A DNA stretch of 64,000 nt, from the NCBI GenBank assembly GCA_050953065.1, contig JBMNLZ010000003.1, positions 384,001 through 448,000 of the forward strand, in the 5' to 3' direction. Below the pieces are notes generated by a model that was given only the letters and a program-made list of their open reading frames with translations, was not told the DNA's origin and did not search any database. Positions 1-64,000 of the stretch are shown here, piece by piece. Within the stretch, counting starts at the first letter, position 1, and every line of letters starts with the position of its first letter. Source of the stretch: Bacilli bacterium (lineage in GTDB: Bacteria; Bacillota_I; Bacilli_A; ML615J-28; CAG-698). The position numbers and the translations under genes are program-made.

Positions 1-332
1 CCCATACTAAAACCTAACAAAATTATCTTCTTTATATTTTTTATCTTAAAAGCATAATCAATTATTAATTTAGCATCTTCTACTAAAGTATCAAATGTAA
101 ATTCATGAAATGCTCCATCAGACTCAGCATTACCATAAAAATCAAATCTTAAAGAAGCAATATTTTCTTTTGCTAGAAGCTCACTAATTGTTCTAAAAAT
201 TCTACCATGTTCTGCTTTATGACCAGTAAAACCATGAAACATAACAACAATTTTTTTTGAAGTTTCTGGATTATTAAGGTAGCCTCTTAAATAAACATTT
301 TCTTTTTTCTTTAATTCAACATATTTTTGCAT
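1..332 (-). CDS. Alpha/beta hydrolase (esterase-like), runs off the window
   Basis: Not in the ORF track. Hand translation from ATG at 332 gives MQKYVELKKKENVYLRGYL...MFHGFTGHKAEH...RFDFYGNAESDG...GFSMG (GxSxG nucleophile elbow at the window edge). Starts immediately after the murQ stop. Confidence 0.85.
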   Translation of the reverse strand, partial: MQKYVELKKKENVYLRGYLNNPETSKKIVVMFHGFTGHKAEHGRIFRTISELLAKENIASLRFDFYGNAESDGAFHEFTFDTLVEDAKLIIDYAFKIKNIKKIILLGFSM

Positions 333-333
333 C

Positions 334-1242
334 CTATTTTCCTACCTCTTTTAAGGCATTCCTTATATGTCCTTTATTATTAGCCAAATGTTTTTTTATT
401 TTTTCTAGATCTTTTATACCGCTTAAACTAGCAAATAAAGCCTGTTTAACAGTTTTATATTTTATTAAAGCTTGTTTTGCTTCTTCATTAGAAATTCCTA
501 AAGCCATTTCTAAAATACCTTCTGCTCTTTTAACCAATTTTTCATTTGACATTTGAACATCTATCATTAAATTTTGATATACTTTCCCCATTTTAATCAT
601 TGAAGCAGTTGATAACATATTACAAATCATTTTTTGAGCAGTACCTGATTTCATTCTAGTAGACCCTGTAATTGGTTCTTCTCCTGTGATGGCCTCAATT
701 GGATAATCAACAATAGAAGCTAATTTACTATTAAAAGAAGTTACAATCGCTCCAGTTGTTGCACCAATACTTTTAGCATATTCAATTGCACTAATTACAT
801 AGGGAGTCCTTCCACTAGCAGCAATTCCAACTACTATATCATCTTTAGTTAAATTAATTTTCTTTAAATCTTCTATTCCTAGAATCAAAGAATCTTCAGC
901 GCCTTCAACTGACTTTACTACAGCCTCAAACCCACCTGCTATTAAACATTGAATAGTTTCATAACTAACACCAAAAGTAGGCGGGCATTCTGATGCATCT
1001 AATACTCCAATCCTGCCACTTGTTCCAGCCCCCATATAGATTAATCTTGCATCTTTATAAAAGGCTTCTACAATTTTATCAACTAATGGTGCAATTTGAG
1101 GTAAAGCTTTTTCAACTGCATAAGCAATAGTTTTATCTTCATTATTAATTTTTCTTAAAATTTCAATTGTACTAACTACATCAATATCAAGTGTATTTGA
1201 ATTTCTTTGTTCAGTTCCTATTTTTTTTAAATCTACTGCCAT
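334..1242 (-). CDS. murQ: N-acetylmuramic acid 6-phosphate etherase
   Basis: TEQRN, GAGTSGRIGVLDASECPPTFG, GSTRMKSGTAQK motifs; ATG at 1242 chosen as start. Confidence 0.97.
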   Translation of the reverse strand: MAVDLKKIGTEQRNSNTLDIDVVSTIEILRKINNEDKTIAYAVEKALPQIAPLVDKIVEAFYKDARLIYMGAGTSGRIGVLDASECPPTFGVSYETIQCLIAGGFEAVVKSVEGAEDSLILGIEDLKKINLTKDDIVVGIAASGRTPYVISAIEYAKSIGATTGAIVTSFNSKLASIVDYPIEAITGEEPITGSTRMKSGTAQKMICNMLSTASMIKMGKVYQNLMIDVQMSNEKLVKRAEGILEMALGISNEEAKQALIKYKTVKQALFASLSGIKDLEKIKKHLANNKGHIRNALKEVGK

Positions 1243-2362
1243 CAAAATCTTCCTTTCTTCTAGGACTTGGTGTAATTTGGCCTAAAATTACTTCTTCTTT
1301 TGCATTTGTTACTGTAATTAGATTGCTAGGTTTATTATTTATTGTTTGATAACCTAAAACAACAAAAGCTAACGCTTCTTTAGAATCAGAAATATCTGAT
1401 TTTAAAACTTCTATTTCCAATTCCTCTTTTAATCTTTTCATAATGTAATCATTATGTGAGCCACCTCCACTAACAATTAACTTATTAAATTTTGGAATAA
1501 ATTTTTTCAAATTATAAACTATTCCAAAAACTGTGGCTTCAGTTATTGTTTTAACAACATCATTTGGCTTTTCTTTATCTAAAGCATATTTAATAATTAA
1601 CTCTTCCATAAAAGAAACACTATATTTTTCTCTACCAGTTGATTTTGGTGGATTTTTTAAAATAAAATCATCTTCTTTTAAAGCGTTAAATAGTTTTTCT
1701 ATTATTTTACCACTACTTGCTATTTCACCAGATTTATCATAATTTTTATTAAAATATTTTTTTGTGAAATAATCTATCATAATATTGCCAGGTCCACAAT
1801 CAAAAGCTATAACGTCTTTCCCACAAGCATTTTTTGGTAAATATGTAAAGTTACTAATTCCACCAATATTAAGTAAAACCAAATCCTCTTCTTTACTTAC
1901 ATATAACATATATTCAGAAAAAGGTACTAAAGGTGCTCCTTCTCCACCTGCTGCAACATCCATCACTCTAAAATTTGAAACAGTTTTTATATTAGTTAAA
2001 TAACTAATAACACTAGCTTCACCTATCTGTAATGTTGATGGAGTCGCCCCTTTTGGATCATGCCAAATAGTTTGGCCATGACTTGCAACAAACTCAATAT
2101 CTTTGTAATCAAGAAGAGTCCCTTCTAATACTTTATCGATAGCTTCTTTAAAGTAATATCCTAGTTCAAAATTTAGACTTGATACTTCATCTAATTTTGC
2201 TGTATCTTTATTTAAATTACGCATTAATTTAGCTCTAAATTTATCACTATATTCTAAAGTGATAAAATTAATAATTGAAAATTCTTCATTCAAATTAATT
2301 TTTACAAGGCAAGCATCAACTCCATCTAAAGAAGTTCCGCTCATCAAACCTATGGCATACAT
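1211..2362 (-). CDS. anmK: Anhydro-N-acetylmuramic acid kinase
   Basis: IGLMSGTSLDGVD, SHGQT, GGEGAPLVP, LNIGGISN, FDCGPGN, KSTGRE, KEALAF motifs. Confidence 0.96.
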   Translation of the reverse strand: MYAIGLMSGTSLDGVDACLVKINLNEEFSIINFITLEYSDKFRAKLMRNLNKDTAKLDEVSSLNFELGYYFKEAIDKVLEGTLLDYKDIEFVASHGQTIWHDPKGATPSTLQIGEASVISYLTNIKTVSNFRVMDVAAGGEGAPLVPFSEYMLYVSKEEDLVLLNIGGISNFTYLPKNACGKDVIAFDCGPGNIMIDYFTKKYFNKNYDKSGEIASSGKIIEKLFNALKEDDFILKNPPKSTGREKYSVSFMEELIIKYALDKEKPNDVVKTITEATVFGIVYNLKKFIPKFNKLIVSGGGSHNDYIMKRLKEELEIEVLKSDISDSKEALAFVVLGYQTINNKPSNLITVTNAKEEVILGQITPSPRRKEDFDGSRFKKNRN

Positions 2363-2377
2363 TTAATTTTCCTCTTT

Positions 2378-3940
2378 TTAAAAAACTTTAACTGGCAAAA
2401 TTCCTCTAGTGCCAATTTCTTTTTTCAAAAACTTAACTAAAGTTCTAATAGAATTAGGAGTATATTCATATAAACAAGAATAATTTTTAACATTTCTCAT
2501 TTCTAGAATATCATATGGATTTCTAAATGATATTACATAAACTTCCCTTCCCTTTTCTAGAAGAAGATTAACCAGTTTTGCTTGAGACGGAAAACTTTTT
2601 ACATTATATGTACAAACTAATACCTCACGAGCTGAACTTGCTTTTTCTGCTAGTTTTTCTATCTCAATATCTGTCATAATTAAAGGCATTTCAAAACATT
2701 TAACCTTAGGCAATTCTTGTTTAACTACTTCAACAAGGTTTCTAGAAGAAAGCCTATCTTCTGCAATCGTAGTTGCAAAAGGTGTTGGAGCAAAAATTAC
2801 ACTATCATCTAACAGTTCAAATGAATTTCCCATCACTTTAGTTAAAGATTCATCAACTATTCTTTGAGCTACTCTTTTATGATTAAAATTGTCAACCTTT
2901 GCTTTTGCGTAATCAAAATCAAAATTATAATAATGCTTATTTAAAGATTTTATTGCTTCATTCTTAGCATCTAAAATACGCTTAACTTTTGCATCAATTG
3001 CATCCATCGGTATTTCATTATTTAAAACTGCTTTTTCTAATAATTCTAAAGCTTTAATTTGCTTTGATTCAGTTTGTGAGATACATGCTAAATCAAGTCC
3101 TGCTTTAATCCCCATCACTGTTCCTTTTTCAGTTGTATAAATATCATCAATTGCTTTCATTTCCATACAATCGCTTACTATTAAACCTTTAAATCCTAAC
3201 TCTTTTCTAAGCAAGTCTGTTAAGACTTCTTTAGATAAAGTTGCTGGCATATTATTAACAGTATATTCTTTAAAATCGATATGAGCAGACATTATTGCTT
3301 TCACACCACTATCAATTGCAGCTTTAAAAGGCACTAATTCAACTTCTTCAATTCGCTTCCTACTGTGAGTAATTCTTGGTAGACCAAGATGAGAATCAAC
3401 ATTTGTATCTCCATGTCCTGGAAAATGTTTTGCAGTTGCAATTACACCTTCCTCTTGAATTCCGTTAATAAAAGAAACACCATATTGAGCAACCTTAGTA
3501 GGATTATCTCCATAACTTCTAACCCCAATTACAGGATTAGCAGGGTTATTGTTAACATCTAAAGACGGTGCTAAATTCATATTGATACCAAGGGCTAATA
3601 ACTCCTCCCCCATAATCCTACCAATCTCATAAGCATCATCAATACAAGTTGCTCCAAGCGTCATATTCCCAGGGCAAAAAGTTGCTCCTTCCATAATTCT
3701 AGTAACCATTCCACCTTCTTGATCAATTGTAATCAGAGGGATTGTATTTGTTGCTTCTTTTACTTCTTTATGAATTCTTTGACATAATTCATATAATTGC
3801 TTAATTGATTTAATATTTCTCGCAAACAAAATAACATTAGCTACCTTATATTCTCTAATCATTTTCTTTAAATGATCATTAAATTCATAGCCATGAAAAC
3901 CTATAATTAATAACTGACCTAATTTTTCTTTTAAATTCAT
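2378..3940 (-). CDS. nagZ: GH3 beta-N-acetylglucosaminidase (NagZ type), no signal peptide
   Basis: IDQEGG, KHFPGHGDTNVDSH (NagZ Asp-His dyad motif), SDCMEM nucleophile region, C-terminal RNPYD domain. Confidence 0.92.
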   Translation of the reverse strand: MNLKEKLGQLLIIGFHGYEFNDHLKKMIREYKVANVILFARNIKSIKQLYELCQRIHKEVKEATNTIPLITIDQEGGMVTRIMEGATFCPGNMTLGATCIDDAYEIGRIMGEELLALGINMNLAPSLDVNNNPANPVIGVRSYGDNPTKVAQYGVSFINGIQEEGVIATAKHFPGHGDTNVDSHLGLPRITHSRKRIEEVELVPFKAAIDSGVKAIMSAHIDFKEYTVNNMPATLSKEVLTDLLRKELGFKGLIVSDCMEMKAIDDIYTTEKGTVMGIKAGLDLACISQTESKQIKALELLEKAVLNNEIPMDAIDAKVKRILDAKNEAIKSLNKHYYNFDFDYAKAKVDNFNHKRVAQRIVDESLTKVMGNSFELLDDSVIFAPTPFATTIAEDRLSSRNLVEVVKQELPKVKCFEMPLIMTDIEIEKLAEKASSAREVLVCTYNVKSFPSQAKLVNLLLEKGREVYVISFRNPYDILEMRNVKNYSCLYEYTPNSIRTLVKFLKKEIGTRGILPVKVF

Positions 3941-3947
3941 AACTCAC

Positions 3948-5087
3948 CTAATATAATAAATATTTCTTTCTAGTTTTACCGAATTCTTTTGTTTCTTTAT
4001 CAATAATTGAAAATAGCTTATCTATCTCATATTTATCTTCAGTCACATACCCACAACCAGTATTATATTCTAACATTCTAGGGCGTCCTTCTACATATGG
4101 TGGTAGGACTTCAAAATCATTCGGATACATTCTTCTTACAACATAAAGCATTAACCATCCAACCTTAACAGCTTGAAATTTATTTTTATCTAAAACATGA
4201 ACTTCAACACCACCACATAATTTCTTTTCATTTTTTGAAAATACAGGTGTAAAATAAAGCGGTCGGAAATATACTCCAGGAAGCTTATAACTATTAAGTT
4301 TTTCCGCATAATCATTAGAATTTATCCAAGGAGCCCCAACATATTGAAATGGTGCCGTAGTCCCTCGTCCTTCAGATACATTAGTTCCTTCAAAAATACA
4401 AGTTGCATTATAAACAACAGCCGAAAGCGGTGTTGGAAGGTTAGGTGAAGGCATCACCCAAGGAAGAAGAGTTTCTGAAAAATACATTTCTCTTTTATAA
4501 TTTTTCATCAAAATCATATGAAGTTTACATCCGATTTCATATTCTTCATTAAACAGCTTAGCAAGCTCTGCAATAGTTAAACCATGACGTTGTACAATTG
4601 GATAATATCCAACAAAAGAACGATATTCTAAATCTAAGATATTTCCTTCAAAATCTTTAGCATTAACCGGATTTGGCCTATCAAAGATAACAAACTCTTT
4701 ATCATATTCTTTACATGCCATCATAGCATAAGCCATTGTATAGATATATGTATAAAATCTAGATCCAGCATCTTGAATATCCATACATAAAATATCAATC
4801 CCATCCATCATTTCTTGAGTTGGCCTTCTAGTTTGTCCATATAAACTATGAACAATACAACCACTTTCTGGATCAAAATAAGTTTCTAATTTTTCACCAG
4901 CTTGAATATTTCCTCTAACGCCATGTTCTGGCGAAAAAAGTGCTACAAGATTTGTTTTTTCTTTTAAAACTTCAATTGAAGATCTAAAATCACTTGTCAT
5001 TCCAGTTGGATTTGTAATTAAGCCAACTCTTTTACCTGAAAAAAGATTTAAATATTCACCAATTCTTTCAATCCCTAATTTTACCAT
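3948..5087 (-). CDS. namZ: Exo-beta-N-acetylmuramidase NamZ (DUF1343/GH171), no signal peptide
   Basis: VGLITNPTG, FSPEHG, SLYG, DIQDAGSRFYTY, DRPNP, PSPNLP, EGTNVSEGRGT motifs. Confidence 0.93.
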   Translation of the reverse strand: MVKLGIERIGEYLNLFSGKRVGLITNPTGMTSDFRSSIEVLKEKTNLVALFSPEHGVRGNIQAGEKLETYFDPESGCIVHSLYGQTRRPTQEMMDGIDILCMDIQDAGSRFYTYIYTMAYAMMACKEYDKEFVIFDRPNPVNAKDFEGNILDLEYRSFVGYYPIVQRHGLTIAELAKLFNEEYEIGCKLHMILMKNYKREMYFSETLLPWVMPSPNLPTPLSAVVYNATCIFEGTNVSEGRGTTAPFQYVGAPWINSNDYAEKLNSYKLPGVYFRPLYFTPVFSKNEKKLCGGVEVHVLDKNKFQAVKVGWLMLYVVRRMYPNDFEVLPPYVEGRPRMLEYNTGCGYVTEDKYEIDKLFSIIDKETKEFGKTRKKYLLY

Positions 5088-5787
5088 TTTCTTCCTCTCC
5101 TTCTAAATCAAATTTATCGACTGTTTTTATATCATCTTCATTATCAGATAAATACCAATATACTCCCCTTGTTAAGTTATAAGAAACAAAAAGCGGTCCA
5201 CTAATACCAATTAAAAACCAGAAAGGTATTAAAAACTTAACTAAAATCGCTCCTATACTTAAAGCCCACACTAAAAATAAAATAAAGGTTGTAAAGAAAA
5301 ATTTTAAACACATATAAAAACTCATTTTTAATGTATCTTTAACAGAAAAGTTAAAATAAGTCATCACCATTGGTAAATGTATTAACATTAGCCCAACAAT
5401 AAACATACAAAACAACATATAAAAAAAACCAACTGCATAGACTAAACTAAAATCTTTAAAACTAAAATTAGCCTCTAACAAACTAGGTGCATAATACCAC
5501 ACAGCAAAACCTAAAATTAAAAAAATACTTAAAAATATTAAAGTAATAAAAATTGTTTTTTTAAAATCATATGCCATATTCTTAAAATAAATTTTAAAAA
5601 TATTACCACTTTGTTTACCTTCTTTAAAATCTTTTATAGTTCTAAAAGTAGCAAGATATGATGGAATAAAACCTATAAAAGCAGTTACTGCCGAAATAAA
5701 AATTATAATTACATTCATAACTATCAATCGCCAAAGCCAATCAATAAAACTAAAGCCTCTGCTATTGACAAACTTTTCCATATCCAT
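5068..5787 (-). CDS. YesL/DUF624-like membrane protein (sugar ABC accessory)
   Basis: About 5 hydrophobic segments; DWLWRLIVMN...PSYLATF pattern typical of DUF624; sugar ABC context. Confidence 0.7.
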   Translation of the reverse strand: MDMEKFVNSRGFSFIDWLWRLIVMNVIIIFISAVTAFIGFIPSYLATFRTIKDFKEGKQSGNIFKIYFKNMAYDFKKTIFITLIFLSIFLILGFAVWYYAPSLLEANFSFKDFSLVYAVGFFYMLFCMFIVGLMLIHLPMVMTYFNFSVKDTLKMSFYMCLKFFFTTFILFLVWALSIGAILVKFLIPFWFLIGISGPLFVSYNLTRGVYWYLSDNEDDIKTVDKFDLEGEEENGKIRD

Positions 5788-5852
5788 AGTTTTCCCTCGT
5801 TTTAAAAAACTAAACTATTAATATTATACCATAGAACCTAACTATAAACAAT

Positions 5853-5881
5853 AAAAAAACTGTGTCTTGCGACACAGTTTT
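5853..5881 (-). terminator. Intrinsic terminator after the binding-protein gene
   Basis: Inverted repeat AAAACTGTGTC-ttgc-GACACAGTTTT with a U-tract on the minus strand. Confidence 0.85.
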
Positions 5882-5891
5882 CATTATTATA

Positions 5892-7541
5892 TTATCCAAA
5901 TTTTCTAAGTAAAGCAGCTTCAACAACTGGTGCCACTGTAGACAATGTTTGTTGATAGTCTCCACCTTGGATAACTGTTCTTAAAGCAGGGCCTAATCCA
6001 TCAGGTTGTGTAAATGAATATACACCTTCAAGTGGATCATAGAAATATCTTAAGTTAACTGGATTATCACCTTTATCATTAACATACATAATAGCCTTAA
6101 CGCTTTCTGGGTCATCAGTTAATCTTTGAGCATTTTGTAATCTCAAGTCATACTCATCATAACCAGGAGCATTTAGAACGTTTTCTCTAGTTAACAAGTA
6201 CATTTCATTAATAGCACGATAAACTGCTTCTTGGTCAGCATCACGTCCAGTAGCCATAATGTAAACAGCCTCATCTGGCATCGCTACTCTAACGTCTGCT
6301 TTTGACATTCCATCAGCATATGGGAATGGAACATAACCAATATCAAATAAACTATCACGATAAGTTTTCCATCTATTTTCAGCATTTAAGAACCAGAATT
6401 GTCCTGGACAGAAAATTGCATTTCCTGTATTAAATGCTACTGAACCAGCATCATGATTCATTGCAGGATCGAATGCGTTTGCTGCATAGATATCTGTTAA
6501 TATTTGAGCTGCATTAACACAGTTTTCATTTTGATAGTCAACGATTAAGTTGTCAAGGTTAGCAACTTTAACACCAGAAGAAATACTCATACCATACCAG
6601 TAATAAATTCCATGGCCTGATAATGCATATTGTCCTTCTTCACTCATTTTAGCTTGAGCAGCTAATGCCCATGCTTTAAAATCTGAATATGTCCATTCAT
6701 CATCATTGAATTTCTTAGCAGGTGTATCTAATTCAAGTTGATTTACTAAGTCTAAGTTATAGAATAAACCATTAATTAATCCAGATCCAGCATTTGTCAT
6801 ACCATATAATTTTCCTTTATATGTACAAGCTTGACGGAATGCAGCATCCATCTTATCTTCACCATAAGTTCCATACAAATCAGTTAAATCAACTACAGAA
6901 CCACCTTCAACAAAATCAGGAATCCAGTCACTTCCAACAATATAGAAGTCTGCTTCAGGAGTTCCTAAAGAAGCTTGTAAGTTGATATAGTCAATACGAG
7001 TTTGTCCCCATTCAGCTCCAGCTGGATAGTCAATAACTGTAATATCACAGTTATACATTTCTTTTACAGCAGTGAAAGCAGCTTTCTTAGCTTCCTTATC
7101 ACTTGCAGCATAGTCTTCTTCATTGTTTGCATTACGATGGAAAGGATCATATTCGTTTTGCGCCTTTGCCATAATTGTAATTACATAACCTTGTAAGTCA
7201 GGGCGATCACCATCACCAGTACCAGTTCCTCTAACTGTAATTAAAACTGGTTGTTTCAAATCTGGATTAGCAACTGATGTAGCAGTGATTGAAACTCTAC
7301 CCGCTGAGATACCTTTAACTAATCCTGTGTCAGTAACAGTAGCAATTGCAGCATTACCGCTTTCCCATGTTACACTTTGATCAGCTTTCGCAGGTGTAAT
7401 TTTTGCAGTCAATTGAGTAGTAGCACTAATACTTACTGATAAATTACCAGTGATTTCAATTGCCTTAGGTTTTGCTTTTTTACATCCTACTAAAGCGAAT
7501 AAACTTACCATTAATAATGGTACAATAAGCCATTTTTTCAT
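5892..7541 (-). CDS. Sugar ABC substrate-binding lipoprotein with N-terminal Big_2 domain
   Basis: Lipobox LVGC; Big_2 motif VTWESGNAAIATVTDTGLVKG; SBP_bac-like motifs GLFYNLDL, WTYSDF, IGYVPFP. Confidence 0.85.
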   Translation of the reverse strand: MKKWLIVPLLMVSLFALVGCKKAKPKAIEITGNLSVSISATTQLTAKITPAKADQSVTWESGNAAIATVTDTGLVKGISAGRVSITATSVANPDLKQPVLITVRGTGTGDGDRPDLQGYVITIMAKAQNEYDPFHRNANNEEDYAASDKEAKKAAFTAVKEMYNCDITVIDYPAGAEWGQTRIDYINLQASLGTPEADFYIVGSDWIPDFVEGGSVVDLTDLYGTYGEDKMDAAFRQACTYKGKLYGMTNAGSGLINGLFYNLDLVNQLELDTPAKKFNDDEWTYSDFKAWALAAQAKMSEEGQYALSGHGIYYWYGMSISSGVKVANLDNLIVDYQNENCVNAAQILTDIYAANAFDPAMNHDAGSVAFNTGNAIFCPGQFWFLNAENRWKTYRDSLFDIGYVPFPYADGMSKADVRVAMPDEAVYIMATGRDADQEAVYRAINEMYLLTRENVLNAPGYDEYDLRLQNAQRLTDDPESVKAIMYVNDKGDNPVNLRYFYDPLEGVYSFTQPDGLGPALRTVIQGGDYQQTLSTVAPVVEAALLRKFG

Positions 7542-7603
7542 TTTTCCTCCTCATTTTTCGTCTTTTTTTTTAAGAATTTCCTTAAGATAAGGTTTACATC
7601 AAT

Positions 7604-7632
7604 ATTATATAACAAATCAAAGATATTTGCAA
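7604..7632 (-). promoter_or_regulatory. Sigma-A promoter of the binding-protein gene
   Basis: TTGCAA-17 nt-TATAAT on the minus strand; GGAGG RBS downstream. Confidence 0.75.
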
Positions 7633-7635
7633 TAT

Positions 7636-8562
7636 TTAATTTAAATCTTTTTCCGTATAGATGTAGTTTTTCCATACTTCAAAGCCAAATTTTTGGTAAA
7701 ATTCTAAAAGCCCAGTCCAATCAATCATGATATCTGTAGTCTTAGTCTTTTTCAAAAGATTTAAAGCATAAGAGATAATATCCTTGCCTAAACCAAGTTT
7801 TCTATGAGATTCTTCTACTCCTAAAGGACCAATCCCAGTTAGTCTTTCAAACCTTTGATACCAAGTAATATTATATGGTTTTTTATTTAATTCTATTTGA
7901 TTGCATCTTAGAAATGCTACTACATCTGTATTTTCTTTAGATACGGCAACTATATATGATGCTTCAAAATCATTATGTTCAATAGCATCAAGCCCCTCAT
8001 CATACCACCTTTTAGAAAAAGTTTTTAATAAATCTAAAACTTTGTCTTTTTCTTCTAGCCTAGCATATCTAAAAATAAAACCTTTATCTAATACCTCATA
8101 TGTTTTAGATAAATTATTTTTAACAATTAAATCATGTGTATAGCGGCTCATCTTATATCCCTTTTTCTCAAACCAAGGACAACTTAAATTTACAAAATCA
8201 CTTGGAATTCCTGGAAAAAAGTTATCATAATCTGAACCTACTTTAATTTTATTAACTTTTTTTTCTTTAAACTCTTCTTCTAGTTTTAAAAGTAAATTAC
8301 TTCCTACTCCTTGGTGTCTTTCTTTTTTTGAAACATAAAATAAACTAATCCAACCAAGAAGGGTTTCTTCATTTATTTTACTAATAATAAAGCCTATTGC
8401 CTTTTCTTCTAAATATGCAATATAACTAGAAAATAAATATTTGCTTTCTAAAACTCTTTTTAAGAAAATCTCTTCAGCAATAGGATAAATAAACCCCACT
8501 TCACCATTCCATAAAGATAAAACATCTTTATAATTAGTAAGATTTAATTTCTTAATTTCCAT
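7636..8562 (-). CDS. Tandem-GNAT N-acetyltransferase (GlmA-like)
   Basis: Two acetyl-CoA motif A sites (ERHQGVGS, HRKLGLG) and GIGPLGV...IDWT...FYQKFGF; ATG at 8562 just after the nagB stop. Confidence 0.85.
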   Translation of the reverse strand: MEIKKLNLTNYKDVLSLWNGEVGFIYPIAEEIFLKRVLESKYLFSSYIAYLEEKAIGFIISKINEETLLGWISLFYVSKKERHQGVGSNLLLKLEEEFKEKKVNKIKVGSDYDNFFPGIPSDFVNLSCPWFEKKGYKMSRYTHDLIVKNNLSKTYEVLDKGFIFRYARLEEKDKVLDLLKTFSKRWYDEGLDAIEHNDFEASYIVAVSKENTDVVAFLRCNQIELNKKPYNITWYQRFERLTGIGPLGVEESHRKLGLGKDIISYALNLLKKTKTTDIMIDWTGLLEFYQKFGFEVWKNYIYTEKDLN

Positions 8563-8563
8563 A

Positions 8564-9286
8564 TTATAAAAGACTAGCTGCGTCTTTATCAACTATAACA
8601 ATTACATCTTTATGATTCTTTAAAACTGATGCAGGGAAAGCCTCAGTAATCTCACCCTTTACTAAAGACTTAATTGCTTCTGCTTTTGATTTTCCAGATG
8701 CAATAAGTAAGATTTTTTTAGCCTGCATTATGTTTTTAATTCCCATAGTAATTGCACTAGTTGGAACTTCATCAATACTATTAAAGAATCTCTTATTATC
8801 TTCACGAGTTTTTTCTGCTAAAGTAACGATAAATGTTTCTTGGCTAAATGGAGTCCCTGGTTCATTAAAACCAATATGTCCATTTCCACCAATTCCTAGG
8901 ATTTGTAAGTCAATACTAGCTTTAGCTAACAACTTATTATAATCATCACAAAGTTTATTTAAATCTTTACCATTTCCTTCTGGAATATGAATATTTTCTT
9001 CTTTTATATCAATATGATTAAATAAATTTTCATGCATAAAAGTATAATAACTTTGAGAATGATTTTTATCTAAATTACAATATTCATCTAAATTATACGT
9101 TTTAACATCTTTAAAAGAAATCTCACCTTTTTTATATGACTCAATTAAATTTTTATAAAGGCCAATTGGTGAAGACCCAGTTGCTAACCCTAATGTACAA
9201 CTAGGTTTTGTTTTAATTAATTCAATTAAAATTTTTGCTGCTACTTGACTTAATTCTTGATAATCTTTAACTTCAACTATTTTCAT
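8564..9286 (-). CDS. nagB: Glucosamine-6-phosphate deaminase
   Basis: LGLATGSSP, NLDEY, GIGGNGHIGFNEPG, AITMGI motifs. Confidence 0.97.
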   Translation of the reverse strand: MKIVEVKDYQELSQVAAKILIELIKTKPSCTLGLATGSSPIGLYKNLIESYKKGEISFKDVKTYNLDEYCNLDKNHSQSYYTFMHENLFNHIDIKEENIHIPEGNGKDLNKLCDDYNKLLAKASIDLQILGIGGNGHIGFNEPGTPFSQETFIVTLAEKTREDNKRFFNSIDEVPTSAITMGIKNIMQAKKILLIASGKSKAEAIKSLVKGEITEAFPASVLKNHKDVIVIVDKDAASLL

Positions 9287-10781
9287 TTATACCTCCAATT
9301 TTTACTGGCAATTTTCCTTTTGCCTTATTTTTTCCATATATAATATTCTTACATGCTTCTAACATGTAACTAGATACCTCATACAAACAAATGTAGTTTT
9401 CAACACCTTCTAAATACATTACATCATAAGGTGATCTTAGACTAATTACAAGTGTCTTCTTTTTATCTAATTCTTTAAATATTTTAGTTTGATAATCTTC
9501 ATCACTTACATTATAAGTAATTAAAATTATTCTTTCATATTCTAAAACTTTCTCTCTAACTAAATCTAAATTACTTAAATCTTCGTCAATAAATATTTCC
9601 TCGCCATTAAAATAATCACTAAACTTAAAATTATCAGGATTATTGTTATCAACTAAACTAGACATTTTAATTTTTGGTGAGATTATTAAACATTTATTTG
9701 TTTCATCTAACGGCAATATTTCATCTAAAACAACTGTTACAGCATCAGTTGAAACCTCTTTTGTTAGAGCATCATCTATTTTTATTTTATTTTCAACCCT
9801 ATTACAATATTTACCTTTAAGATTAATTATTTTTCGGTATGATTCTTCTATTCTTTCAACAGGAATCTTTCCTTCTTCAACTAATCTTACAAAAGTATTA
9901 AAAACATTTAATTGATCTTCTAATATAGCTTGTCCACAAAAAACAAGCATATCACATCCTGCCATCACAGAATTATAAATAACCTCTTCTAACAAATAAT
10001 TCTTACTAATTGCTTGCATTGTTAAGGAATCTGTAACAATTAACCCTTTAAAGTTTAGTTCATTAATTAAAAAATCTCTCACAATATTTTTAGATAAACT
10101 TGCAGGGTAAGTATCAAAACTAGAATAGATGATATGAGACATCATAACCCCATCAATTCCTTGTTCTATTGCTTCTTTAAAAGGAATGATTTCTCCTTTT
10201 AAAACATCTTCTCTAGATAATCCTACTCGAGGAAGTCCTAAATGCGAATCTACATTGGTATTACCATGCCCTGGAAAATGTTTTATCGTAGCAAGTAATC
10301 CCGCATCTTGAAACCCTTTAAATGCAGCAGTTGCATATTCTTTAACAACATTAAAATTATCCGAATAACTTCTTGCATTAATTACAGGATTATAAGGATT
10401 ATTATTAACATCTCCAACTGGAGCAAAGTTAATATTAAAACCTAAACTTTTTAAATCTTTGCCTGTTTTTAAACACAAATCATAAGTTTTAGTTGTTCTA
10501 GATGCTGCTAATGCCATTGCTCCTGGTAGATGATTAATAGAGGTAAGTCTTCTAACATAGCCTCCTTCTTGATCTACACAAATAAAAAGTGGAATTTTAG
10601 CTTTTTCTTGCATTATATTATTTAATTCTAAAACTTGTTCATTTGAATCAATGTTATGTTTAAAATATACAATCCCACCAACTTTAATTTTTTCAACTAA
10701 AGTTTTAAGTTGCTTATTATAAGTATTGCCCTTAAATGAAAAACAAAGCATTTGGGCTATTTTTTCTTTTAGTAATTTCAT
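9273..10781 (-). CDS. Second GH3 beta-N-acetylglucosaminidase (NagZ type), no signal peptide
   Basis: VDQEGG, KHFPGHGNTNVDSH, TDSLTM, RSPYD motifs. Confidence 0.9.
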   Translation of the reverse strand: MKLLKEKIAQMLCFSFKGNTYNKQLKTLVEKIKVGGIVYFKHNIDSNEQVLELNNIMQEKAKIPLFICVDQEGGYVRRLTSINHLPGAMALAASRTTKTYDLCLKTGKDLKSLGFNINFAPVGDVNNNPYNPVINARSYSDNFNVVKEYATAAFKGFQDAGLLATIKHFPGHGNTNVDSHLGLPRVGLSREDVLKGEIIPFKEAIEQGIDGVMMSHIIYSSFDTYPASLSKNIVRDFLINELNFKGLIVTDSLTMQAISKNYLLEEVIYNSVMAGCDMLVFCGQAILEDQLNVFNTFVRLVEEGKIPVERIEESYRKIINLKGKYCNRVENKIKIDDALTKEVSTDAVTVVLDEILPLDETNKCLIISPKIKMSSLVDNNNPDNFKFSDYFNGEEIFIDEDLSNLDLVREKVLEYERIILITYNVSDEDYQTKIFKELDKKKTLVISLRSPYDVMYLEGVENYICLYEVSSYMLEACKNIIYGKNKAKGKLPVKIGGINENS

Positions 10782-10808
10782 AATGTGCCCCTTAATTTAG
10801 ATTATAAG

Positions 10809-10843
10809 ATAAAAGATGTCATTTAATAAATGACATCTTTTAT
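10809..10843. terminator. Perfect 17-bp inverted repeat; terminator of the transporter operon and/or operator
   Basis: ATAAAAGATGTCATTTA-a-TAAATGACATCTTTTAT between the permease stop (10849) and the GH3 start (10781). Confidence 0.7.
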
Positions 10844-10848
10844 TTAGA

Positions 10849-11871
10849 TTAACCAACAATACCTGTTCTTTCAATGCTCTCAACAAATAATTTTTGAACA
10901 AAGAAATAAGCTATTAGTAATGGTAACATCATTAACAATGCCATGGTATTACTTAAAAGTCCTAAGAATTGCGAACTTCTGATTATATCAACATCTATTC
11001 CAAGTCTATTCCAATAAGCCATATTACCACCGATAACTGTACTTGTGTTTTCAGCTAAACCAAATAATTTAGTACCTAAAACTGTAGTATATCTAAATAC
11101 TTGGGCGAAATAATAATCATTCCATTGCCAAACAAAAGCAAACAATCCAACAGTAACAATCGCACCACGAGCGTTTGGAAGCATTACACTCCAGAAAGTT
11201 CTAATAACACCCGCACCATCTATTTGAGCAGACTCTTCTAATTCAATAGGGACTCCCCTAAAGAATTGCCTAAAGATATATATAAAGATAGCAGACCTTA
11301 TCCCCATACCAAACGCTGACATGATATACATCGCAAACCATTTTCCAATGAGCATGATTCCAAAGAATCCATTATTAGAAAAATATAGCCTTCTTGCAAT
11401 ATTAAGTGTTTCATTTGGTACTACTAATGTAAATAACACGATAAAGAATATAATGTTATTTCCAGGAAATTTAAGTCTTGCAAATGAGTACCCTGCAACT
11501 GCCGTAGCAATTATTTGAATAAAAGTACTAATTGATGCTAACACTAAACTACCAAAGAATGAATCCACATAACTCATTAATTCCCAAGATAGTCTAATAT
11601 TTATTAAACTAAAAGTTTCAGGAATCCACATTACTCTTGGATTAGAAATATCTTGTGGTGCACGTAGTGCAAAACTAAATTTCTGGATTAGAGGTAATAT
11701 AATAATAAAACACAAACCAGTCAACAATAACATTCTTAACAAAATTGCGAAGAACATCAAAACCTTTTGGTTTCTAAGTCTTGCAGTGCTTGGATCTCTC
11801 CAAGCTGCAGCGAAATCACTTAACTTTTCTTTAAAAGTTTTCTTCATTACTTTATTCTCATTATTCGTCAT
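10849..11871 (-). CDS. CUT1 sugar ABC permease (MalG-like)
   Basis: AGYSFARLKFPG; EAA loop ELEESAQIDGAG; FVWQWNDY; ATG at 11871 overlaps the upstream gene end. Confidence 0.92.
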   Translation of the reverse strand: MTNNENKVMKKTFKEKLSDFAAAWRDPSTARLRNQKVLMFFAILLRMLLLTGLCFIIILPLIQKFSFALRAPQDISNPRVMWIPETFSLINIRLSWELMSYVDSFFGSLVLASISTFIQIIATAVAGYSFARLKFPGNNIIFFIVLFTLVVPNETLNIARRLYFSNNGFFGIMLIGKWFAMYIMSAFGMGIRSAIFIYIFRQFFRGVPIELEESAQIDGAGVIRTFWSVMLPNARGAIVTVGLFAFVWQWNDYYFAQVFRYTTVLGTKLFGLAENTSTVIGGNMAYWNRLGIDVDIIRSSQFLGLLSNTMALLMMLPLLIAYFFVQKLFVESIERTGIVG

Positions 11872-12979
11872 AGTAGAACACCATCCTTGATAATAAGAAT
11901 AGAACAATAGCAATTATTAACAACGCTCCTAAGCAGAACAACCATGACATCGCTGCATTTATGCCATAATTGGATAGATACGTTTTAACTCCATCATCAA
12001 TAGGCGTACCTAAGAATGTTGAAACTCCATAATTACTATTAACGTTTCCTGCACTGATAAACTTCTTAAGTTCTCTTAAGACATCTGATCTTAAGAAGGC
12101 ATCAACTATCGTATAAACCCCTGCCGTAAGCATTAAAGGTGAAACCATTGGGAAAGTTATTTTCCAGAAAATTTCATACTGAGTTGCGCCTTCAATCTTT
12201 GCTGCCTCATACAAATGTTTAGGCACAGATTGAATACCAGATAGGAAGATTAATATTTGAACACCCGAATAAGAAATTATATCATAAATTCTTGATACTG
12301 CATCTCCTAAATAGCCAACAAAAGTAACTGGCAAGTTTGCACTTAACAAGAAATCTTGGAAACTAAACATTGATGCGAACAATTCTCTTGTTGTTGCATT
12401 AATTGAATCTTGCATAACTGTACTAGTTGAAAGTGCTGCCTCAATTGCTTGAGAGTTAAAGATAACCGGCATAAAGAAGATTGCTCTTACTAAAGCACGA
12501 CCTTTAAACTTTGTATTTAGAATAACTGCAATAATTAAACTAAAGATTAGAATAATTGGAACATCTATTAAAATACTAATAATTGAACTAGACAATGTTT
12601 GAGTATAACTTGGATGTTCTAAGAAAATATATTTATAATTTCCTAATCCTAAAAACTGAGTTTGAACCCCTTCACCAGCTGCTCCTTTTACATAACAAAA
12701 ACTATAATATAGAGTTTGTATAAAAGGAATAAAGAAGAAATATATAAATCCTATCATCAAAGGAATTATAAAGACAACTCCCCAAAGGGCTTTTCTTTTT
12801 CTATAAACAATTTTTGAAGCGATTTTCTTTGGAATATAACCCATAATTTCACTAAATTTAATCATAAACTTAGTTTGTCTGAATTTATACCAAACCTCAC
12901 TCAGCCAAGATCTGAACCTGCTAAATAGTCTACCGATTGGAGCAAACATTTTAGCAAAAATTGATTTAATTTTTCCCAT
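11861..12979 (-). CDS. CUT1 sugar ABC permease (MalF-like)
   Basis: FKGRALVRAIFFMPVI; EAA loop LYEAAKIEGAT; FWKITFPMVSP. Confidence 0.92.
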   Translation of the reverse strand: MGKIKSIFAKMFAPIGRLFSRFRSWLSEVWYKFRQTKFMIKFSEIMGYIPKKIASKIVYRKRKALWGVVFIIPLMIGFIYFFFIPFIQTLYYSFCYVKGAAGEGVQTQFLGLGNYKYIFLEHPSYTQTLSSSIISILIDVPIILIFSLIIAVILNTKFKGRALVRAIFFMPVIFNSQAIEAALSTSTVMQDSINATTRELFASMFSFQDFLLSANLPVTFVGYLGDAVSRIYDIISYSGVQILIFLSGIQSVPKHLYEAAKIEGATQYEIFWKITFPMVSPLMLTAGVYTIVDAFLRSDVLRELKKFISAGNVNSNYGVSTFLGTPIDDGVKTYLSNYGINAAMSWLFCLGALLIIAIVLFLLSRMVFYYDE

Positions 12980-12980
12980 A

Positions 12981-15900
12981 TTAATGACCTCCTGATAAGA
13001 CTAAATAGCTTTTCGCTTTTACTGTAATTCCGTTTATACTATCAACATAATCTGCTGTAAGCGATTTGTTAATTAATATTTCAACACCATTAGAATAAAC
13101 TACCTTAACAACATTTGTTCTTCCACCTACTAATTCATGACTTACTAATCTTCCACCATGAATTCCAACTGCATCTAAAGTTTCTTTAGTATTAACAACT
13201 TTAGCTTTCCAGTTAGCATAATAAGTTTGAGGATAATGATTGTATCTTGTATCATATAAAATCTTTGGATCTTCATATGAGAAAACAAATTGTAAATTAG
13301 AACCAGTTTCAAGTAGTTTCAATAATTCCATTTGCTCATCACCAGTAAGGTTATAAGCTGGTCCAGTGTAATCAAATAATCCACTTATTATTAATTGATA
13401 GAAAGGAATTGTATAGTCAATGATTGGATTTTGTGATGAATAAATAGGCACATCAACTGCATAGTCAACATATGATAATGCATATTCAAATGGCGCACTT
13501 AATTTAACCTTACCAATCTCTTCTTTAAACATTCCAAGAGCTTGTTTTTGATAAGCACAACCAACCTCAGCATATACTTCTGCTCCTCTTTGATAATCAC
13601 TAACTTTAACATTTCCTAAGTCAACTGCATATACACCTTCACTGTTTAACTTCTTAAATGAAGGAAGTAGTGTGTCAACTAGCGAAGTATAATATTTAGC
13701 AGAAACATAGTTTGTTCCTATATAAGTTCTCTTATCTTGAACTTTTGTTGCTAAGTTATAAGGATAATGCGTAGAATATGATGCACCAATACTCTTACCA
13801 GTATATTTCATATTACCAAAAGAATAATCATAACCTTTATTTGTAGTAACATTCATTTCTGGATAAAAATCAATATTGTTTTGATACAAGAAATCTTTGA
13901 ACTTATTTAAGCCCTTCACTCCTCCTAAAACTTTTGCAACTTTATGATTGCTACGAGCTTTAAATTCTAAAGCATCCTCACTCCAACCACGATAACTAAC
14001 ACTTAAATTATGAATATCATAATCCATTAATTCTTCTAATATTTCTTGTGCTTGTTTGAATGTAGTAAGAGATGATTTAATTTTATGTTTAACTCCTAAA
14101 GTTAAGATATATCTTTCATAAGCTCCTAAAAAGTTAACATCAACTAACGTATTAGCACTTGTATCATGTGCTTCAAGTAAATATTTATTAACTAAATAAA
14201 TTCTATATACTTCAGCTACTTTTGAATATGTTAATTGATTAGCCCTTAAGAATATAAAGTCATATTGAAAATCAATTGTATTTAAAGTTGTACTCCATTT
14301 ATTAAACTTAGAAGTATTCCATTTATTAGTACCAACTGCAACTTCTTCCATTTCTCTAAAATAAGTTTGGAATTTAGCATGGTTATATGGTTTACCACGT
14401 TGACTATCATGAAGTGTTCCTGCATCAAGAACAGAACTATTAGCACCATTTGCTACTATTCCAACAACACCCTTTTGATTAGTTGTATCAATGTAACCAT
14501 ACATTGGAAACATCAATTTTTCAGCGTTATCAGAATCAGGCATTTGATATGGAGCAATATTCATATCTCTACCATACATCCTCTTCCTAAAATCATTATA
14601 GTTTAATTCTTGAGCACCATTATTAAACTTAATAACAGCGCCAGACCCATCTGGTACAACTAACATACCTTCGCTTGTAGCCTCATCATTAAACGTAAAA
14701 TATGGTAAAAAGTCAATATATGATAAACGATAATTATGACTATAAGGATCATTATAATCAAGTGAACCATTACCTTCTTTTAATATATCACCTAAAAGCA
14801 TGAATTTAACGCCTTCATAATCTTTTGCTAAAGATACTTCCATACCAACTCTAAATCTAACAGGTACTAAGTCACCTTCAACACCAAAGTATTGGTTTTC
14901 ATGGTAAGCTTCTTCTATTGAATAATATGCTGGAATTGGCAAGCCATCTTCATCATAAATAAAGCCATCTTCATCTCGTGCTGCATATCCTGCATTTCTT
15001 CTCGCAAGATAATATTTAGGATCATCTTCTAGATTATCAAAATTCAAAGATTTAGCTGCTACAAGCTCATCAATTTTATCTTGGTCATCTAAAAGACTTG
15101 CATCATAAACATATTTTTCATTTACTAAATGTCTTTCAGATGTTTCATAAAGCAAATTAAATAAAGCTGTAAATTGTGTGCTAGATGTCGCTTTTAATTT
15201 ATAAAAACGATATTTATCAGGCTCTTCATCTTTGTTTACTTGATCATCTGTTTCGATTTTATAAAATCCATCAAATAATGAGTTTTTAGTTCCTTCATAA
15301 ATAAACGGGTTAACTATACAAGGAGAGGCTCCTTCTTCGCCATAATTAGTTGCATTAATTGTTGTTCCCCAGCCATTAACAAACTCTTCAGTTAAATAAG
15401 TTATATTAAAGTAAAGGTTTGTAGCATCTGGTTCAACTGTTTCTGGAAGCGGATTTACATCTCCATAGTTGTTATCATGAATATATTTTGCAACATCATA
15501 ATTTGATGTTGTAGCACTATAAGTGCCACTATTTTGATATTCTCTATATCTAACCACTCTAATAGACATAGTATCACCAAATGAATCCATAATACTTACA
15601 TTAGCATATTCTTGATTAATTCTAATATTCCCGATGAATTGATTAATCATTTTTTCAATTCTCATTTTATCTGGATAATAAGTTTGAGTAAAACGACCTA
15701 TATCATAAGAGATTTGAACCCCATCATCAATGTAATTAATAGCATAATGTTTTTCATATGTATTTGATGTTTTATTATAAAAGTTTACGCTATCAGTCAT
15801 AGTATTAAGACCAGTTGTAATTTGAGTTCCATTAGCACCATAATAGAACAATCTAAAATGGCTACCATAGGCTGAAGATACATCATCATTAGTTGTTGTA

Positions 15901-16187
15901 TATGTCTTACCTGTTCTTTTATCAACAATTGTAATTCTAGTAGTTTCTTCATTGATAAACATTTCAAAATTGTCATTTTCAGCAAACTTTTTATTATTAT
16001 CAAATGTTTCCATTGAAGATGCTTCAACAAAATCTTCTAGATTTATTTTTTTATTAGTAAAAGCTAATTCTTCTGCTAAAGCAATAGTACTAAGACCTCC
16101 AACAAAATAAACTAATAACGTAATCACTAAAACAATAACTAATAAAGAAGGAATAATATATTTAGCTTTTAAAAATCTCATAAACAT
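12981..16187 (-). CDS. Large membrane-anchored extracellular protein, DUF5696-like
   Basis: N-terminal TM; LPYF...GMLVVPDGSGAVIKFN, MYGRD, FPMYG, LTTFKQAQEIL, IPFYQLIISG, LKLLETG, VVYSNGVEILIN motifs; typical position after YIP1/NHL genes. Confidence 0.75.
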   Translation of the reverse strand: MFMRFLKAKYIIPSLLVIVLVITLLVYFVGGLSTIALAEELAFTNKKINLEDFVEASSMETFDNNKKFAENDNFEMFINEETTRITIVDKRTGKTYTTTNDDVSSAYGSHFRLFYYGANGTQITTGLNTMTDSVNFYNKTSNTYEKHYAINYIDDGVQISYDIGRFTQTYYPDKMRIEKMINQFIGNIRINQEYANVSIMDSFGDTMSIRVVRYREYQNSGTYSATTSNYDVAKYIHDNNYGDVNPLPETVEPDATNLYFNITYLTEEFVNGWGTTINATNYGEEGASPCIVNPFIYEGTKNSLFDGFYKIETDDQVNKDEEPDKYRFYKLKATSSTQFTALFNLLYETSERHLVNEKYVYDASLLDDQDKIDELVAAKSLNFDNLEDDPKYYLARRNAGYAARDEDGFIYDEDGLPIPAYYSIEEAYHENQYFGVEGDLVPVRFRVGMEVSLAKDYEGVKFMLLGDILKEGNGSLDYNDPYSHNYRLSYIDFLPYFTFNDEATSEGMLVVPDGSGAVIKFNNGAQELNYNDFRKRMYGRDMNIAPYQMPDSDNAEKLMFPMYGYIDTTNQKGVVGIVANGANSSVLDAGTLHDSQRGKPYNHAKFQTYFREMEEVAVGTNKWNTSKFNKWSTTLNTIDFQYDFIFLRANQLTYSKVAEVYRIYLVNKYLLEAHDTSANTLVDVNFLGAYERYILTLGVKHKIKSSLTTFKQAQEILEELMDYDIHNLSVSYRGWSEDALEFKARSNHKVAKVLGGVKGLNKFKDFLYQNNIDFYPEMNVTTNKGYDYSFGNMKYTGKSIGASYSTHYPYNLATKVQDKRTYIGTNYVSAKYYTSLVDTLLPSFKKLNSEGVYAVDLGNVKVSDYQRGAEVYAEVGCAYQKQALGMFKEEIGKVKLSAPFEYALSYVDYAVDVPIYSSQNPIIDYTIPFYQLIISGLFDYTGPAYNLTGDEQMELLKLLETGSNLQFVFSYEDPKILYDTRYNHYPQTYYANWKAKVVNTKETLDAVGIHGGRLVSHELVGGRTNVVKVVYSNGVEILINKSLTADYVDSINGITVKAKSYLVLSGGH

Positions 16188-16192
16188 CCCTC

Positions 16193-16882
16193 CTATAAAT
16201 ACCTCAGTGATATTTCACGATAAATGGTATATATGAAACCTATTATTGTTTGGAAAAGGTTGAAGCAAAGAAGTAGGATAAATGCAACTACCATCGCTGC
16301 AATTGCAGTAGCAACAATAGTAAGAATACATTTAAGTAAACCGTACTCATGAACTCCAATAATTCCAAAGAAAGCCATATATCCCATCATGAACACACCA
16401 AGACTATTTACTAAATGATATAAAGCCATCTCTTCTGCAACAAGCACATTGCTTAAAACCATTCCTATAATAGTAGTAAATATCATAGGATATAAGCAAT
16501 AACTTATCATTAAAAAGATATCTTTCATTTTTCCTTTACCATCAAACAAAGTCGCAACTGACCAGTTTGAAACAGTAAATAAAACAATCGGAGCAACAAC
16601 ATAAGCAATTTCTGCGAATGTGCTCAATTCATTAATATTTCTATCACTTACTAAGAATCCCAAAAATTGGAATTTTAGTATTTGAAGTAAAATAATCACA
16701 GCAATAAATGTTAAAGCTACTGACCATTTACCTCTATTTTCTCTTTTGAATTCATCAAAACCTTTAATTGGGTGAGCTAAAATATAACCAGGGAATTTAA
16801 CGAATTCTGCATAAAAATACTTTAATCTACTTTTTACTTTAGCACCAAAGCCAGTTTTATTATTTGTTTCAGTATTATTCAT
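16193..16882 (-). CDS. YIP1-family membrane protein
   Basis: HPIKGFDE, SNWSVATLFDGKG, YCLYP motifs; about 5 TM segments. Confidence 0.8.
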   Translation of the reverse strand: MNNTETNNKTGFGAKVKSRLKYFYAEFVKFPGYILAHPIKGFDEFKRENRGKWSVALTFIAVIILLQILKFQFLGFLVSDRNINELSTFAEIAYVVAPIVLFTVSNWSVATLFDGKGKMKDIFLMISYCLYPMIFTTIIGMVLSNVLVAEEMALYHLVNSLGVFMMGYMAFFGIIGVHEYGLLKCILTIVATAIAAMVVAFILLLCFNLFQTIIGFIYTIYREISLRYL

Positions 16883-18588
16883 TATTCATCACCTATTCCT
16901 GATTCTTCATAACCACCTCGTTTTACACGTTTGTATATACTCCATCCCACTAATCCTACGACTATAGCTAAGCCTATATACATTACAGTTGTAAAATATT
17001 CCTTGATTATCTCATCACGATATAATTTATAAGCACGTGAATATAAATCTTTATTATAACCAAGTTCGAAGTAATCTAATGCTTCAATGTATTCACCCTC
17101 ATACATTAAAGTCTTTCCAATACCAACATATGCATATTGATAGTTAGCATTTTTTTGAACAACTTTTCGCCATTCTCTTGCAGACTCAATATAGTCTCCA
17201 TCAACATAATACTTAACTGCTTTATTGATAATTGCTCCAATATCTGTTGGTTGGAAAACCATTAAAGCTTTTGAGTTTTTATCAATCAGTAAAACATTTT
17301 CACCTTGATAAACAAGTGCTACTGGATTATCAAGCTCATTAATTTGAGTTCCTTTTCCACCTGAAATATAAAGCAAGTTTCCTTCAGCATCATATGTAAA
17401 AAGTCTTCCGTTAGCTGAGTCTGCTACAGTATAAATTCCATAATCATTAACTGCAATTGCAGTTAAGTCAGGATGAGATGTTGCTTGAGTTGTTCTTAGG
17501 TATACTATATCTCCCTTAGGTACATTATAACCATTTCTCTTTAAAACATCACTTTCAGCTGGATTTAACTTCTTAATCATTGATCTATCGTTAGTTACAA
17601 GACCTTTTGTATTAGTAGTAGGACCAGCTGTTGTATAAATGAAGTTAGCGCTATCTATACAAAGAGAGTTAAAGATTTGGTTTAATACTTGCGTAGATTG
17701 AGAAAGTTGAGCCTCAGTTGCAAGATTTCTCCAGAATATTTCCCAAACACTTAAAGCAACTTTATTAACCCCAGTAAAACCATAAAATTCTCCAGTTGGA
17801 CTTAGTTTAATAATCCCTTCATTAATTCCTGAAGAAATTACATAAAGTCTTCCTGAACTATCTGCTACCATTTTGAAAGGTAAGAAAGCCTTTGTTTTAA
17901 AAGCATGCGCTTGTGGAGTTGAAATTACTCTAATAACTTTAAATGTATCACTATCTAAAACAATGACTTGTTGGTTATTAGTATCACAAATATAGATATA
18001 ATCTTCTCCTGTAGTTCTAACTACACCTCTAAAGACTCCATTTGGACCATTTAAAACAATACTAGCTCCAGTTGCTTGAAAATCTTCAAAGCTAACTAAA
18101 CCAACATTTGTTCCATCTACTTCTCTAATAATTAAAGGAGTTCTAATACCATTATTATTAGTATTAATCTTTAATGCTTCTTCATATGTAAACTTTGTTT
18201 TATCAAGTTCAAAGGCATCAATTACATAATCATCTTCTGGATTATCATCTACTCCCATTATTTTTAAAAGACTTAAATTCTTATCAAAAATAAACATCTT
18301 ATTAGAAATTGAGTCTACTAAATAAAGTTTTTCTTCATATCCTAATAATTCATGGAATTCATTTCTTAATTCTTTTTTAAACAAAAACAAATCAGCTGGT
18401 GATCTAAAGTCAGCATCTCTTAACCCTAAATCTCCAAACTTATAAACATTTGACACAGTAAGACCTTTATCAGAATAGATTGGTTTATTATCATGAGTAT
18501 AAATATATCCTGTTTCAGCCTTTACTATCGGCAAAGTACACATTAAAACCATTAAAATAAATACAATTAAAATTCTTCTTTTTATCAT
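16882..18588 (-). CDS. NHL/beta-propeller repeat protein with TPR-like segment and C-terminal TM
   Basis: Signal peptide; repeats LYLVDS, IYICDTNN, YTVADSANGRLFTYD; NANYQYAYVGIGK TPR-like segment; C-terminal anchor. Confidence 0.8.
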   Translation of the reverse strand: MIKRRILIVFILMVLMCTLPIVKAETGYIYTHDNKPIYSDKGLTVSNVYKFGDLGLRDADFRSPADLFLFKKELRNEFHELLGYEEKLYLVDSISNKMFIFDKNLSLLKIMGVDDNPEDDYVIDAFELDKTKFTYEEALKINTNNNGIRTPLIIREVDGTNVGLVSFEDFQATGASIVLNGPNGVFRGVVRTTGEDYIYICDTNNQQVIVLDSDTFKVIRVISTPQAHAFKTKAFLPFKMVADSSGRLYVISSGINEGIIKLSPTGEFYGFTGVNKVALSVWEIFWRNLATEAQLSQSTQVLNQIFNSLCIDSANFIYTTAGPTTNTKGLVTNDRSMIKKLNPAESDVLKRNGYNVPKGDIVYLRTTQATSHPDLTAIAVNDYGIYTVADSANGRLFTYDAEGNLLYISGGKGTQINELDNPVALVYQGENVLLIDKNSKALMVFQPTDIGAIINKAVKYYVDGDYIESAREWRKVVQKNANYQYAYVGIGKTLMYEGEYIEALDYFELGYNKDLYSRAYKLYRDEIIKEYFTTVMYIGLAIVVGLVGWSIYKRVKRGGYEESGIGDE

Positions 18589-18600
18589 TTCAATTCACCT

Positions 18601-20115
18601 CTACTTCATACCCGAATGAGCCATCGTTTCCATAATTTGACTCTGAGATATTATAAATATAGTAATTGGAACCGAAATCATAATCAAACTAACTGCCGCT
18701 AAAACCCCAACACGAGCAGGTCCTGCTGTTGAAATTTGAACCAGTGCATAACTTACCATTTTTAAGTCTTCACGATAAATAAATGTAGATCCATCAGCTG
18801 CCCATAATCTTTGGAATACCAAAATAATTAAAGTAAGCCAAGCAGGTTTTACTAAAGGCATAACAATAGAAAACCATATCTTAAATTCTCCAGCTCCATC
18901 AATCTTAGCTGACTCAATTAACGAAGTCGGCACTTGAGACATAAACTGTTTCATTAAGAATAGCCCTAACGGGAAGGATATCATCGGCAAGATCATAGCC
19001 CAATAAGTATCTATCAATCCAATATAGTTAAATACAATATAGTTAGGAATACTTGTTACTTCATGAGGGAACATCAATGAATAAACAATTAGTCCAAAGA
19101 TAATTGATCCACCAGGAACTTTATATTTTGCTAGTGCATAAGCACACATCGAAGCAAATATAACGTGTCCAATTGTACCCATAATAGTTATAAAAATTGT
19201 ATTAAAGAAATATCTTGAGAAAGGTACTAAAGAAGCACCTAAAACTCCACCTAAATCCTTAAAGTTTTCTAAACTAGGGTTTCTCGGGAAAAATCTTGGT
19301 GGGAATAAGAATAATTCATCAAGTGGTTTAAATGCATTTGAAATTGTTAGAATTAATGGTAACAAACTAAATGCTCCACATAATGCTAAGAATAAGAATA
19401 AGAAAAAATCTCCAGTCTTTGATCTATTAAGTCTTTTCTTTTTCTTAGATTTCATTTTTATTTTCAAAGCATTAATTTCAGCAAATGGTCTAGAATCTAC
19501 TACTCTATGTAGTTTAATTTTAGCTCCATCAACTTCTTCTAAGCCTTCTTCTTGCATCTTAGTTTTTAATTCTAAATAGAATTCATATTTTGCTAACTCT
19601 ATTAAAGGGATAACCCAACAAAGCAAAACACCTAAAGTTATGATTCCAAGTAAAATTAATGGTAAATAACTAAGATATAATTTAAACAATTCCTTTTTAT
19701 GTCCATGCATCATCCTTTTACTTTTTTGAATTGCTTTAGATGATCCTATCTTTGGTTCATCAAGCAAAATGTAAAAAGACATTGAATAACTTAAGGCTTT
19801 AACAATTCCAGGAATTATTAATAAAATTGTCCAAAAAATTTGATAAAGTGTCTTTTTAATATATAAAACTATTTTATCGTTAATATGATTAAATTCTGAA
19901 AATAGTTTCTTTAAAGATATTTCTTCACCCTTAGAGATACTAACTATAACACTTGAAAATCCCATTAATAATGGCCCGCCAATAATCAAGGCACCAAGTA
20001 GTGGAGGAATAATCCAAGCTGCTAAAATTATCAACCCACAGATAAAGCTAATTAACGCTGCTGTTTTAAAATTGGGTTTAATCTTACTTAATGCAAGACT
20101 TCTATATTTTTTCAT
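18601..20115 (-). CDS. DUF975-like membrane domain fused to a CUT1 ABC permease
   Basis: N-terminal ~190 aa with PGIVKALSYSMSFYILLDEP...AIQKSKRMMHGHKKELFKL (DUF975); C-terminal permease with SNAFKPLDELF and EAA loop LIESAKIDGAGE. Confidence 0.8.
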   Translation of the reverse strand: MKKYRSLALSKIKPNFKTAALISFICGLIILAAWIIPPLLGALIIGGPLLMGFSSVIVSISKGEEISLKKLFSEFNHINDKIVLYIKKTLYQIFWTILLIIPGIVKALSYSMSFYILLDEPKIGSSKAIQKSKRMMHGHKKELFKLYLSYLPLILLGIITLGVLLCWVIPLIELAKYEFYLELKTKMQEEGLEEVDGAKIKLHRVVDSRPFAEINALKIKMKSKKKKRLNRSKTGDFFLFLFLALCGAFSLLPLILTISNAFKPLDELFLFPPRFFPRNPSLENFKDLGGVLGASLVPFSRYFFNTIFITIMGTIGHVIFASMCAYALAKYKVPGGSIIFGLIVYSLMFPHEVTSIPNYIVFNYIGLIDTYWAMILPMISFPLGLFLMKQFMSQVPTSLIESAKIDGAGEFKIWFSIVMPLVKPAWLTLIILVFQRLWAADGSTFIYREDLKMVSYALVQISTAGPARVGVLAAVSLIMISVPITIFIISQSQIMETMAHSGMK

Positions 20116-20129
20116 CTTGTCCTCCTTTC

Positions 20130-21206
20130 CTATGTGCCGACCTTGCGGATAATCTTTTGAATTGCTTTATTAAGTAGTATCGCTGTTACGAATAATAGTG
20201 TTGCGATGGCTGAGGCATATCCCATTTCAAATCTAACACTACCATAATCGGTTAAGTGGTTGATGATTGTATGTCCTGAATATTCAATTGAAGGGAATCC
20301 TGCCAAAGCTGTTGAAATCGCACCAACACCAAGAGAAGCTGAAATTTGAATAACGGCACTAAATGTTAATTGTGGTTTCATATTAGGTAATGTAATAAAC
20401 CATAATTCTTGCCATCTATTTCTAACACCATCCACGGCAGCTGCTTCATATTGAGTTTTATCAACGCTCTTTAATCCCGCAATTAAAGCTAGGAAGTTAA
20501 CACCTAAACTCATCCATAATTGTACTACAATAATAATCGGCAAAATATATTTTGAGTTTTGAAGCCAAGTAATTGGTTCTGCAATAAATCCAAATTGGAT
20601 TAAGAATGAGTTCGCATAACCATAAATATCACTATTGAAAATCAAAGTCCAAATAAGAATCGCATTTCCTGCTAAAGAAGGAGCATAGAATGCTAAAGTA
20701 ATAAATGGTTTTATTTTTGGAGGTAATTCATTAATTAACCAAGCAAATACGAAACTCAGTAAATATCCAATCGGTCCAGTAACAACTGCAATAATCAAAG
20801 TGTTTTTAACTGCAGTTATAAAAATATCATCATCTAAAAACAAAGTTAAATAGTTTGAAAAGCCTACCCAACGTGGTGCTTCTAAAAGGTTAAAATAAGT
20901 AAAACTTAATCCAAAGCTCATTACAACTGGTAAAACTGTAAAAACAGTGAATAGTAGTACATAAGGAAACATCATTAGATATAGAGTTCTATTTAAATAT
21001 AGTTTTCTTCTAAAAGGTTTCTTTCTACTCCACAGATCAATTTTCTTTCCAGTGCGCTCTTTCCAAGCAATAAATCTTTTCCATAAATCTTTTAAAGTTT
21101 TCTTACCTTGAGAAGAATCATTAGACTTTGTTGATTCACTAATTTCTTCAAGATTATTGTTTTCTTCTTTAGAAACATTTAAATCTTTATCAATTACATT
21201 TTCCAT
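20130..21206 (-). CDS. CUT1 sugar ABC permease (MalF-like)
   Basis: SFTYFNLLEAP, QLWMSLG, YEAAAVDG, RFEMGYASAIA motifs. Confidence 0.92.
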   Translation of the reverse strand: MENVIDKDLNVSKEENNNLEEISESTKSNDSSQGKKTLKDLWKRFIAWKERTGKKIDLWSRKKPFRRKLYLNRTLYLMMFPYVLLFTVFTVLPVVMSFGLSFTYFNLLEAPRWVGFSNYLTLFLDDDIFITAVKNTLIIAVVTGPIGYLLSFVFAWLINELPPKIKPFITLAFYAPSLAGNAILIWTLIFNSDIYGYANSFLIQFGFIAEPITWLQNSKYILPIIIVVQLWMSLGVNFLALIAGLKSVDKTQYEAAAVDGVRNRWQELWFITLPNMKPQLTFSAVIQISASLGVGAISTALAGFPSIEYSGHTIINHLTDYGSVRFEMGYASAIATLLFVTAILLNKAIQKIIRKVGT

Positions 21207-21220
21207 TGATCTTCTCCTTT

Positions 21221-24200
21221 CTAATCAAGTCCAAACTCAGCGCGTTTTCTAGCAATCTCACTGTTTATAATTTGGATGTATTGTTCTAGTGTTTCGCGTG
21301 GTTCTTTATCTTTATTTACAACTTCACGGAAGGCATTTTCTAAGTTACGTCCTGTATAATATCCACCAGGAACTTCTGGTACACCAACAGTTTTTTTCCA
21401 TTGAGTAGTTAATACTTCAATTTCTTTTGCTGTCCATGCCATTCTTCTAAATGCTTTAATATTAGGAGTATTATGACGAGCTGCTGGCCCTAAAACTGAT
21501 TCCAATTCACGAGCATAAGCAAATTGTGTTTCTTCACTTGTCCACCATTTCATAAATTCCCAAGCAGCTTCTTTTTCTCTAGCTTGAGCCATCATTACAA
21601 CAGCAGTTCCACCTGCTGCACCTCTATGATCTAGAGTACCATCTTCTCTAATTGTTCCAGGAAGTAGGGCAAAGTCCCATTTACCTCTAATCTCTGGCGC
21701 AGAAACCATCAAAGTATTATACATTTCATAGTTAGCAATTCCAATTGGAGTTTCCCCAGTTCTAAAACGGTTAAAGAATGATGCTGCAAGAGGGAAACTA
21801 TATTCACTATAAAATCTTGACCAAGTATCAAAAGCATTCATTGCTGCAGGGCTATCAAAAGCTGATTCACGATTACCATTCTTATAGAATGTTCCATCTT
21901 GTTGATAAAGCATTGAAGCAAAGATTTGGTTAACTACAGAGTTAGCTAAAACTGTATTAAGTGGTAAATAAAATTGCAAGTTTTTAAGTTGTAATTCTGG
22001 AATAATTTCAATTACATCTTCCCAAGTCCAAGGATTTTCTAAAGTAGGACGTTTCCATTCATATTCATTGAAAATATCTGTTCTATAAAATGTTACTAAA
22101 AATGACTGAGTATTAGGTAAAGCATAATATGCACCGTTTAACTCATATGGAACCATGGCACTTGCTTGGAAGTTTCTATTTTCATCTTCTGGATCTACAT
22201 TTGCAGTACATGTTCCACGAGCAATTTCATCCGCTGAACAAATTCCAGTTGTTTCATAGAATCCCTCATATTTTGAAATATCTTCAATTGCATTACGAAG
22301 TGCATAGTTAATTGGAAGTCCATTTGGAACGTTGATTGCTACATCAGGCCCTCTTTTTGCAAGTGTTGCTGGAAGTAGTACACCAGGTGCTACTAATTTC
22401 AAGCTAACGTTTGCATGATCAAATGTATCTAAAATTAGATTACTCAAAGCATTTGCTTGTTCACGTCCAGCTGTCTCACTTGTTAAAAACCAAACTTGAA
22501 TTGTTGGTAAATTAGCTTTAGCTTCAGTTACACCAATACTTTCATAATCAAAGAAGAATGATTTGAAGAATGATTTAATACTAAACCAACTACCTGCAAA
22601 GAAATTAGGATTTGCTTTTGGCAAAGCATTTTTCCTGCTTAAACTTGATTTATCTGAATGAATAAATAATTGATCAACTACAATTGATTGTTCACTGATT
22701 TGTAAAATCCATGTTCCTAAAGCTGAAATGTTGTTACTATAATCTTTAAGACGTCTTTGAATCGTTCTAACGTTATTAACAAATGAATCAAGTTGTAGAG
22801 CCATTCTATCAAGACTTGCTGTCATATCGCTTTTCCCACCAGATAATTCAGCTAAGATTCTATTAACATCTCTTAACTCTTTTGCACATTTTGCAAATGT
22901 TTCTTTTAATCCAACAATGCTTTTGCCATCTTCATAATAAACAGAAACAAAATCAGCTAAGTTTTCTACTAAGTAATAATCAATATATGGGTCTGGGTTT
23001 AAAGTAGTAACTGCAATAATTCTACGATAAACTCTATTTAACTCATCAATTACTGTATTTACTCTACTAACTAAACTACTGTAATCTCCTAAAGTTGCTT
23101 CCATTGTAATAGTATTTTTACCAGCATTTAAGTGGAAATAATATGGAATTTCTTTTCCTGTCTCATCAAAGCCGCCCAAAGTCATGATTTTCCAATCTCT
23201 ACTAAACTTGTATTTAGTATTTAGTGCTTCATCAAAAGGTACCTCACCATTTATTAAAACTTTTCTTGTCGTATAAACACCTCTTGAAACTCCTTGTTTT
23301 GCTCTAAATGAAATTTGATATAATCCTTCTTTTTCTACATCTACTTTCCAAGAAATCCAATCGCCAGGTGAAGACCATTTAGTTCCACCAATTGCATTAT
23401 ATCTAATCCTTACAGGGTCACACGGAGAGTTCTTCGCACTCGTTCTATCATTTACTGCATAAAGTGTCGCAGATGAAGATGTTCTAATGTTTGGGTCTTC
23501 TGCTTCGTATAAAATCATCGTATCATCAACTTTATCAGCATCATCAAACTGACCTATATAATCACTATAAGACATATAATCAGTTTTAGCACAAATATCA
23601 ATTGCAAAAATACTCATTGGTTCTCTAATTGATTCAATTGTGATTGTATTTTCACCTTCAAGCAAATGAATTAAATAAGGTTCAGTAACATACCCTAAAT
23701 CATCTACAACATAGGCTCTAGTAATTTTTGGTTTTTCAATTTGAGTTGGTTTCATATCATTGCCCATGGCATCCATAAAGAACATTGATCCTTTAGATGC
23801 ATCAATTGGACCATCTCCCCAAGTTCTTGAAAACACAATATTTTTCAAAGCCTCATATGGAGTTACGCCATTGATTTTAATACTTCTTTCAATTGATGCA
23901 GAACCACCTTTCTCAGGATAATAACTAAGTCTAATATTATAATATCCTGCATCTGGTACTGTAAATTTCCAAGTTGCACTACCTACTTCTGAAGTATAAA
24001 AAGGCTTAACTCCATTTACGATTGTTGCAAGATTAGCAACATCTGTAAAATCAGAGTGTACTAAGTCAGTATTATTTGTTGTATCAATAGTAATATTATT
24101 ATTTGGAGTAATCATTTCATATGCTTTTAAATACTCCCCATATTCGCCAACTATTTCATAATCTCCAGGCACTGTTGCTTTTGTATAAACATGGCCCGAA

Positions 24201-24313
24201 GCATAACTTGTAATCACACTACTTAAAAATAATGCAACTAAAAGAACTAGTATAATTAGCAAGATACTGCGTTTAACTAATTTAGGTGTGATCAATCCCT
24301 TAAGTTTTTTCAT
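21221..24313 (-). CDS. Giant (1030 aa) solute-binding protein with N-terminal CBM-like jelly-rolls and a helical linker
   Basis: N-terminal anchor; two CBM6/35-like segments (WKFTVPDAGYYNI; WKVDVEKEGLYQI); C-terminal SBP motifs YALPNTQ, FYRTDIF, APEIRGKWDF, AWEFMKWW, PEVPGGYY. Confidence 0.85.
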   Translation of the reverse strand: MKKLKGLITPKLVKRSILLIILVLLVALFLSSVITSYASGHVYTKATVPGDYEIVGEYGEYLKAYEMITPNNNITIDTTNNTDLVHSDFTDVANLATIVNGVKPFYTSEVGSATWKFTVPDAGYYNIRLSYYPEKGGSASIERSIKINGVTPYEALKNIVFSRTWGDGPIDASKGSMFFMDAMGNDMKPTQIEKPKITRAYVVDDLGYVTEPYLIHLLEGENTITIESIREPMSIFAIDICAKTDYMSYSDYIGQFDDADKVDDTMILYEAEDPNIRTSSSATLYAVNDRTSAKNSPCDPVRIRYNAIGGTKWSSPGDWISWKVDVEKEGLYQISFRAKQGVSRGVYTTRKVLINGEVPFDEALNTKYKFSRDWKIMTLGGFDETGKEIPYYFHLNAGKNTITMEATLGDYSSLVSRVNTVIDELNRVYRRIIAVTTLNPDPYIDYYLVENLADFVSVYYEDGKSIVGLKETFAKCAKELRDVNRILAELSGGKSDMTASLDRMALQLDSFVNNVRTIQRRLKDYSNNISALGTWILQISEQSIVVDQLFIHSDKSSLSRKNALPKANPNFFAGSWFSIKSFFKSFFFDYESIGVTEAKANLPTIQVWFLTSETAGREQANALSNLILDTFDHANVSLKLVAPGVLLPATLAKRGPDVAINVPNGLPINYALRNAIEDISKYEGFYETTGICSADEIARGTCTANVDPEDENRNFQASAMVPYELNGAYYALPNTQSFLVTFYRTDIFNEYEWKRPTLENPWTWEDVIEIIPELQLKNLQFYLPLNTVLANSVVNQIFASMLYQQDGTFYKNGNRESAFDSPAAMNAFDTWSRFYSEYSFPLAASFFNRFRTGETPIGIANYEMYNTLMVSAPEIRGKWDFALLPGTIREDGTLDHRGAAGGTAVVMMAQAREKEAAWEFMKWWTSEETQFAYARELESVLGPAARHNTPNIKAFRRMAWTAKEIEVLTTQWKKTVGVPEVPGGYYTGRNLENAFREVVNKDKEPRETLEQYIQIINSEIARKRAEFGLD

Positions 24314-26160
24314 TTTTTTACCCCTTCTATGTATTTTAATCTTTCTTCTGAAAATACAATTAGTTTTTCAATATAATCTAACGTTTCATTTAACATGCTT
24401 TCTTTGTTTCTTTGAAGCCATAAAGTTTTTAAATCATTTTTAATTTTTAAAGCGTCTTTTAAGGCTTCTTTTAACAGTGTGATTCTTACAGTTTTTTCTA
24501 AAGAATCATTCCCACAAACATTAATTTTTAGTAATAAAGAAATCATCTCAATTGTCCAAACAACTTCATCTTTAATTAAAGAATCATTAAATTTGATAAG
24601 CTCAATTTCTTTTTTCTTATAGTTTAAATATTCTTCTGCACTTTGATATTTCTTATAACTCAAAGTATTATATTTCATCTTTTCTTTAACATATTCTATC
24701 CTATTTTCTTCTTTGAAAGAATAAGTTATCCAAAGCAACATATAAAATGTAGCAGTCCCATTACCAATATAAGCATTTTCAAAGCGATTGATTGTTCCTA
24801 AATCCATAATAGCATCTGCTATTAGGTTTTCTTTATCTTTGAAAATAAATCTATTTAAATATTGTTTAACTGATAGATAAACTCCTTCTTCACATCTGTA
24901 ACTCATTAAGCCAGCATAGACAAGTGGTGCAAAACTAAATGGTAACATCTGCATATGTCCGACATCTCCCCAATCAGTTAATAAGATTCCTTCACCACCG
25001 TTATCCTTAACAGCCCAACAAGCGTTCGCAATGTTCTCAATCCAATCACTTTGTCTTAGTGATAAACTACACCAAGAAGTAGTTCCAGGAGCTGCCATGA
25101 ATTTTACTTTGGCTTTTTTTAGCTTTTTAATATTTTTAGAGAAAGAATAAAAAGCATCATAGCCCCAATCAATAAAAATCATATCTTTTGGAAGCTTTTT
25201 AAATAACTCAGGATGATTATTTAAAACATCTCCCCAAATCAAAGGAATTTTTTTATATTTTTTTATCTCTTTATAAGCTTTTAATGTATAGTCTAAATAA
25301 ACCTTGCCAAGACCTACTTTCTCACATTCAGCCTTTGACTTACCTTTACCTAGTTCAAATGGTTCATCAAAGTTCATATTGAAGTATTTTGAATTAGAAT
25401 GAGGCAACATATCTTGATACATTTTCTTTAATAACTCTAAAGATTTTGGATCAAGTGGATTGAGTGTACTTGGCGCTCTATGAGTCCCCCATAAATGAAT
25501 TCCTTCAGGACACTCTGCCAAACTAGAAAACTCATCTTTTTTAAGCCAAGCGGCCATATGACCAAAACCATTTTGATTTGGAACTAAATCTATAAAATGT
25601 TTATTAGCATAGTCTTCAATTGCTTTATATTCTTCAACTGTAATATATGAATCCTTTTTTAAATAATCTTTAAAACTTTGATATTCAAAAGAAAAACCTT
25701 CAACATATAATTCTAAATGATTCATTTTTAAATCACTCATAATATCAATAATTTTAAAAACAGTTTCTATTTTAGGAACTTTATTTCGGCTTATGTCATA
25801 CATAAAGCCTCTTATTTTTAAATCTGGTTCATCATAGATTTCTAGACATTCTATTTGATTGTTTTTAATAATTTGTTTTAAAGTCTTAACTGCATAATAT
25901 GCACCTGGTGCATCTTTATGATAAATCGTAATAACATCTGGTTTAACTTCAATTTTATATGCTTCAGCACTTAATTTTTTGTCAATAAAAAAACGAACAT
26001 CGGCTTTTTTAGATTTACCTACTTGCAAATTTAAAAAAGAATCCAATTCTTTCTTAACTATTTCATTGGGCTTGTCAAAAAAAGCAATGCTCTTTTCTTT
26101 CATTTTGTAAACGTCGTTATTATATTTTATTTCTTTTACCTTAGGAAATATATTTACCAT
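24310..26160 (-). CDS. GH20-family beta-N-acetylhexosaminidase, no signal peptide
   Basis: IYDEPDLKIRGFMYDISR, VPNQNGFGH, catalytic NFDE, IWGD, DWGY, LLTDWGD motifs. Confidence 0.88.
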   Translation of the reverse strand: MVNIFPKVKEIKYNNDVYKMKEKSIAFFDKPNEIVKKELDSFLNLQVGKSKKADVRFFIDKKLSAEAYKIEVKPDVITIYHKDAPGAYYAVKTLKQIIKNNQIECLEIYDEPDLKIRGFMYDISRNKVPKIETVFKIIDIMSDLKMNHLELYVEGFSFEYQSFKDYLKKDSYITVEEYKAIEDYANKHFIDLVPNQNGFGHMAAWLKKDEFSSLAECPEGIHLWGTHRAPSTLNPLDPKSLELLKKMYQDMLPHSNSKYFNMNFDEPFELGKGKSKAECEKVGLGKVYLDYTLKAYKEIKKYKKIPLIWGDVLNNHPELFKKLPKDMIFIDWGYDAFYSFSKNIKKLKKAKVKFMAAPGTTSWCSLSLRQSDWIENIANACWAVKDNGGEGILLTDWGDVGHMQMLPFSFAPLVYAGLMSYRCEEGVYLSVKQYLNRFIFKDKENLIADAIMDLGTINRFENAYIGNGTATFYMLLWITYSFKEENRIEYVKEKMKYNTLSYKKYQSAEEYLNYKKKEIELIKFNDSLIKDEVVWTIEMISLLLKINVCGNDSLEKTVRITLLKEALKDALKIKNDLKTLWLQRNKESMLNETLDYIEKLIVFSEERLKYIEGVKK

Positions 26161-26199
26161 AAAAACTCCATTTTGCTATATAAATGTATTACTCTAATT

Positions 26200-26228
26200 A
26201 TTATATAACAAAAAGCGTTTTTATTCAA
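26200..26228 (-). promoter_or_regulatory. Sigma-A promoter of the GH20-transporter operon, with a cre/LacI-like palindrome in the spacer
   Basis: TTGAAT-17 nt-TATAAT; spacer contains AAAAACGCTTTTT. Confidence 0.7.
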
Positions 26229-26344
26229 GTTTTTATTGGCAATTTATCTAGTTATTTTGAAGAAAACTTACCATATTTTCTAATAAATTTAGAGTCATTT
26301 TTAAATAATATGAATTAAAATTAAAAAAGCAAGGTTTTAAAACC

Positions 26345-27685
26345 TTACTTTTCAAATTTTATTGTTATAACAGGCCTTATTCCAATAGTCGAATAAGCAT
26401 TGTTAAAGCCTGTAACACTAACCTTACCATCAAAGAAAACCCCTGATAAATATTGCATTGTAAAACCAGGTGATCTTGAGAAATATTTTCCTTGATTAGT
26501 AGAAGAATTTTCAACACCTGTTTTAATTGCAAACTCAGTATTATAAGCAATCCTATTAGAATCTGCTTCATCTGTTTTTGTTTTAAATCCAAAACGCTTT
26601 CTAATCAAATCATTGTATGATAACAAATAAACATAATCTTGTGTATCATCACCTTCATTAGCAGCATAGGCAGGATAAGAAATTCCTTTATTAGAAACGG
26701 TTGTTAAAACAATCCCACTTTTTTCGCTACTACTAAATGAAGCATTATAAAAATCATTGTTTAACCAAAATCTTAAATAACTATTCTTCCAAGTTTTATC
26801 GTTATTATCAACAATTACAATTTTATAATTAACAACTGTTGTTTCTTCTGGATGTTCTTTTGTAGGGCCACTTCCAGTTATTGTTACTTCACCTTTTGAA
26901 ATTGCATTTACCATTACTTGTACTTGAGCTTTTAGTTCTCCTTTTACTCCATTAATTACCCAATATCCCGCTTCATCAATTTCTAGTTCAGCGCTAGTTG
27001 CTTCTCCTACTGGAACATATGTATTTTTACCTTCAATCCACCAATTGTTATCAGAGCCAACTGTAGCTTTAATTGTATCGATATTTTTACTTACTAAAGC
27101 AAGATTTTCATCACTTGAGGTCCAAGTAGAATTTACTAAATCCATATTAGTAGCCCCTATATAAATACTTCTTGTTTCTCCGATTCCAAATAAATAATTA
27201 TGATAAGAAGCTTTAGAATCTAATATTTTATCAGATACAAGAACCGCATTAACCCCATCAATACTTAAAATTTTCCATTCAATTGAATCAACTAAGAAAA
27301 ACTCTCTTGATTCAATGTAGGTTTCTTCTCCTTCAACTACTTCTCTTGTAAAAGTAGAAACTTTAGCATAACGATGTCCTTCATATGGGTAATATCCATA
27401 ACTATCAGCAAGAATTGTCTCTTCATCAATTCCAGCATTTAACGATGCAATTATTTCATCATCTGTTACTAATCTTTGAGGATATTCACCATAAAACATT
27501 TTACTATAAGTTACAGTATTTTTCTCTACATCAATAATTGGATTATGATATCCTGCATCAAAATAATACGTTACCTTTTCTGGAGTAGTTATTGCCTCAG
27601 GATCACTATCAACAGGGCTTTTATCACAAGCACTAAGTACTAATAATAAAACTATAATCAATGAGCAAAATAATCTCTTCTTCAT
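26345..27685 (-). CDS. DUF6273-like lipoprotein with an internal Ig-like insertion
   Basis: Lipobox LSAC; FYGEYPQ, IEWKIL, WKNSYLRFWLNNDFY, DYVYLLS, RSPG, GIRPVI motifs; ATG at 27685 with GAGG RBS. Confidence 0.65.
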   Translation of the reverse strand: MKKRLFCSLIIVLLLVLSACDKSPVDSDPEAITTPEKVTYYFDAGYHNPIIDVEKNTVTYSKMFYGEYPQRLVTDDEIIASLNAGIDEETILADSYGYYPYEGHRYAKVSTFTREVVEGEETYIESREFFLVDSIEWKILSIDGVNAVLVSDKILDSKASYHNYLFGIGETRSIYIGATNMDLVNSTWTSSDENLALVSKNIDTIKATVGSDNNWWIEGKNTYVPVGEATSAELEIDEAGYWVINGVKGELKAQVQVMVNAISKGEVTITGSGPTKEHPEETTVVNYKIVIVDNNDKTWKNSYLRFWLNNDFYNASFSSSEKSGIVLTTVSNKGISYPAYAANEGDDTQDYVYLLSYNDLIRKRFGFKTKTDEADSNRIAYNTEFAIKTGVENSSTNQGKYFSRSPGFTMQYLSGVFFDGKVSVTGFNNAYSTIGIRPVITIKFEK

Positions 27686-27749
27686 TTTATTACCTCTAAA
27701 CAAATTTATTTGATAACTCATTTTAACAAATATTTAAACAATTAGCAAG

Positions 27750-27785
27750 AAAAAGAAAGATAGTCTAATTTATTAAACTATCTTT
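27750..27785 (-). terminator. Terminator of the lysA-fusion operon
   Basis: AAAGATAGT...ACTATCTTT inverted repeat with a U-rich tail on the minus strand. Confidence 0.65.
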
Positions 27786-27796
27786 TTAATTTATAC

Positions 27797-29101
27797 TTAA
27801 ACTGGCTTTACTTCTTTTGTCCAAATGGTTTTTAATAATTTCCTACCTTCAACAAGGGCAACAACATCTTCTTTAACAAAAGAATTATAAGTAAAATAAA
27901 TTGTTCCAGAAATATTGTCATAATTTTGATTATACCTAAGTTGATTAATTATCTCTTCTGGATTACTCCAATTTCCTTTATCGCTATAGCGATAAAATGC
28001 TTGACCAATATATAATTTCGTATTAGTTTCTTTACAAATTCCACTCCACCATTTTACTAAATCAGCATATTTTACTAAAGTGATTTCTTCTAAAGAACCA
28101 TCTTCTTTTGGTTTAGAATTATCTAAATCAAAATAAACTTGAGGTACTACGTAATCAATCCATTTTTCTTTCATCCATAAGTAAACATCTGCATAAAGTC
28201 TATCATAACATTGCAAGCATTTCTCATGATTATCAGACCCTTTATCCCAACCACCAACTCCAGATTCAAAATATTTTGAATGAGTTCTAAAAATACCAAA
28301 AGGACTGATTCCAAATTCTACCTTTTTAGGAAGTCTAGCTAACTTATCATGAATAAGTTTAATCATACGATTAACATTGTCTCTTCTAAAGTCACTCAAA
28401 GATTCATCATTTTTCTTCCATTTTAAATATTTTTCTTGTTCTTTATCATCACAAATTTCCTCATAAGGATAAAAATAATCATCGATATGAACAGCTTTTA
28501 TATCATAGTTTTCAGCAATTTCTAAAACTGAATCAGAAACAAATTCCATTACTTCTTCACTTGATGGGTCTAGAATTAGTTTTGTTTCTGAAGTTTCAAT
28601 TACTAAATCAGGACGCTTGCGAGCAAAGTTTTTCTCACTTAATGTTTTTAAAAAGTCATCTTTATTAGTATTTAAATCTTTTAATCTTTTTTGACAAACA
28701 CGATATGGATTAATCCAAGCATGAACTTCAATGTTTTCCTTTTTAGCTTCTTCTATAAAGAAACCAAAAACATCAAAGCCAGGATATTTATCCTCAATTC
28801 CAGTAATATATGCACTCCAAGGATTTAACTTTGATTTATAAAATGCATCATTTGTTGGTCTTGCTTGAAAAATAACTGTATTCATTTTATATTCTTTAAC
28901 ACGTTTTATAACACTTTTTAAATATTCTTTATAACTTTCAACACTAGTCATTTTAGCTACATCAATATTAGCAACAGTCGAAAACCAAACACCACGCAAT
29001 TCTTCTTGCTTTTCTTTATATTCATCTGGTATTAAAACAGCCTCATCGCTTCCATAATAAGTAACAAAACCTTCTTTTTTAAACTTAGCAATTTTTTTCA
29101 T
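27797..29101 (-). CDS. Glycosyl hydrolase-like 10 family (YngK/YddW-DigH-like), no signal peptide
   Basis: ELRGVWFSTVANID, NTVIFQARP, VHAWINPYR, HIDDYFYPY, FGISPFG, WIDYVVPQVY motifs. Confidence 0.88.
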   Translation of the reverse strand: MKKIAKFKKEGFVTYYGSDEAVLIPDEYKEKQEELRGVWFSTVANIDVAKMTSVESYKEYLKSVIKRVKEYKMNTVIFQARPTNDAFYKSKLNPWSAYITGIEDKYPGFDVFGFFIEEAKKENIEVHAWINPYRVCQKRLKDLNTNKDDFLKTLSEKNFARKRPDLVIETSETKLILDPSSEEVMEFVSDSVLEIAENYDIKAVHIDDYFYPYEEICDDKEQEKYLKWKKNDESLSDFRRDNVNRMIKLIHDKLARLPKKVEFGISPFGIFRTHSKYFESGVGGWDKGSDNHEKCLQCYDRLYADVYLWMKEKWIDYVVPQVYFDLDNSKPKEDGSLEEITLVKYADLVKWWSGICKETNTKLYIGQAFYRYSDKGNWSNPEEIINQLRYNQNYDNISGTIYFTYNSFVKEDVVALVEGRKLLKTIWTKEVKPV

Positions 29102-29102
29102 T

Positions 29103-29795
29103 TTATATCTCCTTATTTCTTATAAATTTTTGATAGTCTTCAACTGCAAAAGCAGCAGCATTTTTCGTTTTATTTAAAGCACCCCTTACAAAAGATAAAT
29201 GCGTATAATAATCATAATATTTAAATGAAGGACTATTCATAATAAACCAATGTTTTTGAATTGCTTTACACCATAAATCATATCCTTCAGTCCCATCAAT
29301 ATAAACATATGGAACAAAGCCATCTCGATCTTCCCAGTTTTCACAGTAATATATAGGAGCATAATGTCTTTCACCTTCTACCTTATCGCCCATATCAACG
29401 CCAGCATAAAAAGCTGCATCAACTACGTTTAAATAAGTATTTCTATGATCTTTATGCATACTGTTTTTCCAATGCGTAAAGATAGCACTTGGTTTATATT
29501 TTCTAATTAAACTAGCAATTCTAAACTTAACTTCATCATTAACTGGTAACTCTCCATCAGGATATTCAAAAACAATTGCATCCCCTTTTAACATACGAGC
29601 AAATTCGCTAGCTTCTTTTTCTTTTTGAAGCCTATATTCTTCTACACTCATACCTTTAGGATTACCACGCTCTCCTCCAGTTAAAGCAATAGTTACAATT
29701 TTATTTCCCTTTAAACTTTCAGTAGCAAGAATTAACCCTGCCGTTAATTCCATATCACCAACATGGCCACCAATTGCTAAAAATGTTTTACTCAT
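29103..29795 (-). CDS. PIG-L/LmbE-family N-acetyl sugar deacetylase
   Basis: GGHVGDME (variant of HPDD), LTGGERG, IRKYKP, FTHW...HKDH motifs. Confidence 0.85.
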   Translation of the reverse strand: MSKTFLAIGGHVGDMELTAGLILATESLKGNKIVTIALTGGERGNPKGMSVEEYRLQKEKEASEFARMLKGDAIVFEYPDGELPVNDEVKFRIASLIRKYKPSAIFTHWKNSMHKDHRNTYLNVVDAAFYAGVDMGDKVEGERHYAPIYYCENWEDRDGFVPYVYIDGTEGYDLWCKAIQKHWFIMNSPSFKYYDYYTHLSFVRGALNKTKNAAAFAVEDYQKFIRNKEI

Positions 29796-29798
29796 AGA

Positions 29799-30782
29799 TT
29801 ATAAATCCTTTCTTAAAATCGCAAAAGATTGCACTAATCTAAAACCTGCATAAAAATAAAGATTTCTTGCAGGATTTTCACTACCTGTAAAAAGTGTCAT
29901 AAACTTAGCACCATTTTGTTTTGAAATATAACACAAATAACAAAATAGCGTTTTACCTAATCCTCTTCCTTGAACTTTAGGATGAACTCCTACTCCATCA
30001 AAATGCCCTCTCCCACCATCCTCAGTATAAACAGCACCAGTCCAGCCTAAAATTTCTCCATCCTTTTCAACAATTAGCATCGGTTTTGGATCTTTTTTTG
30101 CTAGATTATTTTCAGTTACTGCTTTCCAACCAGGATTATTTAATGCCTCAAACAATTCATTAAAACCATGATGTTTTTTAGAATCATACATTGTTATATT
30201 ATAACCATCAGCTTTATTTTGTTCAATTTGTTCTACTACTTTTTGTGGTAATTCATAATTTTGTAAGTCTAAGAAATAACCATCTAATTGTCCATTATTT
30301 GTATAACGATTATTCATAAACAAAAAATAATATTTTGAATTATAAGGAATCGCTGGAGCCCCACCATGATAGGCATCCTCATTTGGAATTAACCATTTAA
30401 AATTAACTGGATTATAAAACATTAATCTAACAAACTTTTTACCCTTGTCTTTCAAAAAATCTTCTAAGGCTTTTAAAACAAGTGAACCATAACCATTTTT
30501 TTGATGTTCATTTTTAATAAAAACACATGTAATAAAACCAGGAGTTTCCTCAATGTTTTCATCATTTTTATTAATCATTGCATTCCCATAACCAATTGGT
30601 TCTCCTGCTAAAGTTATAGTCAAACTGCCTTCAGAATCATAGTTAGAATTTTTCATAAAAGTTTGTTTAAATAATTCAACTGTAAAAGGAGCATAAACTG
30701 AATTTCCTACTACATCACTATTCCAAATTGAAACTAGCGTTGATACATCTTCATCTTTAAATTTTCTAATTTCCATTAACAT
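29799..30782 (-). CDS. Second tandem-GNAT N-acetyltransferase
   Basis: Motif A twice (HQKNGYGS, VQGRGLGK); LFTGSENPARNLYFYAGF. Confidence 0.85.
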   Translation of the reverse strand: MLMEIRKFKDEDVSTLVSIWNSDVVGNSVYAPFTVELFKQTFMKNSNYDSEGSLTITLAGEPIGYGNAMINKNDENIEETPGFITCVFIKNEHQKNGYGSLVLKALEDFLKDKGKKFVRLMFYNPVNFKWLIPNEDAYHGGAPAIPYNSKYYFLFMNNRYTNNGQLDGYFLDLQNYELPQKVVEQIEQNKADGYNITMYDSKKHHGFNELFEALNNPGWKAVTENNLAKKDPKPMLIVEKDGEILGWTGAVYTEDGGRGHFDGVGVHPKVQGRGLGKTLFCYLCYISKQNGAKFMTLFTGSENPARNLYFYAGFRLVQSFAILRKDL

Positions 30783-30811
30783 ATATCTTTTCTCCTCTAA
30801 GTTTATTTTTT

Positions 30812-31879
30812 TTAAGTAAAGTTAGCGATTATATAATTTCCAATTTTACTTCTAAAAGGAATTATCTTATTGTTTTCTCTTGTTGGATGAACTCTATTAC
30901 TTAACATACAAAAAGCAATTTTATTATCTCTATCAATAAATAAATTAGTCCCCGTAAAACCAGTATGTAAAATTGTATTAGGACTTGCTAAGTCTCCACA
31001 TGATGGATAATCACTCTTTAAGATCCACCCTAACCCTCTTTTACTACCAACTAAACTAATTCCTTCTTTTTCTTCTACTTGTGGGGTAAAAAGCAAATCA
31101 ATACTTGCTTTAGATAAAATGCGTCTACCTTTATATACTCCATTATTTAAAATCATTTCCATAAAGTTACCAATATCATCTGCTGTTGAAAATACTCCAG
31201 CATGTCCTGCAACACCACCTAAAATATAAGCTTTTTCATCATGAACTTTTCCACGTAATAAATCCTGACAAATAGCATCATTTCTTTTTTCAGTTGGAGC
31301 ACATCTTTCAGTATTTTTAGGATTATATGTTGTATCTTTCATATCAAGTTTTGAAAAAACATATAATTTAGCTGCTCTATCTAAACCCATTCCTGAAACT
31401 GTTTCAATTAGTTTCCCCAGCAAAATAAAACCGATATCTGAATATATTATCTTTTCACTTCTTCCTGCTTTAAGTGGTACTTTATAAGCAAAATCAAAAA
31501 CCTCTTCAGGCTTTGCTAGTGTATTAGCTTTAGGAATATCAGGTACTAAACCTGAAGTATGAGTCATTAAATCAAAGATAGTAATATCATCGTTTTTAAA
31601 ATCAGGCAAGTATTTACTAACACTATCATAAAGCCTTATTTTACCCGCTTCTAATAATTGCATTAAAAGTGTAGTTGTAGAAACAACTTTCGAAACTGAA
31701 GCCATATCATAAATTGTATTAATATAATTTTCTTCCTTTTTAGGAAGCAACGCTTTATACCCAAAAGCTCCAGTATAACGCCTCTTTCCTGCAATCAAAC
31801 AATAAGTCGCACCGGGAAAAACACCATCTTTAACAGCTTCTTCCATCAAATCATTAAACCCAATCATTTTAGAATTCAT
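30812..31879 (-). CDS. Beta-lactamase-family serine hydrolase, AmiE/YbbE-like muropeptide amidase
   Basis: SxxK (ASVSK), LMTHTSG, YSD, GKVHDEKA...GGVAGHAGVFS, HTGFTGT, SNRVHP; ATG at 31879. Confidence 0.82.
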   Translation of the reverse strand: MNSKMIGFNDLMEEAVKDGVFPGATYCLIAGKRRYTGAFGYKALLPKKEENYINTIYDMASVSKVVSTTTLLMQLLEAGKIRLYDSVSKYLPDFKNDDITIFDLMTHTSGLVPDIPKANTLAKPEEVFDFAYKVPLKAGRSEKIIYSDIGFILLGKLIETVSGMGLDRAAKLYVFSKLDMKDTTYNPKNTERCAPTEKRNDAICQDLLRGKVHDEKAYILGGVAGHAGVFSTADDIGNFMEMILNNGVYKGRRILSKASIDLLFTPQVEEKEGISLVGSKRGLGWILKSDYPSCGDLASPNTILHTGFTGTNLFIDRDNKIAFCMLSNRVHPTRENNKIIPFRSKIGNYIIANFT

Positions 31880-34046
31880 AAACTTTCCCCTTAAATCTAT
31901 TATAAAAATTATCAAATGTGATTTTTTTAATTACATTATCACTATAGCCTTTAACACGAAGCCTTTCAATTAAAAGATTAATTTCAGTTACTTTAGAAAT
32001 CTCTTTTGTATTAGAACTTGGAAAATCATCCAAATAATCCATAAAGTCTAACCCTAAACATACATTATCAATCCCAAGTGCATTAATAGCATATTCAATA
32101 TGTTTAATAAACATATCAATACTTTTATCTTCTTTTGAAATGAAATTTCCAACTAAAGTTAAACCTAATAAACCATCGGCTTCTTTTAATGCTTTTAATT
32201 GAGCATCATCTAAATTTCTTTTATGATCACATAGACTTCTAATATTTCCGTGTGAATAAATAATATTTTTATTTGTTAGTTTTAAAACATCAAAAAAACT
32301 TTGATAATTTAGATGAGCTAAATCAATTATCATATCAAGTTTTTCCATTTTTTTAATTAAATCTTTTCCTTTTTCAGTTAAGCCTCTTTCAGGATTGCCC
32401 TTTACTCCAGTAGCATAATCATTTTCTTCATTCCATGTTAACATTGCATGACGAAAACCTAATTTATATAAAGTATCTAAATCATTTATGCTTTTTAAAT
32501 TTCTTAACCCTTCAAAACCTAAAATCAATTTAAAATCAACTAATAATTTAAAATCAATTTGAGCAAGAGCCTTTTTAGATGCTTCAATTAAATCAAATTC
32601 ATCAGGCGAATATAGTGTCCAAAGTCCACCTTTAACTGATGTTTCTGATAATTGTTGCAAGTGAAAATCAAATCTATTTTCAATTCCCATTTTAGCCTTA
32701 TCATATAAATCATATAAGATATCAGTGTGAGTATCAAAGATAGGCAAACTTTTTTGATTAAAACTAGATAAAAGTTTATCATAACTTTCTCTTTTAATTG
32801 CTAGATTAACGTTATCCTCTTTTACAAAAACAACAGCTGGTCTAACATGAGAATTATAATTCATAGACATTGAATATCCATATGCTCCAGTTGAATAAAC
32901 AACTAAAATATCTCCTCTTTTAAAACTAGGCACTTCTACTCCTTGAGCTATGATATCACCACTCTCGCAACAAGGTCCAACAATATCACATTTAATAGTT
33001 TTTAACTCATTCATCTTATTAGCTACATCAACACTATATTTAGCTTGATATAAAGCAGGCCTAATATTATCATTCATTCCACCATCAACTGGTAAATATA
33101 TTTTCTTATTATAAGTTTCTTTCAAATCACCTATTGTATAAAGTGTACTACAAGCATCGCCTACAATACTTCTGCCTGGTTCAATCATTAAAGTATTTAA
33201 AGCAATTTTAAATTTATTAGTTAAATCTTCTACTTCTTTTACAACTTCTTTTAAAGTTTTTTCCAAATCAATTTCAGTATCTGTTTTTAAATATTTAATT
33301 CCAAAGCCTCCACCTAAATTAAGAACCTTCGCCTCAAAGTCATATTTTTCTTTTACATCTTTTAAAAACTCTACCATTGTTTTAGCTGAATTAATAAAAG
33401 AATCAGGAGTTGTTATTTGAGAACCAATATGAGCATGAAAACCATCTAATTCAATATAAGATGCATTTTTATAAAAGTCAATTATTTTTTCTATTTTTGC
33501 CTCATCAAAGATTGACTCTCCAAATTTAGAATCAACAGATGATGTTTGAATATATTCATGAGTATGAGCTGAAATTCCAGGGTTTATTCTAAATAAAGTT
33601 TTAACTTGTTTTTTGTTGATTCTAGCAATTTTTTCTAATCTTTCTAACTCTGGAATATTGTCTACAATAATATATTTTACTCCTAATTTAACTGCAAATT
33701 CTAATTCTTCATCCGTTTTATTATTTCCATGAAAAACTGCTTTAGAAAGAGGAAAGTTAGTTTTATGTAAAATATATAAATCTCCATAACTAACACTATC
33801 AATCCCAACATTATATTCTAATAAAATATCATTTAGATAACTTGAAAGAAAAGCTTTAGATGCATAATATATTTCACAATTAAACTTCTTACTTTTAAAG
33901 TTATTAATAAAAGTAGATATTTTATTTCTCAAATGCAATTCATCAAAAACCATTAAAGGAGTCCCATAAATTCTTGCTAAATCTTTAGCAGATTTTTTAC
34001 CAAAATATAATGCGTTTCCTTTAACACTCATTCCTAATGTTTTCAT
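31869..34046 (-). CDS. lysA: Diaminopimelate decarboxylase fused to an M19 membrane dipeptidase
   Basis: LysA part: YGTPL, YASKAF, FHGNNK, HAHIGSQ, NLGGGFG, EPGRS, DNIRPALY, CCESGD, GAYG. M19 part: FDTHTD, GFEG, LTWN, IIDLAH, YSH, RNL, GLDF. ATG at 34046 follows a GAGG RBS. Confidence 0.9.
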   Translation of the reverse strand: MKTLGMSVKGNALYFGKKSAKDLARIYGTPLMVFDELHLRNKISTFINNFKSKKFNCEIYYASKAFLSSYLNDILLEYNVGIDSVSYGDLYILHKTNFPLSKAVFHGNNKTDEELEFAVKLGVKYIIVDNIPELERLEKIARINKKQVKTLFRINPGISAHTHEYIQTSSVDSKFGESIFDEAKIEKIIDFYKNASYIELDGFHAHIGSQITTPDSFINSAKTMVEFLKDVKEKYDFEAKVLNLGGGFGIKYLKTDTEIDLEKTLKEVVKEVEDLTNKFKIALNTLMIEPGRSIVGDACSTLYTIGDLKETYNKKIYLPVDGGMNDNIRPALYQAKYSVDVANKMNELKTIKCDIVGPCCESGDIIAQGVEVPSFKRGDILVVYSTGAYGYSMSMNYNSHVRPAVVFVKEDNVNLAIKRESYDKLLSSFNQKSLPIFDTHTDILYDLYDKAKMGIENRFDFHLQQLSETSVKGGLWTLYSPDEFDLIEASKKALAQIDFKLLVDFKLILGFEGLRNLKSINDLDTLYKLGFRHAMLTWNEENDYATGVKGNPERGLTEKGKDLIKKMEKLDMIIDLAHLNYQSFFDVLKLTNKNIIYSHGNIRSLCDHKRNLDDAQLKALKEADGLLGLTLVGNFISKEDKSIDMFIKHIEYAINALGIDNVCLGLDFMDYLDDFPSSNTKEISKVTEINLLIERLRVKGYSDNVIKKITFDNFYNRFKGKVYEF

Positions 34047-34141
34047 AAGTTTCCTCACTAAAAATTAATTAAACTATCAAATCATATTATAACACAATTT
34101 CTATAAAATAAATTGTTTTCTTTAAAACTTTTTAAATAAAA

Positions 34142-34260
34142 AAGATTCTTTACTTAATTTCCCACACTCACATACCAAGTTAAGCTTAAGGCTGCTTCAG
34201 TCAAGACCTGACCTGGTTCACTGCCTGATATTGAATGCAGGAATCTAAATAAAGAATCCC
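34142..34260 (-). ncRNA. ffs: Small SRP RNA (4.5S type)
   Basis: Minus strand GAACCAGGTCAGGTCTTGACTGAAGCAGCCTTAAG matches the helix-8 core TCAGG...AGCAGC; the ends GATTCTTTA/TAAAGAATC pair; extended -10 TGGTATAAT at 34268-34276. Confidence 0.9.
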
Positions 34261-34405
34261 TAATTTCATTATACCACTTTTTCATGTTTTTTAAAAGATT
34301 TTTTTAAATTAATACGCTAAACTAAGTTAGTAGTTTTCTTTTCATCTTTAAAGCCTTAAATTGCCTCTGGTTTAGAGTTTTTATAAAGATTTTAGTATTT
34401 ATATC

Positions 34406-34445
34406 AAAAAGAAAAACCACTTCCTTAAAAGAAAGTGGTTTTTTT
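34406..34445 (-). terminator. Terminator of the Big_2-metallophosphoesterase gene
   Basis: AAAAACCACTT...AAGTGGTTTTT inverted repeat. Confidence 0.8.
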
Positions 34446-34455
34446 AAGTTAAAAA

Positions 34456-37400
34456 TTATTTTTTAGGAATGCTGTAAGTATCCAGTACAGTACCTGATGC
34501 ATTAAACATTTGACCAGTAATTTGAGTTGAACTAACTGTAATAGTTGAAATTGTACTGATATCATTATTGTTAGTTGAGCCACCATATACTTTAGCAGAA
34601 TATGAACTTGCTGCTGTTGCAATTCTACCACGTGCTCCTATTTGGTTGGCTGTAATATAAACAGTTCCAACAGAAGCTGTTGAGACAGCACCATTTTTAA
34701 TTGGTTTGCTTCTTACGTATACATGGTCATCTCCTGATAAGACTAAATCAACTCCTAGACTTTCTAAAGTACTTCCATAAATATTATAACAATCACTTGA
34801 CTTAGCAACTCCACTTGGTGCACTAGCAGTTGACCCGTGGAAAAATTCTCTATGAGAAAAGGCAATTACAAAATCACTTGGATTATTATTAATTACAGTA
34901 GAAAGCCATGATTTTTGAGCATTTCTTCTTGTAGTGTCTAGAACTTCTGAGTTTATACCAACAAACAATACATTATTATATTTAAAATAATAAGATGAAT
35001 TTGAAATACCACTTGCTCCATTTTTAGGATTATTAAACATAGCATTATAATAAACATCTGATGTATGTTCAGGATATACACTACCTTGAGCTTTATAATA
35101 ATCATGGTTTCCTGGAACCGAAGCTAAAAAATAATTTTTAGCAAATGGAGCTGTTGCTAAATGTTTCCATTGATAATAATCACTTCCATGAGCAGTTAAA
35201 TCACCTGTGAATAAAACAAAACTTAAACCACTTACCTTTGATTCAGCTCTTGAAACCAATGAATTAGCTGTACTTAATCTAGAACTTAGTGCAGGATAAG
35301 CATGGACGTCTGACATATAGATAAAACTAAATGTTGTAGTTGAAGCAGTTTTAAAATAATAATCACTTGAAGCACTTGAGCCTATAATTCTATATCTATA
35401 TTCAGTATTAGCTGTTAAACCTGTAATGTTTACAAGTTTTCTAAAATAACTTACAGTACCATTATATCCTTGACTGTTTCCATCTGATGTACTTACAAAA
35501 GAAGCTGAAGTGCTAGATGGAGCTACTTGAACTTTATTTGCATAAGTAGTATCGCTTTTTTTAGTATACTCTAAATATCCTCCACTTGTTGTATGATGCC
35601 AACTAATATTCATTTGAGAACTAGCATTTGCACCAGGAGATGCAAACACTAAACTAGATGTACCAGTAGCTGCTGGCATTGTTCCTCCCGGAGGATTTGA
35701 TCCACCTGTGCCAATTGTTAGAGTAATTGTTCCAGATCCTTTTGAAGGATGAGTTACAGTAATTGTTACTGTACCATCTTTTAATGCTGAAATTGTTCCA
35801 TAAGTTGAAACTGTTGCAACACTTGAATCACTTGATGTAAAGACACATTCAAGACGAGAAACACTTGTTCCACCTGAATCTCTTACATAAATTTGGTATC
35901 CAGAACCACCCACTGGAACATTTGCACTAGGATCAGCTGTGATTGTTAGAGTTCCTGCTGGAGGATTTGTTACTGTTATAGTACATGTTGCTTTTACTGA
36001 TGTATCGGCAACTGAAGTTGCTGTAATTGTTGCTGTTCCTGCTGCTTTAGCTGTTACAACACCGTTTGTAACAGTTGCAACTGTTGCATTACTTGTTGTC
36101 CATGTAACACTTGTATTACTTGCATTTGTTACTGTGGCTGTTAATGTTTTTGTTGCATTAACAAGTAATGAGGCTGTTGTATCTGATAGAGTAATAGTTG
36201 GTGTAGGTTGAGCGGTAACTGTCACACTTGCTTGAGCTTGAATACTATTATTTGCATTAAGCTTTGCAATAATGTTTGCTGTTCCAGCTGCTACTGCTGT
36301 TACTTTTCCATTACTGTCTACTGTTGCAACACTTGTATTACTACTGCTCCATGAAACTGATTTATCAGTTAGGGATGCTGCTACTACTGTTGCTGTTAAT
36401 GTTTGATTAGATCCAGCCACTAGATTTAATGAAGTAGGATTTAAAGTAATACTCATTTGATCAGTTACTGTTACCTGATGAGTTGCTTTAATGCTTGCAC
36501 TTACTATTGAAGTTGCTGTGATTGTTGCTGTACCTACTTTCATTCCAGTTACTCTACCATTTACATCTATGGTTGCAACTGTAGAATCACTTGAAGTCCA
36601 CGTAACTATGTTTGTTGCTCCTGTTGGAGTTGCTGTTGCTGTTAGAATTATATTTTGTCCATAACTAACTGTTGATGCTCCATTAATTGTAATTCCTGTT
36701 GGAAGAGGAATTACAGTTACTGTAAAGTTTGCTTTCTTTTCAGGATCTCCAACAAGTGATGCTGTAATTTGAACAACACCTCCAGAAACTCCTGTTACCC
36801 AGCCTGCTGCATCTACTATTGCAACACTAGTGTTGCTTGAAGCATAAGTAAACGTTGCAGGTTCATTAGCTGGAGTATATGTTACATTTAATTTAATTTT
36901 ATTTCCCTGTAATACTTCATTAGCTCCAGAAAGATTAATTGAAGTAATTGGGCTAGCTGAAGTTTCAGATTCTTTTACGACTAAAGTAAATGTATTTGAA
37001 ACAGATGTATCATCTGTTAGAGTTGCTGTGATTGTTACAATTCCTGTTGCAACACCTGTTACAATTCCAAATTCATTTACTGTTGCTTTTGAATTATCAC
37101 TACTTGTCCAAGTAATGCCTGTTATATTTCCTTGATTTGGAGTTACAGTTAAAATAACTGAATCACTAACATTAACAAAACTACTTCCGTTAATTATAAG
37201 TGATGTTGGTTTAACTACTACCGCCCCATCTGTTCTTACGTTAACAACGATTGTTGCAGAACGAGCCCCATATAAAGCTATGATAGATGTAACACCAGCT
37301 GCTTTTGCAGTCAAAACACCATTTGATGTTATTGATGCTACTTCTCCATTACTAGACATCCAAGAAATAGTTCCATTAACTATTTCTCCACCTAATAAAA

Positions 37401-37848
37401 CTTGTAAAGTAACAGTACTACCTACAGTCAAATTTTGATTCCCGTTAACTATTACAAAAGTTTGAGTATTAGGGTCTGGTTTGTTTTCGCCTGGGTTATC
37501 ATCAATTGGATTATCAGTTGATCCATCATCTATAGCAGTTACTATTACAGTTATCTTAATAAAGACTTCTGTATTTAAAACTCCAATTGTTAGTTCAGCT
37601 TGACCTGCACTAATTCCACTAATAACTCCATTTGAAACTGTAAAAATAGCCTCGTTAGAAGAAACATAGTAAAGGGCATTAGTTGATCCTACAACTTTAG
37701 GAGCAATTGAGACCATATCTTCTTCCTCAACAGTAATAGTATAACTATCAACTGTAATTTTAACTTCTCCACTCCCTAAACTTAAACCTTGACAACCAAC
37801 TAATAAAATACTAATTAACAAAGTAAAAACAATAAAGATTTTTTTCAT
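34456..37848 (-). CDS. Surface lipoprotein: 8 Big_2 repeats + FN3-like + calcineurin-like metallophosphoesterase
   Basis: Lipobox LVGC; repeated WxSSxxxVATV; SDVH, GDLT, GNHD, FSH, GDDHVY metal motifs. Confidence 0.85.
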   Translation of the reverse strand: MKKIFIVFTLLISILLVGCQGLSLGSGEVKITVDSYTITVEEEDMVSIAPKVVGSTNALYYVSSNEAIFTVSNGVISGISAGQAELTIGVLNTEVFIKITVIVTAIDDGSTDNPIDDNPGENKPDPNTQTFVIVNGNQNLTVGSTVTLQVLLGGEIVNGTISWMSSNGEVASITSNGVLTAKAAGVTSIIALYGARSATIVVNVRTDGAVVVKPTSLIINGSSFVNVSDSVILTVTPNQGNITGITWTSSDNSKATVNEFGIVTGVATGIVTITATLTDDTSVSNTFTLVVKESETSASPITSINLSGANEVLQGNKIKLNVTYTPANEPATFTYASSNTSVAIVDAAGWVTGVSGGVVQITASLVGDPEKKANFTVTVIPLPTGITINGASTVSYGQNIILTATATPTGATNIVTWTSSDSTVATIDVNGRVTGMKVGTATITATSIVSASIKATHQVTVTDQMSITLNPTSLNLVAGSNQTLTATVVAASLTDKSVSWSSSNTSVATVDSNGKVTAVAAGTANIIAKLNANNSIQAQASVTVTAQPTPTITLSDTTASLLVNATKTLTATVTNASNTSVTWTTSNATVATVTNGVVTAKAAGTATITATSVADTSVKATCTITVTNPPAGTLTITADPSANVPVGGSGYQIYVRDSGGTSVSRLECVFTSSDSSVATVSTYGTISALKDGTVTITVTHPSKGSGTITLTIGTGGSNPPGGTMPAATGTSSLVFASPGANASSQMNISWHHTTSGGYLEYTKKSDTTYANKVQVAPSSTSASFVSTSDGNSQGYNGTVSYFRKLVNITGLTANTEYRYRIIGSSASSDYYFKTASTTTFSFIYMSDVHAYPALSSRLSTANSLVSRAESKVSGLSFVLFTGDLTAHGSDYYQWKHLATAPFAKNYFLASVPGNHDYYKAQGSVYPEHTSDVYYNAMFNNPKNGASGISNSSYYFKYNNVLFVGINSEVLDTTRRNAQKSWLSTVINNNPSDFVIAFSHREFFHGSTASAPSGVAKSSDCYNIYGSTLESLGVDLVLSGDDHVYVRSKPIKNGAVSTASVGTVYITANQIGARGRIATAASSYSAKVYGGSTNNNDISTISTITVSSTQITGQMFNASGTVLDTYSIPKK

Positions 37849-37861
37849 TTTTAACTCCTCT

Positions 37862-37911
37862 AAAAAAGCTACTTGTACAACACCTCAATTTTTATGTATT
37901 AACAAGTAGCT
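37862..37911 (-). terminator. Intra-operon hairpin with U-tract directly before the RBS of the phosphoesterase gene
   Basis: AGCTACTTGT...ACAAGTAGCT followed by TTTTT then GAGGAG on the minus strand. Confidence 0.55.
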
Positions 37912-37919
37912 GATCTGTT

Positions 37920-38720
37920 TTATCTTTTATACTCTACTACTTTCCCATCTTTAAAATAAAGGTAATCAGTAGTAATCATATCTACTCCCTTTTTAATAAA
38001 AGAGAGAGCCTTATTTTTCTTATTTAAAGTATAGGTATTCACAATCAACCCTTTAGCATGGAAACAATCAATTATTCTTTTGTTTAAATGTTTATAATCC
38101 ATATCCAATGAAATTCTTTTTTCAAAACATTCTTCTTTAAATTCTTTATATCTTTTTTTAGAAGAACATAAGAATTGTAGTCTTGCATCAGGATACTTAG
38201 ATCTTATCGCTTTTAACACTTCAAACATTGAAGTCATAAAATATGTTTTTTGATACATTTCCTTGCTTTTAACAAAATCAACTAATAACGAAACATTTGA
38301 CTGATCATTATTATTTAATCCAGTTGTCCACTTAATTTCAATGATAGCTTCTACATCATATTTTTTACACAAATCTAAGTATTCATCTAGGCCAGCTATT
38401 TTTCCATTAAATAGACAAGCTGGCCCAAGAGATGAACCTCTATTTTGTGTTACTATCATTTCTTTTAATTCTGAATAATTTTTTGATTCTGGAGTTGATC
38501 CGCTTTTTGGTTCTGTTAATACTCTTTCACCATATGTATCATTTAAATAAGGATTGTGAAAAATAATAAACTTTTTATCTTTTGTGACTCTAATGTCACA
38601 CTCTAAAGCTTTCGCTCCACGAGCAATCCCTTCTTCAAATGCTTCCATAGTATTGGCAACAAAAGCACCACCAGCACCTCGATGACCTACCCAAATAAAG
38701 TTATTCTTATTTTTTTTCAT
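37920..38720 (-). CDS. Glycerophosphodiester phosphodiesterase (GDPD), no signal peptide
   Basis: GHRGA, NTMEAF, ECDIRVTKD, IEIK, YTLN, GVDMITTD motifs. Confidence 0.9.
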   Translation of the reverse strand: MKKNKNNFIWVGHRGAGGAFVANTMEAFEEGIARGAKALECDIRVTKDKKFIIFHNPYLNDTYGERVLTEPKSGSTPESKNYSELKEMIVTQNRGSSLGPACLFNGKIAGLDEYLDLCKKYDVEAIIEIKWTTGLNNNDQSNVSLLVDFVKSKEMYQKTYFMTSMFEVLKAIRSKYPDARLQFLCSSKKRYKEFKEECFEKRISLDMDYKHLNKRIIDCFHAKGLIVNTYTLNKKNKALSFIKKGVDMITTDYLYFKDGKVVEYKR

Positions 38721-38729
38721 TCAAGTTTC

Positions 38730-41700
38730 TTATGCAACTACCGTAACACTTACTGTACCTACATTACCACCAGTCTTGTGTGTAACAGTAATTGTTACTG
38801 GACCACCAGTTGCTAATGTAGTAATATTTCCTGTATCAGAAATTGTTAAAATACCAGTGTTGCTAGAAACAATATTACATGCTAAACGGCTAACAGCTTT
38901 TTGATTAGTATCCCAGATAAAGACTTGATAATATCCTGCTGTACCACCTAAGGCTAGAGAAATTGTTTCTAATGATGGATTTGCATAACTACCACCACCA
39001 CCTGATTGAGGAACTTGAACCTTAACTGTTAAGGCTCCTGCTCCAGGAGTAATAGTTAACTCAATTGTAGCTTTTACACTAGGGTTTGCTACTAAAGTAG
39101 CTGTTATTATAATTGTACCTGCACTTACTCCTGTTACTAGACCAGTTTCATTAACTGTAGCAATCCATGCTTTTCCTTCTTCACCTGACCAAGTAACTTG
39201 ATGTCCACCCACTATTGATAACTGAGAAGTAGTACCAGCAGCAAACGAAGTATATTGTGCTGATATAGTGATTGATGATGGAGTACCACTACCGCCACCA
39301 TAAGACCCTACTGCAGTCCATTTTGCATAATACATTGCGGCTGGAGCAGTTCCTGCTGCAATAACTGATACCGGACTACCTGTTAAGCCTGAATTATCAT
39401 ACCATCCTTCAAAAACATAACCTTCTCTAAATGGTTCTTTTAAGACTGCAACTTGTCCATGTGGATAAGATGTAGTTTGATAAGTTGTAGCAGCGCTAAC
39501 TCTTGCTGAACCACTTTCATAATATCTTAAAGTTGGAGTTGGAATACAAGAACGGAAGCTATTAGCTAAAGTTGCATTAGCAAATGTAGAACTATTAACA
39601 TTTTGAGTTCCATAGAAATATCCATCTAAGATAAATCCAAATGCACTTCTACCATGGAAAACTCCTGCATTTTCAGTTGTAATTGGAGAATATCCACTAG
39701 ATGCAGCACCTTCTTTTGTACGATATAATTCGTGAACAGTTTCAAGTAAATTCTTATATTTTGATTGATATGGTTCAGTTCCGAAGAATCCACCCGTTAC
39801 ACTTGTAATCTTCTTAGTTGTAGCATCAGTTGCAATACTGTTCCAGAAGAATTGAGAATATCCATCAATTTTTGAATATGATACAACTGTTCCTGATACC
39901 CAATTATACCATGCTTGTGGGTCAACAGCATTTGCCTTAAAGGCATCCCAAGTTGTTTTGTGTAGATTTGAAGCAACTAATGATGAACTTAGTAAATTGT
40001 TATCTTTCAAATATTTATAGAAGTCTTGCATAAAGATTTCTGGTAAATTTGAAACTCCATCAATATAATATTCTCCAGCATAATCTCCTGATGGTACAGT
40101 AGTTACAGTACCTGATGACCAACTCCATGAACCACCATTTAATGTATAATTTAATGTATAGTTAGCTGGATTAACTGTAATTTGACATGTTGCTTTTAAG
40201 TTTGTATTAACAGCAGCTGTTGCTGTAATTACTGCTTCACCTTGAGCAACCGCTGTTACAAGTCCTGATGAAGAAACTGTTGCAACACTTGCATTACTTG
40301 TTGACCAAGTAACATTTGTATTACTTGAATAACTAACTGTTGCAGTTAATTGTAAAGTTGCATCTATTGCTAAAGTTCCAGATGTTGGTGCTACTGTAAT
40401 TGTTGGAGCTGGATTAACTGTAATTTGACATGTTGCTGTTAAGCTTGGATCTCCAACTGAAGTTGCTGTAATTGTTACACTACCTTGAGCAACACCTGTT
40501 ACAACACCTGTTGATGAGTTAACTGTTGCTTTGCTTGTATCACCTGATGAATAAGTTACAGAAGTATTACTTAAGTTTTGTACTGTTGCAGTTACTGTAA
40601 CTGTTTCATTTTGGTTAACTGTTGCTGTAGTTGGTGTCATTGTAATTGTTGGAGCTGGATTAACTGTAATTTGACATGTTGCTTTTAAGTCTGGATCCAC
40701 ATCAGCTGTAGCTGTGATTGTTACATTACCTTGAGCAACACCTGTTACAACACCTGTTGATGAGTTAACTGTTGCGATTGAAGTATCACTTGATGAATAA
40801 GCTACAACTGTATTGCTTGAATTATGTACTGTAGCTGTTACTTTTACAGTCTTACCTGCAACAATTGTCGCTGAAGTTGGATCAATTGTAATTGTTGGAT
40901 AAGGCACGACTGTAACTTCTACTGTTGCTGTAAAGTTTGGATCTCCATTTGCTGTTGCTGTAATTGTAGCAGTACCTTCAGCAACACCTGTTATCTTACC
41001 AGTTTGATCAACTGTTGCGTATGCTGCAGCACTTGTTGACCAAGTAACTGTAGTATCTGTTAGGTTTGTAACAGTTGCAGTAATTGTTTTTTCTTGAGTA
41101 ACTGAAATTGTAATTGCTGATTCAGAAAGTGTAATTGTTGGTCTTGCAGCAACTGTGATATCAACTGTTGCTACTAAACTAGCATTAACATCAGCTGTAG
41201 CAATAATAGTTGCAGTTCCTGCAGAAACACCTGTTACAACTCCTGTTTCTGCATTAACTGTTGCTACTAAAACGTTACTAGATGAATAACTTACACCTGT
41301 ATTACTTGAATTATGTACTGTACCAGTTACTGTAATTGTATCTCCAACATATAAAGTTTCAGCTGTAGCCGAAGCTTCAATTGAAGGTCCTGGTGTAACT
41401 GTGATTTCTTTATATCCTATTATTTGAGAATTTGATTTTGAAACAGCTGTAATCGTTACTGTACCTTCTGTAACACCTGTTACAACACCAGCACTTGTTA
41501 TAGTAGCCCTACTTGTTTTAAGTGACACCCATGATACCTCATTAGATGCTCCTTCAGGGCTAGCCACAGCTGTTAATTCTATTGTTGAACCGACTTGAAC
41601 TGTACTAGGTCCATTAATTGTAATTGATGTTACAGCAGGTGCAACATAGTTAACTGTTACTTCATAAGTATTTGAAATTGAACCATCTTCTTCTAAAGAA

Positions 41701-42734
41701 ACTGTAATTGTAGCAACCCCTGCTGCAAGACCTGTTACTTTACCCGTTTGATCAACTGATACGATTTCATCTTGTTCAGTTCCCCAAACTAAAGTTCCAG
41801 TTGCACCACTTGGTTGAATTTCTGCAGTAAGGTTAATACTCTTACCAGTATCTACACTAGTTGGACCTGAAATTGTAATCCCTGATGGATTAATTATTTC
41901 TGATACAACTTGAATTGTTTTTGTTTTTATTACACCTGGGTAATCTACTAAAGAAACTAAAATAATTGTTGAACCAACAGAAACACCTGTTACAACTCCT
42001 GTTTCTGCATCAACTGTTGCAATTGCATTATTACTACTACTAAATGCAGCTGCGAAATCTCCTGCAACATCTGCTGAATAAGTAAGTTGAATAGACTCAC
42101 CAATTGCTACTACATTTTCGCCATATACTTCAAGTGCAGTCGGTACAACTATACTTCCTTCTGGAACAACATTAACTGTTACTTCATCATCAGCACCACC
42201 AGCTGCTGCTTTAACTGTTGTTGTTCCTTCTTTTAAGGCTGTAAACTTCCCTGCAGCTGTGATAGTTCCTACAGCTTGATTGCTAGAAGTCCACTTTAAC
42301 GTGTCTGTATAAGCAACATTGCTTGTAACAGCGAAGTTATGTGTATCTCCTACTTCCAAAGTTATTTCTCTAGCCCCGTTTATCGTAAGCGTTAAAACAA
42401 CAGGCGCTGTTACTGAAACAACTAATGTACAAGCCTTTCCTTGAACATTATTCAACCTTGCAGTAATTGTTGTACTACCAACACCTACTGCCTTTAAATA
42501 ATAATCATCGCCTACTTGTTCGATAATTACTACTGCTTCATTCCCCGATGCATATGTTATGCTCGGTTTTTCAGCTAAATTAGTAATTGTTGGAAAAAGT
42601 TTTTCCGTTGCATCAACTTCTAATCTATAATTAGTTTTGTTGAAGGAAAAAGTTATTGGATTCGTATTTTGAAAACATCCAACCAATAAAAATAAGCCCA
42701 AAGCTAAAAGCAAAAATTTTCTCATTTTTCTCAT
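38730..42734 (-). CDS. Giant surface lipoprotein: about 12 Big_2 repeats plus a split InlB-B-repeat carrying an unknown domain
   Basis: Lipobox LVGC; Big_2 repeats; YTLNYTLNGG...EPFREGYVFEGWY...YYAKW. Confidence 0.82.
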   Translation of the reverse strand: MRKMRKFLLLALGLFLLVGCFQNTNPITFSFNKTNYRLEVDATEKLFPTITNLAEKPSITYASGNEAVVIIEQVGDDYYLKAVGVGSTTITARLNNVQGKACTLVVSVTAPVVLTLTINGAREITLEVGDTHNFAVTSNVAYTDTLKWTSSNQAVGTITAAGKFTALKEGTTTVKAAAGGADDEVTVNVVPEGSIVVPTALEVYGENVVAIGESIQLTYSADVAGDFAAAFSSSNNAIATVDAETGVVTGVSVGSTIILVSLVDYPGVIKTKTIQVVSEIINPSGITISGPTSVDTGKSINLTAEIQPSGATGTLVWGTEQDEIVSVDQTGKVTGLAAGVATITVSLEEDGSISNTYEVTVNYVAPAVTSITINGPSTVQVGSTIELTAVASPEGASNEVSWVSLKTSRATITSAGVVTGVTEGTVTITAVSKSNSQIIGYKEITVTPGPSIEASATAETLYVGDTITVTGTVHNSSNTGVSYSSSNVLVATVNAETGVVTGVSAGTATIIATADVNASLVATVDITVAARPTITLSESAITISVTQEKTITATVTNLTDTTVTWSTSAAAYATVDQTGKITGVAEGTATITATANGDPNFTATVEVTVVPYPTITIDPTSATIVAGKTVKVTATVHNSSNTVVAYSSSDTSIATVNSSTGVVTGVAQGNVTITATADVDPDLKATCQITVNPAPTITMTPTTATVNQNETVTVTATVQNLSNTSVTYSSGDTSKATVNSSTGVVTGVAQGSVTITATSVGDPSLTATCQITVNPAPTITVAPTSGTLAIDATLQLTATVSYSSNTNVTWSTSNASVATVSSSGLVTAVAQGEAVITATAAVNTNLKATCQITVNPANYTLNYTLNGGSWSWSSGTVTTVPSGDYAGEYYIDGVSNLPEIFMQDFYKYLKDNNLLSSSLVASNLHKTTWDAFKANAVDPQAWYNWVSGTVVSYSKIDGYSQFFWNSIATDATTKKITSVTGGFFGTEPYQSKYKNLLETVHELYRTKEGAASSGYSPITTENAGVFHGRSAFGFILDGYFYGTQNVNSSTFANATLANSFRSCIPTPTLRYYESGSARVSAATTYQTTSYPHGQVAVLKEPFREGYVFEGWYDNSGLTGSPVSVIAAGTAPAAMYYAKWTAVGSYGGGSGTPSSITISAQYTSFAAGTTSQLSIVGGHQVTWSGEEGKAWIATVNETGLVTGVSAGTIIITATLVANPSVKATIELTITPGAGALTVKVQVPQSGGGGSYANPSLETISLALGGTAGYYQVFIWDTNQKAVSRLACNIVSSNTGILTISDTGNITTLATGGPVTITVTHKTGGNVGTVSVTVVA
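40165..40780. repeat. Near-identical ~243-246-bp tandem DNA repeats encoding Big_2 units
   Basis: GCTGGATTAACTGTAATTTGACATGTTGCT at ~40165, ~40408 and ~40654; TACCTTGAGCAACACCTGTTACAACACCTGTTGATGAGTTAACTGTTGC at 40481 and 40727. Confidence 0.85.
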
Positions 42735-42915
42735 AATTATTCATCTCCTTTAAATAGATCTTACCCCCATTTTATATCCTTATTATAACATATTTTAGAA
42801 AAAGTAAAACCTTTTCATTAAAAAAAATAAAAATTTTTTAAATTATCTTAAGGTATCTTTAAACTTCAAATAATAATAATTAAAAAATGCCTCTTTTTTA
42901 AGAAGCATTAAGTTA

Positions 42916-43866
42916 TTATATTTCTTTAATAATCTCTATAATTTCAGAACTTTTTTTAGCATTTACTATTTTAAATTTTATTTCTTTAGCATTAACGAAA
43001 CCTTTTAAGTAAAATCCTGCAATACTTTTAAATTCCAAAACCGCAACCTTTTCTTGTTTTAAAGTGACTAAATCTATTAAATGTTTAAGCATTTTATTTT
43101 TAATTTCTTCCCTAGATGGATTTACTAAAGGAAGACCATCTAATGTATTAACAATATTTTCTATTAACCAAGGATTCCCTAAAATACCGCGGCCTATCAT
43201 TACCATATCACATCCGGTATATTTAAACATTTCTAAAGCATCCTCAACAGTTTTAATATCACCATTTCCAATGACAGGAATCTTAACACTTTCCTTAACC
43301 ATCTTTATGTAATCTAGATTTACCTTACCACGGTATAAATCACTCTTAGTTCTTCCGTGAATTGTAATAGCACTAGCTTTAGCTTTTTCAATTGCTTGAG
43401 CTATTTCAACACAGTTAATTGAATCATGATCCCAACCTGCTCTAATTTTTACACTAACAGGTAAACCGACACTATCAACTACTGCTTTTACCATTTGATA
43501 GACCTTATCTTTATCTAAAAGTAATGATGCTCCAGAATTAGATTTTAAAACCTTTTTAACAGGGCAGCCCATATTAAGATCAATCATATCTGCTTTTGTT
43601 TTTTCTTCGATTAAAATAGCAGCTTTTTTTAAATCTTCTATTTCTCCTCCAAAAAGTTGTAATGCTACAGGGCGTTCCTTTTCACTGATTGTAGTTAACT
43701 CCCAAGTCTTACTACTTTTATAAAGTAGCCCTTTAGCACTAATCATTTCAGTAAAGACTAGTCCTGCTTTATGTTCTTTCATCATTTCTCTAAATACCAA
43801 ATTACTATAGCCTGCAAGAGGCGCACTAGCAATAGGATTATTTATTAGAATATTTCCTATCTTCAT
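42916..43866 (-). CDS. dusB: tRNA-dihydrouridine synthase
   Basis: APLAG, TEMIS, DLNMGCP, VSVKIRAG, IHGRT, IGNGDI, MIGRG motifs. Confidence 0.95.
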   Translation of the reverse strand: MKIGNILINNPIASAPLAGYSNLVFREMMKEHKAGLVFTEMISAKGLLYKSSKTWELTTISEKERPVALQLFGGEIEDLKKAAILIEEKTKADMIDLNMGCPVKKVLKSNSGASLLLDKDKVYQMVKAVVDSVGLPVSVKIRAGWDHDSINCVEIAQAIEKAKASAITIHGRTKSDLYRGKVNLDYIKMVKESVKIPVIGNGDIKTVEDALEMFKYTGCDMVMIGRGILGNPWLIENIVNTLDGLPLVNPSREEIKNKMLKHLIDLVTLKQEKVAVLEFKSIAGFYLKGFVNAKEIKFKIVNAKKSSEIIEIIKEI

Positions 43867-44320
43867 CTGCTTTCTCTTTTCTTATTTTCTTAAAAAAACT
43901 TTGCATTAGATTTTTTATTTCTTCTTCATAAAGCCCACTAACAACTTCAACCTTATGATTAAACTCGCATTTGTTAACATCTATCACACTATTAATAGCA
44001 CCAAACTTTTCTTCTTTTAATCCATAAACTATTTTTTTCATTCTGGCTTGCATAATCACGCCACTACACATTAAGCAAGGTTCTACTGTAACATAAATTG
44101 TAGCATCATCTAATATCCAACGCTTTAATTTTTTACAGGCCTTTGAAATTGCTAAAACTTCTGCATGGTATAATACTTGTCTTTTTGTATGTCTTAAATT
44201 ATGAGCTTTTGAGATTACTTTATTGTTAACTACTACAATCGCTCCAATTGGTACTTCGCCCTTAAGAAAAGCCTTTTTAGCTTCTAAAAAGGCTAGTTTC
44301 ATATATTCTAAATCGCTCAT
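43838..44320 (-). CDS. tadA: tRNA adenosine deaminase
   Basis: GEVPIGA, HAE, EPCLMC; ATG at 44320 overlaps the tdk stop. Confidence 0.92.
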
Positions 44321-44889
44321 TTTACAACATGGCAATGACGACATCTTGCTTCGTAATGTTCTTTAGCACCAACCATAATAATAGGGTCTTCATATCTTGC
44401 TGGTTGTTGATCAATAATTCTTTGAGTTCTAGTAGCTAAAGTTCCACAAACCTGACAAATCGCACTAAGTTTTGTAACGTATTCTGCTCTTGCCATTAAC
44501 TCTGGCATCACTCCAAAGGGTTCTCCTCTAAAGTCTCTATCAAGCCCTGCAATGATTACTCTAACTCCTTTATTGGCTAGATTTTCTGCTACATCAACAA
44601 TTCCTTTATCTAAGAACTGTACTTCATCAATTGCAACTACTGAAACATCATTAGTAACGGCTTCTAAGATTTCGCTAGAGTTTCTAATTCCAATTGATTT
44701 AGCTCTCTCATTATTATGTGAAACAACTTCTTCGCTACTATAGCGACTATCTAATATAGGTTTAAATACTAAAATATTTTGTTTAGCATATTCAACCCTT
44801 CTAACCCTTCTTAATAACTCCTCAGTTTTCCCCGCAAACATGCACCCTGTAATTACTTCTATCCAACCCGGTTTTATTTGAGCTTCCAT
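44317..44889 (-). CDS. tdk: Thymidine kinase
   Basis: [29 protein letters not shown], Zn cysteines CQVC and CRHC. Confidence 0.97.
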
Positions 44890-44969
44890 TTGTATTCCTC
44901 CTTTTACATCCTACCTAAATTATACTACATTTCATTCATTTTAAAAAGCCATTTTTTATGTTTTTTAAG

Positions 44970-44998
44970 TTGACAAGGAAGTTTTCTTATTGTATAAT
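44970..44998 (+). promoter_or_regulatory. Consensus sigma-A promoter of rpmE
   Basis: TTGACA-17 nt-TATAAT. Confidence 0.85.
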
Positions 44999-45055
44999 CT
45001 ACTAGTATCTTACTATAGTTACTATTTAATAAACTATGGCGGAAGGAGTAAACAT

Positions 45056-45268
45056 ATGAAAAAAGGAATTCATCCAAACTACCAAAAAGTTAAAGTTGTT
45101 TGTACTACTTGTGGAAACACTTTTGAAACTGGTTCAGTTTTAAAAGAAATGAGGGTTGATACATGTTCAAATTGTCATCCATTCTATACAGGGCAACAAA
45201 AATTTGTTCAAGCTACTGGTCAAGTTGAAAAATTCAAAAAACGTTTAGCTAAAAAAGAAGAAAAATAG
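45056..45268 (+). CDS. rpmE: 50S ribosomal protein L31 (Zn-binding type)
   Basis: [24 protein letters not shown]; AGGAG RBS before ATG at 45056. Confidence 0.97.
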
Positions 45269-45282
45269 TTTTCTTTAAAAAT

Positions 45283-45310
45283 AAAACCTACCAATGTAGG
45301 TTTTTATTTT
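45283..45310 (+). terminator. rpmE terminator
   Basis: AAAACCTAC-caat-GTAGGTTTT followed by T-tract. Confidence 0.8.
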
Positions 45311-45320
45311 TTATTAAATT

Positions 45321-45352
45321 AAAAAACTCATAACTTCTGTTATGAGTTTTTT
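45321..45352 (-). terminator. lemA terminator
   Basis: AAAAAACTCATAAC-ttct-GTTATGAGTTTTTT. Confidence 0.85.
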
Positions 45353-45359
45353 GTTTTAC

Positions 45360-45938
45360 TTAAAAACTTACCTTTACATTTTGTCTTTCTTCTTGCATTA
45401 CTTCAAAGAAAGCAGCTGATTTAAATCCAAACATTTTAGCGAAAATAACTCTTGGAAATACTTCTCTAAAATTGTTATATTTAAGAACAATATCATTATA
45501 GAATTGTCTTGAATAAGAAATTTTATCTTCTGTATCTTTTAAGTCTGCCATTAAAGTTTGGAAATTAGTATTAGCTTTTAATTCAGGATATGCTTCTCTT
45601 ACAGCAAGTAATCTAGTTAATGTTCCACTTAAAGCATTGTTTGCTTGAGCCATACCTTCAACATTATTTGCTTGAGCTGCTTGATTATACATATTTCTTG
45701 CTTTAGCAAATTCTTCAAAAATTCCACTTTCATGTTTAGCATAACCTTTAACAGTTTCTACTAAATTTGGAATCATATCAAATCTTCTTTTCAATTGAAC
45801 ATCAATTTGACTCCAAGCATTTCTAACCTTATTTCTCATTCTAACCAAACCATTATAAAGATTTATAATGACGAATAATAAAATAACTGCCACCACAGCA
45901 ATAATGATAATTGTTGTTGTACTACTTAATAAAATCAT
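45360..45938 (-). CDS. lemA: LemA family protein
   Basis: YNGLV, AWSQIDVQLKRRFDMIPNLV, YPELKA, SRQFYN motifs. Confidence 0.95.
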   Translation of the reverse strand: MILLSSTTTIIIIAVVAVILLFVIINLYNGLVRMRNKVRNAWSQIDVQLKRRFDMIPNLVETVKGYAKHESGIFEEFAKARNMYNQAAQANNVEGMAQANNALSGTLTRLLAVREAYPELKANTNFQTLMADLKDTEDKISYSRQFYNDIVLKYNNFREVFPRVIFAKMFGFKSAAFFEVMQEERQNVKVSF

Positions 45939-45962
45939 TCACTTTTCCTCCTTTTTTATTTT

Positions 45963-47945
45963 TTATCTTGAGCGGAAGCCTCCACCGCCTCCACCGAATG
46001 AACTACCACCAGAAAAACCACCACCGCCGCCAAAGCGACCTCCTCCACCGCCTCTTGAAGCATTATGAGCAGCAATCGTAGAAATTGAATTTGTTCTTGC
46101 AGTTGAAATACTTCTTGTAATATTATTTAAAGCCGTTCCCATTCTAAAGCCATGATATCCATATCCATAAGATAGGAATGTTGATGAAGATGATGCCGCA
46201 ATTTGATCAGGCGGTAACCTAACCTCTAATTGTTTCATAACTTGATCTGCAATCTTTAGACTTGTTGCATAAACTATATAATGTTCCCAAACAATTACTC
46301 CAGGCATCGGATAATCTTTCATATTGCTAAAGTCAAGCAAAAAGTTTTTATAGGCTTTCCACTTAACAAAATCTTCATTTCCTGTTACGCTTCTTCTTTT
46401 AATAGTTGTAATATAAACTTCTAATACTACAACTATAGCAATTGATGCAATCAAGAACACATTATTAAATTCTAGATTAACACTACTTGTTAAAAAGAAA
46501 TTAATTACAATCCAAAGAATTGGAATTCCTCCAAAAATTCTAGCACTTCCCTTTTGTCTTTCTATTTCTTCATCAAAGAAATTATGAGTCTTTCCTTCTT
46601 TCTTAGCAGCATTTTTAAAATCAGTTGCTAACTTTTTAAAGTTTGCTGCTTGAGAATAATTCTTTTTAGGATATGTTTCAATTTGTTTTAAAGAAACTTC
46701 ATTTCCATCTCCAATTTCATTGATAAACCATTTAAGAATTATTCTTTCATGTTCTCTTAAAACTTCTTCTTTATCTTTATTTAAAATTAATTTAAAATTA
46801 GGTTTTTTAGCTGTTAAGCCTTCTCCAGTAGTATCTAAAACTAAAACTTTTCTTCTAATTAAATCAAGAACTGTTGCTGTAACATCCTCATCATTTATTT
46901 GTTTAAAATAATATAAATAACTCATTTCAGCTGGGCTATATGTTGCAGGTAATTCTCTATAATATTCTCCATCAAAACTAGCCTTTAATTCTTTATCATA
47001 TTTATTATAAACATGATAGAATATATAAGCCATTAATAAAACCATCGCAACAAAAGAATATAAATGTATTAGACTAACCATTCTTAGTTTATCGGCTTCT
47101 TTTGCCATTTCTAGTTCTTCTGCTAAGATATTATCCTTTTTAGTAGCATTAACAATATTAGCCTCTTTTGCATTAGGGAATAACCCTACAGGAGTTAATA
47201 ATCTAAATTCTAAAAAGTCCGCACTTTTCATATCAAATGTCATAGACATTTTGTCATTTTCAGTTATTTTGTCAATTACTCCACTATATAGTCCATGACC
47301 AAATAAGTAGTAATCATCCACTGGGAATGCATTTGCTGGTAAAGTTATATTTACTTTTCCACCCTTTACACTGTTATCAAAATATTCTATTAATTTCCAG
47401 TTCAATTGAGCAACATCATTATAAACAGTAACAGCTCCAGTGATCGTATATGTAAACTTAAAAGTCATTTCTCTTTGCATACCTTCTTTTACATAAACAA
47501 AAACTGATTCACATTCTGAAGTTTCTGCTTTAATTTTCGGAGGACAAGTTATATAAATTCCTCGCTCATCTTTATCATCATTAAAAGAATATCCAACCCA
47601 ATAATCTCCGTTCGTACAAGAAACACTACTTGCAAGAGTTAATAATCTATTATCTTGATCGTATACTTTAACATCAACACTTTCTTCATCCAAAAAAGCT
47701 TTATCAGTTGAAATAGTACTAGAGCCTTTATCATAAATAATATCTCTATAGATTACATGATAACCATCAGGATACTTCATTGTTAGGGTTTCTTCAACCA
47801 CCATATCTCCAGCATCATTTAAAGTTATCTCAGCTAGATAACTTTTAACTTTGATTGTTGAAAAATAATCATATACATTTAAGCCGACTATTATGACAGC
47901 TATAAATATAACTATTATAAGGAACATTTGGTTTTTGCTTCTCAT
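45963..47945 (-). CDS. DUF2207 membrane protein
   Basis: QLNWK, YYRELP, ATVLDLIRR, WEHYIVYATSL, Gly-rich C-terminus; typical partner of lemA. Confidence 0.88.
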   Translation of the reverse strand: MRSKNQMFLIIVIFIAVIIVGLNVYDYFSTIKVKSYLAEITLNDAGDMVVEETLTMKYPDGYHVIYRDIIYDKGSSTISTDKAFLDEESVDVKVYDQDNRLLTLASSVSCTNGDYWVGYSFNDDKDERGIYITCPPKIKAETSECESVFVYVKEGMQREMTFKFTYTITGAVTVYNDVAQLNWKLIEYFDNSVKGGKVNITLPANAFPVDDYYLFGHGLYSGVIDKITENDKMSMTFDMKSADFLEFRLLTPVGLFPNAKEANIVNATKKDNILAEELEMAKEADKLRMVSLIHLYSFVAMVLLMAYIFYHVYNKYDKELKASFDGEYYRELPATYSPAEMSYLYYFKQINDEDVTATVLDLIRRKVLVLDTTGEGLTAKKPNFKLILNKDKEEVLREHERIILKWFINEIGDGNEVSLKQIETYPKKNYSQAANFKKLATDFKNAAKKEGKTHNFFDEEIERQKGSARIFGGIPILWIVINFFLTSSVNLEFNNVFLIASIAIVVVLEVYITTIKRRSVTGNEDFVKWKAYKNFLLDFSNMKDYPMPGVIVWEHYIVYATSLKIADQVMKQLEVRLPPDQIAASSSSTFLSYGYGYHGFRMGTALNNITRSISTARTNSISTIAAHNASRGGGGGRFGGGGGFSGGSSFGGGGGGFRSR

Positions 47946-48062
47946 TTTAATTCAACGCCCTCCAATATAAGATTATATCATATTTACTAAAACAAATAAA
48001 TAAAAACTTAATATTTTCACCTATTAATAATTATAACACTTATAATATTTATAGTAAATATT

Positions 48063-48095
48063 AAAAAAAGCCTTAAAGAAAAATCTTTAAGGCTT
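48063..48095 (-). terminator. Terminator of the amidase gene
   Basis: AAGCCTTAAAGA-aaaa-TCTTTAAGGCTT with A-tract on the plus strand. Confidence 0.85.
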
Positions 48096-48102
48096 AAATT
48101 TT

Positions 48103-50109
48103 TTATGCTGGCACTACCCAATCTAAGTCAGTAAATGTTGTAGCTTTTTCTGCTAGAGTTGCACTTTGAGTATATTCTCTAGTTTCACTACCCACTTTTA
48201 CAACCACTTTATAACTAACCGTAGGAGTTCCTCCAGGATGATCAATTATTTTCCCATAATTATCTAAAATTGTTGGAGAAAGTGATGTCCATGTAAATGT
48301 TACTCCTTCTAAATAATTAAGAGCAAATAATTCTAAACTAACTAATTCTAAAAACTCTTGCCATCTACCAGATGCTCTAATAGTTCTAGGACAATCTTTC
48401 CCAGAAAAATGCCAATGTTGTTTAACTCTATCAATTGCTAAATTATTTTCAAAACATAATTTAGCAACTAGCTTTGCTAGGTTTCTCATAGTCTTAGTAT
48501 AGTCTTTTCCTACTTCCATTGTAGATTCAATTCCTATACTATTTCTATTTCCACCATGATTACAAATGTTGCCACCAAAACTAGAATTATAATATGTTTT
48601 ATTCATAAAATAGTTCCCATTAGCACCAATTTCAACATGAATTCCACCAGGTAATATCTTAGCAGAATTTAAAATTACACCATCTGCTGTTGGAGCTAAA
48701 ATATTCGTTTTTTCTCCATTAAATGTAAAATAACCATTAGTTGTAATTCCTATAACAGGAATTTTAGTTGTTGCTTTAATACCTGTGTCAAGCAGTTCAA
48801 AAAATCTCGCTCCATCGCCTGCATGATAGGCCACTTCATTATCAGGAACATGATGATAAATCTTATCAGGTCCACATGTATAATGCCATGAAACATATCT
48901 AGTGTCTGGATTACCACCTAAACTAGATGCCGTTAAATTTTTTAAATAAGTATTATGGTGAGTTTCCCCTCCTGTTGCAGTAGCTGTATCATGAACTGTA
49001 ATAAATTCAGTTGAAGGTTTCAAAGTTCCTGGTCTCACATGAGTTGATACTTCTAATATATCCTCATAATATTCATACATTGGTTCTGTAAAGAAAGGAA
49101 TATATCCAAAACATGTATTTTCCATTTTCTCATAACCTGCTTCAAAGCCATATGAATAATATTTTAAATTAGTAACAGTTTGTTTTTCAATTTTACTTAA
49201 AAATAATTCTACTGCTTCCCATTGGTTTTCAAACACTTTATTTTCTCCTTGAATTATGCAATCATATGTTACAGTCATTTGGACTGTTGTAGGTAAAGTT
49301 AGAGTCGCTGTTAATGAAGCTTTCATATCATATAAAGGCCTTTTAATTTGACCATCTAAAGAAACAATTGAAGATCCAAATGCTGACCAAGTAATTGTAA
49401 TATCATATGGATCATATTTTATAGGTAAAATATCATCTTCTGTTAATTCACCACTTGGCATTTGAGTTGCAATCCAATTTTTAGCTTCATTAAACTTTAA
49501 TGTTGCAGGAACTCCATTAACGATAGCGTCTTCGCTATATGATTTTGTTTCTCCTTGAAAAGTAACAGTAAAATTGATTGTTACTGTAACATCATCTGCA
49601 GGCCTTAAATAAGTACCATCATTTTTAAGAACTGCTTCGTTACTACTAGTCCAAGCAATCTCACCACCATATACTGGATGAGTTACTGGATAAATTGATG
49701 TTGTTATATCACCATTAATTCTATTAGTTTTAACTTTATTCGCAAACCAGTTTGCAATAAAATCAATCGCTGATTTATCCCCATCAACAAAAGTATTCTT
49801 AACTATATTATAAGTTTTTCCACCAATTGTAATTTGAACAGTAATTTCTACTGTCTCAGTTACAGTCGGGCGAGTATATTTACCGTCATAGTCAAAATTT
49901 TCACTATTAGTATTCCAAACCACTAGTCCTCCTAGTTTAGGATGCGTTGTAGGTAAAGTGATATTCTTAGTAATTAATTCAGGAATTACAGTATCTACCC
50001 ATGCTGTTAGAGTTTCTTCGCTTACTTCATCTTCCACCTCTTTTTCTTTACATCCTGCAATAAACAAACAAAGCACTAAAACAAAAATAAATTTAAAAGT
50101 TTTTTTCAT
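48103..50109 (-). CDS. Surface lipoprotein N-acetylmuramoyl-L-alanine amidase (Amidase_2) with Ig-like repeats
   Basis: Lipobox IAGC; three LP...W...DG..RP Ig-like units; VHDT, VSWHY, AYHAGDG, GNRNSIGIE, QHWHFSGKDCP Zn motifs. Confidence 0.9.
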   Translation of the reverse strand: MKKTFKFIFVLVLCLFIAGCKEKEVEDEVSEETLTAWVDTVIPELITKNITLPTTHPKLGGLVVWNTNSENFDYDGKYTRPTVTETVEITVQITIGGKTYNIVKNTFVDGDKSAIDFIANWFANKVKTNRINGDITTSIYPVTHPVYGGEIAWTSSNEAVLKNDGTYLRPADDVTVTINFTVTFQGETKSYSEDAIVNGVPATLKFNEAKNWIATQMPSGELTEDDILPIKYDPYDITITWSAFGSSIVSLDGQIKRPLYDMKASLTATLTLPTTVQMTVTYDCIIQGENKVFENQWEAVELFLSKIEKQTVTNLKYYSYGFEAGYEKMENTCFGYIPFFTEPMYEYYEDILEVSTHVRPGTLKPSTEFITVHDTATATGGETHHNTYLKNLTASSLGGNPDTRYVSWHYTCGPDKIYHHVPDNEVAYHAGDGARFFELLDTGIKATTKIPVIGITTNGYFTFNGEKTNILAPTADGVILNSAKILPGGIHVEIGANGNYFMNKTYYNSSFGGNICNHGGNRNSIGIESTMEVGKDYTKTMRNLAKLVAKLCFENNLAIDRVKQHWHFSGKDCPRTIRASGRWQEFLELVSLELFALNYLEGVTFTWTSLSPTILDNYGKIIDHPGGTPTVSYKVVVKVGSETREYTQSATLAEKATTFTDLDWVVPA

Positions 50110-50795
50110 TTCACATCACTCCATATCCCCTTATTAGGTTTATTTATTATTTCTATATACTCTTTAGTGGTAGGATGAAAAAATCCTATTTTATAACACC
50201 AAAGCCCAAGTTGTAATTTATTAGGTTCTTGTAAGCTATATTTATAATCATTTAAAATCGGATGATTATAAAGAGCAAACTGTTTTCTTATTTGATTATA
50301 TCTTCCAGTAAGAAGTGCAATATCAACTAAAGTTAAATCCATATTGAATTTATTTAGATGTTTTAAAACTTTAAAATCTAAAATAGCTTCTTTCCCATTC
50401 AAAGTTTCAACAGCTTCTTTATCAATTTTTTCTAATTTATTAATTAATCTTTTTTTATTATCTTTAACTTTCCCAAGAACAAGCGCCAAATAGCCTTTCG
50501 TAACTCTATCCAACCTAAATTCCTCACTTAACCTAGAAGCAGCTTTTGAAGTTTTTGCTAAAACTAAAACTCCTCCTACTCTTCTATCTAACCTATGAAC
50601 TAGTCCTAAATAGACATTACCTTCCTTATTATACTTTTCTTTTAAATAAGCTTTAACAATTGTTTGAATATCTAAATCTTCAGTACTATCTTTCTGACAT
50701 AAAATATTTTCTTCTTTTAAGACTGCTATTATATGATTATCTTCATATAAGACATTTAATTCTTTTATCTTTTCGCTTAAATTATATTTCGCCAT
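50106..50795 (-). CDS. RluA-family pseudouridine synthase
   Basis: LYEDNHI, VHRLDR catalytic motif, TGRYNQIR. Confidence 0.92.
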   Translation of the reverse strand: MAKYNLSEKIKELNVLYEDNHIIAVLKEENILCQKDSTEDLDIQTIVKAYLKEKYNKEGNVYLGLVHRLDRRVGGVLVLAKTSKAASRLSEEFRLDRVTKGYLALVLGKVKDNKKRLINKLEKIDKEAVETLNGKEAILDFKVLKHLNKFNMDLTLVDIALLTGRYNQIRKQFALYNHPILNDYKYSLQEPNKLQLGLWCYKIGFFHPTTKEYIEIINKPNKGIWSDVK

Positions 50796-51561
50796 ATAAA
50801 TTTTCTATTTCTATTTTTACTTTTTCTAAATCTTTTAAATTTTTAATAACTAACTTCTTAGTTTTATTTTTTAAAATTAAATGTAAAGTAATCTCTTCTT
50901 CTAATACTACATATAAAAAATTTCTAATTTTTCTATAACTTAAAAAATTATTAAAACCAACTTCAGTTACCTCATCTCCTAAAGAAAGTAAGAATTCACT
51001 TAAATTTTCAAGTAAAACTTTTTTATCAGGAGTTATATTATCAAGTTTTAAAAGAGTTCTATTAACAGCTTTACTTTGATAGACCTTTTCAAAAACAAAT
51101 AACCCTTTATTAAAAGAAGCATATTTGATTAAATCTATTTCATATTGAGTTTCTTTAATAGCTAAACTATCATATTTACAATAATCCTCACCTATACAAA
51201 TAAGTCTTGGATAATATACTAATTGATCAGCTATCTCTTTTCCAATATGTTCTGTTACTAGAAGTTTTGTTTTAGAATAGTTTTGTTTGATATAGTCTAA
51301 GAAAACCCAAGCTTTTTTTATCACACTTGATGTTCTACTATCTCTAAATTCAATTATTACTAAACGATAATCCTCATCATATCCTAAAAACTCTAAGATA
51401 TCTTCTTTATCTTTTGTAAGATTGATGTTTGTTGCAATTTTAGTAACACCTAAAATTTCAAAAGAGTTTTCAAAAATCACATCTTGAATACTTTGTTTAG
51501 CAATAAAATCTTTTGGAAGAATCTGTTTGTTTTTATTATTAAAAATTCTAATATCACTCAT
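50782..51561 (-). CDS. DUF5655/NucS-like PD-(D/E)xK-fold protein, apparently degenerate
   Basis: MSDIRIF, LGYDE..RLVIIE, PRLICIGEDY..YD..A, LLSLGDEV...LSYRKIRNF resemble the DUF5655 family; ATG at 51561 after a GAGGG RBS. Confidence 0.6.
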   Translation of the reverse strand: MSDIRIFNNKNKQILPKDFIAKQSIQDVIFENSFEILGVTKIATNINLTKDKEDILEFLGYDEDYRLVIIEFRDSRTSSVIKKAWVFLDYIKQNYSKTKLLVTEHIGKEIADQLVYYPRLICIGEDYCKYDSLAIKETQYEIDLIKYASFNKGLFVFEKVYQSKAVNRTLLKLDNITPDKKVLLENLSEFLLSLGDEVTEVGFNNFLSYRKIRNFLYVVLEEEITLHLILKNKTKKLVIKNLKDLEKVKIEIENLYGEI

Positions 51562-51651
51562 AATTTTCCCTCTAAATTTAATTATATCATTAAAATATAA
51601 ATTTATAAAGTTATTTGATTCAAATTTATTCAAAATAAAATTTTAAAAAAA

Positions 51652-51675
51652 TAAAAGGAGAAGTTTCTCCTTTTA
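51652..51675 (-). terminator. Terminator of the ycxB-like pair
   Basis: TAAAAGGAGAA-gt-TTCTCCTTTTA inverted repeat overlapping the stop codon. Confidence 0.7.
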
Positions 51676-52173
51676 TATTCTTGAAAGTTTTATTCTGTTT
51701 TTTAAAATTATTTCTTTTATTTCGTTAATTTCTTTTTCATTCATTTTAGTTTTATTACAAATTAAAGCTGAGTTTTTTGAAATATAAAAATAAAAGTATT
51801 TCTTCTTGTTCACTACAAACCAAATTTGATTCCAGTTATATGTTTGAGAATATTTATCAACTTCTCTTCTAATAGATTCTTTTGAAAAGATCAATTTTTG
51901 AGGTGGAGTTTGTAGGCTTTTTCCTTTGATTATTTTTCTGACTACTCTTCTAATTGATAAGGGCCAATAAATTCCCCAAAAAAGTCCTACCACCCATAAA
52001 AAGAAAGCAAACATTTGAATATTCCAAACAAAGAAAAATAATATTCCAGATACAAAAAATACCAAAACAAATGCTAGATAAATATATATATTTTTTTGTC
52101 TTGTAAAAAGATGATAATTAAAGAAATCCTTTATTTCTTGATCTGTATTGTTAAAGATGGTTGTAACTGCCAT
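51673..52173 (-). CDS. YcxB-family membrane protein
   Basis: Two TM helices then YNWNQI...YFYFYISKNSALICNK. Confidence 0.75.
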   Translation of the reverse strand: MAVTTIFNNTDQEIKDFFNYHLFTRQKNIYIYLAFVLVFFVSGILFFFVWNIQMFAFFLWVVGLFWGIYWPLSIRRVVRKIIKGKSLQTPPQKLIFSKESIRREVDKYSQTYNWNQIWFVVNKKKYFYFYISKNSALICNKTKMNEKEINEIKEIILKNRIKLSRI

Positions 52174-53234
52174 TATTTACTTGCTTTAGTTGTTGAAGTT
52201 TTCTTTGCAGTTGTAGTTGTTTTTTTCGCAGCTGGTTTTTTAGCAGCTGTTGATGTTGTTTTCTTCGCAGTTGTAGTTTTTTTAGCTGTTGATGTTGTCT
52301 TTTTAGTTGTTGAAGTTTTCTTTGCAGTTGTAGTTTTTTTAGCTGTTGAAGTTTTCTTTGCAGTTGTAGTTGTTTTTTTCGCAGCTGGTTTTTTAGCAGC
52401 TGTTGAAGTAGTTTTCTTAACAACTGGCGCAGCTTCTACTTTTACTTCTTCACTAACTGCTTCTGCAGTTGCACTTTCTGCAACTTCTGCTTCTGGAATA
52501 ACTGCCTCTTCAATTACTGGTTCTTCAATAACAGCTGCAGGAATTTCTACTTCTTCAATTACAGCTTCTTCAGTGTTACTTTCTGTAGATTTAGCTTCTT
52601 CAGCAACAATTGGTTCTGCTACTACTTCTTTATATTCTAAATCAGTTCTTCCTTTAAGTACAAAATTATCAAATCTTTTATAAGGTTTAGCAATTGAATT
52701 TTCTTTGATTATTATATCAAGTTCTTCTTTCGTTCCTTCAATTATCATTTCTTCTCTTCTATCAATAACGATAGGACGTTTACCTGACATTAAAAAATAA
52801 TATTCAGGAATTTCATTAACTGAAGTAATATAGGCCCATGGATATTTAGTTAATGGTTCTTCATCTTGTTTTTCTGCATCAAAAATTCTTATTTCATCAG
52901 CATCAAGTTCTACTATAAATTCAATAGGTTTTCTTTTCCCTAACATTCTAATTAATTGTGTGTCTAATCTTTTTTCAATATTAAAAATTTGCCAGATTAA
53001 ATAAATTACTATTAATAAGAAAACTACTGGAAATAAGAAACTAGGTTTCTCAGCATTTGTTGTTAAACTAACATAAAGATTATTTGGCATAATGAAAGTT
53101 GTATACACCAAACCACCTAATGCAAAAATCGCCAACACTAGATACCAAATGTGGATCTTTTTGTTGTACTTTAAAGTTAAATAATTGAAATACTTAAAAG
53201 TTCTAAAGTCATATTTTGTTTTTAATTTTATCAT
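52173..53234 (-). CDS. YcxB-like membrane protein with an acidic linker and histone-H1-like K/A/T tail
   Basis: Two TM helices; YPWAYI..V.E..EYYFL...PIVIDR; E-rich linker; AKKTTT repeats. Confidence 0.75.
   Translation of the reverse strand: MIKLKTKYDFRTFKYFNYLTLKYNKKIHIWYLVLAIFALGGLVYTTFIMPNNLYVSLTTNAEKPSFLFPVVFLLIVIYLIWQIFNIEKRLDTQLIRMLGKRKPIEFIVELDADEIRIFDAEKQDEEPLTKYPWAYITSVNEIPEYYFLMSGKRPIVIDRREEMIIEGTKEELDIIIKENSIAKPYKRFDNFVLKGRTDLEYKEVVAEPIVAEEAKSTESNTEEAVIEEVEIPAAVIEEPVIEEAVIPEAEVAESATAEAVSEEVKVEAAPVVKKTTSTAAKKPAAKKTTTTAKKTSTAKKTTTAKKTSTTKKTTSTAKKTTTAKKTTSTAAKKPAAKKTTTTAKKTSTTKASK
52190..52415. repeat. Low-complexity tandem repeats encoding (A/T)KK(T/P)xx units
   Basis: GTTGAAGTTTTCTTTGCAGTTGTAGTTGTTTTTTTCGCAGCTGGTTTTTTAGCAGCTGTTGA occurs twice, with 18-21-bp subrepeats between. 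Confidence 0.85.
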
Positions 53235-53354
53235 TTTTACACCTCCGAAATGAAATCATACATATTATAACACAAAGTTTTTAAAAAATAAATAATTCTT
53301 TTAACTTTTTATTTTTTTGTGGTATAATCCTTCTTGTACAAAGGAGATAGAAAT

Positions 53355-54155
53355 ATGAAAATTTTTATTAGCGCCGATATGGAAGGAGTAAATGGCATTA
53401 CTCACTGGAATGAAACTGAAGGAACTATGCCTACATATTATAATCAGTTTCAACAACAAATGAACGCAGAAGTTAAAATGGCTTGTTTGGGAGCAAAAGA
53501 TGCAAAGGCTGAAATTATCTTTGTAAAAGATGCTCATGATACAGCAAGAAATCTAATTGCGAGTCAATTACCTGATGGTATAATTTTACACAGAGGTTGG
53601 AGCGGAGCAATTTGTTCAATGATGGCAGGACTTGATGAAACTTATGATGCAGTTATCTTTATAGGTTATCATAGTGCTTCTAAATCAATAGGAAACACTT
53701 TATCTCACACGATGAGTTCTAGACTTTCACATGTTAAAATTAACGGAGAACTTGCTAGCGAATTTTTAATTAATGCATATTACGCAGCTTATAAAAAAGT
53801 GCCTATCGCTTTTTTAAGCGGCGATAGAGCATTAACTGAGACTGTAAAAGCAATTAATCCAAATATTGAAACAGTCGCAACAAAAGATACTGATCATGGA
53901 GCAACTTTTTCCCCACATCCAGATACAACAAACAAACAAATTCAAGAAACTGTAACAAAAGCTTTAAAGAAAGATTTATCTAAAAATATTCTTTCTTTAC
54001 CTAATTCTTTTACAATTGAAGTTGAATATAGAACTCATGCTGAAGCTTATAGTAAATCATTTTTCCCAAAAGCTAAATTAATTGATAGTAATACTATTCA
54101 ATTTAAAACAAAAGATTACTATGATGCTTTAGTATTTATGAAATTTGTATTATAA
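53355..54155 (+). CDS. dppA: D-aminopeptidase (peptidase M55)
   Basis: ISADMEG, DAH, MMAGLD, IGYH, LSHT, SGD motifs; AGGAG RBS before ATG at 53355. Confidence 0.92.
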   Translation: MKIFISADMEGVNGITHWNETEGTMPTYYNQFQQQMNAEVKMACLGAKDAKAEIIFVKDAHDTARNLIASQLPDGIILHRGWSGAICSMMAGLDETYDAVIFIGYHSASKSIGNTLSHTMSSRLSHVKINGELASEFLINAYYAAYKKVPIAFLSGDRALTETVKAINPNIETVATKDTDHGATFSPHPDTTNKQIQETVTKALKKDLSKNILSLPNSFTIEVEYRTHAEAYSKSFFPKAKLIDSNTIQFKTKDYYDALVFMKFVL

Positions 54156-54159
54156 AAAG

Positions 54160-54192
54160 AAAAGAAGAGATTTTAAAAATCTCTTCTTTTTT
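54160..54192. terminator. Bidirectional terminator
   Basis: AAAAGAAGAGATTTT-a-AAAATCTCTTCTTTT between convergent genes. Confidence 0.85.
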
Positions 54193-54205
54193 AATTACTT
54201 AAATC

Positions 54206-55264
54206 CTATTGCACTGAAGTTGGATCATCTTCAATTGGAGCTTCTTCAGCTGGTTCTTGTGTTGGACCTTCTGGAACTACTTCCTCTGTTTGAGGTGGAG
54301 CAGGTCTGTCATTGTCTTCAATTGGAGCTTCAGTTTCATCATCTTCAATTGGTGCATATGGTGGATTTGGTCTAGGCTTGTTAGCATCATCTCTTGGAGG
54401 AAGACCACATTCTTCTCTAGCTTCTTTAATTCTATCTCTAGTTCTAGTTTCGTATGAACCTGCAATTTCTGTTTTGTGTTCTCTTAAACGTTCTTTAATT
54501 AATGCATAATCTGGTAGTGGTGGCCATTCTTCACCTTCTTCAATTTGTTCTTCAGTTCCAAGAGCTGCTCTATGTGCGTTAACTCTAATTTGACATTCAG
54601 CTTTTAATTCAGCTTTAATTAATGCACGATCGCCTGCAGCACCGCCACCGCCGCCGCCTTCTTCTTCTTCAATTCTTTCATGAGCTCTTTTAATTCTTTT
54701 TATTAAATCCTTTACAGGTAAGTTAGCTGCTTCTTCTACAGTTAGGTCAGCATCATCACTTTCTGATGCTCTTTTAGCAAGTTGGTATTTACCAGGGCTA
54801 ACATTTAATCCTTTAGCATTAGTTTTGATTTGGGCATTAAATTCTTTGTTTTTCACAACAGCTGCTTTAACACGATTACGTGCAAAGTATCCTTCAACTG
54901 TATTACACATATCATCCATTTCTTCATCTTCAACTGCTTCGCCATCTGCATTGGCTACAGTAATCAATACTGCGTTGTCATCAGTGTCTACATCAATAAA
55001 TCCTGTTTCAATAAGTTCGTTAAGGTATGCTTCAATCGCTACATTAACTGGTAAACCAACAAATGTATTACCTTCAATTACAACTTCTGCTTCTTCATTT
55101 AATGCTGCGAAAGTTACAACAATTTTCTTTTCATTAAATAGAAGTTCAACAGAAGGATTAACGTCAATAGCCATATAAGTTAGATCAGATGCTTTTCCTA
55201 ACTTACATCCTACTAATACAAACGCCATTAACAATAAACTAAATAAACCTAAAAATTTTTTCAT
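54206..55264 (-). CDS. RsgI-like lipoprotein (IDVNPS domain) with a P/E-rich disordered tail
   Basis: Lipobox LVGC; YMAIDVNPSVEL, ALNEEA, AKGLNVSPGKY motifs of the RsgI extracellular domain. Confidence 0.75.
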   Translation of the reverse strand: MKKFLGLFSLLLMAFVLVGCKLGKASDLTYMAIDVNPSVELLFNEKKIVVTFAALNEEAEVVIEGNTFVGLPVNVAIEAYLNELIETGFIDVDTDDNAVLITVANADGEAVEDEEMDDMCNTVEGYFARNRVKAAVVKNKEFNAQIKTNAKGLNVSPGKYQLAKRASESDDADLTVEEAANLPVKDLIKRIKRAHERIEEEEGGGGGGAAGDRALIKAELKAECQIRVNAHRAALGTEEQIEEGEEWPPLPDYALIKERLREHKTEIAGSYETRTRDRIKEAREECGLPPRDDANKPRPNPPYAPIEDDETEAPIEDNDRPAPPQTEEVVPEGPTQEPAEEAPIEDDPTSVQ

Positions 55265-55271
55265 AAAATAA

Positions 55272-55309
55272 ACCTCCTTGTTTACCTTTCACTATATAAA
55301 CAAAGAGGT
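55272..55309 (-). promoter_or_regulatory. RBS-sequestering hairpin upstream of the RsgI-like gene
   Basis: Minus strand ACCTCTTTGTTTA...TAAACAAGGAGGT forms a 13-bp stem (one G-U) that contains the SD AGGAGGT. Confidence 0.6.
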
Positions 55310-55343
55310 GAGTGTTTTTATTGGATTTATTTTAAAAATTTTT

Positions 55344-56573
55344 TTATTTATAAATTTTAAACTTTTTAGTAAGTTTAGCTACCTCTAAACTAACGTCTTC
55401 ATTGTTTCTTAAAACCCTATCAATTAAAGAAGCTAATTCTTTAATTTCTCCTTCTTTAAAGCCACGAGTTGTAACTGAAGCAGTCCCCATTCTAATTCCA
55501 CTTGTATTAACTGCACTTTCCTCATCAAATGGTACTGTATTTTTATTAGTAATGATACCATATTTTTCTAACCTATCTGCTCCTTCTTTACCAGTAATTC
55601 CTAAAGATTTTTTAGTATTAAGAGTTAGCAAATGATTATCAGTACCACCGCTTACAATTACATAGCCTTTAGATATTAATTCTTTAGCTAAAGTTTTACA
55701 GTTGGCTACTACTTGTTTTTGGTAATTAACAAAATCTTTATCTAAAGCTTCTTTAAAAGCTACAGCCTTAGCAGCGATTGTATGAACAAGTGGCCCTCCT
55801 TGAATTCCAGGGAAAATCCCTTTATCGATTAATTTTGCAATCTCTGGATTATTACTCAAGATTAACCCTCCTCTTGGGCCTCTTAAAGTTTTATGAGTTG
55901 TAGTTGTAGCAACATCAGCATATGGGAATGGACTAGGATGAACGCCTGTTGCAACAAGTCCTGCGATATGAGCCATATCAACCATTAGATATGCTTTAAC
56001 TTCATCTGCTATTTCTCTAAACTTTTTAAAATCAATAATTCTAGAATAATTACTTGCTCCTGCAACGATTAATTTAGGTTTGTTTTCTAAAGCTAATTTT
56101 CTAACCTCATCATAATCTATTGTTTCAGTTTCTTTATCAACTCCATATGAGAAAAACTTATAATCAACACCAGAGAAATTAACCTTATGACCATGTGTTA
56201 AATGTCCTCCTTGATCAAGTCTCATTCCTAATACAACATCACCTGTTTTTAAAAGTGCTCTATAAACTGCCATATTAGCTTGAGAACCTGAATGAGGTTG
56301 TACGTTAGCATAAGAGACATTAAATAACTTCTTAACCCTTTCTATTGCTAGAGTTTCAACTCCATCAACAAACTCACATCCACTATAATATCTCTTGCCA
56401 GAATATCCTTCTGCATACTTATTAGTAAAAACAGAGCCATTTGCTTCTAAAACTGCTTCTGTTACATAGTTTTCTGATGCGATTAAATTAATTTGAGCTT
56501 CTTGTCTTGCAATTTCTGATACTGTTAATTCATAAATTTCCTTGTCTTGTTTTTTAAGGTTTTTTAAATTCAT
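55344..56573 (-). CDS. glyA: Serine hydroxymethyltransferase
   Basis: [36 protein letters not shown] motifs. Confidence 0.98.
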
Positions 56574-56617
56574 ATCTTTTCTCCTTTTTAAAAAATTAAT
56601 TGTAACATCTTAATCCT

Positions 56618-57262
56618 TTAGATGTTACAATTATGATTCTTATTTAATTTGCTTGGGTTATTTAAAAACTCTTTAGCTTTTTCATAATCAGCAGATTTAA
56701 GTTTCCCATAATCATAAGCCAATTTTACTAATGTACTATATTCAGTTAATGGATAATATGGAATGTTTTTCCTAATTAAACGATCTGTTGTATCTTTGAT
56801 TTCATATGAGAAGACAGATACAGCTCCTAGGATATCACAACTGTGTTCTCTTAAGCATTCAACAACATCCATTAATGCAGTTCCTGTACAAACAACATCA
56901 TCAACTACAACAACCTTAGTATTACTTCTTAAAACACCTTCAACTCTATTTCTCATGCCATGATCTTTCTCAGCTGATAAAACATAACCCATCGGTAGAT
57001 TCATAGCCTCGCTTACCATCATCGCAAAAGCAACTCCAGCTATTGCAATCCCAATAATCATTTCAACATCAGGATATTTTTCTTTTATCTTTTTTACTAA
57101 ACAAGTTGTTATTTTTTTTCTTACCTTTGGATAAGATAATAACAATCTATTATCAATATATATAGGTAGGTTATAATTGCAATACGAAATATATGGTTTA
57201 TCAAAACCAAAAAAAACAGTTCTTGTTTCTAATAAAGTTCTAGCAACATCTAGATTGTTCAT
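56618..57262 (-). CDS. Orotate phosphoribosyltransferase-like protein, divergent
   Basis: PIYIDNRLLLSYP, KDHG, VVVVDDVVCTG PRPP loop; PyrE-like but with motif substitutions. Confidence 0.75.
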   Translation of the reverse strand: MNNLDVARTLLETRTVFFGFDKPYISYCNYNLPIYIDNRLLLSYPKVRKKITTCLVKKIKEKYPDVEMIIGIAIAGVAFAMMVSEAMNLPMGYVLSAEKDHGMRNRVEGVLRSNTKVVVVDDVVCTGTALMDVVECLREHSCDILGAVSVFSYEIKDTTDRLIRKNIPYYPLTEYSTLVKLAYDYGKLKSADYEKAKEFLNNPSKLNKNHNCNI

Positions 57263-57369
57263 TTCGTTTCCCCTTTAATTGTTTCTATATACATATTATA
57301 TATAAACCTATTTAAAAAGTCAATTAGACTTTATTTTTATCTCTTTAACACATATAATTTTATACTTAA

Positions 57370-57720
57370 CTAATTATACCATGCTTTCGTTATATATATT
57401 AACATTAAAACAAATGGTACTATAAATATCATTACAAGCCAAAACAGACTTAAAGAAATACCTATTTTACAGCATCTTCTATTTCTAATATAATTTGGGC
57501 CTTTAGGATTATTATAATGGCTTAATCCAATCATCCCAAAAACCAACCCTAATAATCCAAACAATCCAAAAATAATTGATAGGATTGCTAAAAGTGAACT
57601 ATCTATTGGACCAGAAGATTCAGTAGTTGGATTTAAATCTTCTAATTCTCTAGAGCCACAATAAGGACAACTTAGAGCACCGTATAAAATAAGCTCATTA
57701 CAATTCTTACAACGTTTCAT
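57370..57720 (-). CDS. Zinc-ribbon plus DUF4190-like small membrane protein
   Basis: CKNC...CPYCG followed by two TM helices. Confidence 0.7.
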   Translation of the reverse strand: MKRCKNCNELILYGALSCPYCGSRELEDLNPTTESSGPIDSSLLAILSIIFGLFGLLGLVFGMIGLSHYNNPKGPNYIRNRRCCKIGISLSLFWLVMIFIVPFVLMLIYITKAWYN

Positions 57721-57722
57721 TT

Positions 57723-57944
57723 TTATATGTCTTCCTTTATATCAATTTTAGAATCATCAATAAAAATATCAATTAGATTAACAACTTCTTTTAATTCTTT
57801 TGTATGTAATGTTTCATATGAACTATTAAGATATTCAAAAACTGAATATTTATCAAACAAAGCTATAACAGCACTATCAGTCATATTTTTTTGGTTTTTG
57901 TATTCTTCAACACAAAACACCATAAACAATAATTCTTTGTTCAT
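57723..57944 (-). CDS. DUF3791-like small protein
   Basis: FMVFCVEEYK...ALFDKYSVFEYL...YETLHT; GGAGG RBS. Confidence 0.7.
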   Translation of the reverse strand: MNKELLFMVFCVEEYKNQKNMTDSAVIALFDKYSVFEYLNSSYETLHTKELKEVVNLIDIFIDDSKIDIKEDI

Positions 57945-58122
57945 ATGTTCCTCCTATTTAAAATAATTTTATTTTTCTTAACATTTCTTGTATTACATTA
58001 TAAATCATTTTTTTCTAAAATTCTAGTATTAGAAAATTATTTTTTCATATTGTTTTCATTTATAATCTATGCTACAATATATATACATAAGAATTATTAA
58101 ATATTTATGTTAAGGACTAATT

Positions 58123-58818
58123 ATGCAAATCAAAGGTTTCCAAAAACTAACATTATTAGATTACCCAGGTAAACTAGGAGCCACCGTATTCACTGGTGGC
58201 TGTAATTTTCGCTGTGGATTCTGCCATAATGGTTCTTTAGTTTTAAATCCTACTAGCATACCTAGCATTTCTTCTGAAGAAGTACTTGAAACACTAAAAC
58301 AAAAAAAGAAAGTTTTAGAAGGAGTTTGTATTACTGGAGGAGAACCACTTCTTCAAAATGATTTAGAAGAATTCTTAATCGCTTTGAAGGAAATGGGTTA
58401 TTTAATAAAACTTGATACAAATGGAAGTTTTCCAAAAAGACTTAAACTTTTGATTGATAATAATTTAGTTGATTATATCGCAATGGATATTAAAAACTCT
58501 TTAGAGAAATATCCACTATCAATTGGTATCAAAAATTTTGATACTAACGTCATTAAAGAAAGTATAGAAATAATAAAAAGTTCTAAGATAGATTATGAAT
58601 TTAGAACGACAACTGTAAAAGAATTACATTCTAAAGAAGACTTTATAGCAATAGGGATTCTTTTACAAGGAGCAAACAAGTTATACTTACAAGCCTATGA
58701 AACTTCACCTGATGTTATAGAAAAAGGCTTACATGCTCACACTAAGGAAGAAATGATTTCCTTTAAAGAAATCTTAAAAACTTATATAAAAGAAGTTTCT
58801 CTAAGAGGAATTGATTAA
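58123..58818 (+). CDS. nrdG: Anaerobic ribonucleotide reductase activating protein (radical SAM)
   Basis: TLLDYPG, CNFRCGFCHN, ITGGEP, KLDTNG, YEFRTT; adjacent to nrdD. Confidence 0.95.
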   Translation: MQIKGFQKLTLLDYPGKLGATVFTGGCNFRCGFCHNGSLVLNPTSIPSISSEEVLETLKQKKKVLEGVCITGGEPLLQNDLEEFLIALKEMGYLIKLDTNGSFPKRLKLLIDNNLVDYIAMDIKNSLEKYPLSIGIKNFDTNVIKESIEIIKSSKIDYEFRTTTVKELHSKEDFIAIGILLQGANKLYLQAYETSPDVIEKGLHAHTKEEMISFKEILKTYIKEVSLRGID

Positions 58819-58909
58819 AAAAAGAAAAGCATATCTTATGTTTTTTTTAAATTTATTTGATATAATTGAATCACTAGATTATTATATAAAATATTAAGGA
58901 GGATTTACT

Positions 58910-61288
58910 ATGTATCGAGTAGTTAAGCGTGACGGTAAAGTTGTTGATTTCGACCTTACCAAAATTTCAAATGCGATTGAAAAAGCATTTGTTGCTAAAG
59001 AAAGGGAATATCATCACGATATTTTAGAGATGTTAGCTCTAAGAGTAACTGCAAGTTTTGAACCAAAAATCAAAGATCATTTGATTTCAGTTGAAGACAT
59101 CCAAGACAGTGTTGAGGAAGTATTAATTCAAGCAGGTTATACTGATGTTGCTAAAGCTTACATTCTTTACCGTAAACAAAGAGAAAAAGTTCGTGAAATC
59201 GATAAAGAAGTTCTTAACTACAAAAAGGTAGTAAACGACTATGTAGATTTATCTGATTGGCGTGTTAAAGAAAACTCTACAGTTACTTATTCTGTTGGTG
59301 GACTTATTTTAAGTAACTCAGGAGCAATCACAGCTAATTACTGGCTTTCAGAAATCTATGATGAAGAAATTGCTAAAGCTCATAAAGATACAGCTATTCA
59401 CATCCATGACTTATCAATGCTTTCAGGATATTGTGCTGGTTGGTCTTTAAGGCAACTTATCGAAGAAGGTCTAGGTGGAGTTGAAGGTAAGATTACATCA
59501 AGCCCTGCAAGTCATTTATCAACTCTATGTAATCAAATGGTTAACTTCTTAGGTATTATGCAAAACGAATGGGCTGGTGCTCAAGCTTTCTCTAGCTTTG
59601 ATACATATCTTGCTCCATTTGTAAAAGCAGACAACCTAGACTACAAACAAACAAAACAAGCAATTCAATCATTTATCTTTGGTGTAAATACTCCTTCTAG
59701 ATGGGGTTGTCAATCACCATTCTCAAACATTACACTAGATTGGACAGTTCCTGCTGACTTAGCAGATAAACCTGCAATCGTTGGTGGAAAAGAACAAGAT
59801 TTCTTTTATAGAGATTGTCAAAAAGAAATGGATATGATCAATAAAGCATTTATTGAAATTATGATTGAAGGAGATGCTAATGGAAGAGGTTTCCAATATC
59901 CAATTCCAACATATTCAATCACAAAAGATTTTGATTGGTCAGAAACTGAAAATAATCGCCTATTATTTGAAATGACTGCAAAATACGGAACACCATATTT
60001 TTCTAACTATATTAATAGTGATATGTCACCAAGTGATGTTAGAAGTATGTGCTGTAGATTAAGACTTGACCTTCGTGAATTACGTAAGAAATCTGGTGGA
60101 TTCTTTGGTAGTGGTGAAAGCACTGGTTCAATTGGTGTTGTTACTATTAACTTACCTCAAATTGCTTACCTTGCAAAAGATGAAGATGAATTCTTTACTA
60201 GATTAAATAAACTAATGGATATTTCAGCTAGAAGCTTACATATCAAACGTGATGTAATTACAAAACTACTTAACAGCGGACTTTATCCTTATACATTAAG
60301 ATACCTTGGAAGCTTTGATAACCACTTCTCAACAATTGGACTTGTTGGTATGAACGAAGTTGGCTTAAATGCTAATTGGCTTCAAGCAGATATGACTAAC
60401 AAAAAGACTCAAGAGTTTGCTAAGAAAGTGTTAAATCATATGAGAGAACGCTTAGCTGACTATCAAGAAGCTTACCCTGGAGAATTATTCAACCTAGAAG
60501 CTACTCCAGCTGAATCAACAAGCTACCGCCTTGCAATGCATGATATTAAAAAATATCCTGATATTAAAACTGCTTCTAAAGAAGGTGATACACCTTATTA
60601 TACAAATAGTTCTCATCTACCAGTATCATATACTGATGATATCTTCTCTGCTCTTGACATCCAAGATGAACTTCAAACACTTTATACATCAGGAACAGTA
60701 TTTCATGGTTTCTTAGGTGAAAAACTTCCAGATTGGAAAGCAGCTGCTTCTTTAGTAAGAACAATTGCTGAAAATTATCGTCTTCCTTACTATACTCTAA
60801 GTCCAACTTATTCTGTATGTAAGAATGATGGATATATTAATGGAGAAGTTTATACTTGTCCTAATTGTAAAGAAGCAACTGAAGTATATAGTAGAATTAC
60901 AGGATATTACCGTCCAGTGCAACATTGGAACGATGGTAAAGCTCAAGAGTTTAAAGAAAGAAAAATTTATAATATTGCAAATTCAAAATTAGTTTCTAAA
61001 TCACTTGGTAGTGTCAAAGAAGCAATTGAAAAGAAAAAAACATTTATCACTGAAAAAGGAAGAACAATCCTATTCACAACTAAGACTTGTCCTGATTGTA
61101 AAATCACAGTTAAGTCTCTTGATAAATCAAACATTCCTTACGAATACTTAGATGCAAACGAAAACGCTACTCTAGCAAAAGAATTTGATATTCAAGCAGT
61201 ACCAACATTAGTTGTAGTAGGTGATGATGGAACTTATGAAAAATTTGTAAGATTTGGTGAAATTAAAAAATACGCTGAAAAGCATTAA
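58910..61288 (+). CDS. nrdD: Class III ribonucleotide reductase with ATP cone and C-terminal glutaredoxin-like domain
   Basis: VVKRDG ATP cone; HIHDL, SMCCRL, EATPAES, glycyl-radical YSRITGYY; C-terminal TCPDC...AVPT. Confidence 0.96.
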   Translation: MYRVVKRDGKVVDFDLTKISNAIEKAFVAKEREYHHDILEMLALRVTASFEPKIKDHLISVEDIQDSVEEVLIQAGYTDVAKAYILYRKQREKVREIDKEVLNYKKVVNDYVDLSDWRVKENSTVTYSVGGLILSNSGAITANYWLSEIYDEEIAKAHKDTAIHIHDLSMLSGYCAGWSLRQLIEEGLGGVEGKITSSPASHLSTLCNQMVNFLGIMQNEWAGAQAFSSFDTYLAPFVKADNLDYKQTKQAIQSFIFGVNTPSRWGCQSPFSNITLDWTVPADLADKPAIVGGKEQDFFYRDCQKEMDMINKAFIEIMIEGDANGRGFQYPIPTYSITKDFDWSETENNRLLFEMTAKYGTPYFSNYINSDMSPSDVRSMCCRLRLDLRELRKKSGGFFGSGESTGSIGVVTINLPQIAYLAKDEDEFFTRLNKLMDISARSLHIKRDVITKLLNSGLYPYTLRYLGSFDNHFSTIGLVGMNEVGLNANWLQADMTNKKTQEFAKKVLNHMRERLADYQEAYPGELFNLEATPAESTSYRLAMHDIKKYPDIKTASKEGDTPYYTNSSHLPVSYTDDIFSALDIQDELQTLYTSGTVFHGFLGEKLPDWKAAASLVRTIAENYRLPYYTLSPTYSVCKNDGYINGEVYTCPNCKEATEVYSRITGYYRPVQHWNDGKAQEFKERKIYNIANSKLVSKSLGSVKEAIEKKKTFITEKGRTILFTTKTCPDCKITVKSLDKSNIPYEYLDANENATLAKEFDIQAVPTLVVVGDDGTYEKFVRFGEIKKYAEKH

Positions 61289-61292
61289 AAAT

Positions 61293-61325
61293 AAAAGGCT
61301 TGTTTTAAATAAAACAAGTCTTTTT
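61293..61325 (+). terminator. nrdD terminator
   Basis: GGCTTGTTTTA-aa-TAAAACAAGTC followed by TTTTT. Confidence 0.8.
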
Positions 61326-61599
61326 CATTTTTCTTAAATCTTAAAAATAAAATAATTGTAACTAATGTTTAAATTTATGGTCCAAAGCAACCAAATTATA
61401 ATTCCTAACTTTTCAAAATCATCTTGCTATACCCAAAATGTCTATCCATTTGTTTAACAAATGATAATAAGATTACTATAATTATAGTATATAGAAAGTT
61501 AAAATTAAACTAAACCCCTAAATTCGGACTAACCAGAAAAAGGAGTTCAGTTAAATAAGGCGATTTTAAATTAATTAGATTACTAATCAAATATTTTTA

Positions 61600-61674
61600 T
61601 GGCAGGACCAGAAGGATTCGAACCTCCGAATAATTGGGTCAGAGCCAACTGCCTTACCGCTTGGCTATGGTCCT
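61600..61674 (-). tRNA. tRNA-Gln(CTG)
   Basis: AGGACCATAGCCAAGCGGTAAGGC...CT-CTG-AC...GGTTCGAATCC...TGGTCCTGCCA; encoded CCA. Confidence 0.93.
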
Positions 61675-61814
61675 AAATTAATTTTAGTTAAGACAACCTC
61701 TTTTTTATTTTAAGTTGCTTTTCTCTAAATCATTTCAAATTACATCACATCCATTTTCCTAATTTCAATTTATAAACAAAAAAACTTTGATAAAAATCAA
61801 AGCTTAATTTGTAT

Positions 61815-61889
61815 TGGCAGGGCCAGATTGATTTGAACAATCGAATGACGGAGTCAAAGTCCGTTGCCTTACCACTTGGCTATGGCCCT
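61815..61889 (-). tRNA. tRNA-Gln(TTG)
   Basis: AGGGCCATAGCCAAGTGGTAAGGCAACGGACT-TTG-ACTCCG...GTTCAAATC...TGGCCCTGCCA. Confidence 0.95.
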
Positions 61890-61895
61890 AAAGAA

Positions 61896-61980
61896 TGGTG
61901 GTGGGGAGTGGATTCGAACCACCGAACTCGGAGAGAGTGGATTTACAGTCCACCGCGTTTAGCCACTTCGCTACCCCACC
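61896..61980 (-). tRNA. tRNA-Tyr(GTA)
   Basis: GGTGGGGTAGCGAAGTGGCTAAACGCGGTGGACT-GTA-AATCCAC, long variable arm, GGTTCGAATCC, CCA. Confidence 0.96.
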
Positions 61981-61997
61981 AACTTGATTGCTATAAC

Positions 61998-62026
61998 ATT
62001 TTACTATAAAAGTAAAAAGAATGCAA
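61998..62026 (-). promoter_or_regulatory. Sigma-A promoter of the tRNA cluster
   Basis: TTGCAT-17 nt-TAAAAT. Confidence 0.7.
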
Positions 62027-62056
62027 CCTTTTTATTAATAAAAATACTAATCCTTT

Positions 62057-62983
62057 CTAAGAAGGATTAGTATTTGGTAAAATTCTTTGAATTATTTCTA
62101 AGTTTTCTCGCATTAAAGAAATATAATTTTCTCCATTTTCTATCTCTTCATCAGTTCTACTTCCTAAGTTATGCATATAAACTCTTTCTCCACCAATACC
62201 ACTGACATAGATTCCGATATTACTACATTCTGCTTCATTCTTTGTTACTACAACATGTTTAATTCCTAATTCATTTGCTTGATTAATTTTTTCTTGAATT
62301 TGACTGCTTGGAACTTCGCATGAATCATTATCACTTCTTAATCTAATTCTCTTAATTCCATATGTATCTTCCCAATAAACATATGCATCATGGTCTACCA
62401 TAATATATCTATCTTTAAAAGGAACATCTTGAATTGCTAAATTAAAATCTCTATGTAGATCAGCTAAATCAACAGACAAACTACTGGCATTTTCTTCAAA
62501 GATACTTGCTTTGTCTGGATTTAATTCACTTAAGGCATCAACTACCACATCAAGCATAACAAGCATTCTTGAAGGATCAAGCCAAACATGAGCATCATAT
62601 AAATAATGATGTTCGTGTTCACCATGCCCACAAGACCCATCTGTTTCAACTAAGTTTAAATGATCTGATAAACATATTAAATTACTATTCTTAAAAATTG
62701 AATCTTTATTAGTTTCAATAAATGCTTCTAATCCTAAACCAATATAAAATATTGCTTTAGAATTAGACATATATTCAATTATCTTAGCAGTAGGTTCAAA
62801 GCCATGAATTGCTTGGCCTTTAGAATAAATCGACTTAACAGTATATTCATCTCCTGCTACAGTTTCAACTAGAAACTGAATTGGATAAACTGAAGTATAG
62901 ATATCAGCTTTTGCATTTTTCCCACAAGCAGAAAGTATTACTGCCATAAATAAACCTATCAAAATTAAAACTATTTTTTTCAA
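62057..62983 (-). CDS. Zn/Mn ABC substrate-binding lipoprotein (ZnuA/AdcA family)
   Basis: Lipobox LSAC; HGFEPT, His-rich loop, DAHVWLDP, HDAYVYW motifs. Confidence 0.9.
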   Translation of the reverse strand: MKKIVLILIGLFMAVILSACGKNAKADIYTSVYPIQFLVETVAGDEYTVKSIYSKGQAIHGFEPTAKIIEYMSNSKAIFYIGLGLEAFIETNKDSIFKNSNLICLSDHLNLVETDGSCGHGEHEHHYLYDAHVWLDPSRMLVMLDVVVDALSELNPDKASIFEENASSLSVDLADLHRDFNLAIQDVPFKDRYIMVDHDAYVYWEDTYGIKRIRLRSDNDSCEVPSSQIQEKINQANELGIKHVVVTKNEAECSNIGIYVSGIGGERVYMHNLGSRTDEEIENGENYISLMRENLEIIQRILPNTNPS

Positions 62984-63516
62984 ACTAACACCTCATTTTT
63001 TATTTCTTCAAAACTTTCTTTAAAACTTGTATAGTTAATTACCTTGATACCATAAGCATCATCTTTAACAGTAATTTCTTTTAATTCACTTTCATTAATA
63101 TATTTTAGGATTTGTTCTGCTCTTTTATAAACTAAAACTATTTTTACTGCTCTTTTTTCACTCTTATATTCATCTTTTAAAAACTCAATTAATTCATTAA
63201 CATAACGTTGATTAGGATATCTTCTACCAGGGTTATTTTTTGGGCCTCCCCAAGTTAAGCTCCAAGTAGTTTTATTATTAACTGTAATACAAGAAGGAAT
63301 ATTTACATCTAAAATTCTAATATAAAAAATAGCCTTATCATTTTCTAATATATAATGATAATCTTTATGTTTTACTTTTGTTAAAGTTAAATTATAAAGT
63401 GAAGATATTTCATTTAATAAAGTCGAAATATCCTTAGACCTAACAAATGGTTTTACCGCAAAATCAACCACTATTACAAGAGCCATCAATCCTAAAAATA
63501 TATATAAAAATTCCAT
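62980..63516 (-). CDS. Hypothetical protein with N-terminal TM helix
   Basis: 178-aa ORF, AGGAG RBS, stop overlaps the downstream start. Confidence 0.7.
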   Translation of the reverse strand: MEFLYIFLGLMALVIVVDFAVKPFVRSKDISTLLNEISSLYNLTLTKVKHKDYHYILENDKAIFYIRILDVNIPSCITVNNKTTWSLTWGGPKNNPGRRYPNQRYVNELIEFLKDEYKSEKRAVKIVLVYKRAEQILKYINESELKEITVKDDAYGIKVINYTSFKESFEEIKNEVLV

Positions 63517-63647
63517 TTAATAATCTACTCCTTAATTAATAAAAAATGCTTCCTTTCGTATTATAACACAGAAGATTTATCTTTTAAACATTTTATTTTT
63601 TATTTTAATGTGTTATAATACATTTTGTATATAAGAGGTGAATAAAG

Positions 63648-64000
63648 ATGTATGATAACAATCTAACAGATCAAGAATTAGTTCGTAGAGCTAAAATGGA
63701 AGAATTACGTGAAAAAGGAATTGATCCTTTTGGAGCTAGTTTTAAAAGAACCAGCAATTCAAAAGAATTACTAACTAAATTTGAAAATCATTCTAAAGAA
63801 GATTTAGAAGCATTAAATTTAGAAGTAAGTGTTGCTGGTAGAATTATGACTAAAAGGGGAAAAGGAAAAGTTGCTTTTATGCATATTCAAGACAAATTCG
63901 GTAAACTTCAACTATATATTAGACAAGATATGGTAAGTGAAAAAGAATATGAAATATGCAGTAAAAGTGATATTGGAGATATCATCGGAGTAAAGGGGAA
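63648..64000 (+). CDS. lysS: Lysyl-tRNA synthetase, N-terminal part (runs off the window)
   Basis: Hand translation: MYDNNLTDQELVRRAKMEELREKGIDPFG...VSVAGRIMTKRGKGKVAFMHIQD...DIGDIIGVKG; GAGGTG RBS. Confidence 0.95.
   Translation, partial: MYDNNLTDQELVRRAKMEELREKGIDPFGASFKRTSNSKELLTKFENHSKEDLEALNLEVSVAGRIMTKRGKGKVAFMHIQDKFGKLQLYIRQDMVSEKEYEICSKSDIGDIIGVKG

What the first reader, a model, noticed from the sequence alone, without database searches (positions are those of the whole stretch)
10849..24313. Oversized importer (giant SBP, four permeases, NHL propeller, YIP1, DUF5696) in a peptidoglycan context
Seen: eight tightly coupled genes in the order giant SBP, permease, permease, NHL/TPR, YIP1, DUF5696, permease, permease, with no ATPase. 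A normal CUT1 importer needs one SBP and two permeases. From my recall this gene order recurs in Firmicutes glycan loci with uncharacterised accessory subunits; I know of no description linking it to peptidoglycan. Inference: a multi-subunit surface machine that captures, possibly cleaves (DUF5696 may hold a GH-like barrel) and imports long glycans, analogous to SusCD, powered by an MsmX-type ATPase encoded elsewhere.
Basis: partly seen in the sequence, partly recalled or inferred. Interest (0 to 1): 0.82.

Follow-up and report, generated by a model that had tools for sequence, protein, structure and literature searches.

The report
Conserved double ABC glycan importer cassette
Eight tightly packed genes form a widespread but unstudied sugar-uptake cassette of Gram-positive bacteria, used here by a bacterium without a cell wall of its own, most likely to take up and digest pieces of other bacteria's walls.

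Summary
At 10849-24313 (minus strand) lie eight coupled genes in the stated order, with no ATPase gene. The order is not chance. The whole cassette recurs in 62 of 80 public loci found with the first permease, and in 5 more with the NHL and Yip1 genes fused. It also occurs in 14 of 14 loci from the window's own and sister families.

- There are probably two importers, not one. A second, normal-size binding protein lies at 5892-7541.
- DUF5696 is a distant relative of glycoside hydrolase family GH129 (profile E 9e-11), but no acidic pair is conserved in the middle of its barrel. Catalysis is therefore open.
- Elsewhere the cassette sits beside xylanase, mannanase and CBM65 genes, so it is a general glycan module.

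The peptidoglycan link is real for this clade. The flanking genes are MurQ, AnmK, NamZ, two GH3, GH20, a Cwp19-like lytic transglycosylase, an AmiE/PBP4B-like protein and a LysA-dipeptidase fusion. All of these lack export signals.

No peptidoglycan-synthesis genes were found in the genome. It carries ten GHL10 genes, eight of them with export signals.

The tools for predicting structures and complexes were closed, so physical assembly of the eight proteins is untested.

The parts
24310..26160 (-). GH20 beta-N-acetylhexosaminidase-like protein, 616 aa, with no export signal. It is probably the first gene of the transcription unit, and its stop overlaps the start of the giant SBP by 4 nt.
   Evidence: Pfam Glyco_hydro_20 7e-17 and Glyco_hydro_20b. 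No hydrophobic N-terminus. It precedes the giant SBP in 14 of 14 loci of the own and sister families.
26200..26353 (-). Terminator-like hairpin (26353-26324, 13 pairs) followed by a promoter-like site (26228-26200, TTGAAT-17-TATAAT), upstream of GH20.
   Evidence: Consensus scan. These are pattern matches only. The region holds no more such sites than its shuffles do.
21221..24313 (-). Giant binding protein, 1030 aa. It has an N-terminal membrane anchor, two CBM35/Golvesin_C-like modules, a coiled-coil stretch and a C-terminal CUT1 solute-binding domain.
   Evidence: Pfam. TM segment at residues 17-35. A profile of 37 homologues hits sugar SBPs in positions 563-876 (Lin1841 1e-28) and designed coiled coils in 434-497. 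Sub-threshold Golvesin_C in 11 of 37 and CBM_35 in 8 of 37 members.
20130..21206 (-). Permease 1, MalF/UgpA-like, with an EAA loop at residue 254.
   Evidence: BPD_transp_1 2e-11. EAA motif. 42-76% identical to counterparts in 17 loci.
18601..20115 (-). Permease 2, MalG/UgpE-like, with an N-terminal DUF975 membrane domain fused on. EAA loop at residue 401.
   Evidence: DUF975 1.2e-20 and BPD_transp_1. NCBIfam UgpE/GlcU/MalG-like. Only the window and L051 have the 504-aa form; the others are about 283-383 aa.
16882..18588 (-). Exported six-bladed NHL beta-propeller with a TPR pair and a C-terminal membrane helix.
   Evidence: Profile A3 against PDB. Hydrophobic segments at 6-24 and 533-551. Its stop overlaps the Yip1 start by 1 nt.
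16193..16882 (-). Yip1-family polytopic membrane protein, 229 aa. It is fused to the NHL-TPR protein in many lineages.
   Evidence: Yip1 1.2e-10. 12 fused ORFs among 97 loci. 984 longer proteins at E<=1e-5; of the best 120 listed, all carry Yip1 and 103 carry the NHL family.
12981..16187 (-). Membrane-anchored DUF5696 protein, 1068 aa. It is a remote GH129-like protein of three domains, with a lineage-specific insertion of about 200 aa before the Pfam domain.
   Evidence: DUF5696 1.4e-119. TM segment at 11-29. GH129 structures are the only PDB hits of the 113-sequence profile at E<=1, at 9e-11 and 7.5e-5. 6056 family representatives at E<=0.001.
11861..12979 (-). Permease 3, MalF-like, with an EAA loop at residue 258.
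   Evidence: BPD_transp_1. EAA motif. It follows DUF5696 in 29 of 30 loci of a phylum-wide sample.
10849..11913 (-). Permease 4, MalG-like, with an EAA loop at residue 227. The likely start is the ATG at 11871.
   Evidence: BPD_transp_1 5.4e-9. 30% identical to permease 2 over 202 residues.
334..10781 (-). Downstream block on the same strand: GH3 (9273-10781), NagB (8564-9286), GNAT (7636-8592), second SBP with Big_2 (5892-7541), DUF624 (5068-5787), NamZ (3948-5087), GH3 (2378-3940), AnmK (1211-2362), MurQ-like (334-1245).
   Evidence: Pfam. Only the SBP (lipoprotein-like) and DUF624 (4 TM segments) have hydrophobic N-termini; the enzymes have none.
26345..34058 (-). Upstream block on the same strand: DUF6273 lipoprotein (26345-27721), Cwp19-like GHL10 (27797-29101), PIG-L deacetylase (29103-29795), GNAT (29799-30782), PBP4B/AmpH-like beta-lactamase-fold protein (30812-31915), DAP-decarboxylase/M19 dipeptidase fusion (31869-34058).
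   Evidence: Pfam. GHL10 against Cwp19 structure 5oq2, E 4e-66 over residues 27-427. NCBIfam PBP4B 2.3e-49. Localisation.

Best explanation
The eight genes are one copy of a widely conserved, so far uncharacterised cassette of Bacillota.

What the cassette encodes:
- Two ATPase-less CUT1-type ABC membrane translocators: permeases 1+2 and permeases 3+4.
- A membrane-anchored giant binding protein that carries two CBM-like modules and a coiled coil ahead of its SBP domain.
- Three accessory envelope proteins: an NHL propeller-TPR protein that works as one unit with a Yip1 membrane protein, and a membrane-anchored GH129-like DUF5696 protein.

Power most likely comes from the single orphan MsmX-type ATPase encoded elsewhere in the genome.

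The cassette is a general glycan-uptake module. In other lineages it sits beside xylanase, mannanase and CBM65 genes. In the window's clade it has been recruited to cell-wall catabolism. It is probably co-transcribed with a cytoplasmic GH20 and embedded in a 34-kb block of peptidoglycan-dismantling genes, all on one strand.

Proposed pathway (inferred, not shown):
1. Secreted GHL10 (Cwp19-like) lytic transglycosylases and a lipoprotein amidase cut foreign sacculi outside the cell.
2. The giant binding protein and a second SBP capture the soluble glycan and muropeptide fragments.
3. The two translocators import these fragments as oligomers.
4. Cytoplasmic GHL10, GH20, GH3, NamZ, the AmiE/PBP4B-like protein, AnmK, MurQ, NagB and the LysA-M19 fusion break them down to central metabolites and amino acids.

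Because no peptidoglycan-synthesis genes were found in the genome, this would be feeding, not recycling.
For: Cassette identity and conservation:
- Pfam and profile assignments.
- Full order in 62 of 80 loci found with the permease-1 profile, and 5 of 80 with the NHL-Yip1 fusion. Of the other 13, 10 are cut by contig ends, 1 has NHL in two ORFs and 2 deviate.
- 14 of 14 own- and sister-family loci have GH20 plus the cassette.
- Yip1-DUF5696-permease-permease occurs in 29, 30, 29 and 28 of 30 loci of a phylum sample.
- All four permeases have EAA loops.
- No ATPase inside any of the 97 cassettes.
- One orphan ABC_tran+OB_MalK+TOBE_2 gene lies beside PGK and TIM. The only other MalK-type gene sits next to the genome's third permease pair.

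NHL-Yip1 as one unit: 12 fused ORFs and 984 longer homologues.

General glycan role: GH10+CBM9, GH43, GH26, CBM65, and a histidine kinase with an AraC-type regulator beside cassettes elsewhere.

Peptidoglycan role here:
- MurQ, AnmK, NamZ, GH3 twice, GH20, PIG-L, NagB and LysA-M19.
- Cwp19-like GHL10, E 4e-66. Cwp19 is a lytic transglycosylase (PMC6016235; title and search listing seen).
- PBP4B-like protein.
- All these enzymes lack export signals, so oligomers must enter the cell.
- The tree places the peptidoglycan-context loci in three clades (13, 4 and 11 rows) apart from 65 other rows.

No wall of its own: no Transpeptidase, FtsW/RodA, MurB_C or Transgly match, and one Mur_ligase_M match, in a genome 93.9% complete.

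Extracellular cutters: 10 GHL10 ORFs, 8 with signal-like N-termini, two of them 2548 and 3095 aa long. No GH25, GH73 or SLT.

Habitat and expression hints:
- The DNA is held in digester and sludge runs of several studies.
- Short contigs at 99% identity or more from four metatranscriptome libraries of four studies lie on cassette genes.
Against:
- Apart from NHL-Yip1, no fusion links the parts. None of the 120 listed longer Yip1 proteins carries DUF5696 or a permease domain.
- The substrate of either binding protein is unknown. The SBP domains hit only general sugar SBPs.
- GH20, GH3, NagB and PIG-L would equally serve chitin or other HexNAc glycans. The strictly peptidoglycan-specific genes lie outside the eight genes.
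- No MurNAc kinase or NagA was looked for.
- GHL10 activity is known from one enzyme only.
- Absence of wall synthesis rests on Pfam searches of an incomplete genome. 11 of 24 genomes of the same family do have PBPs, so in those relatives the same locus could serve recycling.
- RNA-library contigs can stem from contaminating DNA. They cannot show levels or single transcripts.
- The promoter and terminator sites are pattern matches, no more frequent than in shuffles.
Confidence: 0.6

Rival explanations
1. Two ordinary, independent CUT1 importers happen to be kept side by side. The NHL-Yip1 and DUF5696 proteins are surface proteins with their own job, such as adhesion or trimming, and do not contact the transporters. 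There is no supercomplex.
For: - Each permease pair is complete on its own.
- A second SBP is adjacent in at least 45 of 97 loci.
- No fusion of DUF5696 or Yip1 with a permease appears among the listed homologues.
- No interaction test could be run.
Against: - The interleaved order (SBP, 2 permeases, 3 accessory genes, 2 permeases) is kept in 67 of 80 loci, from Paenibacillaceae to Lachnospiraceae to Mollicutes-like lineages.
- Gaps are only a few nucleotides, or the genes overlap.
- Yip1-DUF5696 is followed by the second permease pair in 29 of 30 loci.
- Order that rigid over such distances usually marks products that work together.
Confidence: 0.3
2. The cassette in this window imports another N-acetylhexosamine glycan, not peptidoglycan. 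Candidates are chitin oligomers, teichoic-acid-linked or capsular HexNAc polymers, or host glycans. The MurNAc genes nearby would then serve a separate uptake route.
For: - The genes that share the probable operon (GH20, GH3, NagB, GNAT) are not specific for MurNAc.
- The second SBP's best PDB hits include a chitin-oligosaccharide binding protein, at only E 1e-4.
- Sister-family loci carry a NAGPA phosphodiester glycosidase downstream.
- GDPD and Metallophos genes upstream hint at teichoic acid.
Against: - The genome has only three CUT1 permease pairs. Two are in this cassette, so no other obvious ABC route for muropeptides is in view.
- NamZ, AnmK, MurQ, Cwp19-like GHL10, the PBP4B-like protein and LysA-M19 are all cytoplasmic and on the same strand within 34 kb.
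- NamZ and GH3 directly follow the cassette in three Acholeplasmataceae loci.
Confidence: 0.2
3. DUF5696 is the active extracellular glycosidase of the machine and here acts as a new kind of muramidase or glucosaminidase. It cleaves long peptidoglycan chains at the transporter mouth, in a SusCD-like coupled way.
For: - Remote but specific homology to GH129 across three collinear segments.
- GH129, Melibiase and GH31 clusters are its nearest named neighbours in the ESM Atlas, at scores of 0.86-0.88, which is a lead only.
- It is membrane-anchored and extracellular.
- Several well-conserved acidic residues exist: D513, D541, D639, D924 and E960.
- The genome has no GH25, GH73 or SLT.
Against: - In 188 family members no acidic residue between positions 756 and 913, the stretch between conserved G755 and P914 in the middle of the barrel, exceeds 126 of 188 (D864). 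E777 reaches 116 and D856 reaches 97.
- The Pfam GH129 model hits none of 41 members at E<=1.
- The same protein is kept beside xylan, mannan and beta-glucan genes. That fits a non-specific or non-catalytic role better than a bond-specific one.
- Eight secreted GHL10 proteins can supply the extracellular cuts.
Confidence: 0.2
4. The locus recycles the organism's own cell wall, like the MurQ pathway of Bacillus subtilis.
For: - MurQ, NagZ-type GH3, NamZ and an AmiE/PBP4B-like protein are the enzymes of that pathway.
- 11 of 24 genomes of the same family and 16 of 16 of the sister family have PBPs.
Against: - No Transpeptidase, FtsW/RodA, MurB_C or Transgly match in this genome, and none in its one congener, which is 86% complete.
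- The enzymes lack export signals, unlike my recollection of secreted NagZ and NamZ in B. subtilis.
- The many secreted GHL10 giants point outward.
Confidence: 0.05

Closest known systems
CUT1 (MalEFGK2 / MsmEFGK-type) ABC sugar importers that use a shared MsmX ATPase in Bacillota (MsmX sharing is recalled, not read here)
   Same: - An SBP of family 1.
- MalF-like and MalG-like permeases with EAA loops.
- No ATPase in the locus, and one orphan MalK/MsmX-type ATPase elsewhere.
   Different: - Two permease pairs in one cassette.
- The binding protein is 2-3 times normal size, with CBM-like modules and a coiled coil.
- Three conserved accessory genes sit between the pairs.
- One permease is fused to DUF975.
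MurQ pathway operon of Bacillus subtilis (murQ-murR-murP-amiE-nagZ-namZ). The operon is recalled; for the NamZ paper PMC8054146 only the search listing and the start of its abstract were seen.
   Same: MurQ, GH3 NagZ-type, NamZ and a beta-lactamase-fold AmiE/PBP4B-like protein are all present.
   Different: - Uptake is by ABC systems, with no MurP PTS gene in the window.
- The enzymes lack export signals.
- AnmK, a cytoplasmic Cwp19-like GHL10, GH20, PIG-L and a LysA-M19 fusion are added.
- No wall-synthesis genes were found in the host.
SusCD-type and Gram-positive polysaccharide utilisation loci
   Same: Surface glycan capture through CBM-like modules, degradative enzymes and a transporter, all encoded together. 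The cassette is also found next to varied CAZymes.
   Different: - No outer membrane, TonB-dependent transporter or SusD.
- No regulator gene among the proteins scanned in 1-34 kb of the window.
- This is an analogy of logic, not homology.
Glycoside hydrolase family 129 (NagBb of Bifidobacterium bifidum, PDB 5wzn; Zobellia 3,6-anhydro-D-galactosidase, PDB 5opq)
   Same: Profile-to-sequence similarity over the N-terminal sandwich, the first half of the barrel and the C-terminal sandwich.
   Different: - The Pfam GH129 model does not hit.
- The alignments stop before the part of the barrel that, by my recollection, holds the catalytic residues.
- No conserved acid pair there.
- An N-terminal membrane anchor.
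- Fixed linkage to Yip1 and two permeases.
YknWXYZ of Bacillus (a Yip1-family protein as accessory subunit of an ABC transporter; PMC4887032, search listing and start of abstract seen)
   Same: A bacterial Yip1-family membrane protein encoded with, and working with, an ABC transporter.
   Different: - YknYZ is an exporter of the MacB type.
- Here the partners are importer permeases.
- Here Yip1 is joined to an extracellular NHL propeller.
Cwp19 of Clostridioides difficile (GHL10 lytic transglycosylase; PMC6016235, title and search listing seen)
   Same: The window's GHL10 protein aligns to its catalytic domain at E 4e-66.
   Different: - The window's copy has no signal or wall-binding repeats, so it would act inside the cell.
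- Nine further copies are in the genome, eight with signals.

Membership tests
CUT1 ABC sugar importer | Family-1 extracellular solute-binding protein | tested here: met
   SBP_bac_8 2.3e-18 and SBP_bac_1. The profile hits sugar SBP structures down to 1e-28.
CUT1 ABC sugar importer | Two BPD_transp_1 permeases (MalF-like and MalG-like) with EAA loops | tested here: met
   Met twice over: four permeases, each with an EAA-type motif. Permease 2 is UgpE/MalG-like.
CUT1 ABC sugar importer | MalK/MsmX-type ATPase that energises it | tested here: inconclusive
   Two OB_MalK genes are in the genome. One is orphan, beside PGK and TIM. Which one serves the cassette cannot be told from sequence.
Glycoside hydrolase family 129 | Match to the family's Pfam model PF11308 | tested here: not met
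   0 of 41 DUF5696 proteins match at E<=1.
Glycoside hydrolase family 129 | Detectable homology to solved GH129 structures | tested here: met
   The only PDB hits of a 113-sequence profile at E<=1 are five GH129 sequences: 9e-11 to 9.6e-11 for the Zobellia type and 7.5e-5 to 8.7e-5 for NagBb.
Glycoside hydrolase family 129 | Conserved catalytic nucleophile and acid/base in the barrel | tested here: inconclusive
   The alignments to the structures end before that region. In 188 members no D/E column between positions 756 and 913 exceeds 126 of 188. The alignment there is gappy and no model could be made.
SusCD-like system | TonB-dependent outer-membrane transporter plus SusD-like lipoprotein | tested here: not met
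   None among the Pfam assignments of the window's genes in 1-50 kb. The organism is of a monoderm lineage.
MurQ peptidoglycan-sugar catabolic pathway | MurNAc-6-phosphate etherase, with enzymes that deliver MurNAc-6-P | tested here: met
   MurQ-like SIS protein, AnmK 1.5e-95 and NamZ 4e-83. No MurNAc kinase or PTS was searched for.
Gram-positive polysaccharide utilisation locus | Degradative CAZyme, transporter and transcriptional regulator encoded together | tested here: inconclusive
   Enzymes and transporter are present. No regulator domain was found among the genes scanned in 1-34 kb. Paenibacillus copies have a kinase and an AraC-type regulator.
Yip1-assisted ABC transporter (YknWXYZ type) | Yip1-family membrane protein encoded with an ABC transporter | tested here: met
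   Yip1 1.2e-10, with invariant linkage to the permeases. The transporter class differs, being an importer.

The most novel reading that the evidence does not exclude
The eight proteins form one envelope machine, a Gram-positive counterpart in logic to SusCD. In this model:
- The CBM-bearing giant binding protein reels in polymer.
- The NHL propeller-Yip1 unit and the GH129-like DUF5696 protein dock on the two ABC translocators.
- They hand over, and perhaps cut, long chains, so that oligomers too large for ordinary importers enter the cell.

In the window's clade this machine has been turned on peptidoglycan. It would then be the feeding apparatus of wall-less bacteria that live on the cell walls of their neighbours in digesters and guts. 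A cytoplasmic lytic transglycosylase plus AnmK would replace a MurNAc kinase.
Probability: 0.25. Interest if true: 0.85.

Novelty: new variant of a known kind. Interest (0 to 1): 0.68.

Why it matters
DUF5696 has about 6000 cluster representatives. The cassette around it is one of the most rigidly conserved glycan-uptake arrangements in Bacillota, found from soil Paenibacillus to gut Lachnospiraceae. Yet the searched literature never names it.

If the accessory proteins are real transporter subunits, they would extend the textbook picture of ABC importers. They could also explain how Gram-positive bacteria take up large oligosaccharides.

The peptidoglycan version adds an ecological point. Reduced-genome relatives of Mollicutes, with no detectable wall synthesis of their own, appear equipped to live on bacterial cell walls. 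Their equipment is a transporter, a full cytoplasmic dismantling line and an array of giant secreted GHL10 proteins. Cell walls are a major substrate in sludge digesters. One paper (PMC7511781, passages read) states that such digesters treat sludge made largely of bacterial cells.

This also bears on the suggestion that these lineages scavenge muropeptides (PMC10868615, passages read).

Tried and rejected
No fold search could therefore be run and no active site could be seen.
I had planned to test Yip1 against permeases 3+4.

Searches that led nowhere or needed a change of plan:
- The search for related loci with the DUF5696 alignment failed because no stretch was conserved enough. I used a permease-1 alignment instead.
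- I tried to fetch GH129 sequences for a profile-profile alignment of the catalytic region. PF11308 gave 0 of 200 genomes in the phylum sample and 0 of 3 large Bacillota genomes, and its controls did not ring either. That step was dropped.
- Pfam at E<=1 on 41 DUF5696 proteins gave no second family of note, apart from CBM_4_9 in 3 of 41.
- NCBIfam gave nothing for the giant SBP, Yip1, DUF5696, DUF6273, GHL10 or the second SBP.
- PDB search of DUF6273 gave no hit.
- Literature: DUF5696, PF18952 and related terms gave 0 relevant papers. Combinations of Yip1 with ABC and glycoside hydrolase gave nothing on this cassette. NamZ/MurQ with Mollicutes terms gave no paper on wall catabolism in these lineages.
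- Supplementary files were not opened. Tables of PMC10868615 may list which families lack wall genes, so I did not assign the window's genome to a named order.

Ideas considered and rejected:
- That the block is a single importer with one SBP (see the second SBP).
- That it recycles the organism's own wall (no synthesis genes found).
- That the RNA-library contigs prove an operon transcript. They are 170-401 nt long. Only one bridges a gene junction (Yip1/DUF5696, 16092-16394), and DNA carry-over cannot be excluded.
- That parts of the cassette without contig cover mean anything.

MAG labels such as Bacteroidales, Udaeobacter and Treponema on cassette contigs may be transfers or binning errors. 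I did not pursue this.

Full report
**1. What is in the sequence**

All ORFs of 100 aa or more between 1 and 50 kb of the window lie on the minus strand. In transcription order they are:
- a 1030-aa protein whose residues 653-935 are a family-1 solute-binding domain;
- a 358-aa permease;
- a 504-aa permease with an N-terminal DUF975;
- a 568-aa protein with weak NHL and TPR hits;
- a 229-aa Yip1 protein;
- a 1068-aa DUF5696 protein (E 1.4e-119);
- two more permeases of 372 and 354 aa.

Gaps between them are 14, 14, 12, -1, 5, 1 and -53 nt. A simple hydropathy scan gives a single N-terminal membrane segment for the giant SBP and for DUF5696. It gives an N-terminal signal-like segment plus a C-terminal helix for the NHL protein, and several helices for Yip1 and the permeases. 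All four permeases carry an EAA-type loop. Permease 2 resembles permease 4 (30% identity over 202 residues), and permease 1 matches permease 3 in the loop region. These are therefore two MalF/MalG-like pairs.

**2. The parts in more detail**

*NHL-TPR protein.* A profile of 36 homologues hits designed and natural six-bladed NHL propellers (E 4e-42; PknD sensor domain 5e-26) and TPR proteins. That assignment is firm.

*Giant SBP.* A profile of 37 homologues hits sugar-binding proteins only in its last 400 positions (Lin1841, 1e-28) and designed coiled coils at positions 434-497. The N-terminal half gives sub-threshold Golvesin_C hits in 11 of 37 members and CBM_35 hits in 8 of 37. Its consensus shows two similar units. 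I read this protein as anchor, two CBM-like modules, a coiled-coil stalk and an SBP domain.

*DUF5696.* A 41-sequence profile hits PDB entries 8rzg/8rzk and 5opq (the latter a 3,6-anhydro-D-galactosidase) at E 8e-8, in three collinear segments. It hits the GH129 alpha-N-acetylgalactosaminidase NagBb weakly. With 113 sequences these values improve to 9e-11 and 7.5e-5, and nothing else in the PDB scores at E<=1. With DUF5696 clusters excluded, the ESM Atlas puts Glyco_hydro_129 clusters first, at 0.88, which is a lead only. DUF6259 and Melibiase/GH31 clusters follow. The Pfam GH129 model itself hits none of 41 members.

The family is large: 6056 representatives at E<=0.001 and 3839 at 1e-30. In 188 aligned members the best-kept acidic residues are D513 (175 D + 5 E), D541 (178+2), D639 (157+4), D924 (163+4) and E960 (172 E + 7 D). 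Between positions 756 and 913, where I expect barrel strands 4-6, no acidic column exceeds 126 of 188. Homology to a glycosidase family is therefore supported. Catalysis is not.

**3. The cassette is a conserved unit**

- DUF5696 matches 122 of 399 genomes of the phylum sample (79 above the Pfam cut-off; 2 genomes were not scored). It matches 7 of 7 genomes in the window's family and 7 of 7 in the sister family.
- I fetched 20 kb around the 17 long-form genes. All 14 loci of the two families show GH20, giant SBP, two permeases, NHL-TPR, Yip1, DUF5696 and two permeases in that order. NHL-TPR and Yip1 are fused in two of them. Three loci of other families have a divergent seven-gene form.
- The 30 best loci of the phylum sample, each only 4.8 kb, show Yip1 before DUF5696 in 29, permease 3 after it in 29 and permease 4 in 28. 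The misses are cut loci.
- A scan of one genome per species with a permease-1 profile gave 595 confirmed relatives, of which the best 80 were kept. Of these, 62 have the full eight-gene order and 5 have it with NHL-Yip1 fused. Ten are cut by contig ends, one has NHL in two ORFs, and two deviate (L063, L111).
- Carriers include Paenibacillus, Cohnella, Lederbergia, Neobacillus, Thermobacillus, Lachnospiraceae, Oscillospiraceae, Defluviitaleaceae and Acholeplasmataceae MAGs. A few MAGs are labelled Treponema, Bacteroidales or Udaeobacter.
- No MalK-like ATPase gene lies inside any of the 97 cassettes.
- NHL-TPR and Yip1 are one polypeptide in 12 ORFs of several lineages. In the big protein collection, 984 longer proteins match the Yip1 profile at E<=1e-5. 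All of the best 120 carry Yip1, 103 of them carry the NHL family, and none carries DUF5696 or a permease domain. These two proteins therefore almost certainly act as one unit. For the other parts, only gene order speaks.

**4. One importer or two**

The window has a second binding-protein gene at 5892-7541. It has Big_2 plus SBP_bac_1 and a lipoprotein-like N-terminus, and no permease of its own. A normal-size SBP lies within the fetched DNA in 45 of 97 loci: directly upstream of the giant SBP in Paenibacillaceae and Acholeplasmataceae, and directly downstream of permease 4 in several Clostridia. This is a lower bound, because the loci of the window's own order were fetched only 5 kb downstream of DUF5696.

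The genome has just three CUT1 permease pairs. Two are in this cassette. The third lies beside one of the two MalK-type ATPase genes. The other ATPase gene (ABC_tran, OB_MalK, TOBE_2) stands alone between a regulator-like gene and PGK/TIM. It is the natural candidate to power both pairs.

**5. Context elsewhere and here**

*Elsewhere.* Beside cassettes in other lineages I found:
- GH10 with CBM9 and CBM4_9, and GH43 (Paenibacillus rhizosphaerae);
- GH26 (P. amylolyticus, Acetatifactor);
- triple-CBM65 proteins (Lachnospiraceae);
- a histidine kinase with an AraC-type regulator;
- further SBPs.

The cassette is therefore a general glycan module.

*In the window.* The flanks are:
- Upstream: a DAP-decarboxylase/M19 dipeptidase fusion, a beta-lactamase-fold protein whose best NCBIfam match is PBP4B (2.3e-49), a GNAT, PIG-L, GHL10, DUF6273 and GH20.
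- Downstream: GH3, NagB, a GNAT, the second SBP, DUF624, NamZ, GH3, AnmK and MurQ.

The GHL10 protein aligns to Cwp19 (PDB 5oq2) at E 4e-66 over residues 27-427. Cwp19 is a lytic transglycosylase (PMC6016235; title and search listing seen).

None of the glycosidases, nor GHL10, the PBP4B-like protein, PIG-L or LysA-M19, has a hydrophobic N-terminus. The second SBP, DUF6273, an Amidase_2 protein at 48103-50109 and two giant Big_2 proteins look like lipoproteins. With the dismantling enzymes inside the cell, what crosses the membrane should be oligomers. A cytoplasmic lytic transglycosylase would turn MurNAc residues into 1,6-anhydro-MurNAc, the substrate of AnmK. This step is inferred.

A terminator-like hairpin (26353-26324) and a promoter-like site (26228-26200) precede GH20, whose stop overlaps the giant SBP start. 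The unit probably starts at GH20. These are pattern matches only.

In a tree of permeases 1+2 (98 rows, quick method, midpoint root), loci with cell-wall-type flanks fall into three clades:
- the window's family: 13 rows, 12 of them labelled, the 13th a cut contig;
- Acholeplasmataceae: 4 rows, 3 labelled;
- the sister family: 11 of 11 labelled.

Sixty-five of the other rows form one clade (support 86). One locus of the distant f3 group (L049) was also labelled, on a weak 27% GH3 match. The closest relatives of the window's cassette are thus in cell-wall-type loci.

**6. The host**

- The genome has 1.55 Mb and is 93.9% complete. It gives no match to Transpeptidase, FtsW/RodA, MurB_C or Transgly, and one Mur_ligase_M match of 428 aa. 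The controls ring in 10-12 of 14 reference genomes.
- PBPs are found in 11 of 24 genomes of its family and 16 of 16 of the sister family. This fits published repeated losses of the wall in RFN20, RF39 and ML615J-28 (PMC10868615, passages read). I did not assign the genome to an order.
- It has no GH73, GH25 or SLT match. It has eleven GHL10 matches in ten ORFs. Eight of these have signal-like N-termini, and two are 2548 and 3095 aa long.
- DNA of the stretch is held in anaerobic digester, bioreactor and sludge runs of several studies. Three of these may be the source.
- Short contigs (170-401 nt, mostly 99% identity or more) from four metatranscriptome libraries of four studies lie on permeases 4, 3, 2 and 1, DUF5696, NHL, the giant SBP and GH20. 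One bridges the Yip1/DUF5696 junction. This is a weak sign of expression, because DNA carry-over cannot be excluded.

**7. Verdict**

The best reading is a conserved double ABC importer with three accessory envelope proteins. In a wall-less digester bacterium it has been recruited to take up fragments of foreign cell walls.

- Shown: gene content, order, conservation, the NHL-Yip1 fusion, the GH129 relationship, the cell-wall enzyme set and its cytoplasmic location, and the lack of detectable wall synthesis.
- Inferred: the substrate, the pairing of SBPs with permease pairs, the ATPase, the role of the accessory proteins, and any supercomplex.

I found no description of the cassette in the searched literature. 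I rate it a new variant of a known kind: an ABC importer or Gram-positive glycan locus with new, conserved accessory parts and a new substrate context.

Noticed in passing
own genome: C2:388627-390591, C2:581244-583340, C3:4045-6876, C3:17835-25481, C3:160330-162627, C2:478341-482156, C3:8485-17772, C3:157862-160318, C2:484720-486744; window 27797-29101: There are ten ORFs with GHL10 (Cwp19-like) domains in a 1.55-Mb genome without detectable wall synthesis. Eight have signal-like N-termini, and two are 2548 and 3095 aa long. No GH25, GH73 or SLT was found. This looks like an arsenal against other bacteria's walls.
   Followed up: partly
whole genome G000: No Pfam match to PBP transpeptidase, FtsW/RodA, MurB_C or Transgly, and a single Mur_ligase_M match, at 93.9% completeness. 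PBPs are present in 11 of 24 genomes of the same family and 16 of 16 of the sister family.
   Followed up: yes
window 31869-34058: A single 729-aa ORF fuses an Orn/DAP/Arg decarboxylase (LysA-like) to an M19 membrane-dipeptidase domain. It is a likely device for using the diaminopimelate-containing stem peptide. It is also present upstream of the cassette in relatives (L053, L056, L058).
   Followed up: partly
window 34456-42734: Two giant lipoprotein-like Big_2 proteins (1130 aa with a purple-acid/calcineurin phosphoesterase domain; 1334 aa) flank a GDPD glycerophosphodiesterase. They may be teichoic-acid degrading partners of the peptidoglycan genes.
   Followed up: no
window 18601-20115; own genome C2:454834-455496: Permease 2 carries an N-terminal DUF975 domain only in the window and its nearest relative L051. 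A free-standing DUF975 paralogue (44% identity) lies elsewhere in the genome.
   Followed up: partly
L041, L042, L043, L044, L045, L046 (sister family): Downstream of permease 4 these loci have DUF624 and then a protein of about 650-690 aa. In L041 this protein carries a NAGPA phosphodiester-glycosidase domain. The sister family also has a second, larger GHL10 paralogue upstream (about 740-830 aa in L056-L059).
   Followed up: partly
L052, L082, L100, L120: Complete or partial cassettes lie on MAG contigs labelled Bacteroidales, Candidatus Udaeobacter and Treponema. This is either transfer out of Bacillota or a binning error. The two Treponema loci group with Lachnospiraceae and Defluviitaleaceae in the tree.
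   Followed up: no
window 48103-50109 and 45963-47945: A lipoprotein-like 668-aa protein with aBig_2 and an N-acetylmuramoyl-L-alanine amidase domain, next to DUF2207 and LemA membrane proteins. It is a candidate extracellular amidase for stripping stem peptides.
   Followed up: no
own genome C3:383596-384333 (L132:5596-6333): The gene after MurQ, running off the window's start, is a 245-aa alpha/beta hydrolase (Hydrolase_4/Abhydrolase_1). It could be an esterase for O-acetylated wall sugars.
   Followed up: no

What the first reader, a model, noticed from the sequence alone, without database searches (positions are those of the whole stretch)
31869..34046. LysA-dipeptidase fusion: harvesting lysine from peptidoglycan stem peptides
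Seen: a complete PLP-dependent DAP decarboxylase (~430 aa) runs without stop or internal SD/ATG into a complete M19 dipeptidase (junction ~32750, SFNQKSLPIFDTHTD). It heads an operon with the AmiE-like amidase, and no dap biosynthesis genes are in the window. Known: LysA converts meso-DAP to L-Lys; M19 renal-type dipeptidases can cleave dipeptides ending in a D-amino acid. Inference: the amidase frees the stem peptide, the dipeptidase releases mDAP (from mDAP-D-Ala) or splits L-Ala-D-Glu, and LysA yields lysine. Destroying mDAP makes most sense for a cell that builds no DAP wall.
Basis: partly seen in the sequence, partly recalled or inferred. Interest (0 to 1): 0.85.

Follow-up and report, generated by a model that had tools for sequence, protein, structure and literature searches.

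The report
Lysine-from-cell-wall enzyme in wall-less bacterium
A bacterium with no cell wall of its own carries a fused two-part enzyme at the head of a large gene cluster for digesting other bacteria's cell-wall fragments, most likely to turn the wall amino acid diaminopimelate into lysine.

Summary
Window 31869-34046 (-) is one 725-aa frame: a diaminopimelate decarboxylase (LysA, TIGR01048 417.5 bits, cut-off 297.9) joined by about 8 residues to an M19 dipeptidase (PF01244 229.6 bits). Contigs from three independent studies cross the junction without change.

In the genome's family, 27 of 46 lysA-bearing genomes have the fused form. Another 17 have two adjacent genes, coupled where inspected.

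The minus strand from 334 to 34046 encodes MurQ, AnmK, NagZ, NamZ, NagB, GH20, GHL10, a PIG-L deacetylase and an AmiE/PBP4B-like hydrolase. Kin add an LD-carboxypeptidase. The own genome shows no MurE, MraY or penicillin-binding transpeptidase.

Of the 46 family genomes with lysA, 41 lack dapA and dapB. There LysA can only act on scavenged diaminopimelate.

Two caveats apply. This genome does hold dapA, dapB and dapF, so its LysA may serve both routes. The substrate of the M19 part is unknown.

The sister family keeps M19 inside the same operon with lysA elsewhere. LysA therefore seems to have been recruited next to M19 and later fused.

Verdict: a new variant of cell-wall fragment catabolism. 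I found no paper describing it.

The parts
31869..34046 (-). LysA-M19 fusion gene, 725 aa (ATG 34046; stop 31869-31871)
   Evidence: The junction is bridged by contigs of 3 studies.
32766..34046 (-). Diaminopimelate decarboxylase (LysA) part, about aa 1-427
   Evidence: TIGR01048 417.5 bits against cut-off 297.9. The best 14 PDB sequence hits are all diaminopimelate decarboxylases, led by 1hkv at 256 bits over aa 22-427. K64, H206, E289-R292, R329, Y333, C360-E361, D364 and Y389 are invariant in 43 fused proteins.
32742..32765 (-). Linker of about 8 residues (SFNQKSLP). Split relatives have the lysA stop and the M19 start here.
   Evidence: The model's block means are 79 over aa 421-430 and 84 over aa 431-440.
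31872..32741 (-). M19 (renal-type) dipeptidase part, about aa 436-725, short Lmo2462-like form
   Evidence: PF01244 229.6 bits. The closest solved chains are Listeria 3neh/3lu2. H440, D442, E512, H578, H599, R610 and D667 are invariant in 43 fused proteins and in 11 orthologues.
30812..31879 (-). Beta-lactamase-fold serine hydrolase (AmiE/PBP4B-like). Its ATG overlaps the end of the fusion by 11 nt.
   Evidence: PF00144 191 bits. NF002968 (PBP4B) 168 bits, below its cut-off of 385.
29799..30782 (-). Two-domain GNAT acetyltransferase
   Evidence: In L024 the orthologue is fused to the S66 LD-carboxypeptidase.
29103..29795 (-). PIG-L/LmbE-type deacetylase or amidase
   Evidence: PF02585 67.5 bits
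27797..29101 (-). GHL10 glycoside-hydrolase-like protein
   Evidence: PF02638 181.8 bits
24310..26160 (-). GH20 hexosaminidase
10849..24313 (-). ABC uptake genes (large solute-binding protein 21221-24313; permeases 20130-21206, 18601-20115, 11861-12979, 10849-11913), plus DUF5696, a Yip1-domain protein and an unassigned 568-aa ORF (one sub-threshold TPR_2 hit)
8564..10781 (-). NagB (8564-9286) and a GH3 NagZ-like hexosaminidase (9273-10781)
   Evidence: TIGR00502 307.8 bits against 236.9. NF003740 204.3 bits against 207, just under cut-off. PF00933 272 bits.
334..5087 (-). MurQ (334-1245), AnmK (1211-2362), NagZ (2378-3940), NamZ (3948-5087)
   Evidence: TIGR00274 356 bits against 302. NF007148 401 against 387. 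NF003740 219 against 207. PF07075 278 bits.

Best explanation
The fusion is the peptide-end module of a peptidoglycan-scavenging locus in a wall-less, Acholeplasma-like bacterium from anaerobic digesters.

Proposed route:
1. ABC systems import muropeptides.
2. NagZ, GH20, NamZ and GHL10 take the glycan apart.
3. AnmK, MurQ and NagB feed (anhydro-)MurNAc and GlcNAc into glycolysis.
4. The AmiE/PBP4B-like hydrolase frees the stem peptide.
5. The M19 part hydrolyses an L-D peptide bond of a stem-peptide remnant.
6. The LysA part decarboxylates the released meso-diaminopimelate to L-lysine.

Shown here:
- the domain identities and the conserved catalytic residues of both halves;
- the locus content;
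- no MurE over cut-off, no MraY and no PBP transpeptidase found in this genome;
- lysA and M19 being adjacent or fused in every lysA-bearing genome of the family whose contig allows a call;
- the lack of dapA and dapB in most of those genomes.

Inferred: the direction of flow, the AmiE-like step, and above all which bond M19 cuts. The candidates are mDAP-D-Ala, gamma-D-Glu-mDAP, or L-Ala-D-Glu with or without mDAP still attached.

In this genome, which also has dapA, dapB and dapF, LysA probably serves both salvaged and self-made diaminopimelate.
For: (1) Locus content. MurQ, AnmK, NagZ and NagB score over NCBIfam cut-offs. NamZ, GH20, GHL10, PIG-L and PF00144 score over Pfam cut-offs. All lie on one strand from 334 to 34046.

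(2) Gene order. All 20 related loci that extend downstream of the pair keep most of the order lysA/M19 - beta-lactamase fold - GNAT - PIG-L - S66 - GHL10 - GH20 - SBP. 18 of 20 keep the beta-lactamase-fold gene, and GNAT and PIG-L are missing from some. S66 identity was confirmed by Pfam in L009 and L024.

(3) Family survey of 57 genomes including the own one.
- lysA over cut-off: 46 of 57.
- My tally: 27 fused, 17 adjacent, 2 undecidable at contig ends.
- No genome has lysA over cut-off away from M19. One sub-cut-off second lysA-like hit lies elsewhere in G040.
- dapA over cut-off: 5 of 57. dapB: the same 5 of 57.
- So 41 of 46 lysA genomes lack both. Among genomes at least 90% complete the figure is 28 of 31.
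- 27 of those 41 also lack MraY.
- dapF is kept in 31 of the 41.
- MurQ is over cut-off in 41 of 57, and S66 in 39 of 57.

(4) Order survey of 106 genomes. dapA is over cut-off in 8 of 106, two of them with an internal stop. 97 of 106 have a match to the fusion.

(5) Sister family. M19 sits inside the same operon in all 5 genomes inspected. lysA sits among housekeeping genes in the one locus scanned (pyruvate kinase, dUTPase, RsmD-like, CoaD-like). It is away from M19 in all 5. In a sixth, G074, lysA has also entered the operon.

(6) Both active sites are under selection in the fused proteins.

(7) Own genome: no MurE over cut-off, no PF00905, no MraY.

(8) Ecology. The stretch occurs in digester, sludge and bioreactor metagenomes of 12 studies. 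PMC4628116 (passages read) shows free-living Acholeplasma as the first assimilators of 13C-labelled dead E. coli.
Against: - This genome has dapA, dapB and dapF and only one lysA over cut-off. Here LysA is needed for any self-made lysine, so salvage is not required to explain its presence.
- This genome and its one congener have no S66 LD-carboxypeptidase.
- Fused and split states changed 3-4 times on the LysA tree, with at least 2 changes forced. In G023 a single in-frame TAA separates the two genes. The fusion itself may therefore be nearly neutral.
- M19 occurs without lysA in G013 and G016, so M19 does not need LysA.
- No dedicated gamma-D-Glu-mDAP peptidase was found. There is no M14 match in the own genome. 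NlpC/P60 is present in only 24 of 57 genomes, and here only inside 3107-aa and 1212-aa frames. The step that frees diaminopimelate is unassigned.
- The AmiE-like gene scores below the PBP4B cut-off, and no solved relative is close.
- Family members are kin and mostly MAGs. Absences depend on completeness and on the search tool's first-look filter.
Confidence: 0.7

Rival explanations
1. Biosynthetic LysA with an accidental neighbour. In this genome LysA is simply the last step of de novo lysine synthesis. M19 works in the cell-wall fragment operon on its own. The fusion is a near-neutral loss of a stop codon between two translationally coupled genes.
For: - dapA, dapB and dapF are present, and there is a single lysA over cut-off.
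- There were 3-4 switches between fused and split forms on the tree.
- One TAA separates the two genes in G023.
- lysA is unlinked to M19 in the sister family.
- pTM is only 0.64 despite pLDDT 90.3, so no fixed domain packing is predicted.
Against: - 41 of 46 lysA-bearing family genomes have neither dapA nor dapB, yet keep lysA, always beside M19.
- lysA was moved into the operon in this family and, independently placed, in G074.
- DapH and DapL were not found in the own genome, so its de novo route is not shown to be complete.
Confidence: 0.2
2. The M19 part is a stand-in for the missing N-acyl-diaminopimelate deacylase (DapE/YkuR role). On this reading the fusion joins the last two steps of biosynthesis.
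For: The own genome lacks DapH and DapL over cut-off. By my recollection, M19 belongs to the amidohydrolase superfamily, which includes deacylases.
Against: - An M20 amidohydrolase (TIGR01891, 239.7 bits) already sits upstream of dapA-dapB.
- M19 is present in 50 of 57 family genomes, while dapA and dapB are in 5.
- In the sister family M19 lies inside the glycan/peptide catabolic operon.
Confidence: 0.03
3. The locus feeds on other N-acetylhexosamine polymers (chitin, host glycans), and the LysA-M19 pair has nothing to do with cell walls.
For: GH20, GH3, PIG-L, NagB and sugar-type ABC systems also occur in chitin and glycan loci.
Against: MurQ, AnmK and NamZ are specific to muramic acid and are all in the window. 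Kin carry an S66 LD-carboxypeptidase in the operon.
Confidence: 0.04
4. Assembly or sequencing artefact: two genes wrongly joined.
For: Split forms exist in 17 family genomes.
Against: Three contigs from three studies cross the junction with no difference. 116 of the best 120 protein clusters carry all three Pfam domains at 686-744 aa.
Confidence: 0.01

Closest known systems
Bacillus subtilis murQ-murR-murP-amiE-nagZ-namZ (ybb) muropeptide rescue operon, and E. coli murQ-murP-yfeW. Operon make-up is recalled. The title and abstract start of the NamZ paper PMC8054146 were seen in a search listing.
   Same: MurQ, NagZ, NamZ and an AmiE/PBP4B-type beta-lactamase-fold hydrolase are encoded together.
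   Different: - Here the owner has no wall to rebuild.
- Uptake is by ABC systems, not PTS.
- AnmK, GH20, GHL10, PIG-L and two double GNATs are added.
- A LysA-M19 pair heads the locus.
E. coli and B. subtilis murein-peptide breakdown (LdcA/YkfA, MpaA or YkfC, YcjG/YkfB epimerase, PepD). Recalled.
   Same: An LD-carboxypeptidase sits in the operon of most kin. The aim is to free the amino acids of the stem peptide.
   Different: - No M14 was found in the own genome.
- There is no consistent NlpC/P60 (24 of 57 genomes).
- An M19 dipeptidase stands where an epimerase plus PepD, or MpaA, would be expected.
- An epimerase was not searched for.
Renal-type M19 dipeptidases: human DPEP1, Streptomyces Sco3058, Listeria Lmo2462 (PDB 3lu2/3neh)
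   Same: Motif positions matching the five zinc ligands, and those matching R230 and D288, are invariant. Human numbering is from passages of PMC9305348. The closest solved chains are 3neh/3lu2 (112 and 111 bits).
   Different: - This is the short form, about 290 aa.
- It has Trp where the human enzyme has His152 (TWN instead of THN), as in Lmo2462.
- It is cytoplasmic and fused to LysA.
- The preference of Sco3058 for L-Xaa-D-Xaa is recalled. That paper is not held.
Canonical LysA of the diaminopimelate pathway
   Same: It scores at equivalog level and has full-length similarity to solved LysA.
   Different: In 41 of 46 family genomes it stands without dapA and dapB, next to a peptidase in a catabolic operon.
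Anaerobic ciliates that acquired lysA, pbp4b, NamZ, anmK, murQ and nagB-PIGL by gene transfer (PMC13198582, passages read)
   Same: A wall-less feeder on bacteria holds the same set of genes.
   Different: That paper lists lysA under amino-acid metabolism and reads it as biosynthesis. It describes no fusion and no link to the wall genes.

Membership tests
Diaminopimelate decarboxylase (LysA, TIGR01048) | Whole-protein score over the curated equivalog cut-off | tested here: met
   417.5 bits against 297.9; 419.2 bits in the genome search.
Diaminopimelate decarboxylase (LysA, TIGR01048) | PLP lysine and the conserved HIGS, EPGR, DNIR..Y, CESGD and TGAY motifs. Their roles are recalled. | tested here: met
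   These positions align with the same residues in 1hkv. They are invariant in 43 fused proteins.
Diaminopimelate decarboxylase (LysA, TIGR01048) | Activity on meso-diaminopimelate | not testable with these tools
   Needs an enzyme assay.
Peptidase M19 (PF01244) | Score over the gathering cut-off | tested here: met
   229.6 bits against 26. The first 104 profile positions match only weakly (20.1 bits).
Peptidase M19 (PF01244) | Five zinc ligands (human H20, D22, E125, H198, H219; numbering from PMC9305348) | tested here: met
   H440, D442, E512, H578 and H599 are invariant. They were placed by motif and by alignment to PDB chains. No alignment to the human chain itself was printed.
Peptidase M19 (PF01244) | Histidine at the human His152 position (role recalled) | tested here: not met
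   Trp in all 11 and all 43 sequences (LTWN). Lmo2462 has the same residue.
Peptidase M19 (PF01244) | Dipeptidase activity and its substrate | not testable with these tools
   Needs an assay on stem-peptide fragments.
AmiE / PBP4B MurNAc-L-Ala amidase family | Equivalog-level score to PBP4B (NF002968) | tested here: not met
   168.4 bits against a cut-off of 385. Only the general PF00144 fold is met, at 191 bits. The best PDB hit is 64 bits.
AmiE / PBP4B MurNAc-L-Ala amidase family | Encoded with MurQ, NagZ and NamZ | tested here: met
   Same strand and same locus.
MurNAc / anhydro-MurNAc catabolism | MurQ, AnmK and NagZ over curated cut-offs | tested here: met
   356 against 302, 401 against 387, and 219 against 207.
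De novo diaminopimelate pathway in the own genome | DapA, DapB, DapF | tested here: met
   347, 176 and 197 bits, all over cut-off.
De novo diaminopimelate pathway in the own genome | A route from tetrahydrodipicolinate to LL-diaminopimelate (DapH or DapL) | tested here: not met
   DapH 39 bits against 232. DapL 98 against 593 and 41 against 365.
De novo diaminopimelate pathway in the own genome | DapD, DapC, DapE, Ddh, Asd, LysC | not tested
An M20 amidohydrolase and a GNAT-like gene beside dapA are candidates.
Wall-less state of the own genome | No MurE, MraY or PBP transpeptidase | tested here: met
   MurE 58 bits against 257. No PF00905 and no MraY. The genome is 93.9% complete.

The most novel reading that the evidence does not exclude
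The M19 part is a previously unrecognised stem-peptide hydrolase. It would itself free meso-diaminopimelate, from mDAP-D-Ala or from gamma-D-Glu-mDAP, and take the place of MpaA/YkfC-type enzymes. Joined to LysA it would form a two-step 'diaminopimelate harvester'. That enzyme would make dead bacteria's walls the lysine source of a whole order of wall-less or nearly wall-less bacteria that have lost dapA and dapB.
Probability: 0.35. Interest if true: 0.8.

Novelty: new variant of a known kind. Interest (0 to 1): 0.66.

Why it matters
Three things follow if the reading is right.

- **Ecology.** It would give a genetic mechanism for how free-living Acholeplasma-like bacteria live on dead bacteria in digesters and manure. 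PMC4628116 showed that they assimilate carbon from dead E. coli, but not how.
- **Pathway evolution.** It would show the last enzyme of a lost biosynthetic pathway kept and rewired into a catabolic operon, so that diaminopimelate becomes a nutrient.
- **Genome annotation.** 'lysA present' is usually read as lysine prototrophy. In this order, where dapA is over cut-off in 8 of 106 genomes, that reading would be wrong.

It also nominates the short M19 family (Lmo2462-like), whose substrates I could not find described, for a role in cell-wall peptide breakdown. The fused protein is a ready-made object for a simple assay.

Tried and rejected
- **Complex prediction**. The split LysA (alignment A2) was tested against the split M19 (A3). 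The tool gave no verdict (score 0.00, mark 0.32, controls not run). This counts neither for nor against binding.
- **Structure prediction** on the fusion. pLDDT 90.3 and pTM 0.64. Both halves fold well, but the model says little about their mutual position. I ran no fold search, because sequence hits to solved LysA and M19 were already clear.
- **Promoter and terminator scan**. 52 promoter-like sites against 48.1 expected, and 2 terminator-like sites against 2.2 expected. No evidence either way. The two terminator-like sites (34443-34412 and 26353-26324, minus strand) would bracket the unit.
- **Lysine riboswitch.** None at Rfam gathering scores. The evalue mode was not tried.
- **RNA evidence.** Contigs of a metatranscriptome run (X17) lie on both halves, but none bridges the junction. 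The tool warns that DNA can be present in such libraries. Expression is not shown.
- **Parts without cover** are not interpreted.
- **Literature.** No paper on a LysA-M19 fusion, or on orphan LysA as diaminopimelate salvage in Acholeplasmatales, turned up in searches. The library lacks most subscription journals. Supplements were closed and not consulted, so gene tables of PMC10868615 or PMC4221730 could hold relevant rows.
- **Papers not held:** the Sco3058 paper and the A. laidlawii genome paper.
- **M19 as a DapE substitute** was rejected (see rivals).
- **Global spread of the fusion.** Among the best 150 of 1.84 billion representatives, only one (P0016, 732 aa) covers both halves. The fusion is confined to one 50%-identity cluster.

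Full report
**What is there**

Window 31869-34058 (-) is one open frame of 729 aa. The ATG at 34046 follows a gaggaa box, which gives the 725 aa that the closest relative also has (P0001).

Pfam finds the two LysA domains at aa 48-391 and Peptidase_M19 at aa 509-722. NCBIfam places aa 16-431 in the lysA equivalog at 417.5 bits against a cut-off of 297.9.

The junction reads ...YDKLLSSFNQKSLPIFDTHTD... with no stop, no ATG and no Shine-Dalgarno-like run. The M19 part starts directly with its HxD metal motif. Its first third matches the Pfam profile only weakly (20.1 bits).

**Is it real?**

Contigs from three runs of three studies cross the junction with 0 differences and 0 gaps. They are X3 at 31700-33776, X5 at 32609-33283 and X7 at 32526-33295.

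Of the best 120 protein clusters, 116 carry all three Pfam domains at 686-744 aa. In a library of 1.84 billion representatives only one (P0016) covers both halves among the best 150. The fusion is therefore real but confined to one clade.

**Fused and split forms**

Twenty-five species-level loci (L009-L033) hold the orthologue. Nine of them, plus the window, have the complete fused frame. In 12 the two parts are separate genes. In 8 of these the frames overlap or abut, and a Shine-Dalgarno-like run can be seen in the end of lysA where the junction was printed. The M19 gene starts MKIFD(T/V/L)H in most. Four loci are cut by contig ends, so the state cannot be read.

In the family survey I tallied 27 fused, 17 adjacent and 2 undecidable at contig ends, out of 46 genomes with lysA. 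In G023 a single in-frame TAA separates the two genes.

A tree of the LysA part used 21 ingroup rows and 4 clostridial outgroups, with five partial loci left out. It needs 3-4 changes of state, and at least 2 are forced by well-supported branches. The fusion has therefore been made or broken repeatedly.

**Both halves look active**

The best 14 solved relatives of the LysA part are all diaminopimelate decarboxylases. K64, H206, E289-R292, R329, Y333, C360-E361, D364 and Y389 are invariant in 43 fused proteins.

In the M19 part, H440, D442, E512, H578 and H599 are invariant. By motif they correspond to the five zinc ligands of the human enzyme, whose numbering I took from passages of PMC9305348. 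R610 and D667, which correspond to R230 and D288, are invariant too.

The position of human His152 is Trp. The same holds in Listeria Lmo2462, the closest solved chain.

The AlphaFold model has pLDDT 90.3 and pTM 0.64.

**Surroundings**

The next gene has a beta-lactamase fold. Its best NCBIfam hit is PBP4B at 168 bits, below the cut-off of 385. It starts 11 nt before the fusion's stop.

A double GNAT, a PIG-L deacetylase and a GHL10 protein follow with gaps of 29, 3 and -3 nt. Further down the same strand lie:
- DUF6273, GH20, a large solute-binding protein, permeases and DUF5696;
- a GH3 enzyme, NagB, a second double GNAT, another binding protein and NamZ;
- NagZ, AnmK and MurQ, each over its curated cut-off.

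MurQ, AnmK and NamZ act only on muramic acid, so the 34-kb block is a peptidoglycan-fragment catabolic locus.

In all 20 related loci that reach downstream, most of the order is kept. Eighteen keep the beta-lactamase-fold gene. A gene of about 305-329 aa (253 in one) sits between PIG-L (or GNAT, where PIG-L is missing) and GHL10 in 18 loci, and Pfam confirmed it as an S66 LD-carboxypeptidase in L009. In L024 the S66 domain is fused to the GNAT. In L033 a similar-sized gene lies three genes beyond GHL10.

The window lacks that gene, and the own genome has no S66 at all.

**The organism**

The genome has 1.55 Mb in 3 contigs and is 93.9% complete. GC content runs at about 24-36% in 2-kb windows.

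It has no MurE over cut-off, no PBP transpeptidase and no MraY. Relatives are labelled Acholeplasmataceae, Mollicutes, Tenericutes or Bacilli MAGs. The stretch is found in digester, sludge and bioreactor metagenomes of 12 studies.

The own genome has dapA and dapB (adjacent on contig C1) and dapF. It has no DapH and no DapL over cut-off. Its only lysA over cut-off and its only M19 are the fusion. For this genome alone the biosynthetic reading cannot be excluded.

The family tells another story. Results for 57 genomes in 18 genera:

| Gene | Genomes with a hit |
|---|---|
| M19 orthologue | 50 of 57 |
| lysA over cut-off | 46 of 57 |
| dapA over cut-off | 5 of 57 |
| dapB over cut-off | the same 5 of 57 |
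| dapF over cut-off | 39 of 57 |
| S66 | 39 of 57 |
| MurQ over cut-off | 41 of 57 |
| MraY (E at most 1e-15) | 21 of 57 |

By my tally:
- 41 of 46 lysA genomes lack dapA and dapB. Among genomes at least 90% complete the figure is 28 of 31.
- 27 of the 41 also lack MraY.
- 31 of the 41 keep dapF, which would let LL-diaminopimelate from some walls be used as well.

In the whole order, dapA is over cut-off in 8 of 106 genomes, two of them with an internal stop. By contrast, 97 of 106 have a match to the fusion.

These genomes are kin and mostly MAGs, so the counts are not independent events. Each absence is conditional on completeness.

**How the pair arose**

In the sister family, 47 of 49 genomes match the fusion query. 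Where both halves are listed they mostly lie on different contigs.

In the five genomes inspected, M19 sits inside the operon. In four it follows beta-lactamase fold, GNAT (in two), PIG-L and a large GHL10, and precedes GHL10, GH20 and SBP. In G059 only the downstream part is present. lysA lies elsewhere in all five. In the one lysA locus scanned, its neighbours are pyruvate kinase, dUTPase and RsmD-like and CoaD-like genes.

In G074, lysA lies in the operon between S66 and M19.

M19 occurs without lysA in G013 and G016. No lysA over cut-off was seen away from M19 within the family. M19 is thus an old member of the wall-fragment operon, and lysA was drawn to it and later fused.

**Mechanism**

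I commit to salvage. Imported muropeptides are stripped of sugars, and the AmiE-like hydrolase frees the stem peptide. Where present, the LD-carboxypeptidase removes D-Ala. M19 cuts an L-D bond, and LysA turns the freed meso-diaminopimelate into lysine.

Which bond M19 cuts is not known. By recall, M19 enzymes prefer an L-residue followed by a D-residue with a free carboxylate. That fits mDAP-D-Ala and L-Ala-D-Glu, and also L-Ala-D-Glu still carrying diaminopimelate on its gamma-carboxyl.

No M14 and no consistent NlpC/P60 enzyme is encoded. The step that frees diaminopimelate has no other obvious candidate. This keeps open the bolder reading that M19 does it.

**Literature**

I found no description of the fusion, nor of orphan LysA as salvage in this order.
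- PMC10868615 (passages) notes that related orders with partial wall synthesis would need scavenged muropeptides.
- PMC4628116 (passages) shows Acholeplasma as the first users of dead E. coli. It does not mention peptidoglycan.
- PMC13198582 (passages) lists lysA, pbp4b, NamZ, anmK, murQ and nagB-PIGL among genes that anaerobic ciliates acquired from bacteria.
- PMC4221730 (one passage) mentions DapF in A. oculi as part of the aspartate pathway.

**Verdict**

Two caveats remain: this genome's own dapA, dapB and dapF, and the untested M19 step. It is a new variant of a known kind of pathway.

Noticed in passing
window 34152-34247 (-): A small bacterial SRP RNA (RF00169, 46.1 bits against 40) lies just upstream of the fusion. 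In most kin the Dus gene abuts lysA directly. Here about 8.9 kb separates them: two Big_2 surface proteins of 1130 and 1334 aa, a GDPD gene and the SRP RNA.
   Followed up: partly
G000:C1, L007:10886-13120 (-): A 378-aa GNAT-like gene and an M20 amidohydrolase (TIGR01891, 239.7 bits) lie upstream of dapA-dapB, 275 nt from dapA. No DapH or DapL was found in the genome. They could form an unrecognised acyl branch of the diaminopimelate pathway.
   Followed up: no
G000:C1, L007:13130-15108 (-): A serine-palmitoyltransferase-like gene (NF047600, 570.7 bits, cut-off 640) sits next to a 3-ketodihydrosphingosine-reductase-like gene (258.5 bits, cut-off 400). This may indicate sphingolipid synthesis in a wall-less Bacilli lineage.
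   Followed up: no
L024:13300-15222; also G026:C3 around 41310-41666: The double GNAT of the operon is fused to the S66 LD-carboxypeptidase (640 aa in L024). In G026 the S66 match lies in a 654-aa open frame, which was not inspected further. The L024 fusion hints that the GNAT also acts on the stem peptide or its products.
   Followed up: partly
family survey: dapF is kept in 31 of 41 genomes that have lysA but no dapA or dapB. MraY is present in 21 of 57 genomes of the same family, so walled and wall-less members appear to be mixed.
   Followed up: partly
G000:C3:8572-8847 (-) and G000:C2:500304-500615 (+): The only NlpC/P60 domains of the genome lie in open frames of 3107 and 1212 aa. These may be giant surface proteins that attack other bacteria's walls.
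   Followed up: no
G000:C3:248079-249152 (-): A second, distant PLP decarboxylase of the same fold (67.4 bits to lysA, 379-aa frame). Its substrate is unknown.
   Followed up: no
window 12981-16187 (-) and 26345-27721 (-): A 1068-aa DUF5696 protein and a DUF6273 protein sit inside the wall-fragment locus. In 19 of the 20 related loci that reach this far, no orthologue of DUF6273 lies between GHL10 and GH20. In L011 an unassigned 350-aa gene occupies that slot.
   Followed up: partly
L098, L102, L104, L106 (sister family): The sister family has extra large GHL10 paralogues (730-985 aa) flanking M19 in the operon.
   Followed up: no
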